In this document: one piece after another, positions 1 to 64,000 of the stretch
How positions within the stretch are numbered: position 1 is the stretch's first letter
How the letters are laid out: each line of letters starts with the position of its first letter
Source of the DNA: Candidatus Algichlamydia australiensis
GTDB lineage: Bacteria > Chlamydiota > Chlamydiia > Chlamydiales > JAJFMI01
Length of the DNA stretch: 64,000 nt
NCBI GenBank assembly: GCA_033977065.1
Contig: JAXCHI010000004.1
Span: 92,724-156,723 of the forward strand
Direction of reading: 5' to 3'
The notes under the pieces: model-generated
Databases searched by the model: none
What the model was told of the DNA's origin: nothing
Seen by the model: only the letters and a program-made list of their open reading frames with translations
Program-made: the position numbers and the translations under genes

Positions 1-399
1 TGCTACTTCTTTCATCAAAGCGATTTGCGTAGCAGAGTTCCTTTCTGCCTTCTTTATTTTTTTGGGAGTGAAAATTTTTAAGGGGTTCTTTCCTCTTTCA
101 ACTACAGCTGTGAGTGAGTTAAATAAAAGGTCGACTTTAGGGTTGAGACTATCAATAAGGGCTTCGGCATCCGTAATAGCATCTTCTATTAGAGTAGGGG
201 TTAGGGCAGGTTGGTCGTCTCTTCCATTTACGCGGTTTTCTAAACCTTTTGCTCTGGTATTTATTTCAGCGAAAATTCCCGCATTTTCACCGAGGAGGGG
301 TAATTTTCGAATTCTACTCACAAGTTCATTGAGCCTGGTCATTTGAGCGTTATTTGACACTTGTGTCTTTCTTATGTTTGTTGCTCCTGTTGAAAACAT
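1..399 (-). CDS. hypothetical protein, N-terminal part only (ORF runs off the left edge)
   Basis: I translated the minus strand by hand from the ATG at 399-397. It gives 133 sense codons (MFSTGATNIRKTQVSNNAQMTRLNELVSRIRKL...) with no stop before position 1. A GAGG lies about 10 nt upstream. It is absent from the ORF track, presumably because no stop lies in the window. It competes with the + strand ORF at 62..346. Confidence 0.45.
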   Translation of the reverse strand, partial: MFSTGATNIRKTQVSNNAQMTRLNELVSRIRKLPLLGENAGIFAEINTRAKGLENRVNGRDDQPALTPTLIEDAITDAEALIDSLNPKVDLLFNSLTAVVERGKNPLKIFTPKKIKKAERNSATQIALMKEVA

Positions 400-469
400 A
401 TTATTTACCTCATGTTTAATATATCTTAATAATAAATTTTATTTTATTAATAGTAAATAATATTTTAAG

Positions 470-1696
470 TTACTGGTTTTCAGTCTCTTGACGCGGGTCA
501 AGGTTGGCAGATTGAAGAGAGGTTTGGGGAAGAGGAACGAAATGTTCCTCGGAGGGGACGTTGCGTTTACCCTTGGAGGAGCAGGAGAGGAGGAGTTGGA
601 GGAGGGTGACAGAGCCCATAAAAAGGAAAAAGCCGGTATGGGGTAGCAGTTCCATAAAGAGGGGCACGAGGAGGGGACCGAGGATACAGCCGGTACCAAA
701 CATGATGAGCATGACGCTGACGATGGTGGTGATGGAGGCTTCGGGGATGCGGTCGGCGGTGTAGCTGATCGAGAGGGGGTAGAGGGTAAACATGATGCCG
801 CCGAAGAGTACCATGAGAGAGAGGAAGGTGGGGAAAGTAAAGTGGTGGGCAAAGCAGAGGACGGTGCAGACGGCGATAAGGGAGAGGCAGACAAGGTTCA
901 TGATTTTGCGACGGTCAAAGATATCAGAGAGGGCGCCGATGGGCCATTGGAGGGTCAAGCCACCGAGGATGGTGAGGCCCATGGTAAGAGAGATTTGAAA
1001 GAGGGTGAGGTCGTTCTCTTTGGCATAGACAGGTCCGAGACCATAGAAGGAGCTGATCATCATGCCGGCGATGATGGAACCAATAAATCCGATAGGTGCC
1101 CGCCTGGCTATGGTGCGAAGAGGCACAATTTGAGGGTGGTGCATTTCAGGAGATTCGTGAGGTGAGGTGCAGAGAGGAAGGATGGCAAGAGAGCAGAAGA
1201 TGGCTGATAGGCCGAAGGGCATGAAGCTTGTGAGGTCTGTAAAATTGAGGAGAAATTGTCCGGAGCCTTGGGCAAGGTAGAGGCTAAACATGTAGAGGGA
1301 GAGCGCCCGGCCACGGCTGTTGGAGGAGGAGATAAGAAGGAGCCAGCTCTCGACGATAATAAAGTAGCCAGAAGCGCACATGCCAACAAGAAAACGAAAG
1401 GCGATGTATTTGATCAGGCCCTGCGAGAGGCCCTGCATCATGATAACGGAGGCGTTGATGGAGGAAAAGAGGGCAAAAGAGCGGATATGGCCAATGCGGT
1501 GAATCACTTTTTCCATCATGAGTGAACCGATTAAAATTCCCGTGTAGTAGGAGGAGTGGAGGATGCCGATTAACCAGTCTGGTGTTCCCTCTTTTGCAAT
1601 GTGAAGGCTGAAAAAAGTCGTGAAGAAACTATTGCCAATCATCACAATGGCAAGACTAATAAGAGGCGGAAGTGCGGACTTCGCAATAGATTTCAC
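470..1696 (-). CDS. MFS-type membrane transporter
   Basis: 408 aa and hydrophobic throughout, with about 12 predicted helices. The loop after the second helix is MFS-like (EKVIHRIGHIRS). The antisense ORFs over it are low-complexity shadows. Confidence 0.8.
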   Translation of the reverse strand: MKSIAKSALPPLISLAIVMIGNSFFTTFFSLHIAKEGTPDWLIGILHSSYYTGILIGSLMMEKVIHRIGHIRSFALFSSINASVIMMQGLSQGLIKYIAFRFLVGMCASGYFIIVESWLLLISSSNSRGRALSLYMFSLYLAQGSGQFLLNFTDLTSFMPFGLSAIFCSLAILPLCTSPHESPEMHHPQIVPLRTIARRAPIGFIGSIIAGMMISSFYGLGPVYAKENDLTLFQISLTMGLTILGGLTLQWPIGALSDIFDRRKIMNLVCLSLIAVCTVLCFAHHFTFPTFLSLMVLFGGIMFTLYPLSISYTADRIPEASITTIVSVMLIMFGTGCILGPLLVPLFMELLPHTGFFLFMGSVTLLQLLLSCSSKGKRNVPSEEHFVPLPQTSLQSANLDPRQETENQ

Positions 1697-1751
1697 AATT
1701 AACTATATATTCTTTTATTAATATCTAATTATACGAGTAATTAAAATGATA

Positions 1752-4328
1752 TTATTTTGCACGTAAAATAATAGAATTATTTTCTAAAACAAGCTCTATA
1801 GTTTCACCTGCTTTAGTCGTCTCATCAAGAATAGCAGATGCGAGAGTGTTGGTCACCTCTTTTTGAATGAGGCGTTTTAGAGGACGTGCACCAAATATGG
1901 GGTCGTATCCAGTTTTAGCGAGATAGGTAACGACATGTGGGTCCCAGGTAAGGCTAATATTGCGCTCGAGCGCACGTTCTTGTACTTTTTTTAATTGAAT
2001 GAGGACAATCCTCTCCATCTCACGCTCTTGTAGAGGGAGAAAGGGGAGAATTTCATCTAGGCGGTTGATGAACTCAGGACGAAAGTGGCTCTTGACTGTG
2101 GGTTCGACAACTTCTAAAACTTCTTCTTTTGCCCACTCATTAGGGTGCGAGCTGAGTTTTTCCAGCAGTTGTTCAGAGCCGAGGTTTGAGGTCATGATGA
2201 AGAGCGCATTTTTTGCATTGACTGTGCGGCCCTTGCTATCGGTAATGCGTCCATCATCAAAGAGCTGAAGCAAAATATTGAATATGTCCGGGTGCGCCTT
2301 TTCAACTTCATCTAAAAGGACAACTGAATAGGGGCGGCGGCGCAAGCTTTCAGTAAGTTGACCTCCCTCATCGTAGCCTACATATCCGGGAGGAGAACCA
2401 ATTAGTTTTGCAACAGTGTGGCGCTCCATATATTCGGACATATCGAGACGTACCATCGCCTCTTCTTGCGAAAAGAGCTGGCTTGCTAGCGCTTTGGCAA
2501 GTTCGGTTTTCCCAACGCCTGTGGGCCCTACAAAGAGAAAGACGCCCAAGGGACGTGTGGGATCGCTTAAGCCTGCGCGCGAGCGACGGATCGCTTCACT
2601 CACAGCTTGTATAGCAAAGGGCTGTCCGATCACGCGATCAGAGAGGCGCTCTTCTAAGTGAAGGAGCTTTTCCTTCTCTGTTTCGACCATGTTTTGCACA
2701 GGAATACCGGTCCATTTGGCCACAATTTGTGCAATGAGGGGTTCATCCACTTCTTCTTGCAAAAGGCGATCGGGTAGAGAAGAGAGGCGCCCTTGTGCCT
2801 CTTCAATAGCGCGCTCCATTTGAGGAATACGTGAATAGCGCAGCTCTGCAACGCGATTATAATCGAGGCTACGATTAGCTTCCTCTTCTTGGTGGCGCAG
2901 CTGTTCCAGAGAGTTTTTCTTCTCTTTTACGTCAGAAATGAGTCTCTTCTCCTGATTCCAGCGCTCTTTTAGCACGTCGAGCTCTTCTTTAAGGTGGGCA
3001 ATCTCTTTAGCACTCTTCTCATCTTCGCGGCCCTCTTTTTTCAGCCGCTCCTGCTTTACAATCAAGCTTGCAAGTTCACGCTCTTTAATATCGATCGGCA
3101 GAGGTCGTGAACCAATCTGTATGCGAATTAAGCTAGCTGCTTCATCTATCAAGTCGATCGCTTTATCAGGAAGTCGGCGATCACTGATATAGCGATGGGA
3201 GAGAAGCACAGCGCTATATAGGGCATCTTCAGTGATTTGGACGCCATGATAGATCTCATAGCGCTCTTTCAGTCCACGCAAAATCGCGACGGCATCTTCT
3301 AAACTTGGTTCGGCTACTGTGACCGGCTGAAAACGGCGCTCGAGCGCGGCATCGCGCTCAATGTATTTTTGGTACTCGCTGAGTGTTGTGGCACCAACAC
3401 AGTGAAGTGAACCGCGCGATAGAGCAGGCTTAAGCAGGTTCGCAGCATCCATTGCACCTTCTGTTGCACCTGCACCAACCAGCGTATGAATCTCATCAAT
3501 AAAAAGAAGGATCTGCCCCTCTGCGCGCTCAATTTCTTGTAAAATGGATTTAAGACGCTCTTCAAATTCCCCACGAAATTTTGTTCCCGCAATTAAGGCG
3601 CCCATATCAAGCGCAACAAGCTGTTTATTTTTGAGAGCATCAGGGATGTCGCCGCTGACAATGCGCAGAGCCAAGCCCTCAGCAATTGCAGTCTTTCCAA
3701 CTCCAGGATCACCGATTAGGAGGGGGTTGTTTTTTGTGCGACGAGATAAGACTTGCATCGTGCGACGAATCTCTTCATGGCGTCCAATAACAGGGTCGAG
3801 CTTTCCCGATTTAGCAAGTTCGGTAAGATCGCGGCAGTATTTCTTGAGAGCTTGCATGTTCCCCTCAGCGGAAGGGGAGCCAACGGCTTTGCCACCACGC
3901 ATTTCTTTAACTTTCTCTTCAATTTGCGAAAGAGGGGCACCAGATTTTTTCACCAGACTGGCAAAAGGTTCACCGCCCTGCTGCCAAAAGAGATAGAAGA
4001 GATGGTCAGAGCTAATATAGCGATCGCCCCACTTTTGGCAGAGTGCTTGCGCAGCACTGATCATCTTTTGTAATTTTGGGTTAATGTTGGGCTGGTCAGG
4101 AGTTCCACTAAAGGTTGGAAGCTTGCTTAAACTCTTATCAACTTGCTTTAAGAGTCCCGTGCTATCGAGCTGCAAACTCGAGAAAAGAGTCGTGAAATAT
4201 CCACTGGGATCTTGCAGTAGCGCGTGTAAAAGATGATTTTCTGTTACCTCAACGTGAGAGCGTGCGTGCGCTTCTGAAAATGCTGCCTCTAGGGCGGCTT
4301 GAGTAGCTTCTGTAAACTCTGGTTGCAT
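1752..4328 (-). CDS. clpB: ATP-dependent chaperone ClpB (class I AAA+ disaggregase)
   Basis: 858 aa with a Clp N domain and two Walker A sites (GDPGVGKTAIAEG and GPTGVGKTELAKAL). A long coiled-coil middle domain lies between the two AAA modules (KERELASLIVKQERLKKE...EELDVLKERWNQEK). Confidence 0.93.
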   Translation of the reverse strand: MQPEFTEATQAALEAAFSEAHARSHVEVTENHLLHALLQDPSGYFTTLFSSLQLDSTGLLKQVDKSLSKLPTFSGTPDQPNINPKLQKMISAAQALCQKWGDRYISSDHLFYLFWQQGGEPFASLVKKSGAPLSQIEEKVKEMRGGKAVGSPSAEGNMQALKKYCRDLTELAKSGKLDPVIGRHEEIRRTMQVLSRRTKNNPLLIGDPGVGKTAIAEGLALRIVSGDIPDALKNKQLVALDMGALIAGTKFRGEFEERLKSILQEIERAEGQILLFIDEIHTLVGAGATEGAMDAANLLKPALSRGSLHCVGATTLSEYQKYIERDAALERRFQPVTVAEPSLEDAVAILRGLKERYEIYHGVQITEDALYSAVLLSHRYISDRRLPDKAIDLIDEAASLIRIQIGSRPLPIDIKERELASLIVKQERLKKEGREDEKSAKEIAHLKEELDVLKERWNQEKRLISDVKEKKNSLEQLRHQEEEANRSLDYNRVAELRYSRIPQMERAIEEAQGRLSSLPDRLLQEEVDEPLIAQIVAKWTGIPVQNMVETEKEKLLHLEERLSDRVIGQPFAIQAVSEAIRRSRAGLSDPTRPLGVFLFVGPTGVGKTELAKALASQLFSQEEAMVRLDMSEYMERHTVAKLIGSPPGYVGYDEGGQLTESLRRRPYSVVLLDEVEKAHPDIFNILLQLFDDGRITDSKGRTVNAKNALFIMTSNLGSEQLLEKLSSHPNEWAKEEVLEVVEPTVKSHFRPEFINRLDEILPFLPLQEREMERIVLIQLKKVQERALERNISLTWDPHVVTYLAKTGYDPIFGARPLKRLIQKEVTNTLASAILDETTKAGETIELVLENNSIILRAK

Positions 4329-4364
4329 GCATCCATTTTAAAAAATGCATCGCAATTTAGCAAG

Positions 4365-4769
4365 CTATTTTACTTCATCAATTGAAGCTAAACGTCTTGC
4401 ACTGACTGAGGAATACGTTGCGCGATTTGTAAGAAGGCAGGGGTAGTCAGGATGTGAACTTTTGGAGATGTCGATCGTTGCAGGAGTAAGCCAAGCACTT
4501 GTGATTCCAATATCTGCAGGGTTGATTTTCCAAACAGAATCGTCAGAGAGTTGTAAATATTTTCCGTCTCTCATATTCAAGCTGATGTTGAGCGTTTCTC
4601 CTTCTCGCAGCTTTGGGTTTGTGCAATTTTGCTCTACCATAGGCTCTTCCTTTTTAGGTTGAGGTTTTGGTGCAGCTTTTACGGGGGCGGGTTTACTTGT
4701 GCAGGCAACAAAGAGACCTGCGGATAGAATTAAAAATTTTGCTCGTGACATAATAAATTTATTTATCAA
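4365..4769 (-). CDS. small lipoprotein, unknown function
   Basis: Signal peptide with a lipobox (LSAGLFVAC) followed by a Pro/Lys-rich linker. The start may be the internal Met (MSRAKF...). Confidence 0.6.
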   Translation of the reverse strand: MINKFIMSRAKFLILSAGLFVACTSKPAPVKAAPKPQPKKEEPMVEQNCTNPKLREGETLNISLNMRDGKYLQLSDDSVWKINPADIGITSAWLTPATIDISKSSHPDYPCLLTNRATYSSVSARRLASIDEVK

Positions 4770-4787
4770 ATATAGGAAATTGAAACA

Positions 4788-5711
4788 ATGACAATTTTAT
4801 TTGCTATACTTGCGATCGTTTTGGGGACTCTTCTTCTGCACTTTGGAGGAGAAAAACTCCTGCACTCTTCCATTGCTGTAGCGCGTGGTCTTGGTCTTTC
4901 CAATCTTGTTATTGGAATTTTTGTTGTTGCCGTCGCCACCTCTATGCCAGAAGTGCTCACAAGTGTCATCGCACAATTTAAGGGGATGCCAGGCGATATT
5001 GCAATGGGAAACGTACTCGGGTCAAATATTGCGAATATTGCTGTTGTGCTTGGGGTCTCTCTTCTAATCTCACCATGTAAACTTACAAAAGAGATCCGCT
5101 TTCGTGAAATGGCATTTATGACAGGTGCGCTTTTTCTTATTCTAGCCATTATGTGGATTGGGCCGATAACCTTTCGTCGCTCACTTCTTCTCTTTGCTGC
5201 TCTTATTGGTTACCTCGCCTTTCACGTAATTAAGGCAAAAAAAGAGCGCAAACCGCGCTGCCGGAAAACGCAATATCTTAAAGAGAGTCTTCTCATCCTC
5301 ATCGCCACAGTGCTCCTCTTTCTTGGTGCGCGTTTTCTGCTCTATGGTGCTGTAGAAATTGCTACCTGGTTTGGGATCTCTGCACGTGTGATCTCCCTTA
5401 CCCTGATTGCTATCGGCACTTCTCTACCGGAGCTGGCCACAGCAATTGCTGCCGCAAGGCGGAATGAAGAAGAAGTCGTTCTTGGCAACGTTATAGGAAG
5501 TAATATCTTTAATCCTTTGCTGATCCTGCCAGCGGCAGCCCTCGTCCACCCCATTGTATTTTCAAAAGAAATGTTTGTGCAAGACGCGCCCCTTGTCCTT
5601 GTCTTTACCTTGCTCCTCTGGGGAATGCTCGCTCTCTCAAAAAAGCTGACCCGTTACCACGGGATGGCCTTGCTTTTGGCCTATTTTCTCTATATTCTAT
5701 ACCTATATTGA
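4788..5711 (+). CDS. Ca2+/cation antiporter family protein (YrbG/CaCA type)
   Basis: 307 aa with two alpha-repeat signatures (GNVLGSNIANIAVVLG and GNVIGSNIFNPLLIL) in an internally duplicated 5+5 transmembrane layout. Confidence 0.85.
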   Translation: MTILFAILAIVLGTLLLHFGGEKLLHSSIAVARGLGLSNLVIGIFVVAVATSMPEVLTSVIAQFKGMPGDIAMGNVLGSNIANIAVVLGVSLLISPCKLTKEIRFREMAFMTGALFLILAIMWIGPITFRRSLLLFAALIGYLAFHVIKAKKERKPRCRKTQYLKESLLILIATVLLFLGARFLLYGAVEIATWFGISARVISLTLIAIGTSLPELATAIAAARRNEEEVVLGNVIGSNIFNPLLILPAAALVHPIVFSKEMFVQDAPLVLVFTLLLWGMLALSKKLTRYHGMALLLAYFLYILYLY

Positions 5712-6919
5712 CTAGTAAACATTTAGGTTATAGCGGGAAATTGACCCGCACCGCACTTCTCTGGATGAAGCTCACTAGTGAACCCTTGGTAGCGCTCTAT
5801 ACCCTCTTGCCCTTTATCTTAAGAAAAGATTTACATGCATCGGCTATCCAAATTTCTCTATTCACCTCCCTAAAACCAGTCCTTGCGGTCCTTGCCTACT
5901 ATTTAAGCGCGTATCATGCAAAAAATGGAAAGAGTGTCTATCAAAATTTAATGCATACTTGGGTGCTTGCTTACTTGCCCTTTTTACTTTTCCCTTGGTT
6001 GGGAAATTACGCCTACCTCCTTCTTGCTGCCAGCTGCTACCAACTCTTCAGTAAAGCGGTCACCCCACCATTAATGGAAATTTTGAAACAAAACATTCCA
6101 AAAACTGCCCGTGAGAGCATTTTTTCTAAAAGTTTTATGTTTTGTTTTGTGGAAAGCGCGTTGTTGGGGCTCTTCATTGGAAAGATTCTCGATTGGAATG
6201 GGGGCTCTTGGCAAGTTCTCTTTTCTATTTCATCTCTCATTGCACTCAGCAGTTATCATATCCAAAGAAAAATCCCCAAAACAAGCGCGTCCTTATCCAT
6301 CAAGTTCAAGCATAAAAACCCTCTCCTTGACCCCCTTAAAGAGAGTTTAGTATTGATGAAGCAGGATCGCGACTTCAAGCACTTTCAAATGGGGTTTATG
6401 ATTGGAGGAAGTGCTTTGATGTTTATTACACCAGCACTTCCGATCTACTACGCGGATGTTCTTCTTCTCTCACATGGAGAAGTATCGCAAGCGCGTTTTA
6501 TCCTAATGGCCTTTGGAGTCTTGATCTCTTCTACAATTTGGAAAAACTTTTTGCACAATAGCTCTATCAATAAATTGATGCCCTGGATCACCATCGGTTT
6601 TGGTCTCTACCCGCTCTGCGTGCTTTTTTCCAACGTAAATGTGGCCTTTTTTATCTACGGCATTGCGCAAGCGGGCAGTCATCTTATCTGGCATCTTTCG
6701 GGAACGATCTTCTCTAAAGATGGCGATAGCACACCTTACACAGCTGTAAATATTCTTTCACAAGGTTTGCGCGGTTTGATAGTTCCCTTCCTTGGCGGTG
6801 TTGCCTGCACCTTTTTTGGTCCTGTTCCTGTCATGATTGTGGGATCGCTCACAAGCTTTATTGGTGCCTATGTGATGTACCGGAGCGCTTATCTATCTAA
6901 TCCTGAACAGGTATATTAA
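5708..6919 (+). CDS. polytopic membrane protein, MFS-like transporter candidate
   Basis: 403 aa and multi-spanning. A 4-nt overlap with the upstream antiporter gene suggests co-transcription. No diagnostic motif recognised. Confidence 0.55.
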   Translation: MTSKHLGYSGKLTRTALLWMKLTSEPLVALYTLLPFILRKDLHASAIQISLFTSLKPVLAVLAYYLSAYHAKNGKSVYQNLMHTWVLAYLPFLLFPWLGNYAYLLLAASCYQLFSKAVTPPLMEILKQNIPKTARESIFSKSFMFCFVESALLGLFIGKILDWNGGSWQVLFSISSLIALSSYHIQRKIPKTSASLSIKFKHKNPLLDPLKESLVLMKQDRDFKHFQMGFMIGGSALMFITPALPIYYADVLLLSHGEVSQARFILMAFGVLISSTIWKNFLHNSSINKLMPWITIGFGLYPLCVLFSNVNVAFFIYGIAQAGSHLIWHLSGTIFSKDGDSTPYTAVNILSQGLRGLIVPFLGGVACTFFGPVPVMIVGSLTSFIGAYVMYRSAYLSNPEQVY

Positions 6920-6996
6920 AATCACCAAAAACATTGAAACTGAACGTTTTTAGAACTCTTAGTGTACTTGTTTTTGCTTATGGGGTATATTGAATT

Positions 6997-7029
6997 TGTA
7001 ATTTATATCAAAATATGATATAAATTACA
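6997..7029. promoter_or_regulatory. perfect 14-bp inverted repeat (TGTAATTTATATCA-5 nt-TGATATAAATTACA), candidate AbiEi operator
   Basis: Read directly from the sequence. It ends 2 nt before the abiEi ATG. AbiEi antitoxins are known autorepressors that bind inverted repeats in their own promoter. Confidence 0.5.
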
Positions 7030-7031
7030 GT

Positions 7032-7847
7032 ATGAATGTACCCAACAGAAGCCTATTAGGAATAGGAAAGCAATCTCGTAGATATCTGCAAAGAGTACTT
7101 GCTGTAAATGAAGGGGTTATTACTCCCAAAAGAGTCGCAGAAATATTAAATATTAAGATTTCGCGTGCAAACGTACTCCTTTCTTACTGGACATCTCGTG
7201 GGTGGCTACAGAGAATCCGTCAAGGCGCATATGTAGAGGTTTCACTGAGAGGAGCCTCAACAGATCGAGCGTTGGAAGATCCTTGGGTTATTGCAGAGCA
7301 ACTTTTTTCACCTTGTTTTATCACAGGCTTAACAGCTGCTCAATATTGGGATTTTACGGAACAAATTGTTGAAGTTGTAACGGTTTTTACTGAAATACCC
7401 ATACGTCACAGAAAACAAGAAATAGGGAAAGTGCGTTTTGTTTTTAAGCAAACTTCTCAAGAGAAAAGATTTGGATTAAAAAAGATTTGGCGTGATAATA
7501 TTCCGGTATATTTTGCAGATCCATCTCGAACATTAGTAGATCTGTTAGCAGATCCAGCACTTGGAGGAGGAATTGTGAGTGTAGAGGAAATTCTATTAGA
7601 ATATTGGAGGAGCGATCATTTGAACCGTGATCTTCTCCTAAATTATGTAAAAAAATACAACAATAAAACAATATTCAAGCGCCTTGGTTTTTTACTTGAA
7701 AAAAATCAATTTGAAGAAGAAAATTTTTTGAAGACATGTCGTGAAAACATAAGCAAGGGATATTCTCAGCTCGATCCGTCGATAAAAGGAAGCCGACTAT
7801 CAAAAAGGTGGGGCCTGTGGTACCCGGAAAAATATAATATAAAATGA
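7032..7847 (+). CDS. type IV toxin-antitoxin system AbiEi-family antitoxin / transcriptional regulator
   Basis: 271 aa. The N-terminal winged-helix-like segment (GVITPKRVAEILNISRANVLLSYWTSRGWLQRIRQGAY) is typical of AbiEi. It sits immediately upstream (1-nt gap) of an AbiEii-type nucleotidyltransferase gene. Confidence 0.7.
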   Translation: MNVPNRSLLGIGKQSRRYLQRVLAVNEGVITPKRVAEILNIKISRANVLLSYWTSRGWLQRIRQGAYVEVSLRGASTDRALEDPWVIAEQLFSPCFITGLTAAQYWDFTEQIVEVVTVFTEIPIRHRKQEIGKVRFVFKQTSQEKRFGLKKIWRDNIPVYFADPSRTLVDLLADPALGGGIVSVEEILLEYWRSDHLNRDLLLNYVKKYNNKTIFKRLGFLLEKNQFEEENFLKTCRENISKGYSQLDPSIKGSRLSKRWGLWYPEKYNIK

Positions 7848-7848
7848 A

Positions 7849-8685
7849 ATGATTTTAAAAGAAGAGATTTTGGTGCAGGCTGATGAGCACAATCTTTTTC
7901 CTACTACCATTGAAAAAGATTATGTCCTCAGTTGGGTATTATGGGGTATTTTTCTACATCCGTTGCTTTCTTCAAAACTTGTTTTCAAGGGCGGAACTTG
8001 TTTAAAAAAATGTTTTTTTGGCTCATATAGATTTTCGGAAGATCTTGACTTTACTCTTACAAAGCCCACAACACTGATCGAGTTAGAAAAAAGCTTTCAA
8101 GAGGTTTGTGAATGGGTTCAAGAGAACTCACGGATTATGTTTTTTCAGAAAAAGCAAAAATTTGAGGAATACAAAACACCTCGTGGTAACTTAGCATTTC
8201 AGGGGAGACTGCGTTATCAAGGGCCATTAAAACATAAAACAAGTTTCCCTAAAATCAAACTTGATATTACTGCTCATGAAATTCTTGTTGAGAAACCTTC
8301 TTTGTGTAAAGTCCTTCATCATTATTCCGATAGCTGCAAAGAAGAGGTGCAAATTGCTACCTATTCATTTGAAGAAGTTTTTGCGGAAAAAATCCGAGCG
8401 CTCATTCAAAGGTCGCGCCCACGCGATCTCTATGATGTTATCCACTTAAATAATCAACAAATACATGCTTATAATAAAGCTTTGGTGCGTGATATTTTGC
8501 TGAAAAAATGTAATTTTGCAAAAGTTCCTTACCCAGAAATAGAAAAGCTACTAAACAGACAAAATAAAGAATTTGTGGCGACGGGCTGGAGCAACATGTT
8601 AGCGCATCAGATTTCTGGACTTGAGCCTGTGGAGCATTATTGGAAGCAGCTTCCTGAGGTATTTTCTTGGATCCAGCAGGTTTAA
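7849..8685 (+). CDS. AbiEii/AbiGii-family nucleotidyltransferase toxin (DUF1814)
   Basis: 278 aa with the family signature KDYVLSWVLWGI...LVFKGGTCLKKCF...YRFSEDLDFT and the later FAEKIRALIQRSRPRDLYD motif. Confidence 0.85.
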   Translation: MILKEEILVQADEHNLFPTTIEKDYVLSWVLWGIFLHPLLSSKLVFKGGTCLKKCFFGSYRFSEDLDFTLTKPTTLIELEKSFQEVCEWVQENSRIMFFQKKQKFEEYKTPRGNLAFQGRLRYQGPLKHKTSFPKIKLDITAHEILVEKPSLCKVLHHYSDSCKEEVQIATYSFEEVFAEKIRALIQRSRPRDLYDVIHLNNQQIHAYNKALVRDILLKKCNFAKVPYPEIEKLLNRQNKEFVATGWSNMLAHQISGLEPVEHYWKQLPEVFSWIQQV

Positions 8686-27654: not shown

Positions 27655-27723
27655 CTCAAACCTCCGTTATTGAGATTGATTTCTTACTTTCCCTCCAATT
27701 TTTAGAGGGGACTATTTGTAGCA

Positions 27724-29244
27724 TTAGCCTAGGCGTGACTCTAGGCGTAGCTCTGCATCCAAACCCTCCATTTGAATATGAGGTAGGATACAAATCGAGC
27801 AAGAGTACCAGCCAATATTTCCTTCTTGCTCTTTTACAGAGATAGTGGCTGCCTTAAACGGGAATCTTCTAAGCGTTAGGTTATCAGGATTTGTAATCGC
27901 TGTAGTATAGTTTTCAATCCATCTTGATAGAACGCCCTGGAGATAAGGTGCATCAGCTGAAGAACCGACATTATCAAGGGCTATGATTTTTACGTAGTGT
28001 GCAATTCTTGTAATTGAGTAAGTGTAAGAGAGGTTGCAAACCATCTGAGCATTTTCTGAGTCTTTAGGGTCGACAAAAGCTTTTGGCTTTTTTAACGACT
28101 GGGTGCTAAAAAAGCACGCTTCTCCACTATTTTTTCGATATACAAGGGGAATAAAGCCACACTCGGCAAATTCGAGTTCGCGATACCCTGGAATCACCAT
28201 CTCAACAGGAATTTTTATTTCCTCTTTTCCGCCCATGCTAAAGGTGTGAACAGGTAGTCCCATAATGAGCCCACCCCCTTTTGGTCCTCGTAGGTATTGG
28301 CACCAACCGGACGAGTCAAAGGAGCGATAGAGATTTTTGGCAAAGAGTACAGCAGCATTTCCCCACGAGTACTTGCTGTTATCATGAAAACTCGCCTGTT
28401 TTTCTTTATCATCGGGTTTCATATTTTCAGTGAAATTTAAATCACCGCAAGGATTTTTGACGGGATCCCATGGAAGTCTCTGAACGTAAGAGGGGAGGCA
28501 GAGACCAAGATAAGCAGACTCCTCAGTTTCACGGATAGCGTTGAAAGAGGCGTACTTTGGGTTGCTCATAAGACCCTTGAAATCCTTAATTGCTGCAAGC
28601 TCTTCAATGGTTTCGCATCCGAAAAATTGTGTTGAAACAGAGCTTACAAATGGAGCGTGAGATGCTGCTGCAATTTTGCTCATGATCTTAAGCCACTCCT
28701 CATCTGCAGGAGTATGATCAAATTTATAGAGCCCAATAATACTGCCGAAAGGTTCTCCACCAAACTGGTCATACTCAGCACTGTAAACCTTGGAAAAGAG
28801 GGAAGAGCCTGTAAAGTCAACAGAATTTTTTTCAAAATCTTCTTGTAGTTCTTCTTTAGAGACGTCTAGAAAATCAAGCTTTTGCGCGTTATCAACATTA
28901 TTAAAGTTACACTCCTTTGCAATGTCGAAAAGGCCCATCCAGGATGACTCAAGTTCTTTAAATTCTTTTTTATGAATGATCTCGTTAATTTGGTCGTTTA
29001 TCATCTCATTGATTCGAGAAATAACCTCTTGGATTTTGGCTTTATCGAGGCGGACACTCTGTCGATCGACGTTCCAAATAAGAGCTGCTAGTGTAGAAGC
29101 AAAGCGTGCAGCGTCTGAAACATCTTCGTTAATCACTTTACGTTCTTCTTGGACAATTGGTATAAGAGCTGTCTCTTCATCCCAATCCATGCGAAGGCTC
29201 TTAATTAGCTTCTCTATTGTAATTTCTTCAGTAGCTGTGCTCAT
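27724..29244 (-). CDS. tssC: T6SS contractile sheath large subunit TssC (VipB)
   Basis: 506 aa with strongly conserved TssC blocks (YDQFGGEPFGSIIGLYKF..., IAAASHAPFVSSVS, GFIPLVYRKNSGEACFFSTQSLKKPK). Confidence 0.95.
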   Translation of the reverse strand: MSTATEEITIEKLIKSLRMDWDEETALIPIVQEERKVINEDVSDAARFASTLAALIWNVDRQSVRLDKAKIQEVISRINEMINDQINEIIHKKEFKELESSWMGLFDIAKECNFNNVDNAQKLDFLDVSKEELQEDFEKNSVDFTGSSLFSKVYSAEYDQFGGEPFGSIIGLYKFDHTPADEEWLKIMSKIAAASHAPFVSSVSTQFFGCETIEELAAIKDFKGLMSNPKYASFNAIRETEESAYLGLCLPSYVQRLPWDPVKNPCGDLNFTENMKPDDKEKQASFHDNSKYSWGNAAVLFAKNLYRSFDSSGWCQYLRGPKGGGLIMGLPVHTFSMGGKEEIKIPVEMVIPGYRELEFAECGFIPLVYRKNSGEACFFSTQSLKKPKAFVDPKDSENAQMVCNLSYTYSITRIAHYVKIIALDNVGSSADAPYLQGVLSRWIENYTTAITNPDNLTLRRFPFKAATISVKEQEGNIGWYSCSICILPHIQMEGLDAELRLESRLG

Positions 29245-29777
29245 TTTTTCTCCTCCACTTTTTCCTCTTTTATGGATATTGTGTAGTCCTTCTCATACTT
29301 TTGCAGTTTATTTCGCAGGTTCGCAAAAGATTCAGGATCCGAGTAAAGACGGTTAAGTAGTTGTGCAAACTCTTTTTTATTCGCCACATTTGATTGCATT
29401 TCTTCTAAAAATCTCTTCAATAGAAGAAGAGAACGAATTTCAGGAACACGCTCAGCTATTTTTTGAGGGTTGAATGATTTCATGCTGTCAATAGGCAACT
29501 TGACACGAAGCTCTCCTCCATGTGCACTAAGCTTATTGTCGACAACCATATTTAAACTAATATTCATCTCTTTCATATGATGATCAAAATTATCACCGTT
29601 AATGCTGCGGAGAGAACGCTCATCAAGATCTTTTTTTCGATCTCTAGATGTGCCGTTGGAAAAATTTCCGAGAACCAGTAAGCGAAGAGGAAGGTTAACA
29701 CCTTTCGGCTCACCGTTAATTGTTGTTCTGTATCTGAGAGTGATACGTGACTTTTTTACTTCATCCTGTACTGACAT
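29241..29777 (-). CDS. tssB: T6SS contractile sheath small subunit TssB (VipA)
   Basis: 178 aa with TssB blocks (SRITLRYRT...VNLPLRLLVLGNFS...INGDNFDHHMKEMNISL...FNPQKIAERVPEIRSLLLLKRFL). ATGA overlap with tssC. Confidence 0.95.
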   Translation of the reverse strand: MSVQDEVKKSRITLRYRTTINGEPKGVNLPLRLLVLGNFSNGTSRDRKKDLDERSLRSINGDNFDHHMKEMNISLNMVVDNKLSAHGGELRVKLPIDSMKSFNPQKIAERVPEIRSLLLLKRFLEEMQSNVANKKEFAQLLNRLYSDPESFANLRNKLQKYEKDYTISIKEEKVEEKK

Positions 29778-29882
29778 TTTGCCTCCTACGAGTAACCTTT
29801 ATGGCTTTTCAGGAAATCAGACTACACCAGGTCAAAATGTTAAGTCAATAACAAAATTATGTTATTTAAAAATTAAGAAATC

Positions 29883-29911
29883 TTGCGTAAAAATTTTCAC
29901 TTTCATACCAT
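29883..29911 (+). promoter_or_regulatory. candidate sigma70-like promoter (TTGCGT-17 nt-TACCAT) in the divergent tssB / 29940-operon intergenic region
   Basis: The hexamers and 17-nt spacer were read from the sequence, about 28 nt upstream of the GGGAGG-preceded ATG at 29940. Pattern match only. Confidence 0.3.
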
Positions 29912-29939
29912 TTTCCTTGAATTTACCTGGGAGGTTTCT

Positions 29940-31268
29940 ATGGTATACATATCTGGTCCTAGCGATACCCTTGGACAGCTAAAAGAAATTGATGGTTATC
30001 AAGGGTCTTTAGAGGAGTACTGCCAAAAGTTCAATACGCAGAATGGAACGAGTTATCTAAACACAGATGCTCGTCTGCTTCCGTATTACCCTTATATTTT
30101 AATTTCTGAACCACCAATCGATGTGGAGGGGGCTCAAGAAGCTGTTTCAGTTATAAAAAACTTTCCAGAGGAAGTTCGAGAGCGCATGCGTCTTATGCAA
30201 GTGGAAGGGATTGATATGTTAACGCACCTCGCATTGTCAGAGGTTTTTGATAAAGCAAGGCGTTACGCTGATAGTGCAAGGAGTTGGATGGATGAGCCCT
30301 TGATTACGACCCCATGGAATTTTATTAATGTTTCGCTAACGAACCAATCAGCAATTGATCTGGTTACTGGAGCATTACCAGACGTAACAGAAGCGATACT
30401 TAAGAGTTCATTTCCCTATGATCCGTTACATGCTCTATCCTTTCATATGATGGAAATGGATAAGTCCAATCGGGAGCTTGCTCGACTCAATTTGATAAAA
30501 GGAAGAGATAATGATCCCAATTTTTTTAGACAGAAAGAGCAATTGCGCGAGAGTGTTAAAATGCATAAATTGGAAATCAAAAGAATCTTGCCCGCTAGTT
30601 TAGATAGCGAACTCCAGAAGTTTTTACGAAAAATATATACACCAGATGTAATTAGAAAAATTAGAAATGGAGTCTTATCAAGTAGATTAGCTCGAAAAGG
30701 GGCAAAAAGCTCGAATTCTAAAATTCAAGCAAGGTCGGTATTATCTGAGTTGCAATTTATGACTAAAACTGGTCTTGAAACTTTCGAGAAAAGAATGGCA
30801 ATGCTTAAAACAGTTGGCGGTACCTTAGGTTCTACGGGGACGTTTCTTTCGTATGGATTGGTTGCGTATGATACAGAACGTGCATACCACGAGGGGGATG
30901 GAGTGATGAAGACATTTTTCAGCGAAATGGCAGGTCTTGAAGTTAGTGCTTACATGAGTGCTGCAGTAACATCACGAGTACTTATGGGTGTTAGCGCAAT
31001 TGCTGGAGAAGAGCTCTTGGTAGGGGGTGCCATTGTTTGTGCTGCAACTGTAGGTTGGGTCGTAGTTTTGGGCGCAGGCCTATTAGCCGCAGGATATGTA
31101 GGAGCGAAAGCGACGGGAATCATTCAGTATTTATGGGAACCTGAAAATCGAAAAGAAGTGTGGGAAGAGGTAAAAGCTAATACTCACGCTGCGGAAAAAC
31201 ATATTATAGATGCGTGGGACACCTCTCGAGATTGGGTTCGCCATTTTTATGCCGGTTCAGATGAGTGA
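29940..31268 (+). CDS. hypothetical protein with C-terminal Gly/Ala-rich transmembrane cluster
   Basis: I chose the start at 29940 (GGGAGG 6 nt upstream) rather than the track start at 29883. The C-terminal 120 aa hold 2-4 hydrophobic Gly-rich helices (VSAIAGEELLVGGAIVCAATVGWVVVLGAGLLAAGYVGAKATG). Confidence 0.6.
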   Translation: MVYISGPSDTLGQLKEIDGYQGSLEEYCQKFNTQNGTSYLNTDARLLPYYPYILISEPPIDVEGAQEAVSVIKNFPEEVRERMRLMQVEGIDMLTHLALSEVFDKARRYADSARSWMDEPLITTPWNFINVSLTNQSAIDLVTGALPDVTEAILKSSFPYDPLHALSFHMMEMDKSNRELARLNLIKGRDNDPNFFRQKEQLRESVKMHKLEIKRILPASLDSELQKFLRKIYTPDVIRKIRNGVLSSRLARKGAKSSNSKIQARSVLSELQFMTKTGLETFEKRMAMLKTVGGTLGSTGTFLSYGLVAYDTERAYHEGDGVMKTFFSEMAGLEVSAYMSAAVTSRVLMGVSAIAGEELLVGGAIVCAATVGWVVVLGAGLLAAGYVGAKATGIIQYLWEPENRKEVWEEVKANTHAAEKHIIDAWDTSRDWVRHFYAGSDE

Positions 31269-31334
31269 TTATTTGCATAAATTTGATTTTTTGTTAATAA
31301 TCCCTGAGTTAACGCTAGCCTAATCAGGTTTTTT

Positions 31335-33017
31335 ATGGATAACATAGGAAAAATTTTTCTCCTGTTTGCATCAATTGGCATCTGTTTGTTTGGAGTTGAT
31401 GAAGAGATAGTAGGAGATGAAGAAGTGCAGCGAAAAGGCAGAGGCTGGGGTGATTGGTTCACTACGTGGACACTTTCTGAAAAGGCAGAAGGAGCCTACC
31501 GCAGTGTTTTTAAGGCTGAAGAGTGGGCGCCTATAGACAATAGCCAAATAGAACAGGCACAAAAAACACTTAAACAACTTGAAACTGAAATTGACGGTCT
31601 AAAGATTCATCGTAACGCGTTAGAAATAAATATTAATAATTTAAAAGGTGAGTATGAAGAATTAAAGGAAGAAGTTGAACCGAGGATTTCAAACCTTAAA
31701 GCAGACGAAAGAGGGCTTGACGGATGGGAATTAAAGCTTAAAAATAGGGGGGAAAATCTAAAGATAATAGAAGAAAAACTTCAAGAAGATAAAGATCAAT
31801 ATGAAATTGATAAAGCTTTATTAGAAACAAAGCTTAAGGAAGAAATTCCGGTATTGAGAGAAGGATATGAAAGTGAGCGAGGATTTTATCAAACGCGAAT
31901 GCAGGCGTTAAGGAGTGCAAAGCAGAGGTATATCCCAGATGCTAAATGTGAAACTACCCTCAAACAGTTTTCTTACTTTGTCTATGATCCTCTGCCCGTT
32001 AGCAGATGGCTTGCAAATATGAGCCTAAGTAGTTTTTATGAGAGTGACCTGGGCACACTATTCCGAGAGCATCAAAATTTCATCGATATTAACTCCATGA
32101 ATCGCTTTGAAATTTGGCTAGAACCCTTTGGTCTCTACTCTCTCTGGGATCAAGATGGGGAGAAGATTCAATGTAGAATGCAAGCAGTTGGTTTTACGAT
32201 GGGAGGAGGAGTTTCCTTTGCTGACCAGTGTGCTCTTGGTCTTGGCTTTGGATATTGGTATACAGATTTGCGTTCTAGAGATAGTGATGAATTTAAGGGA
32301 GGGTACGACACCTTTGTTCTTGGGCCCTATTTTAATTGGAGTTTTGGCAAAGGATATTTTGGATTGATGCTTTGGGGTGGATGGAGCGATTTTTCTGTTA
32401 GCAGAGAGGGACAGTTTGATGAGATAGTTCAGCGAACAGAGAATACTCACACAGGATGGAGTTTAGCAGGAAGAGCAGAACTGGGGTATTCATTTGTAGT
32501 GGGAAATATTGCAGCAAACCCCACCTTTATCAAGCCTTTCATCACTTTTGATTACTACAGTGATTTTCAAGAGGCGTATACAGAAGAGAATGGTTCCAAT
32601 AAAGCGTATGGTGCTATTGAAATATATAAAGTAGAAAACAACAGACACTGCAACTTTTTAAGTACTAAAGCTGCTCTTGAATGTAAAAAAGAGTATCATA
32701 AGCATGGAAAAGGCTACTTTATTCCAACGGCTACAGTTGGCTGGCGCTATTTACACCCACTTGCTTGTGATGACTCTAAAGTAAAGTGCTTTATTGCGCC
32801 GGATGAAGGTGATGCAAGCGACAAAAAAGCTGCTTTAGGGGCAGCTTTGCATACAGTCTCGCATACTAGTTATGTATCAAATAATCAAATATTTTTAGAC
32901 ACAGGTTTTGCTTATATTGCTCGCAATGGTATTGCAACTGCATTGCAAATTGAAGCAAGCATTGGCTCACACTATCAAATTTATGGCGCAGAGGTACGCC
33001 TAGAAATTGGCTGGTAA
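31335..33017 (+). CDS. secreted coiled-coil protein with C-terminal autotransporter-type beta-barrel domain
   Basis: A signal-like N-terminus (IFLLFASIGICLFG) is followed by about 150 aa of heptad-rich coiled coil. The C-terminal approx 300 aa show alternating aromatic/Gly beta-strand patterns (GFTMGGGVSFAD...LGLGFGYWYTD...GPYFNWSFGKGYFGLMLWGGW...GRAELGYSF). The protein ends in an aromatic residue (LEIGW). Confidence 0.6.
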   Translation: MDNIGKIFLLFASIGICLFGVDEEIVGDEEVQRKGRGWGDWFTTWTLSEKAEGAYRSVFKAEEWAPIDNSQIEQAQKTLKQLETEIDGLKIHRNALEININNLKGEYEELKEEVEPRISNLKADERGLDGWELKLKNRGENLKIIEEKLQEDKDQYEIDKALLETKLKEEIPVLREGYESERGFYQTRMQALRSAKQRYIPDAKCETTLKQFSYFVYDPLPVSRWLANMSLSSFYESDLGTLFREHQNFIDINSMNRFEIWLEPFGLYSLWDQDGEKIQCRMQAVGFTMGGGVSFADQCALGLGFGYWYTDLRSRDSDEFKGGYDTFVLGPYFNWSFGKGYFGLMLWGGWSDFSVSREGQFDEIVQRTENTHTGWSLAGRAELGYSFVVGNIAANPTFIKPFITFDYYSDFQEAYTEENGSNKAYGAIEIYKVENNRHCNFLSTKAALECKKEYHKHGKGYFIPTATVGWRYLHPLACDDSKVKCFIAPDEGDASDKKAALGAALHTVSHTSYVSNNQIFLDTGFAYIARNGIATALQIEASIGSHYQIYGAEVRLEIGW

Positions 33018-33843
33018 AATACAAAAAAAACTGCAAGAGCAGATCAAACGTTTTGATGTTGGGCCTCTTTTGCAACTTCTCTACACCCTGGGATATACTC
33101 AAGAGGAAGTTCTTTTCGAGTCAAATCCCGATCTCTCATCTAGAGATAGCGTTTGTGAAGAGATCTCTTTTCAGAATGAATTTCCACAAGTAAGGATTTT
33201 GCTTAATCGGGGGCTTTTATCTAATGCTTCTGCCCTTCCCTCTTACTTTCGAAAAAAAATGGATGAGGGGGAGCTAAATAGCCACCTTTTTTCTAGGTTT
33301 CTAAGCTTTTTTGATCACCACTTAGCTGAGCATTCACTTTCAGCTAAGCTGCTTGATCAAGGGGGCGCGTACTTTGATTGGGAAGAGACGCAACAGCACT
33401 ATCTTCGATTCCTTGTATTCAATAGCATTTCTACTATCTGTTTTCTTTTCCAACTTTGTTTTCCAGAACTAGTTATAAAAGTTTTTAAGTCTCCTAAAAT
33501 AATAAAATTAGAGGGATCTTCCTTGATTTTGGGAAAAGCATTTTTGGGTAAATCATATTTAGGAGAGAACTCATACAAAATACTACCTAGTTATGAAGTG
33601 ATGATTTTTAGCGATCAATCACACACAGACTGTGAAATTCCATGGCCGAAAGAGGCGCGTGAAAGACTATTGGAAATAATCTTTCCCTTTTTACACGGAA
33701 TGAACCTATATCTGATTGTAAAAATGATTTTCGAAGATTGTAAAAATCCTATCTATTTAAAGGAAGAGCCAATTTTAGGGTATGGAACGGTTGGTGTAAT
33801 TGAAGGGCCTCTAATAACTCACCTATTTTCCGGAGAAGTTTAA
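33007..33843 (+). CDS. tssG: T6SS baseplate protein TssG
   Basis: 278 aa with TssG-like motifs (FDVGPLLQLLYTLGY...EISFQNEFPQVRILLNRGLLSNASALPSYF...FLSFFDHHL). An 11-nt overlap links it to the upstream barrel-protein gene. Confidence 0.72.
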   Translation: MAGKIQKKLQEQIKRFDVGPLLQLLYTLGYTQEEVLFESNPDLSSRDSVCEEISFQNEFPQVRILLNRGLLSNASALPSYFRKKMDEGELNSHLFSRFLSFFDHHLAEHSLSAKLLDQGGAYFDWEETQQHYLRFLVFNSISTICFLFQLCFPELVIKVFKSPKIIKLEGSSLILGKAFLGKSYLGENSYKILPSYEVMIFSDQSHTDCEIPWPKEARERLLEIIFPFLHGMNLYLIVKMIFEDCKNPIYLKEEPILGYGTVGVIEGPLITHLFSGEV

Positions 33844-33864
33844 AATTCAAGTTATTACTCAATT

Positions 33865-33886
33865 TCTCCTCTGAGGAGATCTTTTT
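33865..33886 (+). terminator. weak rho-independent terminator candidate after tssG
   Basis: TCTCC-TCTGA-GGAGA hairpin followed by TCTTTTT. The stem is short and the call is marginal. Confidence 0.3.
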
Positions 33887-33954
33887 CTCCGAGGGGGAAG
33901 GGGGAAGTAGTTTGGATGTTTAAAGTTTGCTCTTCAGTACAAGGGCCTTCAGAT

Positions 33955-35484
33955 TCAACGAGGGTAGACGTTTCGCAGAGATCGATCTAGTGACTTCAAG
34001 GCTTTGGGGTAGTGATCTTTTGCGCTTGTGATGGTGCGACAGATTTCAAAATGTTTGGCTGCTTGGCGCAAGTCGGAGCGCTCAAGCGAAAGTGCAGCAA
34101 GGTAATACTCGACAGTAGGATTTTGTGAATCAAGCGCATGGTAAGCTTGTAGGCATTCTAAACCCTCTTTACCACGACCGAGCTGCAGGTAGGTGATGGC
34201 AAGATGAAACCATCCATCGCGAAAGCGGGGGAAGCGTTTGAGTATTTTATGCAAATCTTTCTGTTTAGCGAGGATTGAAGTGCGTGATTCATCGACACGC
34301 GAGTAGATCGCTTTGAGCCCTTCTACATCGACATGACCATTCAAGTAATCCTCTGGCATCGTCTCTTTGCTCACTGCCCATGGAAAAGGTTTTCCTGCAA
34401 TGGCTTTGAGGTAGGCGGCTCCCTCTTTTTTTTCTCCTTTGATGAGGAGATTGACGCCAAGAAACATTTTTACGAGGGGATCATCGACCATATACACTGC
34501 TGCTTGGCGGTAGCGCTTAATCGCCTCATCATGCTCTCCCCGTTGCCAGAAAACAGAGGCTTGGTTAAAGGCAGCCATGCCAACAACTTCGCGCATGGTA
34601 CGCACATTGAGTGAGCGCGTGTTAATGCTAAGGTAGGCTTCATCATCGACATGAATCCCACGGGCGGTTGTTTCAATATTGATTTTTTCCTCACCTTTTT
34701 CATAGCAGACGTAGATGTGCCCTGGGGGTGTGATGATTTCTAGAGGCAGGTCAAGACGTTGTGCTAAGCATAGATAGAGGATCGAGACGCCCAAACAGAC
34801 TCCTTCATGAGTATCGAGTACAGAGGGGAGAAAGGTATAAAGATCGATATCTTTTATGTGTAGCGAATGGGGAGGAAAGCGATACCCCTTTTCATGAAAA
34901 ATCAGGTTGCTAATTTCCCGGATTTTTTCTCGATCTGTTGCTTTTTCTGGTAACCGGGCTAGAACTTGAAGAGCCATCAGGTCAAGAGTTGCTTCATATG
35001 TTGTGATCTCTTTTCTATTTTCCTGCGGGTTTTCATACTGCTCAAGAAGTAGAGCGCGCGCTAAGTCGATCTCCTCTGAAGGAAGTTTGCGTAATTCTGC
35101 CCTTGAAAAAACTTGATTTCCTTTGAGCTTGCGATTGGGAAGGGGCGAGGCTAATTCTTGAATTAAGGAGATCTGTTTGCTGTTTAGCGATGTCTTAGGA
35201 GCGTGTGGTTGCTGATTGACAAGACGAATAAGGGGGGCAAAATCGAGTTCTGGCAGTTGCAAATCGCCCTCAATGGGCCTACCTCCAGGGTGTGCGCAGC
35301 AGAGTAATCGCCAGGCATTGAGCAGGGCTTTTCGACCTTGCTTTGTCTCAGGATAGAGGTGGTAGAAAGCAAATTGTTTGGAGATAGAGTTTGGTTCTAG
35401 GCTGTAGTAGATTGTATCGAGCTCTTTTTCTGTAGGTTTAGGGGGGGAAAGCAGGGAGACAGCAATAAAAAAAATATTTAACAT
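33955..35484 (-). CDS. secreted transglutaminase-like / TPR-repeat protein (SirB1/UPF0162-like architecture)
   Basis: The start is probably the internal Met giving a signal peptide (MLNIFFIAVSLLSPP). The central Cys...His...Asp region (GVCLGVSILYLCLAQRL...PGHIYVCY...IETTARG) resembles the transglutaminase-like fold. TPR-like repeats follow at the C-terminus. Confidence 0.55.
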   Translation of the reverse strand: MLNIFFIAVSLLSPPKPTEKELDTIYYSLEPNSISKQFAFYHLYPETKQGRKALLNAWRLLCCAHPGGRPIEGDLQLPELDFAPLIRLVNQQPHAPKTSLNSKQISLIQELASPLPNRKLKGNQVFSRAELRKLPSEEIDLARALLLEQYENPQENRKEITTYEATLDLMALQVLARLPEKATDREKIREISNLIFHEKGYRFPPHSLHIKDIDLYTFLPSVLDTHEGVCLGVSILYLCLAQRLDLPLEIITPPGHIYVCYEKGEEKINIETTARGIHVDDEAYLSINTRSLNVRTMREVVGMAAFNQASVFWQRGEHDEAIKRYRQAAVYMVDDPLVKMFLGVNLLIKGEKKEGAAYLKAIAGKPFPWAVSKETMPEDYLNGHVDVEGLKAIYSRVDESRTSILAKQKDLHKILKRFPRFRDGWFHLAITYLQLGRGKEGLECLQAYHALDSQNPTVEYYLAALSLERSDLRQAAKHFEICRTITSAKDHYPKALKSLDRSLRNVYPR

Positions 35485-35599
35485 AAATCTCAATTTTAGC
35501 AGAATCTCTATTAAAACTTCCAATATTTATAGTTATATATTAATTATATTATAAAATTTATTTAAATTGTTTCTATTAATATTGTAATTAGTTATAATT

Positions 35600-36280
35600 A
35601 TGAGAAACAGACAGCCTACTATAAATACTATGGATAAAATGTATGGACTTGGCCAACCAAGACTACCAAATGAAACACCCCTACCTCGAACTGAAGTCAG
35701 AGGTCCCGCAATAAATATCGTTTTTTCTGGACCCAGATCTACACCTATGCCTGGACTTCCCAAGCCTGATTCCGAGATTTTTAACGCACGCCGCGAAGAT
35801 CTTGAGCAGATGAGGGTGGAAGTGGGCTCTTTATCTGACTCTGAAGATGAGTTTATGAGTGATGCGCTTCAAGGAGTTCAAGAAACTGCAGAGTTACTTA
35901 ACAACGATCCCACAGCCGGTATGAAACAAGTAGATGAAGCAATGTCTTCGCTAAGTTTGAATCCTGCAGCTACTCCAAATGTTTCGGAACATTTAGGTGC
36001 AGCAATGTCTTTGTTAGATCTTAACCCAGGTCCTTCCCCAGCACGTATACCAACAGCACCTGGTAAGGTTACTCGGAAAGATCCACCAAATATTAAGAGG
36101 CAACATCGAGAAGCAAAAGGGCATAAATTTGGCAGCGGACGAGGCCGAACACGTCTTATTCCTCTCCATCTTAATCTCAGAAGTGTAACAAATGGTAAAA
36201 CGACTGTTGTGATAAGACCTCTAAATAAGGCCGCATCCGGTAAGTCCAGTTCTCTTCGACGATTTGGCCGGGGCGATTAA
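35600..36280 (+). CDS. hypothetical Pro/Ser-rich, probably disordered protein
   Basis: 226 aa and low complexity. Its 3' end overlaps the convergent malQ 3' end by about 100 nt. Coding status is uncertain. Confidence 0.4.
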   Translation: MRNRQPTINTMDKMYGLGQPRLPNETPLPRTEVRGPAINIVFSGPRSTPMPGLPKPDSEIFNARREDLEQMRVEVGSLSDSEDEFMSDALQGVQETAELLNNDPTAGMKQVDEAMSSLSLNPAATPNVSEHLGAAMSLLDLNPGPSPARIPTAPGKVTRKDPPNIKRQHREAKGHKFGSGRGRTRLIPLHLNLRSVTNGKTTVVIRPLNKAASGKSSSLRRFGRGD

Positions 36281-37679
36281 TACGTTCATCATCTAAGTTT
36301 TCCCAAACTAGATCACTTGATAGAGCGAGGTACTCTCCTAATAAGTTGATGTGAAAGAGGCTATTTGAAGTGTGCGCTGCATGCAAAATTTTCTTTCGCA
36401 TCTCCTTTGAAAGGGTTGGTTTGTAAACCATGCCAATCTGTTTTGCAAATTGTTTCGCCTCGTTAGGTTCATTTTCCCACCACTGCGCAAGCGTCTCAGA
36501 GTCGTGTGTGGAGAGACAGGTCATTGAGAGCTTTTGGTACTCATTTGGTGGAAGTTTCTCCCAGCGCATCACTTTAGTTCCTGGAATTTTTAGCTCTTGC
36601 ATGACCTCATTCATTCCATCAAACGTAATTCCTAAGTCCTCACCAATTGGCACCATCTTACTCGATTTTTTTAGCATCTCTAAAAGTTTACGCCCTTGCG
36701 CCAAAGCTTGCCAAGGTTCATTTGGTAGAAACTGTCCTCTGCTTGCGCACTCTCCGCGTTTGATCGCCCAGATGCGGAAAAAACCGATCACATGGTCAAT
36801 CCGGTAGAGGTGAAAAAAGTTTTCTGCATAGCGAAGGCGTGTTTTCCACCAGGCGAAATCTTGCTGCTCTAAAATATTCCATTTATAGAGAGGAAAACCC
36901 CAGTATTGGCCTTCAGGGGTAAAACGATCGGGTGGAGCTCCTGCGCTATGTGTGAGGTCGAAAAATTCTCGATGGTGCCAGACGTCGGCGCTATCAGGAC
37001 TAATGAGGATGGGGATGTCACCTTTGAGCAGGATGTTTTTTTCTGAGGCGTATTGCTTGATGCGCAAAAGTTGGTCATAACAGAGGTATTGCAGAAACAT
37101 GTGATACTGCACCTCTTTTTCGTGACGATGCAAAAGCTCTTTGTAGTGGTGGTGGGAGCAGGTTCGGATCTCCTCGGGCCAATCTTGCCAGTTTTGTCCC
37201 TGCATATTCTCTTTTAGTACTTTGAAAAGAGCGTAGGGAAGAAGGTGATCTTGGGTTTTACAAAAATTTTGAAAGGACTCTTTTGCGCAGATCTCTTGAC
37301 CTTTGAGTTCATAGTAACGCTCCAAGTAGAGCATTTTGTTTTCTAAAACTTCTTTGTAGGCAACGCGTTTTCCCCCGTTCAAACTCTCTAGTTTCTTGAG
37401 CAGTTTTTCAAGCTCTGTGCAATGCGTCTGTTCTAATTGTCGCAGTCCGATATAGATCGGGTGTAGAGCACTTCCGGAGAGCGCATTGTAAGGGCTTGGA
37501 TCGGTTCCTGAGTCATTGATTGGAAGAATTTGAATGAGATCAAAGTCGACTTTTTTACACCAGTCGATGAGAGGAATAAGGTCGGGAAATTCGCCGATTC
37601 CGCAGCTTGTTTTTGAACGCAAAGCCGAAAGAGGGATCGCGATACCGTGATGTGCTTTTGAAAGAATCTCTTTTTCCAT
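36177..37679 (-). CDS. malQ: 4-alpha-glucanotransferase (amylomaltase)
   Basis: GH77 motifs are present (GIAIPLSALRS...GIGEFPDLIPLIDW...ILPINDSG; YWGFPLYKW; HLYRIDHVIGFFRIW). I set the start at Met21 (37679), 5 nt after the chaperone gene stop. Confidence 0.9.
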   Translation of the reverse strand: MEKEILSKAHHGIAIPLSALRSKTSCGIGEFPDLIPLIDWCKKVDFDLIQILPINDSGTDPSPYNALSGSALHPIYIGLRQLEQTHCTELEKLLKKLESLNGGKRVAYKEVLENKMLYLERYYELKGQEICAKESFQNFCKTQDHLLPYALFKVLKENMQGQNWQDWPEEIRTCSHHHYKELLHRHEKEVQYHMFLQYLCYDQLLRIKQYASEKNILLKGDIPILISPDSADVWHHREFFDLTHSAGAPPDRFTPEGQYWGFPLYKWNILEQQDFAWWKTRLRYAENFFHLYRIDHVIGFFRIWAIKRGECASRGQFLPNEPWQALAQGRKLLEMLKKSSKMVPIGEDLGITFDGMNEVMQELKIPGTKVMRWEKLPPNEYQKLSMTCLSTHDSETLAQWWENEPNEAKQFAKQIGMVYKPTLSKEMRKKILHAAHTSNSLFHINLLGEYLALSSDLVWENLDDERINRPGQIVEENWTYRMRPYLEVLSQQSFYHLLHF

Positions 37680-37684
37680 TTTTT

Positions 37685-38104
37685 TTAAGTCCCGAGATCT
37701 ACCGGAAGGGGTAGGTTTTGCTGAATTGCCTCCTGCCATCGATGCGCTTTGTCGACAAGTACAAGCAAAATTTCAAACAGTTTTTTTCCATTAAGTTCCG
37801 CCATAGGCGTACTGGCATAGAGGAGGAGCTCGTCGCTGCGTCTTGAAAAAGAGAGGGAGCCGATGAGAGGAGAGGAGAGAGCGTTTTCTTGTAGCGCTGC
37901 TGTTAATACCTGTTCGCGATACTTCCCTGGAGGCAGCTTCTCAATAACACAGATGATCACAAGTTTTTCCTGATTTTCAGAGAGCTCAATTTGAGTAAAA
38001 AGGCTGTTTTTAAAAGTGATGGCACAGGTGCTATCACCTGTTGCTTTAAGAGGTGTAGCGAGTTCTTGAGAGAGCTCCTGAATGATGGTTTGAAATCTAT
38101 CCAT
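37685..38104 (-). CDS. type III secretion chaperone, CesT/SycE (Scc1)-like
   Basis: About 139 aa, acidic, with a CesT-like pattern (FQTIIQELSQEL...AITFKNSLFTQIELSENQEKLVIICVI...LLYASTPMAELNGKKLFEIL). I set the start at 38104, preceded by GAGGAGGAAG. Its position between malQ and copN matches chlamydial synteny. Confidence 0.7.
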   Translation of the reverse strand: MDRFQTIIQELSQELATPLKATGDSTCAITFKNSLFTQIELSENQEKLVIICVIEKLPPGKYREQVLTAALQENALSSPLIGSLSFSRRSDELLLYASTPMAELNGKKLFEILLVLVDKAHRWQEAIQQNLPLPVDLGT

Positions 38105-39251
38105 TCTCTTCCTCCTCAAGCTCATCTTCTAAATCAGAGAGTGTTTCTAGAATCGTCATCAAAAGGTCTTGGCGATGGCGCTCCGATTTAAAAAGCCTAG
38201 GGGGCATGTGGCGCATCGCATCGCGGTACTGCGTAAAGACAATAATTTGCGCTAGGGTATGATTTTGGATCTCCATCATTTTGCCCAGCTGGCGAAACTT
38301 TTCAGCGGAAGGAAAACGCTCTTTAAAATAGTAAATAAGTAATCGAGAGAGGGTAATAAAATTGAGTTTCATAGGGAGAGGAAGGTGATACTTGGCAAAC
38401 TTTTTTGCGATGTTTGCAAAGCGAACTTGAAAAAACCCGTAGACGTCAAAGATTGCCATCATCTGCCTTCCATCAACGAGTAAGCGTTTTAGCTCTAGAG
38501 GATCGATAGAGGTGCCTTTCGATTTGAGATCTTGGCCCAGAGCGTGCAGAAAAAAGTCGATGACTACCTTCATCTGCTTGAATTCAAACTTCATTGAGAG
38601 CTCTTCAAAAAGCTCAATAGGCTCGCGTGGATTGCCTGTAATATCGCGGTATAGATCTCTGAGCTCTGATTTTGTTCCAAGACCTAGCTCTGAATAGTTA
38701 ACAGCTTGAGGAGCAATATTTTTTCCCGCACGAATTTCCCGGCCATAAGTCGAATTAAAATCCTCCTTGGCACGGATCATCTTATCCTGAATCGCCTTCT
38801 TCTCTTCTGATGTCTCAATCAAAAAATCGATTGCATCATCAGCAATCGAGGGGTCGGGAAACTCGCGCAGAACCTCTTCAAGCATCTCCGCCTCGCTCAT
38901 ATTAGAGCGCAGATTAGATAAAAGTTTTAGTAGGGTGTGGGGATTGAGTTCTGAGTTGCGTTTGGCATACGCTTTGGCTGTATTCATCGCCTCATCAAGG
39001 CGCTTAACGAGCTCCTCGTTTTCTGTCTCAGCTTCTAGCTGCTCTTCAGAAGGAATTTTGGAGGCCTGCTCCGCGAGCTTTTTGAAATATTTGGCCATTT
39101 CCAGCGGATTAAAAACTGAGTAGGCGCTATCGTCCATAATGAAAGCTGCACGTGCATCCGCTTGTTTGGCTTCGATAGACTGCTCTTTAAGAAGCCCAGC
39201 CTGTAACTTTGCTTGAATATTGGAGATTCCCTCGCCACCAATGCCTGACAT
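38097..39251 (-). CDS. copN: T3SS gatekeeper SctW (CopN/YopN/HrpJ family)
   Basis: 384 aa. The HrpJ-like central region (LLKLLSNLRSNMSEAEMLEEVLREFPDPSIADDAIDFLIE) and TyeA-like C-terminal part are recognisable. Synteny with sctV/sctU supports the call. Confidence 0.85.
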   Translation of the reverse strand: MSGIGGEGISNIQAKLQAGLLKEQSIEAKQADARAAFIMDDSAYSVFNPLEMAKYFKKLAEQASKIPSEEQLEAETENEELVKRLDEAMNTAKAYAKRNSELNPHTLLKLLSNLRSNMSEAEMLEEVLREFPDPSIADDAIDFLIETSEEKKAIQDKMIRAKEDFNSTYGREIRAGKNIAPQAVNYSELGLGTKSELRDLYRDITGNPREPIELFEELSMKFEFKQMKVVIDFFLHALGQDLKSKGTSIDPLELKRLLVDGRQMMAIFDVYGFFQVRFANIAKKFAKYHLPLPMKLNFITLSRLLIYYFKERFPSAEKFRQLGKMMEIQNHTLAQIIVFTQYRDAMRHMPPRLFKSERHRQDLLMTILETLSDLEDELEEEENG

Positions 39252-39284
39252 GTCCTCAAGCTATAAAGGAAAAACTTTACTCGG

Positions 39285-40148
39285 TCAACTAGGAGTCTCG
39301 TTGAAGGGGAGCGAGTTCGCTTCGCAGAACAGCCTTGCAAACTTTGAACCCTCCGATGCTTTTGCTTGTATCTGTTTTACAAGTTCGTTGGGAAGCTTTC
39401 TCCACTCATTCATCTCAAGTTCTTCAAGATGTTCCCATTTCGCATCCAAAATTTCGTTTGGGAAAGTGCCTTTAAATGGGTTACCGGATAATTTTAACTC
39501 TTTTAAATTTATGAGGTGAGCTAGAACAGCGGGTAAGCTTCTAAGTTGATTGTCTGATAAGTCAAGCTTCCTAAGATTTTGAAGGGAAGCGATTTCAACG
39601 GGTAGTTCACTGATTCTATTATCTGCCAAGTTTAATTCGGCTAGATTGGCGAGCTGACCTATTCCTGCTGGGATTACTTTGATCAAATCACGTGTAAATT
39701 GAATTTTAGTTACATCGGTATGTTTTTCAATTTCTGGAGGGAATGATCCAATAAAAAATGGATGCCTATTGTGAATATTTTCTTGATGTGACGCTAGTTG
39801 TTTTCTAACTTTTTCTCTTCCATCGCCATCTGGACGCTTACGATACCCATGTTTATTAAAACGTATTTCGGATGAAGCTCCTTGTACCCAGTCTTGCATA
39901 TTTGCATAGAGAGGCTCCTTAGGCTCCTCAACTGGAGCCGACTTTGAGCATATTTTCCAGAGGAAAAAGCCTACTAAGCTCAATCCAATAAGAGTTGTAG
40001 AGACTTTATGGCGCCATAAGAAAGAGCCGGTTTGCGAAACGCACTCCCCGAAAAAATCACAGAGAGGGGCTGCATCAATATCCAAACGAGGAGTGATCCC
40101 TCTTGAAGAAAATTCTAAAACTGGCTTGACTCCTATATCTGACATCAT
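39285..40148 (-). CDS. membrane-anchored leucine-rich-repeat protein
   Basis: 287 aa with an N-terminal transmembrane helix (TTLIGLSLVGFFLWKI). At least four canonical LRRs are present (IGQLANLAELNLADNRISELPVEIASLQNLRKLDLSDNQLRSLPAVLAHLINLKELKLSGNPF). Confidence 0.8.
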   Translation of the reverse strand: MMSDIGVKPVLEFSSRGITPRLDIDAAPLCDFFGECVSQTGSFLWRHKVSTTLIGLSLVGFFLWKICSKSAPVEEPKEPLYANMQDWVQGASSEIRFNKHGYRKRPDGDGREKVRKQLASHQENIHNRHPFFIGSFPPEIEKHTDVTKIQFTRDLIKVIPAGIGQLANLAELNLADNRISELPVEIASLQNLRKLDLSDNQLRSLPAVLAHLINLKELKLSGNPFKGTFPNEILDAKWEHLEELEMNEWRKLPNELVKQIQAKASEGSKFARLFCEANSLPFNETPS

Positions 40149-40230
40149 ATTCTCCCTGTTTGTTAAGATTGTATCAAAATGTGTTTTTTTGCTCCATCAG
40201 ATGAGGAGGAAGATTGTAATATAAAAATCT

Positions 40231-42360
40231 TTAATTGAGTTGGATGCGGCCGAGGGGCTGGATCCGGATCTCGGGGACAATCTCTTGAGAAGAGAGGACG
40301 GGGAGATCGGGAAACTCTCCTTCAATGAGCTTGCGCGCAAAACGTCGTACGTCGATAGCGGTGAGGAGGACAGGGGGCTGGCCGCCGGGTGGAGTCGGGA
40401 CGATGATTTCACGCATCGCTTTAATGATGAGTTGAATGGAGTCGGGATCGAGGGCTAGGTAGGAGCCGCCTGAGGTCTGTTTGACGGCACCGCGAATCAT
40501 ATCTTCGATTTCGGGGTCAATCAAGTAGACGGAGAGGGTGGATTGTCCTTGTGAGTATTTGTAGCTGACGTAGCGCTTGAGGGAGGAGCGGACATATTCG
40601 GTGAGGAGGACGGTATCTTTCTCTGTTTGCGCCCACTCTGAAAGGGCTTCCAGAATAGTACGTAGATCTTTTATGGAAATCTCTTCTTGTATCAGGCGGC
40701 GCAGGATTTCGGTCATTTTTTGAAGAGGAACAAGTCGTGTTACTTCTTTGACAAGATCGGGATAGGACTTTTCTACAAATTCTAAGATGGCGCGTGCTTC
40801 TTGGATTCCTAAAAATTCTTGTGCGTGTTTTTTGTAGAAGTGAGAGAGATGGAGTATGAGGACTTCGCTTGTATTCCAATATTTAATGGATGCTTTTTTA
40901 AGGATCGATTCGTACCTGTTTTCAACCCACAAAGAGGCGTTGCCAACGGCATTTTTGGAGGTTGTGTAGGGGAGATTGTAGCGGCGGAGGACTTCTTCTG
41001 TCTCGTTTGTGAGAAGCATATTTTCCAAGACTTTACCGCGCACGATTGGGACTTCGTTAAGGTGGATAGAGTACTCGCTTTCTTCTAAACTTGGGGAGTC
41101 TGTGCGTACGTGGACACCGGGAAAGCGAACGCCTAAATCTTGGTAGAGAGCGTGGCGCATCTTCGGAATCATCTCTTCGATAAATGTGGAACCGCCTTTG
41201 CGATCGCGGCGCATCGCTTCAGAGAGACTCTTGCCAACTTCTAAGATAACGGGAAGGGTAAGGGCGTAGTCATCTTCTCCTCCGCGGACGACAGCATGAC
41301 CTTCTACGTCAGTTTCAACGGTCGCACCGGTTGCAGCGGCGCGCTTTTCCGTTTTACGCATCTTCCACCAGATCGAAAGGCTTGCGCCTCCTACAGCAAA
41401 ACCTAGAACAAGAAAGAGGAGTGTGGGGAACCCTGGGATGAACCCAATGGCAATGATGACAAGGGAGGCGATGATGACGCCTTTAGGTTGAGCAAAAAGT
41501 TGTGTTGATAGGTCGCGGCCAAGATTGGCATCTTTAGTGTCACTTGAGACGCGTGTAGTCACAAGACCGGCAGTCAGAGCGACGATAAGGGATGGAATTT
41601 GAGAGACGAGGCCCCCACCAATGGAGAGGAGAGCATATGTTTGTGCGGCTTGCATCGCTGTCATACCGTGGAAGACAATTCCAATGATGAGCCCTCCAAC
41701 GATGTTGATGATGGCAATTACGATACCGGCAATCACGTCCCCTTTGACGAATTTCATGGCACCATCCATCGCTCCGTAGAGCTGGCTCTCTTTTGCAAGA
41801 GCAAGTCGCAGAGTACGCGCCTGGTTGGCATCGAGAATCCCACTACGCATGTCGGCGTCGATACTCATCTGCTTTCCTGGCATCGCATCCAAGGTAAAAC
41901 GGGCCGCAACTTCAGCAACACGTTCAGCACCCTTTGTGACAACAATAAATTGCACAATGGTGATGATGAGGAAGATAACGCCTCCGACAACAAAGTTGCC
42001 TCCGACTACAACGCGACCGACGGCCATAATGACTTCACCGGCGTAGGCGTGTAGGAGAATTTGTCTTGTTGCGGCGATCTCAATACTCAACCGAAAGAGG
42101 GTGGTAAGGAGGAGAAGAGAGGGGAAGATGGAGATGTGAACAGCTTTTTGAATGTAGAGACCGACCATCAAAAGGCCGATTGAGACAGTTAAGTTGATGG
42201 CGATCATCGCATCGATCACAGGAGGGGGCACAGGAAGAACAATTGCCATGATGATGGTCACAACAAATAAAGCGAGAATGATGTCGGGTGAGCGACTCAA
42301 AAAGCGCAAGACTCCTTCGCGCCCTAAAACTCTTCCTAAACTATCTACAAAATTCTTCAT
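40231..42360 (-). CDS. sctV: T3SS export gate protein SctV (CdsV/LcrD)
   Basis: 709 aa with FHIPEP-family motifs (FPSLLLLTTLFRLSIEIAATR, VVTKGAERVAEVAARFTLDAMPGKQMSIDAD). Confidence 0.95.
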   Translation of the reverse strand: MKNFVDSLGRVLGREGVLRFLSRSPDIILALFVVTIIMAIVLPVPPPVIDAMIAINLTVSIGLLMVGLYIQKAVHISIFPSLLLLTTLFRLSIEIAATRQILLHAYAGEVIMAVGRVVVGGNFVVGGVIFLIITIVQFIVVTKGAERVAEVAARFTLDAMPGKQMSIDADMRSGILDANQARTLRLALAKESQLYGAMDGAMKFVKGDVIAGIVIAIINIVGGLIIGIVFHGMTAMQAAQTYALLSIGGGLVSQIPSLIVALTAGLVTTRVSSDTKDANLGRDLSTQLFAQPKGVIIASLVIIAIGFIPGFPTLLFLVLGFAVGGASLSIWWKMRKTEKRAAATGATVETDVEGHAVVRGGEDDYALTLPVILEVGKSLSEAMRRDRKGGSTFIEEMIPKMRHALYQDLGVRFPGVHVRTDSPSLEESEYSIHLNEVPIVRGKVLENMLLTNETEEVLRRYNLPYTTSKNAVGNASLWVENRYESILKKASIKYWNTSEVLILHLSHFYKKHAQEFLGIQEARAILEFVEKSYPDLVKEVTRLVPLQKMTEILRRLIQEEISIKDLRTILEALSEWAQTEKDTVLLTEYVRSSLKRYVSYKYSQGQSTLSVYLIDPEIEDMIRGAVKQTSGGSYLALDPDSIQLIIKAMREIIVPTPPGGQPPVLLTAIDVRRFARKLIEGEFPDLPVLSSQEIVPEIRIQPLGRIQLN

Positions 42361-43439
42361 TCTTCGCTTTTAAAAATATCTAACTCTGCTTCTTCTGCAC
42401 GCTCTAGTGAAGCGACCCATTTCAAGATCTCTGCCACTGTCTTGTAGGTGTCATAAGGGATGTATGCACCAATTTTTCCATTGTCCCACAGATCGTGTGC
42501 CAAAGGCACGTTTCGCATAATGGGCACGTCATGCTGCTGCGCACGGCGGATGATCTCACTCGCCTCACGCCCTTGCCCCATCGTAGCAATTTTTGGAGCG
42601 GGCTCCTCCACCTCATCATACTCCAGTGCGATGGCAAGGTGAACGGGGTTTGTCACAACAACTTTTGATCGCGATACAGCAGCAGGTCCTTCCTGGTAGG
42701 CGAGTTCTTGTGAACGTTGGCGCCGCTTGCTCTTGATCTCTGGGTTTCCCTCAGTATCCTTCATTTCCTGTTTGACCTCAAACTTTTCCATCATCATCTG
42801 CTTTGCAAATTGTCTTTTTTGGAAGACAAGGTCAAAAATCGCGATGGCAATAAAGAAAATCCCTACGCGTAGGGCGACTTTGGTCAAAAACTTAGAGAAG
42901 ACAAGCGCGCTGCCCACAACAGGGAGTGACGCGGTTGTTACAATCTCATCTGTACTATCTTTCACTACATAGTAAATGATAATAACAGCTCCGGTAATTT
43001 TAATAATCGATTTTAGCAGCTCAACAAAAGTTTTGAGCTTAAACATATTTTTTAAATTCTCGACGGGATTCATCCGCTTGATGTCTGGCTTCATCGCCTC
43101 CATAGAGAAGACCGGCCCAACAACAAGAAAACCCACAATGATGCCAATTCCAGCAATAATTGCCATGAAGGGGAATGAAGTACTAAAGATTAGATTGATT
43201 GCCGACATCATGATACGGCCCGCTTCATTCGCAATATCACCGTGTTCCTTGATGGAGTTAAAGGTGTTGGTCATAAAGCCGGCAAGTTGATCAAAAAAGT
43301 AGCCCGCCAAAATGACAATCCCTGACATGGAGGCAACGAAAGTAAATGCGGAAGGGAAGTCTTGTGACTTTGCAACCTGCCCCTTTTTTCGGGCATCGCG
43401 CAACTTCTTAGAGGTTGCCTTTTCCGACTTTTCTGCCAT
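42357..43439 (-). CDS. sctU: T3SS export switch protein SctU (CdsU/YscU)
   Basis: 360 aa with an N-terminus typical of the family (EKSEKATSKKLRDARKKGQVAKSQD), four transmembrane helices, and the autocleavage-site region reading VVVTNPVHLAIAL. 4-nt overlap with sctV. Confidence 0.95.
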   Translation of the reverse strand: MAEKSEKATSKKLRDARKKGQVAKSQDFPSAFTFVASMSGIVILAGYFFDQLAGFMTNTFNSIKEHGDIANEAGRIMMSAINLIFSTSFPFMAIIAGIGIIVGFLVVGPVFSMEAMKPDIKRMNPVENLKNMFKLKTFVELLKSIIKITGAVIIIYYVVKDSTDEIVTTASLPVVGSALVFSKFLTKVALRVGIFFIAIAIFDLVFQKRQFAKQMMMEKFEVKQEMKDTEGNPEIKSKRRQRSQELAYQEGPAAVSRSKVVVTNPVHLAIALEYDEVEEPAPKIATMGQGREASEIIRRAQQHDVPIMRNVPLAHDLWDNGKIGAYIPYDTYKTVAEILKWVASLERAEEAELDIFKSEE

Positions 43440-43456
43440 ACTTCTTGGTTATATAA

Positions 43457-44563
43457 TTAATTGTGAAAGAAGAGAAGCACATCGCCATCATCGACGATGT
43501 AGTCGCGTCCTTCAGAGCGCATTTTTCCCGCTTCTTTGACAGCTGCGCGCGACCCAAGTTCTTTTAAAACAGGAACGCTAATCACCTCTGCACGTATAAA
43601 TCCTTTTTCAATATCGCTATGGATTTCTCCAGCAGCAGACTTTGCGTTGGTCCCTTGGCGAATGGTCCAAGCGCGTGTCTCTTGCGGACCTGTTGTAAAG
43701 TAGGTAATGAGCCCCAACTTTTTAAAACACAATGAGACAAGGCGCTTTAGCCCCGACTCTTTCAAGCCGACACTCTCCAAAAATTCTTTTGCCTCTTCAT
43801 CATTTAGGGTGCCGAGTTCTTCTTCAAACTTTGAACAAATAGAGATAACTTCACTGCCCGTTTTTTTCGCATGCTCGCGCACTTTCTGTACGTACTCATT
43901 TTCCATTGATGGGAGCGAGCCCTCATCGACATTGGTGGCGTAGATCACATCCTTCAATGTCAAAAATGGATAGATTTTAAGGATCTCTTTTTCATCACTA
44001 CTCAGATCGAGCTCACGCATCGATTTGCCCTCATCCAGATGAGTGGCGCAGCGCTTGAGTAGCGCAACTGTTGGCAATAATTCGCGGTTTCCTTTCGCCT
44101 GCTTTTCTAACTTGACCAAAGAGTTTTGGCACATTTGCAAGTCAGCAAGAGCGAGCTCTAGTTCAATAATTTCTATGTCAGCAATTGGATCGATTTTGCC
44201 GCGTACATGAACTACATCGGGATCTTCAAAGCAGCGCACAACATGCAAAATAACATTTGTCTCGCGGATATTTGCTAAAAATTTATTCCCCAAGCCTTCG
44301 CCTTTTGACGCGCCTTCGACAAGGCCGGCAATATCAAAAAAGACGCAATGAGCGGGGATCATCTTTGCACTGTTACTCAATTTTGCAAGCAAATCAAGTC
44401 GATCATCGCTCACTTCTACAACGCCCTTGTTGGGATCAATTGTGCAAAAGGGATAATTTGAAGCTGCCGCACCTTTTTTGGTGAGCGCGTTAAAGAGGGT
44501 AGACTTTCCTACATTGGGAAGACCTACGATACCAATAGAGAGTTCAGACATACCCTCTATCAT
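43457..44563 (-). CDS. ychF: ribosome-binding ATPase YchF
   Basis: 368 aa with a G1 motif ([18 protein letters not shown]) and [22 protein letters not shown]. The C-terminal TGS-like part is present. Confidence 0.95.
44276..44563. repeat. copy A (inside intact ychF) of a direct duplication of the ychF 5' region
   Basis: 44276-44416 aligns to 45303-45443 at roughly 90 percent identity by eye. 44511-44563 aligns to 45445-45499. About 93 nt of copy A has no counterpart in copy B. Confidence 0.85.
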
Positions 44564-44647
44564 ACTGGAAATGAGCCATTTTTAGACAGAATGCAATTTA
44601 ATAGTTGACTCTATTTGCGGTCTATCCTACTATGTAGTACAATTATC

Positions 44648-44998
44648 ATGAAAAGGGAAGTAGTTGAGACAAAGATATTTTCGGAGATCTTGGATAAGCT
44701 CGTAAGAACTGGAAAACTGGATCGTAACGACTTTGATGACTTGTTGAGAATAATCATTACAAATCCTGACGAAGGAGATGTAATGCGTGGAACAGGTGGG
44801 TTAAGAAAAATTCGCTTGAAGGGAGTATCAAAAGGAAAAAGTGGAGGTTTTCGCATCTGTTACCTTGATGTTCCCAAAAATGAAAAAATCTATTTAATAG
44901 TAATATTTCCCAAAAATGTTCAAGAAAACTTGGACAAAGAGGAGATAAAAATATTAAAAAAACTAGTTGAAAGACTAAAGAAGGAAAAAAATGAGTGA
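44648..44998 (+). CDS. type II toxin, RelE/HigB-like (DUF1044-type) mRNA interferase candidate
   Basis: About 116 aa from the ATG at 44648 (the track start at 44615 is a TTG). The motif GDVMRGTGGLRKIRLKGVSKGKSGGFRICYLDVPKNEKIYLIVIFPKN is typical of this toxin family. 8-nt overlap with the antitoxin gene. Confidence 0.7.
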   Translation: MKREVVETKIFSEILDKLVRTGKLDRNDFDDLLRIIITNPDEGDVMRGTGGLRKIRLKGVSKGKSGGFRICYLDVPKNEKIYLIVIFPKNVQENLDKEEIKILKKLVERLKKEKNE

Positions 44999-45305
44999 GT
45001 TCTTTAAAGGAATAAAGCAAGGTCTTGAGGAAGCAGTTGAGTTTGAAGAAAAGAAGAGAACTCTTAGAACGAAAAAAATTGAAATTCCAAAGCCTCCGAA
45101 AAAATACAAAGCTAAAGATATCAAAAGAATTAGAGCTAAAGAAAATTATTCCCAAGCTATTTTTGCAAAAGTTCTTAATGTTAGTGTAAAAACTATTCAG
45201 GCGTGGGAATCAGGAGAAAGAACTCCTAGTCAAGTTGCTATGCGGTTATTACAAATTATTGACGACGGTATTTATACGCCTGAAGTTTTTAAAGAAGCAT
45301 GTTAA
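44991..45305 (+). CDS. Xre-family helix-turn-helix antitoxin
   Basis: 104 aa with a C-terminal HTH (IKRIRAKENYSQAIFAKVLNVSVKTIQAWESGERTPSQVAMRLLQII), as in the partners of RelE/HigB-like toxins. Confidence 0.75.
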   Translation: MSEFFKGIKQGLEEAVEFEEKKRTLRTKKIEIPKPPKKYKAKDIKRIRAKENYSQAIFAKVLNVSVKTIQAWESGERTPSQVAMRLLQIIDDGIYTPEVFKEAC

Positions 45306-45499
45306 AAATTTATTTCCCAAGCCTTCGCCTTTTGACGCGTCTTCGACAAGGCCGGCAATATCAAAAAAGACGCAACGGGCGGAGATCATCTTTGCGCTAT
45401 TACTCAATTTTGCAAGCAATTCGAGTCGATCATCGCTGACTTCCCCACGTTGGGAAGGCCTACGATACCAATAGAGAGTTCGGACATACCCTCCATCGT
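45303..45499 (-). pseudogene. ychF 5' fragment (copy B), internally deleted and frameshifted
   Basis: It encodes [16 protein letters not shown] in one frame and [38 protein letters not shown] in another. These correspond to YchF residues about 1-16 and about 48-96. The track ORF at 45249..45560 is a chimeric reading of this remnant. Confidence 0.85.
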
Positions 45500-45652
45500 A
45501 ATCGGTTTTATCTATTTTTGGAAGAAAAGAGGTGGGATCTAAATGAAATGTTTCTTTCATTTTGAATTAAGTTTTTACAGATAGCCCTAAATATACCGAT
45601 CTGTTAACCTTCTTAGCAAAAGTAGTTAAATTTTATTTTAAGTAGGCGGGAA

Positions 45653-48600
45653 ATGGCAGCAATAGGTTCTAATACAAGTTTTGAATGGCTAGTGGGATCA
45701 AAAGGATTTGACCTCCTTAGAGAAGCTAGAGGTGCACCTCCTGATGCACCTTTTGAAACAGTTTTAAATCGGCATGAAATTAAATGGTTGAGTAGAGAAA
45801 GTCATCCGTTTTTAAGTGATATTAGAAATGAATTTACTAGAATTAGGGAGATTGTTTTAAAGCAGCTGGACTGGGATAAACCTTGGGGTTTAGATGTCTC
45901 ATTTCAGGAGTTTGGAAAAGATGTAGAGATAATCGACGCCTCAGTCGTAGGTCTTTCTAAAGGTAAGAATCTATTTATTGGCCGAGCAATGGAAGAAAGT
46001 AGGGAGAGAGCATTGCATCTAATCGAGTTAGGTTTGGATCTTTCAGCGGCTACCCCCGAGCAACAAGCTGATAGAGCTTTTGTTTTGCATGCTGTAAAAG
46101 TAAATGGACGCAATTTGGGTTGTGTACAGTGGGCATGCGATGATGAAGAGATCGTATCTACTGCAATGCAAGATTATCCTAACTCTTTTAAAGATGCAAG
46201 CGAACGAATACGTAACAAGCGAGAATTTACAATAGAATGGTTACGTAAATGTGGCTATGTCAATACGTCAAAAGTTGTTATATGGTTTGATGATCTAGAT
46301 TTTATTATGGCATATGCGAGACATTCTGACATCTACTGGCGGAGGCCTCGTGACAAGGAAAGTGCTGAATGGAAACTTTGGAAATACATTAAAAATTGTG
46401 ACGATAAGGAGGTAATAAAAAAAATAGTTCAAGTCAATGGAAAATTTCTCTCCATTGTAAGAAAAAAATTTCGGGATGAAGAAGAAGTTGTGGTAAATGC
46501 TATTAAAAATGACAGGGACGCATTTAAATATGCGAGCAAACGATTGCAAAATAAGGACAGTGTTTTATCAGTGTATGGGCGTGGGAGAATTTATGCTTCT
46601 TATTCGGAGGCAAAGCGTATAAAAGCTGCTTCAGACAATGAACTTTTACGATCCTTGTTGGCTGAGGGTTTTCTTTTAACTGATATACCCGATCGGGCGA
46701 TTGCGGAAATTCAACCTGAACTTGTGATAGAAGCTTTGTCACTAAATAAAGAAAATATCCGTATCCTTGATGAGAGGGATGGCCAACAGGGAAATGCACA
46801 TCCAAAATGGATCTCCTGGATAGATAAAAATAAAAATCATAAAGAATTGATTATTGCTTTAGTAGGCTTAAGAGGAACTGCGATTGGATTGGCAGATATT
46901 CAGTTCCAAAAGAATGAAGAAATTGGCTTAATAGCAATAAAAAACGATGAGGCAGCTTTTAGATGTCTTGACGACAGTTTGCAACGGAACAGGTCTTTTG
47001 CAATAAAAGCTTTAACTGTTAATCACAAAGTATACGCGTTTCTTCCTAAGTTTTATCAGATCGATGCAGAACTGTTAGCTTTAGCAATAGAAGAAAAAGG
47101 TTATAAATGTTCCATAGAAATTGAGAGTTTTAAAAATAAAAAAGCCTGTGCGTTGTATCTCAATTCTGATTTATCTAATACCAAAAATGATTATGAACGT
47201 TTTCATGAAAGGTTTCAACGGATGAGTTTCGAGATGAGGAATGATCAAGAAGTTCGTTACGCAGCAGCTAAACATTGTAAGGAAGTTTTTCTTGACATGC
47301 TTGAGGATTTTCGAAGAAGAAGAGAAGAACTTTTTTCAAACCTGATTCAAGATAGCGAAAGAGAAAGGGTTGCAGGTGCAGGGCTCCAGGAAGAATTGGA
47401 TGAAGCTGTAAATAGTCTGGAAAAAAAGTTAACAGGCAAGAATGAGATTTTTTTTGAGGAACTTTCAAAGGTTTGGGAGTTAACAGATGGGCTTTCTGAT
47501 CTACCAGATTATGATCACTTTGCTCAGGAAAATGAAAGGATAATTGCAGATCTAGAGGAAATAAAGGCAAAAACTCTTGAAGAGTTGAATGATGTGCAAG
47601 GTCAACTCGAGGAGATGGAAGGGAATCTTATAGGGGGTGTTGTATCTAATGAGGCGCAAATTGAAACCCTTAAAGTTTCTCAGGAACAACTTAGAGCTCA
47701 AATTCAACCATTGGAATCTGAGTTAAAAAGTCGTATTGAATTAAGAAACCGCTGTGAAGAACTTTTTAAAAAAGATGACTCTAGAGGAATATATAAAATT
47801 TTTTATCGCCATTTTTTTCAAAAATTAACAGCACTAAGTATTGGTTTACAGGCAGCTAAAAGTGGACTGTTGCAGAGGGCAAACACTTCAACAGATGATG
47901 TTCTAGGGGTTTTGATCACTGTAATGACTTCTTTAATAACTACCGGAACTGGCATTGTGTTGGCTCCTGTTACTTGGGGTGCTTCGACAATAATTGCTCC
48001 TTTTATTGGTATTGGAGTCAACTTTGTTGCTCAGAAGGCTGTAGGTGCTGTGCGAGGAAAACAGAAGAAAGCGGAGTTTAAAAGAGGGGCAAGCCATTTT
48101 CATGGGGGATTGGAGGGAGTCGATTTAGATAATAAGAGACTCGCATTTGAAATTACTTTTTTACTACAGGAACATCTTCGTCTCTGCTCAATAAAAGGTG
48201 TAAAAAAGATTGCCGACGATTGGTTTTCTAAGTTTGCCCATTCTTTAGTTCAAAAAAGTAGCAAGGGTGAGGAGAGTGCAAAATTTTCCAGTATAATGTT
48301 GAAGCTGAAAAAAGGAAAAAAAGATATTGAGACGATATACGATTTAAATTGGAACTCTGAGAGTCTATTTCTTGAATCGGGTGTATCTTATCCTGATGCT
48401 GACGGGAAAAGAATTTATGAATCTTTTGGTTACAAAAAAGATGGCGTGTTTAAGGAAAAAAGCAGAGCTTCAAAATATGGATATCTCTCTTTTCCAAATC
48501 AAGAAGAGGCTAATTGCTATAAAGAGGAGAGGGTTGCTCAACTCAAGAAAAAGGATAGCAAGAAAGAAGGAATTTGGAAGAGAGACCTAAGAAGAAAAGG

Positions 48601-48847
48601 GATTGCTACTGAAGTTTTGGATCAATTAGGCTCTCGGGCTGGTGTTAGTAAACTCGCAATTCAAAATGCAAGTGGGCTCCAGGAGATAGGGGTGCAAGTC
48701 GAGTCGAATCAGCAAACAAATACGATTAGAATTGAAGGTCTTGCAAGAGAGGTTGAAAGATTAAATCAGCAAGTGAGTGAATTGTTTAAAATGAACAGAG
48801 CTCTTTTAGCAAGACTTGAAGCTGTAAGCGGTAAGAAGGATTCGTGA
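45653..48847 (+). CDS. large repeat protein: DUF4116-like repeats, coiled coil, bilobed hydrophobic domain (Inc-like/effector candidate)
   Basis: 1064 aa. Repeats fit the DUF4116 pattern (RDEEEVVVNAIKNDRDAFKYASKRLQNKDSVL; QKNEEIGLIAIKNDEAAFRCLDDSLQRNRSFAIKAL; DDEEIVSTAMQDYPNSFKDASERIRNKREF). A coiled coil spans approx residues 560-700. It is followed by VLGVLITVMTSLITTGTGIVLAPVTWGASTIIAPFIGIGVNFVA. Confidence 0.75.
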   Translation: MAAIGSNTSFEWLVGSKGFDLLREARGAPPDAPFETVLNRHEIKWLSRESHPFLSDIRNEFTRIREIVLKQLDWDKPWGLDVSFQEFGKDVEIIDASVVGLSKGKNLFIGRAMEESRERALHLIELGLDLSAATPEQQADRAFVLHAVKVNGRNLGCVQWACDDEEIVSTAMQDYPNSFKDASERIRNKREFTIEWLRKCGYVNTSKVVIWFDDLDFIMAYARHSDIYWRRPRDKESAEWKLWKYIKNCDDKEVIKKIVQVNGKFLSIVRKKFRDEEEVVVNAIKNDRDAFKYASKRLQNKDSVLSVYGRGRIYASYSEAKRIKAASDNELLRSLLAEGFLLTDIPDRAIAEIQPELVIEALSLNKENIRILDERDGQQGNAHPKWISWIDKNKNHKELIIALVGLRGTAIGLADIQFQKNEEIGLIAIKNDEAAFRCLDDSLQRNRSFAIKALTVNHKVYAFLPKFYQIDAELLALAIEEKGYKCSIEIESFKNKKACALYLNSDLSNTKNDYERFHERFQRMSFEMRNDQEVRYAAAKHCKEVFLDMLEDFRRRREELFSNLIQDSERERVAGAGLQEELDEAVNSLEKKLTGKNEIFFEELSKVWELTDGLSDLPDYDHFAQENERIIADLEEIKAKTLEELNDVQGQLEEMEGNLIGGVVSNEAQIETLKVSQEQLRAQIQPLESELKSRIELRNRCEELFKKDDSRGIYKIFYRHFFQKLTALSIGLQAAKSGLLQRANTSTDDVLGVLITVMTSLITTGTGIVLAPVTWGASTIIAPFIGIGVNFVAQKAVGAVRGKQKKAEFKRGASHFHGGLEGVDLDNKRLAFEITFLLQEHLRLCSIKGVKKIADDWFSKFAHSLVQKSSKGEESAKFSSIMLKLKKGKKDIETIYDLNWNSESLFLESGVSYPDADGKRIYESFGYKKDGVFKEKSRASKYGYLSFPNQEEANCYKEERVAQLKKKDSKKEGIWKRDLRRKGIATEVLDQLGSRAGVSKLAIQNASGLQEIGVQVESNQQTNTIRIEGLAREVERLNQQVSELFKMNRALLARLEAVSGKKDS

Positions 48848-48870
48848 TTTTTTTTTAGGCAAAGGCTGGT

Positions 48871-49380
48871 TTAGTTAAATTTTTCTTCTCTCAAACGTCT
48901 TGAAGAGAGAGGCCTTCCATCAACTAAAAACTTCTCTATGTAATGTGGAGTGAAGTGAAGTTGCTCGCTAAAAATTCTAATGTTTTCTTCATTTCCCTGA
49001 GCATCTTTTCCAAATGCTGCACCTTTTCCAAGTACGAGGTGGTTGAAAGGGCAGTGGTGGTAGATTTTTTGTAAAAACTCTTTATAGGTGAGGGTGGCAA
49101 TTTCTTTGTTGAAGGGAAGAAGAAGCACTAGATCGACGCCAGCTTGTTCAAGAAGGGTGAGTTTTTCTTCGAGAGTTGTGAGTTGGGGAATATTAAGTTC
49201 AGGACGAAAGTAATTGATAGGGAGAGTTTCAAACGTGGTGACAAGGCGGGTAGGAGCAAGAGTTGCCATTTGTGAGAATAGATATTTGTGGCCAGCATGC
49301 ACACCATCAAAAGAGCCGATGGTGAGGGCTACTGGATCGCTACTTCTTTGTAATGTAGAGAAATCTCTGGCGATTTGCAT
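48871..49380 (-). CDS. ribF: FMN adenylyltransferase (FAD synthetase) domain protein; RibF lacking the riboflavin kinase domain
   Basis: The motifs ALTIGSFDGVHAGHKYL and a C-terminal ...GRPLSSRRLRE (the ISSTxIR-like motif) are present, and the ORF stops directly afterwards. The start is uncertain (Met21 at 49380 chosen, overlapping truB by about 50 nt). Confidence 0.7.
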   Translation of the reverse strand: MQIARDFSTLQRSSDPVALTIGSFDGVHAGHKYLFSQMATLAPTRLVTTFETLPINYFRPELNIPQLTTLEEKLTLLEQAGVDLVLLLPFNKEIATLTYKEFLQKIYHHCPFNHLVLGKGAAFGKDAQGNEENIRIFSEQLHFTPHYIEKFLVDGRPLSSRRLREEKFN

Positions 49381-50048
49381 GTGTGTAGGTGGCTTTGGTA
49401 TTGAAAACCGGGTTTTTGTATCTCTTCGATGCTCAGGCAATTTTCTAACAAAAAGCTGCCACTCTTAACACGCTCTAATTGGACAAGGTGGGCATAGGAG
49501 CCAAGTTTTTTACCAATATCTACGGCTAATTGACGGATGTAGGTACCCTTACTGCAAGCAAAATGTAGCTTAAGGTGAGGGTAGTCGTAAGAAAGAAAAG
49601 TGGTCGTAACTTGGATTTTTTTTGGCTCGCGCTCAATTGTGACACCTTTACGAGCGAGCTCGTAAAGTTTTTTTCCTCCTACTTTTTTTGCGGAATACAT
49701 CGGTGGAGTTTGAAGAAGCTCACCTTGGAATTCAGGAAGGAGTGCTAAAATTTCTTCATTTGTAGGAATTTTTTCAGAGGTGTTTGTAGTGGCGCCTTCT
49801 AAATCACCTGTATCTGTTTCTATACCAAGCTTTAGTGTGGCGGTGTACTCTTTGTCACTATTAAGGAATGTCGGCTGGAGTCGTGTATAGTTTTTGCCAA
49901 TAAGCATGACCATTACGCCAGTTGCAAAGGGATCAAGGGTGCCTGCATGGCCGATTTTTTTGATTTTTGTGAGACGACGTAGCAGCGAGACCAGATAGAA
50001 AGAGGTTTTTCCGGCAGGTTTGTTAAGAAGAAGAATACCCTCTTTCAC
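49329..50048 (-). CDS. truB: tRNA pseudouridine(55) synthase TruB
   Basis: The motifs GILLLNKPAGKTSF and KIGHAGTLDPFATGVMVMLIG are present. Confidence 0.9.
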   Translation of the reverse strand: MKEGILLLNKPAGKTSFYLVSLLRRLTKIKKIGHAGTLDPFATGVMVMLIGKNYTRLQPTFLNSDKEYTATLKLGIETDTGDLEGATTNTSEKIPTNEEILALLPEFQGELLQTPPMYSAKKVGGKKLYELARKGVTIEREPKKIQVTTTFLSYDYPHLKLHFACSKGTYIRQLAVDIGKKLGSYAHLVQLERVKSGSFLLENCLSIEEIQKPGFQYQSHLHTCKSPEISLHYKEVAIQ

Positions 50049-50404
50049 TGACGAGCCTCTCGCTCTTTTTCTAGATCACCTAGGATGTTGTCGATATGGA
50101 GCAGATCGTCTGTGCTGGTATCAAGATGAAAGGTAAGTTCGGGGAAAAAACGCATAACAACTTTTTTTGATGTTGAGATCGCGATGAAGCTGGCTGCTGA
50201 ATTGAGTCCGTTAATTGTTTCACTCCGCTCTTTTTCGTCTCCTAAGATGCTCACATAGATTTTAGCATGACGCAGATCTTTAGTAATTGAAACGCTCATG
50301 ACAGTAGTGAATTTAGCGATTTTAGGATTGCGAACTTCGTTGCGAATCACTTCGCTAATGACCTCTTTCAAAAGTGAGTTGAGTCTCTCTGTTCTGCGTG
50401 TCAT
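50045..50404 (-). CDS. rbfA: ribosome-binding factor A
   Basis: 119 aa with an RbfA-type N-terminus (RTERLNSLLKEVISEVIRNEVRNPKI) and VSITKDLRHAKIYVS. Confidence 0.9.
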   Translation of the reverse strand: MTRRTERLNSLLKEVISEVIRNEVRNPKIAKFTTVMSVSITKDLRHAKIYVSILGDEKERSETINGLNSAASFIAISTSKKVVMRFFPELTFHLDTSTDDLLHIDNILGDLEKEREARQ

Positions 50405-50410
50405 AGTGAG

Positions 50411-52843
50411 TTATAGTTCTTGCTCTTTAAATGTAACTTCAAAGGCTTTGATTGTATCGCCCACTTGATAGTCGCGGAATTTCTGAAGAAGAATCCCACA
50501 CTCAAACCCTTTAGAGACTTCCTTAACATCCTCTTTTTCTCTCTTTAAGGAGGCTATATCTCCTGTAAAGAGCTCTTCACCATCACGGTAGAGGCGCACT
50601 AGGTGGGAGCGTTTGATGATACCATCTGTAACTTTGCAACCTGCAATAAGGCCGAGAGAAGATGACTTGAAGGTGGCAAGGATTTCAGCTTCACCCACTT
50701 CGTTCTCTTCGCGAATTTTATCAAGAAGATTTTTCATCATCAATTTGACTTCATCAACAAGGTGGTAGATGACATCATGAGATTTGACATCAACTTGTAA
50801 TTTTTTAATTGACCCTTCTGCGTGGCTCTCAACTTTTGTGTGAAAGCCGATAATAGCAGCACCTGAGGCGTGCGCAAGTTCAATATCAGACTCTGAAATT
50901 TCCCCAACAGATTCGTTAATAAAGTTCAGCTCAACTTTTTCTTGAGGAAGACGTTTAAGAGAGTTTTTTAGTGCTTCAAGTGAACCTTGTACGTCTGCAC
51001 GCAAGATGAGGGCAAGAGGCTTTTTCTGTTGGCGTTGCTGTTCTTGGGCAAGGAGGTCATCTAAAGCTCTTGTTTTTGGACGGCGGTTGAATTCTCGCTC
51101 TTTACCTGCCATACGCTCTTCACAAAGCTTTTTCGCCTCTTTTTCACTTTCCACAACAATGAATTCTGTTCCTGCTTCTGGAATTCCGGAGAGTCCGGTG
51201 ACCTTAACAGGAGTTGCAGGGGGAGCGTTTTTTGTATTTTTGCCATGCTCATTGTGCATTGTTTTCGTGCGACCCCAAACCTCTCCAATCACAAGAGCGT
51301 CGCCGTGGCGTAGTGTCCCATTTTGAACAAGCAGAGTAGCAGCACATCCAAGACCTTTGTGCAATTCTGATTCCAAGATAATTCCACGAGCACGTGCATC
51401 TGGATTCGCTTTAAGCTCTAAAAGTTCCCCTTGAAGTTGAGACATTTCAAGAAGTGTTTCAATACCTTCGCCAGTTTTAGCGGAGCAATTGACAGTGATT
51501 GTTGAACCCCCCCACGCTTCAGGGAGCATCTCTTGCTCAGAGAGCTGTCTGTAGATCTCATCTGCATTGAAGTTAGGCTTATCACACTTGTTGATTGCGA
51601 TGATAATTGGAACACCTGCTTCTTTGGCTTGGTGTAGAGCTTCAAGTGTTTGTGCTTTGATGCCCTCGTCTCCTGCAACAACAAGAATCACGATATCTGT
51701 TGCTGAGGCGCCGCGCTCTCTCATTGCGCTAAACGCTTCGTGTCCAGGTGTATCTAAAATTGTGAGGGGGCCGTGATCGAGTTGGCATTTGAATGCACCG
51801 ATGTGCTGGGTGATAGCACCCGCCTCTTTAGCTGCAACTTTACTTTTGCGAATAAAGTCAATTAAACTTGTTTTTCCATGGTCAACGTGACCCATAAATG
51901 CAACAACTGGTGCTCTTGTTTCAAGGTTTGCGCTATCGGTCTCTTGGATCTCTTCTGCAACAGTTTTTCCTGTGATTTGAAGGCGCTCTTCTTCAGAAGT
52001 GTCTATAGTAATTTCGCACTCAAAATCTTGGCCTAGAAGTTGCACAGTTGTTTCATCATCAAGATAGTCGTTGAGTGTAAGGGCAACCCCTTGCATAAAG
52101 AGCTTTGAAATCAAAGCAGAAGCCTTGAGTTTCATCTCAACTGCTAGGTCTTTTATTGTGATAGGAAGTTTTATCTTTAACTCTTTGGGGCGAATGATCT
52201 CTTCAGGGCTACGCTCTTGCTTTCCTTTGAAACCGCGCTTTTTACGCCACCTTTCATCGTCACTTTGCGAGATGCCATGGCGGAGTCGATGATCGCCTCG
52301 GCGCTGATTCATGCTGCTCCAAGGTTTTTTTGGGGCAGCTTTCTGTTTTCTCGGCGTACCTGGGGGCGGGCTACCTCCTGCAGCAGTTCTGAAAGGACTT
52401 TGGTTAGGTGAAGAGGAAGGCTGCTGAGAAGAGGGTTTTTTTGGCTTGCCATTTTTTGCGAAACGGGCTTTTGTAGCGGCATCTAGCTCAATTTTGCGTT
52501 TAGGAGGTTGTCCGGGTTTTTCGGTTGTCTTGATCGCTGCCTTCTGTGTGAAACTCTTTTTTTCAACAGGGGGTAATTTTTCAGGCTGGATAGGAGGGGT
52601 TTTGGGGGCTTCTGCTTTTTCTACAGGCTCACTTTTAGGCGCAGCTGTCGCTTTTACAGGGGGCTTTGCGGCAACGGGTTTTTTCTCTTCTTTTTTCTCT
52701 TTCTCTTTTATAGGAGCAAGCGTCTTTGCTTTGACTTTAGCCTTTTTCTTTTTTTCTTCTTTAGGCTCATCCGCTTTTTTCCCAATATTAAGAGCTTGGG
52801 CAAGTTGAGAGTTTTTGATGTTTAGTTTCAAATTTTTTGCCAT
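50411..52843 (-). CDS. infB: translation initiation factor IF-2
   Basis: 810 aa with a Lys/Pro/Ala-rich N-terminal region and a GTPase domain (RAPVVAFMGHVDHGKTSLID, DTPGHEAF, NKCD). Confidence 0.95.
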   Translation of the reverse strand: MAKNLKLNIKNSQLAQALNIGKKADEPKEEKKKKAKVKAKTLAPIKEKEKKEEKKPVAAKPPVKATAAPKSEPVEKAEAPKTPPIQPEKLPPVEKKSFTQKAAIKTTEKPGQPPKRKIELDAATKARFAKNGKPKKPSSQQPSSSPNQSPFRTAAGGSPPPGTPRKQKAAPKKPWSSMNQRRGDHRLRHGISQSDDERWRKKRGFKGKQERSPEEIIRPKELKIKLPITIKDLAVEMKLKASALISKLFMQGVALTLNDYLDDETTVQLLGQDFECEITIDTSEEERLQITGKTVAEEIQETDSANLETRAPVVAFMGHVDHGKTSLIDFIRKSKVAAKEAGAITQHIGAFKCQLDHGPLTILDTPGHEAFSAMRERGASATDIVILVVAGDEGIKAQTLEALHQAKEAGVPIIIAINKCDKPNFNADEIYRQLSEQEMLPEAWGGSTITVNCSAKTGEGIETLLEMSQLQGELLELKANPDARARGIILESELHKGLGCAATLLVQNGTLRHGDALVIGEVWGRTKTMHNEHGKNTKNAPPATPVKVTGLSGIPEAGTEFIVVESEKEAKKLCEERMAGKEREFNRRPKTRALDDLLAQEQQRQQKKPLALILRADVQGSLEALKNSLKRLPQEKVELNFINESVGEISESDIELAHASGAAIIGFHTKVESHAEGSIKKLQVDVKSHDVIYHLVDEVKLMMKNLLDKIREENEVGEAEILATFKSSSLGLIAGCKVTDGIIKRSHLVRLYRDGEELFTGDIASLKREKEDVKEVSKGFECGILLQKFRDYQVGDTIKAFEVTFKEQEL

Positions 52844-52847
52844 GTAG

Positions 52848-54107
52848 TTATGGTTTTGTCACCTTCTCCAGTATATCTTCTGCCATCTCTTTGCTAATAT
52901 CAGCTGATTCGATCAGCTGTTCTGGTGTAGCGCCCAAAATCTTTCTAGGCGTATCAAAACCAGCAGCAGAGAGAGAATCAATAATAAATTGATTCATGCC
53001 AGCAATTTGAACAGGTTCATCTAGCCATGCATCTTCCGATAAGGAGAGCTGCTTGCGCTGAACGACCTGCGCTTTTTTGTGATCGGTCATTTTTTCAATT
53101 TCTAGGCGTACACCAATCAGTTCGCCAGATAATCTTGCATTAATCCCTCTTTTTCCGAGAGCTGCAGGATAGTCTTCATCATCGACTACAATCCAGATCG
53201 TCTCCTCTTCCTCACTGATTTTTTTGATTTCAATGGGGGATAAGGAGCGCTCTAGCATTTCGACGCGATCTTCCATGTAAGGAAGAATATCAATTTTTTC
53301 ATTGCCAAGTTCACGAATCACATTTTTGACACGTGTGCCGCGTACACCAACGCAGGCGCCGACAGGGTCAACTTTTGGGTCGTTTGAACGAACGGCGAGT
53401 TTGCAGCGATGCCCGCCTTCGCGGACAACTTTGACAACTTCGATTAGTCCCTCTTGGATCTCGGGGACTTCTTGCTTGAAAAGTTCAACAACAAGATCGG
53501 GAGCTGTGCGTGAGAGAACTGCTTCAGCACCTCCACCCTCTGTATCGCGAACTTCATAGAGAAGGGCCAAAATGCGATCTCCGACGTTGTAGTGTTCTGT
53601 ACGAGGGATGAAACGCTCAGGTAGTATAGCTTCGACTTTTCCGAGATCTACGATGACTGTTCTTCCTTTAACGACACGTTTTACCGTACCATTAATGATC
53701 TCTCCTACGCGGTCGCGGTACTCTGAGTAGATGACATCGCGCTCTGCACCGCGCAACTTCTGCGCAATGACTTGCTTGGCAGTTTGGGCAGCAATGCGCC
53801 CAAACTGTGCAGGAGTTACAACGACTTCAATAAATTGACCAGAGTTGCAGTCAGGGTCGAGCTCACGTGCCGCTTCTAAAGAGATCTCTTCGCCAGGGTA
53901 TTTGACTTTTTCTACAATCTCTTTTTCACACGTCACATCGATTTCACCCGTGTTGGGATCTACTCTTACGTTGGCATTAGTAATTCCTTCTACACTTTTG
54001 CGTGCAGCAAGCTCTAACGCCTCTTCGATGCTCCCAATGATGATTTCGCGCTTGATTCCCTTCTCTCTTTCGAGATACTCGAAGAGCGCAACTAGATCTT
54101 TATTCAT
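52848..54107 (-). CDS. nusA: transcription termination/antitermination factor NusA
   Basis: 419 aa with NusA N-terminal, S1 and tandem KH regions ([39 protein letters not shown]). Confidence 0.95.
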
Positions 54108-55839
54108 CTTCTGTGTTCTCTTCCTCTTCTTCTTTTTTCTTTTTGCGCTTTTTTACTACAATCTCGTCTTTATCCGCTCTACCTTGTTCAGCAAGATAAT
54201 CTTTGATCGAAAGAGCAATTTTTTTCTGTTCTGGGTCGATTTTTACCACTTTGGCTTCAACTTCATCACCAACTGATATGATGTCTTCAATTTTTCCAAA
54301 AGCTTCATCAGAGAGTTCTGTTACGTGAACTAAGCCCTCCAAATCATTGTCAAGGATGACAAAGGCACCAAAAGCAGTAATTTTGACGACTTTTCCTTTG
54401 ACTTTGCTGCCAATTGGTAAAGTGTTTTCAATAGACTCCCAAGGGTTTTCTGTTAGCTGTTTTACTCCTAAAGTGATCTTTTTGCTTTCAGGATCAACAG
54501 AGAGAACGACAGCTTTTACGCGATCACCTTTTTTTAGAACTTCTGATGGGTGAGAGACTTTCTTGGTCCAGCTCAAATCAGAGATGTGAATCAACCCATC
54601 AACACCAGGTGCCAACTCAGCAAATGCGCCGTAGTTTGTTAGGTTTTGGATCTCAACATCGAGCTCTTTACCGACAGGGAACTGCTCTTCTACATCTTCC
54701 CATGGATTTTTTTCATTTTGTTTGATGCCAAGAGAGACTTTTCCTTCGTCTTTCTGGATAGAAAGAACAATCGCCTCTACTTCATCGCCCACTTTCACGA
54801 TTTCGCTTGGGTCAGTAACGGTTTTGAGCCAGCTCATTTCAGATACATGGATCAAGCCCTCAACACCCTCTTCAATCTCGATGAAAGCACCGTAAGGAAC
54901 AAGGCTTGTAATCTTTCCTTTGACTTTTGTGCCAGGAGGGAATTTGCGCTCAACAGCTTCCCACGGATTTTCTTCTTTCTGCTTTAGGCCTAGCGCAACA
55001 CGTCCCTTCTCTTTATCAATTGAGAGAATCGCCACCTCAATCTCATCACCAAGGGCAACCATTTCAGAAGGATGCTTGATACGCTTCCAAGTCATATCAG
55101 TAATGTGAAGCAGGCCATCGATACCATCGAGGTCTAAGAAGACACCAAAGTCGGTAATATTTTTGACAACACCGATGCGGAGTTCACCCTCTTCGATATT
55201 CTCAAGGAGTTCGCTCTTCTTTACCATGCGCTCTTGCTCAAGCAGTTCGCGGCGTGAGACAACAATATTTTTGCGCTCGATGTTAATTTTAAGAATTTTA
55301 AAGTCGAAGCTTTTGCCAACATACTCATCGATATTTTTGATGCGTTTGTTGTCAATCTGTGAGCCAGGCAGGAAGGCTTCCATGCCGATGTCGACCATCA
55401 AGCCGCCCTTGACTTTGCGCAGGACTTTTCCTTGAACGATCGAGCCCTCTTTGCAGTGATTCACGATATATTCCCATTGGCGCATGCGACGCGCTTTTTC
55501 TCGGGAAAGAACGATCTGGCCTTCGCGATTTTCTGCTTGGTCGAGCAGGACTTCGATTTCAGAACCCAGCTGGATTTCATCAAGTTCTGTGAACTCTTCA
55601 GTTGGAATTAAGCCTTCAGATTTAAGGCCGACGTCGACGATAACAAAATCTTTAGTGAGTTCTACGACAATGCCTTTTAGAACTTGGCCGCTTGTCATGC
55701 TCGCAATTGAGCCCTCTTCGGTCTTGCTCTCTTTAGCATCAAGTAAGTTTTTGAACTCTTCCGCGTCTTCAGTGCGGTACTCTACATCGTCAATGATGTT
55801 GTCGACTTCGTTCCAGTCGTGGGTTGATTGGTTTGTCAT
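54100..55839 (-). CDS. rpsA: 30S ribosomal protein S1
   Basis: Six S1 repeats are present (e.g. [42 protein letters not shown]). I set the start at 55839 (MTNQSTHDW), preceded by AAGGAG. An acidic/basic tail ends the protein. 8-nt overlap with the nusA start. Confidence 0.93.

Positions 55840-64000: not shown

What the first reader, a model, noticed from the sequence alone, without database searches (positions are those of the whole stretch)
1752..4328. T6SS locus has no ClpV; the only Clp/Hsp100 ATPase in the window is a ClpB about 6 kb away
None of the 20-odd genes between 10.0 and 33.9 kb has AAA+ Walker motifs, so the sheath-recycling ATPase TssH/ClpV is not encoded in the locus. The nearest Hsp100 is the 858-aa protein at 1752..4328. 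It has the long middle coiled-coil domain of housekeeping ClpB.

The Francisella pathogenicity-island T6SS also lacks ClpV and uses ClpB to disassemble its sheath. This locus shares other features with that system. The gene order is tssB-tssC-(non-Hcp-like approx 210-aa protein)-tssK, as in iglA-iglB-iglC-iglD. The spike tip is DUF4280-type, as IglG is. Unlike Francisella, TssE, TssF, TssG and the TssM Walker A are sequence-canonical here. The system may therefore be an intermediate or separate T6SS lineage.
Basis: partly seen in the sequence, partly recalled or inferred. Interest (0 to 1): 0.6.

Follow-up and report, generated by a model that had tools for sequence, protein, structure and literature searches.

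The report
Francisella-like T6SS lacking its own ATPase
A chlamydial symbiont of coral algae carries a type VI secretion system related to the Francisella one but with no recycling ATPase of its own; its relatives in other phyla encode a ClpB-like ATPase beside the system, not the usual ClpV, so ClpB-driven recycling may be widespread.

Summary
The window comes from Candidatus Algichlamydia australiensis (Simkaniaceae). It has a T6SS block at about 8.7-33.8 kb with no AAA+ gene. The only Hsp100 in the window is a real, vertically inherited ClpB at 1752-4328.

The 6-kb spacing is incidental. The two closest relatives have the same ClpB neighbourhood without a T6SS. In one of them the T6SS lies about 155 kb from clpB.

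IglE, IglI, an IglH-type TssF and a DUF4280 protein are all present. TssC groups as sister to Francisella IglB (200/200 NJ bootstraps) and away from six canonical T6SS-i references.

The T6SS belongs to a wide lineage (212 relatives) in Chlamydiota, Desulfobacterota, Syntrophales, Methylococcales, Planctomycetota and Myxococcota. Outside the chlamydial-type and Myxococcota-type loci, a dedicated ATPase gene abuts tssM in 26 of 26 loci where the upstream DNA is visible. That ATPase is ClpB-type, not ClpV-type, and has a full M domain. Chlamydial-type loci lack it (0 of 7).

The housekeeping ClpB is therefore the best candidate sheath recycler, as in Francisella. This is inferred, not shown. About a quarter of the genome annotation could not be checked for a ClpV.

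The parts
1752..4328 (-). Housekeeping ClpB (858 aa). It is the candidate sheath-recycling ATPase but is not part of the T6SS block.
   Evidence: It scores 1198.7 bits on ClpB model TIGR03346 against 842.1 on ClpV model TIGR03345. It is 86-87% identical to the ClpB of the closest relatives and 66-72% identical to other chlamydial ClpBs. It groups with E. coli ClpB in 186/200 bootstraps.
8682..9842 (-). Hypothetical 386-aa protein at the left edge of the inserted block.
   Evidence: It has no Pfam or NCBIfam hit. No gene lies at this position in relatives L094 and L095, where AbiEii abuts the TPR/transglutaminase gene directly.
10017..13451 (+). TssM/PdpB-like membrane-complex protein (1144 aa) with Walker A GGPNSGKT.
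   Evidence: It has a weak IcmF_helical hit of 20.3 bits. The authors' eggNOG annotation gives COG3523/IcmF_C. The Walker A is conserved in all lineage TssM proteins.
13448..13864 (+). IglE-like lipoprotein, the counterpart of TssJ.
   Evidence: Pfam IglE_N scores 48.6 bits against a cut-off of 26. NCBIfam T6SS_IglE scores 59.2 bits against a cut-off of 75.
13861..15507 (+). Conserved 548-aa ANL-superfamily-like protein in the position of FPI iglF.
   Evidence: It has weak hits to AMP-binding and acetyl-CoA synthetase. It follows iglE in nearly all lineage loci.
15511..15840 (+). DUF4280 (PAAR-like, IglG-type) spike-tip protein.
   Evidence: Pfam DUF4280 scores 33.5 bits against a cut-off of 26.3.
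15879..19904 (+). 1341-aa ankyrin-repeat protein, a likely secreted cargo.
   Evidence: Ank_2 gives E = 9e-45. A 982-aa ankyrin-repeat protein occupies the same slot in relative L096.
20298..20912 (-). TssL/DotU.
   Evidence: Pfam DotU scores 54.3 bits. The eggNOG seed ortholog is from Fangia hongkongensis.
20872..22500 (-). TssF of the IglH type.
   Evidence: NF041246 IglH/TssF scores 90 bits and passes its cut-off of 75. TIGR03359 scores 99 bits, below its cut-off of 260.
22505..23443 (-). IglI-family protein (TssA-like).
   Evidence: NF041244 scores 200.9 bits against a cut-off of 100.
23447..25423 (-). 658-aa protein conserved across the lineage, of unknown role. A spike or baseplate role is suggested by position only.
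   Evidence: Homologs are present in most lineage loci. It has no Pfam or PDB hit, and hhalign against VgrG gives a probability of 0.4%.
25420..25788 (-). TssE (gp25-like).
   Evidence: Pfam GPW_gp25 scores 39.9 bits against a cut-off of 27.2. TIGR03357 scores 35.3 bits, below its cut-off of 53.2.
25785..27035 (-). TssK.
   Evidence: TIGR03353 scores 280.7 bits against a cut-off of 100.
27013..27654 (-). 213-aa protein in the Hcp/IglC slot, the putative inner-tube protein.
   Evidence: It is a divergent member (E = 1e-10) of a ~190-aa family that lies between tssC and tssK in the lineage loci where that interval could be read. The family has no detectable similarity to Hcp.
27724..29244 (-). 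TssC/IglB-like sheath large subunit. It has a conserved N-terminal helix motif, ITIEKLIKSLRM.
   Evidence: VipB gives E = 1.2e-100. The best PDB hit is Francisella IglB at 373 bits. It is 100% identical to the Algichlamydia MAG protein. The N-terminal motif is shown.
29241..29777 (-). TssB/IglA-like sheath small subunit.
   Evidence: T6SS_VipA scores 145.8 bits.
29883..31268 (+). 461-aa accessory protein of unknown function.
   Evidence: Homologs lie next to tssB or tssM in chlamydial loci L009, L018 and L019. It has no Pfam hit.
31335..33017 (+). Autotransporter beta-domain protein (560 aa). It is linked to the T6SS in chlamydial loci.
   Evidence: Pfam Autotransporter scores 61.8 bits. A homolog occupies the same position in L096.
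33007..33843 (+). 278-aa IglJ-like protein, a possible TssG counterpart.
   Evidence: NF041243 IglJ scores only 20.9 bits (E = 2e-4, cut-off 100). The family is conserved after dotU in most lineage loci.

Best explanation
Window bases 8.7-33.8 kb hold a complete-looking contractile T6SS. It belongs to a lineage that is the closest known relative of the Francisella pathogenicity-island system (T6SS-ii). The block sits in the chromosome of the obligate intracellular chlamydia Ca. Algichlamydia australiensis.

In the Desulfobacterota, Syntrophales, Methylococcales and Planctomycetota branch of this lineage, the ATPase associated with the system is a dedicated ClpB paralogue, not ClpV. This paralogue has a full M domain and is encoded directly upstream of tssM. 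The chlamydial branch has lost that gene.

The contracted TssB/TssC sheath is therefore most likely unfolded and recycled by the cell's single housekeeping ClpB (1752-4328), as in Francisella. Recruitment would be through the ClpB N domain, probably by binding the conserved amphipathic N-terminal helix of TssC.

The 6-kb distance between clpB and tssM results from a genome-specific insertion or relocation of the T6SS block. It has no functional meaning.

Shown here: gene content, lineage relationships, ATPase type in sister loci, absence of an Hsp100 from all chlamydial loci examined, and lack of conserved linkage. Inferred: that ClpB acts on the sheath, and how it is recruited.
For: - Identity and type of ClpB.
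- No other Hsp100 in the window.
- FPI-specific components.
- TssC is 51-79% identical to 212 relatives in many phyla, against at most 38% to 579 plasmid-borne canonical TssC.
- IglB is sister to the lineage (200/200 bootstraps; 40-44% against 28-34% identity).
- An Hsp100 gene abuts tssM in 26 of 26 loci outside the chlamydial-type and Myxococcota-type groups where the upstream DNA is visible. It is absent from 7 of 7 chlamydial-type loci.
- That ATPase is ClpB-type. It scores 1108-1163 bits on the ClpB model against 774-804 on the ClpV model. It keeps M-domain motif 2 (RVAELQYKxIP) and has no ClpV-like N-terminal extension. It is 45-51% identical to the E. coli and window ClpB sequences against 34-37% to three ClpV references. 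It forms its own clade in 194/200 bootstraps.
- The Methylococcales copy is 62% identical to the Syntrophus copy but only 50% identical to E. coli ClpB. It therefore travels with the T6SS.
- The chlamydial TssC keeps the N-terminal helix motif.
- The core T6SS genes are under purifying selection relative to the closest relative (pN 0.12-0.29 with synonymous sites saturated).
- The authors' annotation table was readable for 73% of its rows. It lists ClpB, ClpC and two short single-ring AAA+ proteins, and no ClpV (K11907).
- In Francisella, ClpB co-localises with contracted sheaths. Its N domain is needed for secretion, its DnaK contact is not, and E. coli ClpB complements the mutant (PMC7182274).
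Against: - There is no direct evidence that any ClpB binds this sheath.
- The MAG is 91.7% complete (PMC11317633). About 430 annotated genes outside the window and outside the stored part of the table were not inspected.
- ClpV is dispensable or absent in some working T6SSs, including Campylobacter, Helicobacter and partly V. cholerae (cited in PMC7182274). No ATPase may be needed.
- The N domain of the window ClpB is only 25% identical to the one island ClpB N domain compared. Shared recognition of TssC is therefore not evident from sequence.
- The trees are NJ only, with six canonical references and no T6SS-iii or T6SS-iv sequences.
Confidence: 0.55

Rival explanations
1. No ATPase recycles the sheath. 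The chlamydial system fires rarely, for example once per developmental cycle. Contracted sheaths are removed by proteolysis or dilution, so losing the dedicated ClpB had no replacement.
For: All 7 chlamydial-type loci lack any Hsp100. ClpV-less T6SSs work in Campylobacter and Helicobacter, and a V. cholerae clpV mutant keeps partial activity (PMC7182274). The Campylobacter plasmid locus fetched here has no tssH.
Against: [quoted passage not shown] It stays conserved in chlamydial TssC although the dedicated ATPase is gone. Francisella, the closest studied system, does need ClpB.
Confidence: 0.2
2. Another Hsp100 or AAA+ protein of the genome does the job. Candidates are ClpC (EFCAOE_00480) and the 556-aa eukaryote-like CLPB/Skd3-type single-ring ATPase (EFCAOE_00420), which lies next to a DnaJ-domain gene.
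For: Both are listed in the authors' annotation. ClpC has a Clp_N domain that could dock substrates.
Against: Neither is linked to a T6SS locus in any genome examined. The ATPase that the lineage encodes next to tssM is ClpB-type with a full M domain. The Skd3-like protein lacks an N domain of the Clp_N type.
Confidence: 0.1
3. A dedicated ClpV or island-type ClpB exists elsewhere in the genome, in the part not inspected or not assembled.
For: 459 of about 1687 rows of the annotation table were not stored. The MAG is 91.7% complete.
Against: No K11907 and no second full-length ClpB appears in the 73% of the annotation that was read, or in the window. No Hsp100 appears in any of the chlamydial loci fetched (L008-L023). 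None of the named proteins among the top 120 relatives of an island ClpB is chlamydial. That listing stops at 66% identity, so this last point is weak evidence.
Confidence: 0.1
4. The T6SS is a decaying, non-functional relic, so the missing ATPase needs no explanation.
For: Chlamydiae have reduced genomes. The tube-slot protein is extremely divergent (19% identity to the closest relative).
Against: All core ORFs are intact. pN is 0.12-0.29 while synonymous sites are saturated. The system is kept in many chlamydial MAGs at 62-79% TssC identity.
Confidence: 0.04

Closest known systems
Francisella pathogenicity island T6SS (T6SS-ii) with housekeeping ClpB as sheath unfoldase
   Same: No ClpV or other Hsp100 is encoded in the island. 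It shares an IglE-type lipoprotein, an IglI-family protein, an IglH-type TssF and a DUF4280/IglG spike tip. The module order tssM(pdpB)-iglE-...-DUF4280 and tssB-tssC-tube-tssK also matches. TssC is closest to IglB among solved structures and in the tree. The host is an intracellular bacterium.
   Different: TssK, TssB, TssC and TssE are still recognisable by canonical models. TssM keeps its Walker A, which PdpB lacks. No homologues of PdpA, the small VgrG, IglC, PdpC or PdpD were detected by sequence. IglB falls outside the lineage, not within it. The organism is a chlamydia, and the likely cargo is an ankyrin-repeat protein.
Canonical proteobacterial T6SS-i with ClpV/TssH
   Same: It has a contractile TssB/TssC sheath, a TssK/TssE/TssF baseplate and a TssL/TssM membrane complex. 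An amphipathic helix at the TssC N terminus sits where ClpV docks in canonical systems.
   Different: No TssH, TssJ, TssG, TssA, Hcp or VgrG was detectable with canonical models. TssC is at most 38% identical to 579 plasmid-borne TssC sequences. In the helix motif the acidic pair (D/E-E/S) is replaced by K-R in sister loci and is variable in chlamydiae.
ClpB-type ATPase encoded next to tssM in sister loci (Desulfobacterota, Syntrophales, Methylococcales, Planctomycetota)
   Same: It has the same domain plan as the window ClpB: Clp_N, NBD1, a full M domain with motif 2, and NBD2. It lies in the position where a T6SS ATPase would be expected.
   Different: It forms a separate clade, 43-47% identical to the window ClpB. 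It travels with the T6SS across phyla. Databases name it only 'ClpB' or 'AAA family ATPase', never TssH. It is absent from all chlamydial loci.
ClpV-less T6SS-i of Campylobacter jejuni and Helicobacter hepaticus
   Same: They are working T6SS clusters without a tssH gene.
   Different: They belong to a canonical subtype (C. jejuni TssC is 58% identical to Vibrio TssC and 36% to the window TssC). They have TssJ, TssG, Hcp and VgrG.

Membership tests
ClpB (ATP-dependent disaggregase, TIGR03346) | Clp_N domain plus two AAA+ modules with Walker A/B | tested here: met
   Pfam finds Clp_N, AAA, AAA_lid_9, AAA_2 and ClpB_D2-small. The Walker A motifs are GDPGVGKT (aa 209) and GPTGVGKT (aa 604).
ClpB (ATP-dependent disaggregase, TIGR03346) | Long coiled-coil M domain including motif 2 (DnaK-contact region) | tested here: met
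   131 residues align to E. coli ClpB 400-535 and include 'RVAELRYSRIP'.
ClpB (ATP-dependent disaggregase, TIGR03346) | Score above the curated equivalog cut-off | tested here: not met
   It scores 1198.7 bits against a cut-off of 1232.1. It is the top family by more than 350 bits. Chlamydial orthologues are 66-87% identical. NCBI therefore names it only 'AAA family ATPase'.
ClpB (ATP-dependent disaggregase, TIGR03346) | DnaK-dependent disaggregase activity | not testable with these tools
   This needs a biochemical assay.
ClpV/TssH (TIGR03345) | Best match to the ClpV model, above its cut-off | tested here: not met
   It scores 842.1 bits, below the cut-off of 884.95 and below its own ClpB score. 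It is 35-36% identical to three ClpV references against 52% to E. coli ClpB.
ClpV/TssH (TIGR03345) | N-terminal extension (helix alpha0/H0) forming the TssC-binding cleft | tested here: not met
   In the alignment, the three ClpV references start about 9 residues earlier. The window ClpB and the island ClpBs start like E. coli ClpB.
ClpV/TssH (TIGR03345) | Encoded within the T6SS cluster | tested here: not met
   It lies 5.7 kb from tssM on the opposite strand, separated by six unrelated genes. It is unlinked in the closest relatives.
T6SS-ii (Francisella pathogenicity island type) | Sheath proteins group with IglA/IglB rather than with T6SS-i | tested here: met
   IglB is the best PDB hit (373 bits, against 335 for VipB). 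The split of canonical references from (lineage + IglB) has 200/200 NJ bootstraps. The lineage is sister to IglB, not nested among Francisella sequences. T6SS-iii and T6SS-iv were not sampled.
T6SS-ii (Francisella pathogenicity island type) | FPI-specific components IglE, IglI, IglH and IglG | tested here: met
   IglE_N scores 48.6 (cut-off 26), the IglI family 200.9 (cut-off 100), IglH/TssF 90 (cut-off 75) and DUF4280 33.5 (cut-off 26.3).
T6SS-ii (Francisella pathogenicity island type) | IglJ, IglC, IglF, PdpA and the small VgrG | tested here: inconclusive
   IglJ scores only 20.9 bits against a cut-off of 100. The tube-slot protein, the 548-aa protein and the 658-aa protein have no FPI hits. 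An AF2 model of the 213-aa protein was unusable (pLDDT 32).
T6SS-ii (Francisella pathogenicity island type) | TssM homologue (PdpB) without Walker A, and highly divergent IglD in place of TssK | tested here: not met
   The Walker A GGPNSGKT is present and conserved across the lineage. TssK scores 280.7 bits on the canonical model.
T6SS-ii (Francisella pathogenicity island type) | No Hsp100 in the island; the sheath is recycled by chromosomal ClpB | tested here: inconclusive
   The absence from the island is confirmed. ClpB action on the sheath was not testable.
Canonical T6SS-i | All 13 core genes (TssA-M, Hcp, VgrG) recognisable | tested here: not met
   TssH, TssJ, TssG, Hcp and VgrG are not detected, and TssA only marginally, below cut-off, on the IglI-family protein. 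TssC is at most 38% identical to all plasmid-borne TssC sequences.

The most novel reading that the evidence does not exclude
ClpB-driven sheath recycling may not be a Francisella oddity. It may instead be the ancestral state of a large, unrecognised T6SS clade, the sister group of FPI/T6SS-ii, found in Chlamydiota, Desulfobacterota, Syntrophales, Methylococcales, Planctomycetota and Myxococcota. Under this reading the clade recruited a ClpB paralogue with an intact M domain independently of ClpV. The paralogue co-evolved with a charge-reversed docking helix on TssC. Intracellular lineages (chlamydiae, and Francisella or its ancestor) later dropped the dedicated copy and handed the task to housekeeping ClpB.
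Probability: 0.45. Interest if true: 0.8.

Novelty: new variant of a known kind. Interest (0 to 1): 0.68.

Why it matters
T6SS-ii is still described as unique to Francisella (PMC12955703, 2026). Its use of ClpB instead of ClpV is treated as a special case whose recognition mechanism is unknown (PMC7182274).

This window points to a much wider family of Francisella-like systems. One branch occurs in obligate intracellular chlamydiae, which are known for type III secretion, not type VI. The genome paper for this organism does not mention the T6SS.

Sister loci carry a dedicated ClpB paralogue beside tssM. This gives a natural comparison for how a ClpB-type N domain recognises a contracted sheath: dedicated ClpB, housekeeping ClpB and ClpV. 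Several culturable hosts are available for experiments.

It also flags an annotation gap. These ATPases are named 'ClpB' or 'AAA family ATPase' and are never linked to T6SS.

Tried and rejected
1. Functional linkage of clpB and tssM by proximity was rejected. L094 and L095 have the same ClpB neighbourhood with no T6SS, and in L094's organism the T6SS lies about 155 kb away.
2. I considered that the window ClpB might be the island-type ATPase or a chimera. It is 86-87% identical to the closest relatives' ClpB, 52% to E. coli ClpB and 43-47% to island ClpBs. It groups with E. coli ClpB. A sliding-window chimera test was not run.
3. I first assumed the Hsp100 upstream of tssM in sister loci was ClpV. 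NCBIfam scores, M-domain motif 2, the N terminus and the tree reject this.
4. Identifying the 213-aa protein as Hcp or IglC failed. It has no Pfam, NCBIfam or PDB hit alone or as a 37-sequence profile. hhalign against four Hcp sequences gave a probability of 1%. Single-sequence AF2 gave pLDDT 32.
5. Testing the 658-aa protein as VgrG gave an hhalign probability of 0.4% and no PDB hit.
6. A genome-wide ClpV search was only partial. The supplementary annotation table is truncated at 73% of its rows, and the collection scans cannot target one genome.
7. Searching for a chlamydial orthologue of the island ClpB with the search for homologous proteins was uninformative. The 120 listed hits stop at 66% identity, and none of the named ones is chlamydial.
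8. Literature searches for a chlamydial T6SS, for T6SS-ii outside Francisella, and for a T6SS-linked ClpB paralogue found nothing relevant in the held library. This does not prove that none has been published.


Full report
**Source and context**

The window TssC is 100% identical to a protein of the metagenome-assembled genome of Candidatus Algichlamydia australiensis. This organism is a Simkaniaceae chlamydia that infects the coral-associated dinoflagellate Cladocopium (PMC11317633). By the authors' coordinates the window is contig_4:92,724-156,723.

Their paper describes a type III and a plasmid-borne type IV secretion system. It does not mention a type VI system, ClpV or ClpB in the text.

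The right half of the window holds housekeeping genes and a chlamydial T3SS block: CopN, a CesT chaperone, SctV and SctU.

**Checking the observation**

The ORF at 1752-4328 (-) encodes an 858-aa Hsp100 with Clp_N, two AAA+ modules, AAA_lid_9 and ClpB_D2-small.
- It scores 1198.7 bits on the NCBIfam ClpB model and 842.1 on the ClpV/TssH model.
- It aligns colinearly with E. coli ClpB structures over residues 6-854.
- Its M domain is full length and includes motif 2.
- A phmmer search with it against every six-frame ORF of the window finds only itself.

No protein between 10.0 and 33.9 kb has an AAA+ hit. The core observation is therefore correct.

Several details also hold. These are the order tssB-tssC-213aa-tssK, the DUF4280 protein, and a Walker A in TssM that is conserved across the lineage.

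Some details do not hold. No canonical TssG is detectable. TssE scores 35.3 against a cut-off of 53.2, and TssF scores 99 against 260.3, so both fall short of the canonical NCBIfam models.

**What the T6SS is**

- Pfam IglE_N scores 48.6 bits.
- The NCBIfam IglI family scores 200.9 bits.
- The Francisella-specific IglH/TssF model scores 90 bits and passes its cut-off.
- IglJ gives only a weak hit of 20.9 bits.

The module tssM-iglE-548aa-DUF4280 mirrors pdpB-iglE-(vgrG)-iglF-iglG of the FPI. The FPI order is from my own knowledge.

Among solved structures the best match of TssC is Francisella IglB, at 373 bits. Vibrio VipB scores 335, Pseudomonas TssC1 323 and PDB entry 5urw (chain named TssC; Myxococcus xanthus from my memory) 310. 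All 579 plasmid-borne canonical TssC sequences are at most 38% identical to the window protein.

**A wide lineage**

A scan of 185,579 species genomes with a TssC alignment found 212 relatives, and 80 loci were fetched.
- Chlamydiota, plus one 'Verrucomicrobia' MAG and one 'Pseudobdellovibrionaceae' MAG: 62-67% identity.
- Desulfobacterota, Syntrophales, Methylococcales, Planctomycetota and Myxococcota: 51-60% identity.

These loci share the same core genes in much the same order, with rearrangements between branches.

In an NJ tree with six canonical references (Vibrio, Pseudomonas, Campylobacter, Ralstonia, an E. coli plasmid and Rhizobium), three splits are well supported.
- Canonical references against (lineage + IglB): 200/200 bootstraps.
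- The lineage monophyletic with IglB just outside it: 200/200.
- The chlamydial-type clade: 198/200.

IglB is 40-44% identical to lineage TssC and 28-34% identical to the canonical references. The caveats are that the trees are NJ only, IglB is a long branch, and T6SS-iii and T6SS-iv were not sampled. A system with TssM and TssL cannot be T6SS-iii, and one with a TssB/TssC sheath cannot be T6SS-iv (established knowledge).

**The key result on the ATPase**

I searched the six-frame ORFs of all fetched loci with the window proteins.
- In the Desulfobacterota, Syntrophales, Methylococcales and Planctomycetota loci, an Hsp100 gene directly abuts tssM on the same strand. This holds in 26 of 26 loci where the upstream DNA is visible.
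- It is absent from 7 of 7 chlamydial-type loci.
- It is also absent from 7 of 7 Myxococcota-type loci. There tssM follows dotU, and the ATPase could lie beyond the 10-kb flank.

I expected this gene to be clpV. It is not.
- Four representatives score 1108-1163 bits on the ClpB model against 774-804 on the ClpV model.
- They are colinear with ClpB. They keep a full M domain with motif 2 (RVAELQYKxIP), which the ClpV references lack. They start like ClpB, without the N-terminal extension of ClpV.
- Per domain against E. coli ClpB they are 65-67% (NBD1) and 56-58% (NBD2) identical. Against Vibrio ClpV one representative gives 54% and 34%.
- They form their own clade (194/200), sister to E. coli ClpB plus the window ClpB (186/200). 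The three ClpVs lie outside (200/200).

The Methylococcales (gammaproteobacterial) copy is 62% identical to the Syntrophus copy but only 50% identical to E. coli ClpB. These genes therefore move with the T6SS and are not the hosts' vertical ClpB.

Public annotations call them 'ClpB', 'AAA family ATPase' or 'Clp protease ATP-binding subunit', never TssH.

**The window ClpB is the ordinary chlamydial one, and its position is a coincidence**

It is 86-87% identical to the ClpB of the closest relatives and 66-72% identical to ClpBs of Rhabdochlamydiaceae, Simkaniaceae and other Chlamydiota. The authors' eggNOG seed ortholog is the Simkania negevensis ClpB.

In the two closest relatives the backbone is the same as in the window: CopN-CesT-GH77-TPR/transglutaminase-AbiEii-AbiEi-MFS-Na/Ca exchanger-128aa-ClpB-MFS-sthA-L28. 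No T6SS lies between AbiEii and the TPR gene.

In one of them the T6SS, with the same internal gene order, lies at 284-306 kb of the scaffold and clpB at about 450 kb.

Window bases 8,682-33,843 are therefore an inserted or relocated block of about 25 kb. Its G+C is 0.35-0.41, against 0.44-0.49 in the neighbouring housekeeping DNA.

**Other Hsp100 proteins in the genome**

The authors' Bakta/eggNOG table (Table S8) is stored for 1,228 of about 1,687 rows. It lists four COG0542 members.
- ClpB (this gene).
- ClpC (840 aa).
- A 385-aa single-AAA protein.
- A 556-aa single-ring AAA_2 + ClpB_D2-small protein. Its best hit is eukaryotic CLPB/Skd3, and it lies next to a DnaJ-domain gene.

There is no K11907 (ClpV) entry. 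Together with the window, about 75% of the annotation has been checked. The rest, and the roughly 8% of the genome that is missing, remain open.

**Is the system maintained?**

Against the closest relative, TssC, TssF, TssB, DotU, TssK, TssE, IglI and the 658-aa protein are 54-79% identical. Non-synonymous differences are 0.12-0.29 per site, while synonymous sites are saturated at 0.73-0.89. This indicates purifying selection.

The exception is the 213-aa protein in the Hcp/IglC slot, at 19% identity. It is still a member (E = 1e-10) of a ~190-aa family that fills this slot in the lineage loci where the interval could be read. That family has no detectable similarity to Hcp or to anything in Pfam or the PDB.

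**Mechanism**

In canonical systems the ClpV N domain binds an N-terminal helix of TssC that becomes exposed on contraction (PMC5048182). The canonical TssC sequences fetched here carry [LI]L[DE][ES]I[IMV]xx[TS]R[IVLA] at that place. This matches the published TssC2 peptide ATDDCLEEIINNTRA.

Lineage TssC sequences carry DLKRFLSSMRL at the same place. The hydrophobic register and the Arg are the same, but the acidic pair is replaced by Lys-Arg.

Chlamydial TssC sequences keep the helix, for example ITIEKLIKSLRM in the window.

I read this as a docking helix that co-evolved with a ClpB-type N domain, and that is still under selection where only the housekeeping ClpB remains. This is an inference.

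In Francisella the ClpB N domain is required for secretion, the DnaK contact is not, and E. coli ClpB complements the mutant (PMC7182274). A generic ClpB can therefore serve a T6SS sheath.

The most likely model is as follows. After contraction, housekeeping ClpB is recruited through its N domain to TssC, threads sheath subunits and releases them for reassembly. I put this at about 0.55. The rivals are no recycling (0.2), another AAA+ protein (0.1), a hidden ClpV or island ClpB (0.1) and a dead system (0.04).

**Comparison with what is known, and novelty**

The window system works like, and is related to, the FPI T6SS-ii. It is not a member in the strict sense. It keeps a Walker A in TssM and canonical-looking TssK, TssB and TssC, and it lacks detectable PdpA, IglC, small VgrG, PdpC and PdpD. 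IglB lies outside the lineage.

It is not a canonical T6SS-i either.

In the held literature T6SS-ii is still called unique to Francisella (PMC12955703). I found no report of a chlamydial T6SS or of a T6SS-linked ClpB paralogue. The library is incomplete, so prior description cannot be excluded.

I rate the finding a new variant of a known kind.

Noticed in passing
window 35600-43439: A chlamydial T3SS block lies directly beside the T6SS block. It contains GH77 (36177-37739), a CesT chaperone (37685-38125), CopN/HrpJ (38097-39251), an LRR protein (39285-40148), SctV/FHIPEP (40231-42360) and SctU (42357-43439). Two injection systems are thus adjacent in one obligate intracellular bacterium.
   Followed up: partly
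window 8682-33843: The whole T6SS block is absent from this position in the two closest relatives (L094, L095), where AbiEii abuts the TPR/transglutaminase gene. The block has lower G+C (0.35-0.41) than its flanks (0.44-0.49). It appears to be a genome-specific insertion or relocation. No repeats or integrase were looked for.
   Followed up: partly
window 15879-19904: A 1341-aa ankyrin-repeat protein follows the DUF4280 (PAAR-like) gene directly. A 982-aa ankyrin protein sits in the same slot in relative L096. It is a likely eukaryote-directed T6SS cargo.
   Followed up: no
window 13861-15507: A degenerate ANL-superfamily (acyl-CoA synthetase-like) protein follows tssM-iglE in almost every lineage locus, in the position of FPI iglF. 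An enzyme-like fold as a fixed T6SS component is unexplained.
   Followed up: partly
window 27013-27654; L096:11516-12124: The putative tube protein is only 19% identical to that of the closest relative, while flanking T6SS genes are 57-79% identical. pN (0.57) approaches pS (0.66). The slot is hypervariable across the lineage and unrecognisable as Hcp or IglC.
   Followed up: partly
outside the window: authors' contig_2:4770-6440 (EFCAOE_00420): A 556-aa single-ring AAA_2 + ClpB_D2-small protein. Its best eggNOG match is eukaryotic CLPB/Skd3 (Opisthokonta). It lies next to a DnaJ-domain gene. It may be a eukaryote-derived disaggregase in a chlamydia.
   Followed up: no
window 7032-8685; L094:5627-7295: An AbiEi/AbiEii type IV toxin-antitoxin pair lies between clpB and the T6SS block. 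It is intact here, but AbiEii is split into two ORFs in relative L094. Relative L095 additionally has a HigB-like toxin nearby.
   Followed up: no
L046:11979-16190: In one Planctomycetota MAG the ClpB-type ORF is 1404 aa long, with about 520 extra N-terminal residues. It lies between tssC and dotU rather than upstream of tssM. It could be a fusion or a stop-to-stop artefact.
   Followed up: no
TssC N termini, e.g. window 29244 downward (aa 7-19); L027, L024, L052: The helix at the ATPase-docking position has K-R in ClpB-linked loci (DLKRFLSSMRL) where ClpV-linked TssC sequences have D/E-E/S (LLDEIMxxTRI). Chlamydial sequences are intermediate or variable at these two positions.
   Followed up: partly
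L014, L016: Two MAGs labelled Pseudobdellovibrionaceae and Verrucomicrobia carry T6SS loci that nest inside the chlamydial-type clade. A 'Verrucomicrobia' ClpB (P0277) is also 70% identical to the window ClpB. These may be mis-binned or mislabelled chlamydiae rather than cases of gene transfer.
   Followed up: no

Follow-up and report, generated by a model that had tools for sequence, protein, structure and literature searches.

A toxin–antitoxin operon between two copies of the ychF 5' end in Candidatus Algichlamydia australiensis is best read as a gene-rebuilding insertion

The ychF locus of Candidatus Algichlamydia australiensis (Simkaniaceae), a chlamydial symbiont of a coral alga, is best read as the footprint of an insertion into ychF by which the gene was rebuilt. 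The layout is that of an insertion-duplication: a truncated copy of the ychF 5' end adjoins the old upstream DNA, and the full gene lies on the far side of the insert, which is a HigBA2-type toxin–antitoxin (TA) operon. This supports the original prediction of an insertion after which one ychF is complete and a displaced 5' fragment is decaying. The coordinates of all features are given in Table 1 and refer to the window, that is, the whole 64-kb stretch of DNA that was analysed.

Table 1. Features of the ychF locus, in window coordinates
Feature	Position	Strand	Description
sctV	40231-42360	minus	Pfam FHIPEP; type III secretion export apparatus, after sctU
sctU	42357-43439	minus	Pfam Bac_export_2; type III secretion export apparatus
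ychF (redox-regulated ATPase YchF)	43457-44551	minus	Intact, 364 aa; TIGR00092 E=4e-141; Pfam MMR_HSR1 and YchF-GTPase_C
Repeat copy 1	44276-44564	minus	Leader of about 12-15 nt with the GAGGG ribosome-binding site, followed by the first 276 nt of ychF coding sequence; within the functional gene
Spacer between ychF leader and TA promoter	44565-44604		About 40 nt; GC 32%
TA promoter and putative operator	44605-44647	plus	TTGACT-17 nt-TACTAT; palindrome TACTA-TG-TAGTA (TACTATGTAGTA); TACAAT just before the toxin ATG (promoter scan)
Toxin, HigB2-like (RelE/ParE superfamily, PF06296)	44648-44998	plus	116 aa; Pfam 33.5 bits, cut-off 27
Antitoxin, HigA2-like HTH (Xre)	44991-45305	plus	104 aa, full length; HTH_3 35.6 bits, cut-off 23
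Repeat copy 2	45303-45500	minus	Displaced ychF 5' fragment, pseudogene; 91.5% identity to copy 1; 91-nt frameshifting deletion, G80D, P66S
Deletion junction in copy 2	45438-45443		GACTTC; copy-1 ~44411-44501 lost between ACTT(C/T) microhomologies
Region upstream of displaced copy	45501-45652	minus	Common to a divergent DUF4116 gene

The duplication of the ychF 5' end was confirmed by pairwise alignment. Copy 1 and copy 2 are identical at 183 of 200 aligned nucleotides, with 17 mismatches, and the repeat finder gave the same result. Both methods resolved the similarity into two segments: 44273/44276-44416 corresponds to 45300/45303-45443 at 92%, and 44502 to ~44564 corresponds to 45438 to ~45500. 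The longest exact run common to both copies is 35 nt. The internal deletion and frame shift that had been claimed for the second copy are both present, but the deletion measures 91 nt and not about 93; since 91 is not a multiple of 3, the reading frame of copy 2 is shifted. Copy 2 sits 1,027 bp from copy 1 and the two bracket the TA genes, as had been described. The start of the repeat coincides exactly with the antitoxin stop codon (TAA, 45303-45305), also in agreement with the prediction, and the sequence at the junction is TG(C/T) directly followed by TAAAAATTT. On both sides of the repeat the flanking DNA of one copy is no more similar to that of the other than shuffled sequence, in line with the prediction for the regions upstream of the two copies. 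Every repeated 20-mer of the window falls inside the ychF repeat, which is its sole long repeat apart from the internal S1-domain repeats of rpsA.

Both junctions were reproduced independently in Logan short-read contigs. Contig L001 matches window positions 44319-45370 at 100%, and contig L093 matches positions 45346-50347 at 100% and shows copy 2 contiguous with its upstream DNA. The two contigs break exactly at the shared 35-mer. Thus the short reads alone cannot phase the copies, and a de Bruijn graph permits both paths. The long-read coverage of the metagenome-assembled genome is just 10x (PMC11317633). An assembly or population artefact would then consist of a single ychF with a deleted 5' end, with the 1,027-bp unit present as a separate circle or a tandem array. 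However, the published contig comes from long reads, for which a distance of 1 kb is no obstacle, and was polished after assembly (PMC11317633); moreover, the artefact would leave the cell with a frameshifted ychF only, together with a 1-kb circle lacking any replication function. We regard such an artefact as very improbable. Look-ups of the exact 368-aa and 364-aa YchF proteins in public short-read assemblies gave no match, because these assemblies break at the repeat.

The insert is a genuine TA module of foreign composition, with a GC content of 33% compared with 45% for ychF and sctU. The toxin aligns with HigB-2 structures over its full length (PDB 5JA8/5JA9/8A0X; E=1.5e-14, 57 bits, residues 7-113) and the antitoxin with HigA-2 (PDB 5J9I/5JAA; E=8e-8, 36 bits, residues 4-91). 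The antitoxin scored below the cut-off for the NadS/MqsA-family models (57.2 bits for NadS, cut-off 60). Both open reading frames are intact and overlap by 8 nt with the toxin gene first, an arrangement that is the same in homologous loci, and the length and C-terminal end of the antitoxin equal those of its homologues. Since the antitoxin is complete and the first triplet of the repeat is the stop codon of its gene, the insert is a minimal unit running from promoter to stop. The promoter block TTGAC...CCTACTATGTAGTACAAT is kept in the homologous TA loci L084 and L087, and its palindrome may serve as the operator of TA autoregulation. The spacer on the ychF side of this block has no similarity to the ychF upstream regions of relatives or to other TA loci. 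The pair resembles HigB2/HigA2 of V. cholerae (PDB 5JA8, 5JAA, 8A0X) in that both proteins align full length, the toxin gene comes first, the toxin belongs to PF06296 and the antitoxin is an Xre-type HTH protein; the similarity is distant (57 and 36 bits), and the TA activity of the pair described here is putative. A further difference is that it has neither an attC site nor an integron integrase and that its stop codon abuts ychF sequence. The V. cholerae pair, in contrast, is a superintegron cassette that bears an attC site.

Toxins of this family are frequent on plasmids, a Neochlamydia plasmid among them. The best-matching homologues of the toxin reach no more than 60% identity and are not accompanied by a ychF fragment, and the exact TA proteins are present only in reads of Ca. 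Algichlamydia australiensis. The homologous cassette in L087 also ends in TAAAAA, with a downstream similarity to the ychF junction at chance level; the DNA downstream of other antitoxins likewise matched the ychF junction only at chance level.

We searched the locus for mobility genes and signatures of mobile elements. Pfam scans of essentially all open reading frames of at least 90 aa revealed no recombinase, integrase or transposase in the 1,027-bp unit or in the 64-kb window, as the original prediction had stated for the window. No inverted repeats flank the cassette, no attC site follows it (ychF sequence comes directly after the antitoxin stop), and no second copy was found in the window or among 15 billion public proteins. 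Homologous TA modules had no ychF fragments beside them. These results give no support to the idea of a cassette that is mobile by itself. An integron gene cassette was rejected for want of an attC site and of an integrase in the window. A transposon, IS or MITE was rejected as well: there are no flanking inverted repeats and no transposase, and a duplication of 290 bp is far beyond those made by transposases. The reading of the locus as a tandem pair of ychF paralogues was also rejected. An Rfam scan of positions 44000-46000 gave no hits.

The rebuilt gene is intact and lies in a conserved gene order. The ychF open reading frame mechanically extends to 44563, but translation probably begins at the ATG at 44551; the product matches the NCBI YchF of Ca. 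Algichlamydia australiensis (364 aa, MSELS...) at 100% identity. The gene sctU begins 17 nt downstream of ychF, and sctU-sctV are probably co-transcribed with it; the order ychF-sctU-sctV is identical in all chlamydial relatives examined. A simple consensus scan, with which chlamydial promoters are poorly predicted, detected no sigma-70-like site on the strand of ychF in the 84-nt interval that separates this gene from the toxin gene (44564-44650). The sole promoter-like sites nearby on this strand are consensus matches only and lie upstream of the displaced copy (45619-45590 and 45659-45630). The cassette had been thought to bring its own promoter for the rebuilt gene, and the scan gave no support for this. 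Transcription of ychF may instead occur by read-through from the old promoter across the cassette. The insert places about 1 kb of DNA, running antisense to the TA genes, between the old upstream region and ychF, and probably also sctU and sctV, which may affect their regulation.

Comparison with relatives showed that they retain the order ribF-ychF-sctU-sctV with no TA operon at that site, although at 69-88% YchF identity they are too distant to be informative on an empty site. The YchF proteins of the closest available relatives, L082 and L083, are 88% and 80% identical, which is too distant to polarise the differences between the copies or to align upstream DNA. Upstream DNA of these two relatives had no similarity above shuffled controls to the DNA upstream of either copy. 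The nucleotide identity of copy 1 and copy 2 was 150/188 and 144/188, respectively, to L082 and 138/188 for both to L083, and is uninformative. A scan of genome contigs for YchF returned relatives at 62% identity or less among the matches listed. Sliding identity and GC3 along ychF revealed no recombination breakpoint and only the usual conservation of the G domain. In relatives ribF abuts ychF; no remnant of the ribF 3' end was found beside either copy.

Between the copies there are 14 coding differences, 10 synonymous and 4 non-synonymous, and 13 of the 14 are transitions. At least two of the non-synonymous changes, G80D and P66S in the truncated copy 2, are disabling as judged from sequence conservation: G80 is conserved without exception in 120/120 YchF sequences and P66 occurs in 109/120, and on this basis both changes are read as decay after displacement. 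With these 14 substitutions, simple neutral decay of one in-situ duplicate was rejected (P<=0.003). A model with purifying selection on both copies fits the same 14 sites. The pattern fits two alleles that may have diverged while both were functional, marginally so against an in-situ model, and the synonymous excess favours one of the 5' ends coming from another lineage.

We tentatively favour the view that the TA operon arrived together with a linked allelic ychF 5' segment from a related chlamydia and was joined to the chromosome by host recombination, with no dedicated recombinase. This preference is based on the insertion-duplication layout, the synonymous excess, the foreign minimal cassette, the lack of a recombinase and the relatives without the TA operon. 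The HigBA2-type operon would have arrived physically linked to a ychF 5' segment (about -15 to +276) of a related chlamydial lineage. Joining could have occurred by a homologous anchor inside ychF and an illegitimate join at A/T-rich microhomology near the antitoxin stop (TAAAAA) or, equivalently, through a circular intermediate that entered by one Campbell-type crossover. The incoming 5' end would now complete ychF. The resident 5' end, still joined to the old upstream region, would have been moved 1,027 bp away, where it would decay by the microhomology deletion of 91 nt, G80D and P66S. By analogy with HigB2, the toxin is presumably a ribosome-dependent mRNA endonuclease, and the HTH antitoxin presumably neutralises it and represses the promoter via the TACTA-TG-TAGTA palindrome. 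Addiction to the TA pair would penalise loss of the insert through recombination between the repeats. Three parts of this account are inferred: that copy 1 is foreign, how recombination took place and that the TA pair is active.

Homology-facilitated illegitimate recombination that displaces parts of a resident gene is documented and has been invoked for T6SS effector-immunity modules in V. cholerae (PMC5361080). Homology-facilitated illegitimate recombination and single-crossover insertion-duplication in Acinetobacter, S. pneumoniae and P. stutzeri resemble the present locus in using a conserved flanking gene on one side and microhomology on the other. The parts of the resident gene are likewise displaced and not deleted, and no recombinase gene is needed; here, in contrast, the donor and the microhomology are putative. 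We are not aware of a demonstration of this process in environmental chlamydiae. Several points weigh against homology-anchored acquisition. The support for two alleles amounts to 14 substitutions and separates them only marginally from an in-situ origin; the donor must have undergone a previous event that placed the TA operon ~15 nt upstream of the ychF start codon; and the junction lies right after the ultra-conserved stretch coding for GEGLGNKFL, a type of site used by site-specific integrases. Searches for a donor, for an empty site in a close relative and for a second occurrence of the cassette found none.

A rival reading, along the lines of the original prediction, is the remnant of a site-specific island that had a replacement ychF 5' end in its attP and integrated at the conserved GNKFL-coding site; the integrase and cargo would later have been deleted while an addictive TA module at the end of the island survived. 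Replacement ends of target genes are carried by e14 and phage 21 in icd, by SXT/R391 at the 5' end of prfC and by dusA-specific islands. As in these elements, the insert lies between direct repeats of the end of a housekeeping gene, of which one keeps the gene intact and the other, displaced, is non-functional; the two differ mainly at synonymous sites, which is typical of such elements. The left boundary lies within an invariant stretch of ychF. In L084 a toxin homologue with 58% identity adjoins a tyrosine integrase between island modules bearing primases; tRNAs and att-like repeats were searched for at this integrase-linked locus and none were found. Moreover, ychF or its upstream region is a reported attachment site for a pneumococcal prophage (PMC8637289) and for pipolins with large serine recombinases (PMC11551731). 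However, the locus studied here has no integrase or other recombinase in the 1,027-bp unit or the 64 kb, and the 84-nt spacer shows no promoter from which the rebuilt gene could be read. The whole element of 1,027 bp consists of the TA pair and 40 nt; an internal deletion would have had to spare only those ~40 nt and a TA unit cut exactly from promoter to stop. There are no known independent occurrences, and the search gave no related element that carries a ychF fragment. We judge a decayed island less likely than homology-anchored acquisition, but a serious rival. We give a similar standing to a one-step insertion-duplication in situ, in which a 740-bp TA fragment was captured by template switching or staggered-break repair, 290 bp were duplicated and two native copies accumulated their differences later. 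A single event would account for both junctions, no donor with a prior linkage of TA operon and ychF is required, and the antitoxin-stop junction (TAAAAA) and the 91-nt deletion show microhomology-mediated events at the locus. This route also predicts what was seen when outgroups were used for comparison: every change derived in copy 1 is synonymous, and the disabling changes are in copy 2. Against it, synonymous and third-position differences are 3-6 times more frequent than expected from the non-synonymous rate of the pseudogene; a neutral pseudogene next to a selected intact copy is mildly disfavoured (P ~0.01-0.07, with 14 sites only). To our knowledge, target duplications of this length with filler DNA are also rare in bacteria. 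Homology-anchored illegitimate recombination, a Campbell-type single crossover and insertion-duplication in situ give the same footprint, and all of them are recombinase-free.

A bolder proposal, which we consider improbable, is that the 1,027-bp unit of TA operon and 290-bp ychF handle might be a recombinase-free mobile cassette, excised as a circle via the repeats, re-entering ychF of related chlamydiae by RecA-dependent single crossover and kept by TA addiction. With the ribosome-binding site and the start codon contained in the handle, re-entry would always rebuild the gene. If this were true, ychF-sctU-sctV would be transcribed through the cassette, antisense to the TA operon, and the type III export genes would be coupled to TA expression. 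If one of the ychF 5' ends is foreign, the locus would be a dated, base-resolved record of DNA exchange among related environmental chlamydiae; beyond that it is a tidy, textbook-style insertion scar, fairly ordinary and no new kind of system. A foreign 5' end would also mean that a selfish TA module can become fixed beside a core operon without a recombinase of its own.

The 5' end of ychF was found on both sides of a toxin-antitoxin (TA) pair, as the original prediction had claimed. The copy in the intact gene (copy 1) and the displaced fragment (copy 2) are identical at 183 of 200 alignable nucleotides (91.5%), with a longest exact run of 35 nt, and this repeat holds all repeated 20-mers of the 64-kb window. 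The predicted frameshifting deletion in copy 2 was recovered, with 91 nt rather than about 93 nt missing between ACTT(C/T) microhomologies. The antitoxin stop codon TAA indeed forms the first bases of the repeat. Upstream sequences had been called unrelated, and flanking DNA on either side of the copies scored no better than shuffles. Two contigs, L001 and L093, that were assembled independently from short reads of the same sample match the window at 100% (44319-45370 and 45346-50347, respectively). Thus both junctions and the deleted copy 2 are real sequence. Both contigs end exactly in the 35-mer common to the copies, as a de Bruijn graph must. Phasing across this 35-mer rests solely on the long-read assembly, and a phasing artefact is very improbable.

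Features of the ychF locus and of other systems, in window positions
Feature	Position	Strand	Description
ychF	43457-44551; mechanical ORF up to 44563	-	annotated protein 364 aa
Repeat, copy 1	44276-~44564	-	5' end of intact ychF
Repeat, copy 2	45303-~45500	-	displaced ychF 5' fragment, pseudogene
Toxin	44648-44998	+	first ORF, 116 aa; PF06296 RelE/ParE superfamily; closest solved relative V. cholerae HigB-2, E=1.5e-14
Antitoxin	44991-45305	+	second ORF, 104 aa; Xre-HTH; closest to HigA-2, E=8e-8
sctU then sctV	17 nt after ychF		type III secretion genes; profile matches
Promoter candidates	45619-45590; 45659-45630	-	consensus matches
DUF4116 gene	45653-48847	+	1,064 aa; three DUF4116 repeats; GC 37.6% (low)
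Leucine-rich-repeat protein gene	39285-40148	-	between copN and sctV
Second TA pair	7032-8685	+	AbiEi-like antitoxin (weak match), then AbiEii nucleotidyltransferase toxin, E=4e-39
Type VI secretion-like cluster	10017-31268 plus 1752-4328

The copies are separated by 84 nt and two overlapping ORFs; by sequence homology, the ORF pair is a new HigBA2 family member. Because likeness to other members of the subfamily begins at the -35 box and the antitoxin is full length against its homologues, the TA unit appears to be a minimal promoter-to-stop module, with about 40 nt of unmatched sequence ahead. The window pair and its homologues on contigs L084 and L087 share a TTGACT-17-TACTAT block, its palindrome TACTA-TG-TAGTA and a TACAAT immediately 5' of the toxin ATG. 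At 33% GC, the TA unit lies below both the whole window (41.6%) and ychF and sctU (45%). Plasmids often carry toxins of this family (634 PLSDB records, one a Neochlamydia plasmid).

The nearest TA homologues are at most 60% identical and occur in three settings (L087, L084 and L088); no ychF fragment was found near any of these pairs. In L087, from a Rhabdochlamydiaceae genome, the pair stands alone. It is flanked by an imperfect 18-nt direct repeat (4932-4949, AAAATTCTAAAATTTTAA; 5641-5658, AAAATGAAAAAATTTTAA), and the end of the second copy is the antitoxin stop codon, an echo of the window junction. This A/T-rich repeat may be a chance match. In the JGI metagenome contig L088 (2160-5385), an uncharacterised gene (270-277 aa), promoter included, is present in two tandem copies of about 1.1 kb that are 89% identical, and a 60%-identical homologue of the TA pair sits between them. 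The contig also has a 70-nt inverted repeat (3260-3328 and 5385-5316). The tandem copies make L088 a second example of a duplicated host segment on both sides of a pair from this TA subfamily; they could be mere tandem paralogues. In L084 (3467-5700), the homologue directly adjoins a tyrosine integrase between two primase/helicase-bearing modules, one carrying AAA_25 and the other DUF3987 and a DnaG zinc ribbon. The layout suggests that integrative elements lie here in tandem, with a border occupied by the TA pair. A search of 10 kb of this contig found neither a tRNA nor an att-like repeat.

The window YchF matches, at 100% identity, that deposited at NCBI for Candidatus Algichlamydia australiensis, the source organism, a member of the Simkaniaceae with a metagenome-assembled genome and a symbiont of the dinoflagellate Cladocopium (PMC11317633). 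A GAGGG ribosome-binding site precedes the annotated YchF start (MSELS) at 44551. Gene order around ychF, rpsA-nusA-infB-rbfA-truB-ribF ... ychF-sctU-sctV-copN-scc, is conserved in chlamydiae. The closest available YchF relatives (L082, 88% identical; L083, 80%) keep ychF-sctU and have no TA pair at this locus. In the relatives with 69% YchF identity ribF ends 2-4 nt ahead of ychF, and in more distant chlamydiae the gap is 0.25-4.8 kb, filled by unrelated, non-mobile genes. Therefore, the interval upstream of ychF is a variable spot inside a conserved block. In the window, the DUF4116 gene sits between ribF and copy 2; it is likely another lineage-specific insertion. Within the conserved type III secretion block, the leucine-rich-repeat gene may encode an effector specific to the lineage.

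Two further systems were observed. One is the second TA pair, of another type. The other is the type VI secretion-like cluster, which comprises IglE_N, DUF4280/PAAR-like, a 1,341-aa ankyrin-repeat protein, DotU/TssL, TssF, gp25/TssE, TssK, TssC/VipB and TssB/VipA, with a ClpB/ClpV-like ATPase nearby. The genome paper does not mention 'type VI' or 'T6SS' (PMC11317633), and literature searches turned up no report of a chlamydial T6SS. This cluster may merit a finding of its own.

In a simple consensus scan of the 84-nt spacer, the ychF strand showed no sigma-70-like promoter. Candidates on this strand occur only upstream of copy 2, and no terminator-like site was found between them and ychF. With this arrangement, transcripts of ychF, and probably of sctU and sctV too, may run through copy 2 and cross the TA operon in the antisense direction.

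Among the securely aligned coding differences between the copies, 10 of 14 are synonymous and 4 non-synonymous; 13 are transitions. Copy 2 has non-synonymous changes at G80 (invariant in 120/120 YchF) and P66 (109/120). Since both residues are so conserved, these changes are post-displacement damage. Three divergence models were compared on the codons of the copies themselves, with transition bias varied over a range. Neutral decay alone was rejected (P<=0.003), in-situ duplication with a neutral pseudogene and a selected intact copy gave P of about 0.01-0.07, and divergence with purifying selection on both copies fitted. On these few sites (14), the pattern appears to favour import of one ychF 5' end from a related lineage. 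It is the sole internal evidence separating two alleles of different lineages from an in-place duplication. Polarising the differences by outgroup, comparing the upstream DNA and scanning for a breakpoint gave no signal on the native copy, the relatives (88% and 80% YchF) being too distant.

From the old upstream DNA through the truncated copy and the insert to the complete gene, the layout is an insertion scar of a known kind. Several routes leave this footprint: integration of an element that brings a replacement end for the gene, single crossover of the Campbell type, illegitimate recombination anchored by homology, or insertion in situ that duplicates a long stretch of target. The original prediction was of a mobile cassette that rebuilt its target gene with its own ychF 5' end and promoter. 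The footprint and the mostly synonymous differences agree with rebuilding; the promoter part is not supported, the scan having found none on the ychF strand of the spacer. We tentatively give most weight to a recombinase-free acquisition, in which the TA unit would have been joined to ychF by homology-anchored recombination. The reasons are that the unit is minimal, the join lies on the stop codon in A/T-rich microhomology, and the insert shows neither a recombinase nor anything like element ends.

As predicted, no integrase, transposase or resolvase is present among window ORFs of at least 90 aa. A decayed site-specific island, as first proposed, is still a credible if doubtful origin: the junction lies right after the invariant GEGLGNKFL-coding stretch, the homologous pair in L084 is at an integrase-island border, and ychF is already known as an attachment locus in other phyla (PMC8637289; PMC11551731). 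The substitution pattern speaks mildly against one-step insertion-duplication in situ, the most parsimonious history by number of events, and we consider it rather unlikely.

Recombination between the copies would delete the TA pair, and addiction would select against such loss. Crossovers in the longer left segment of the repeat would also carry the 91-nt deletion into ychF. The modest interest of the locus lies chiefly in the evidence it offers for gene flow through recombination in an environmental chlamydia.
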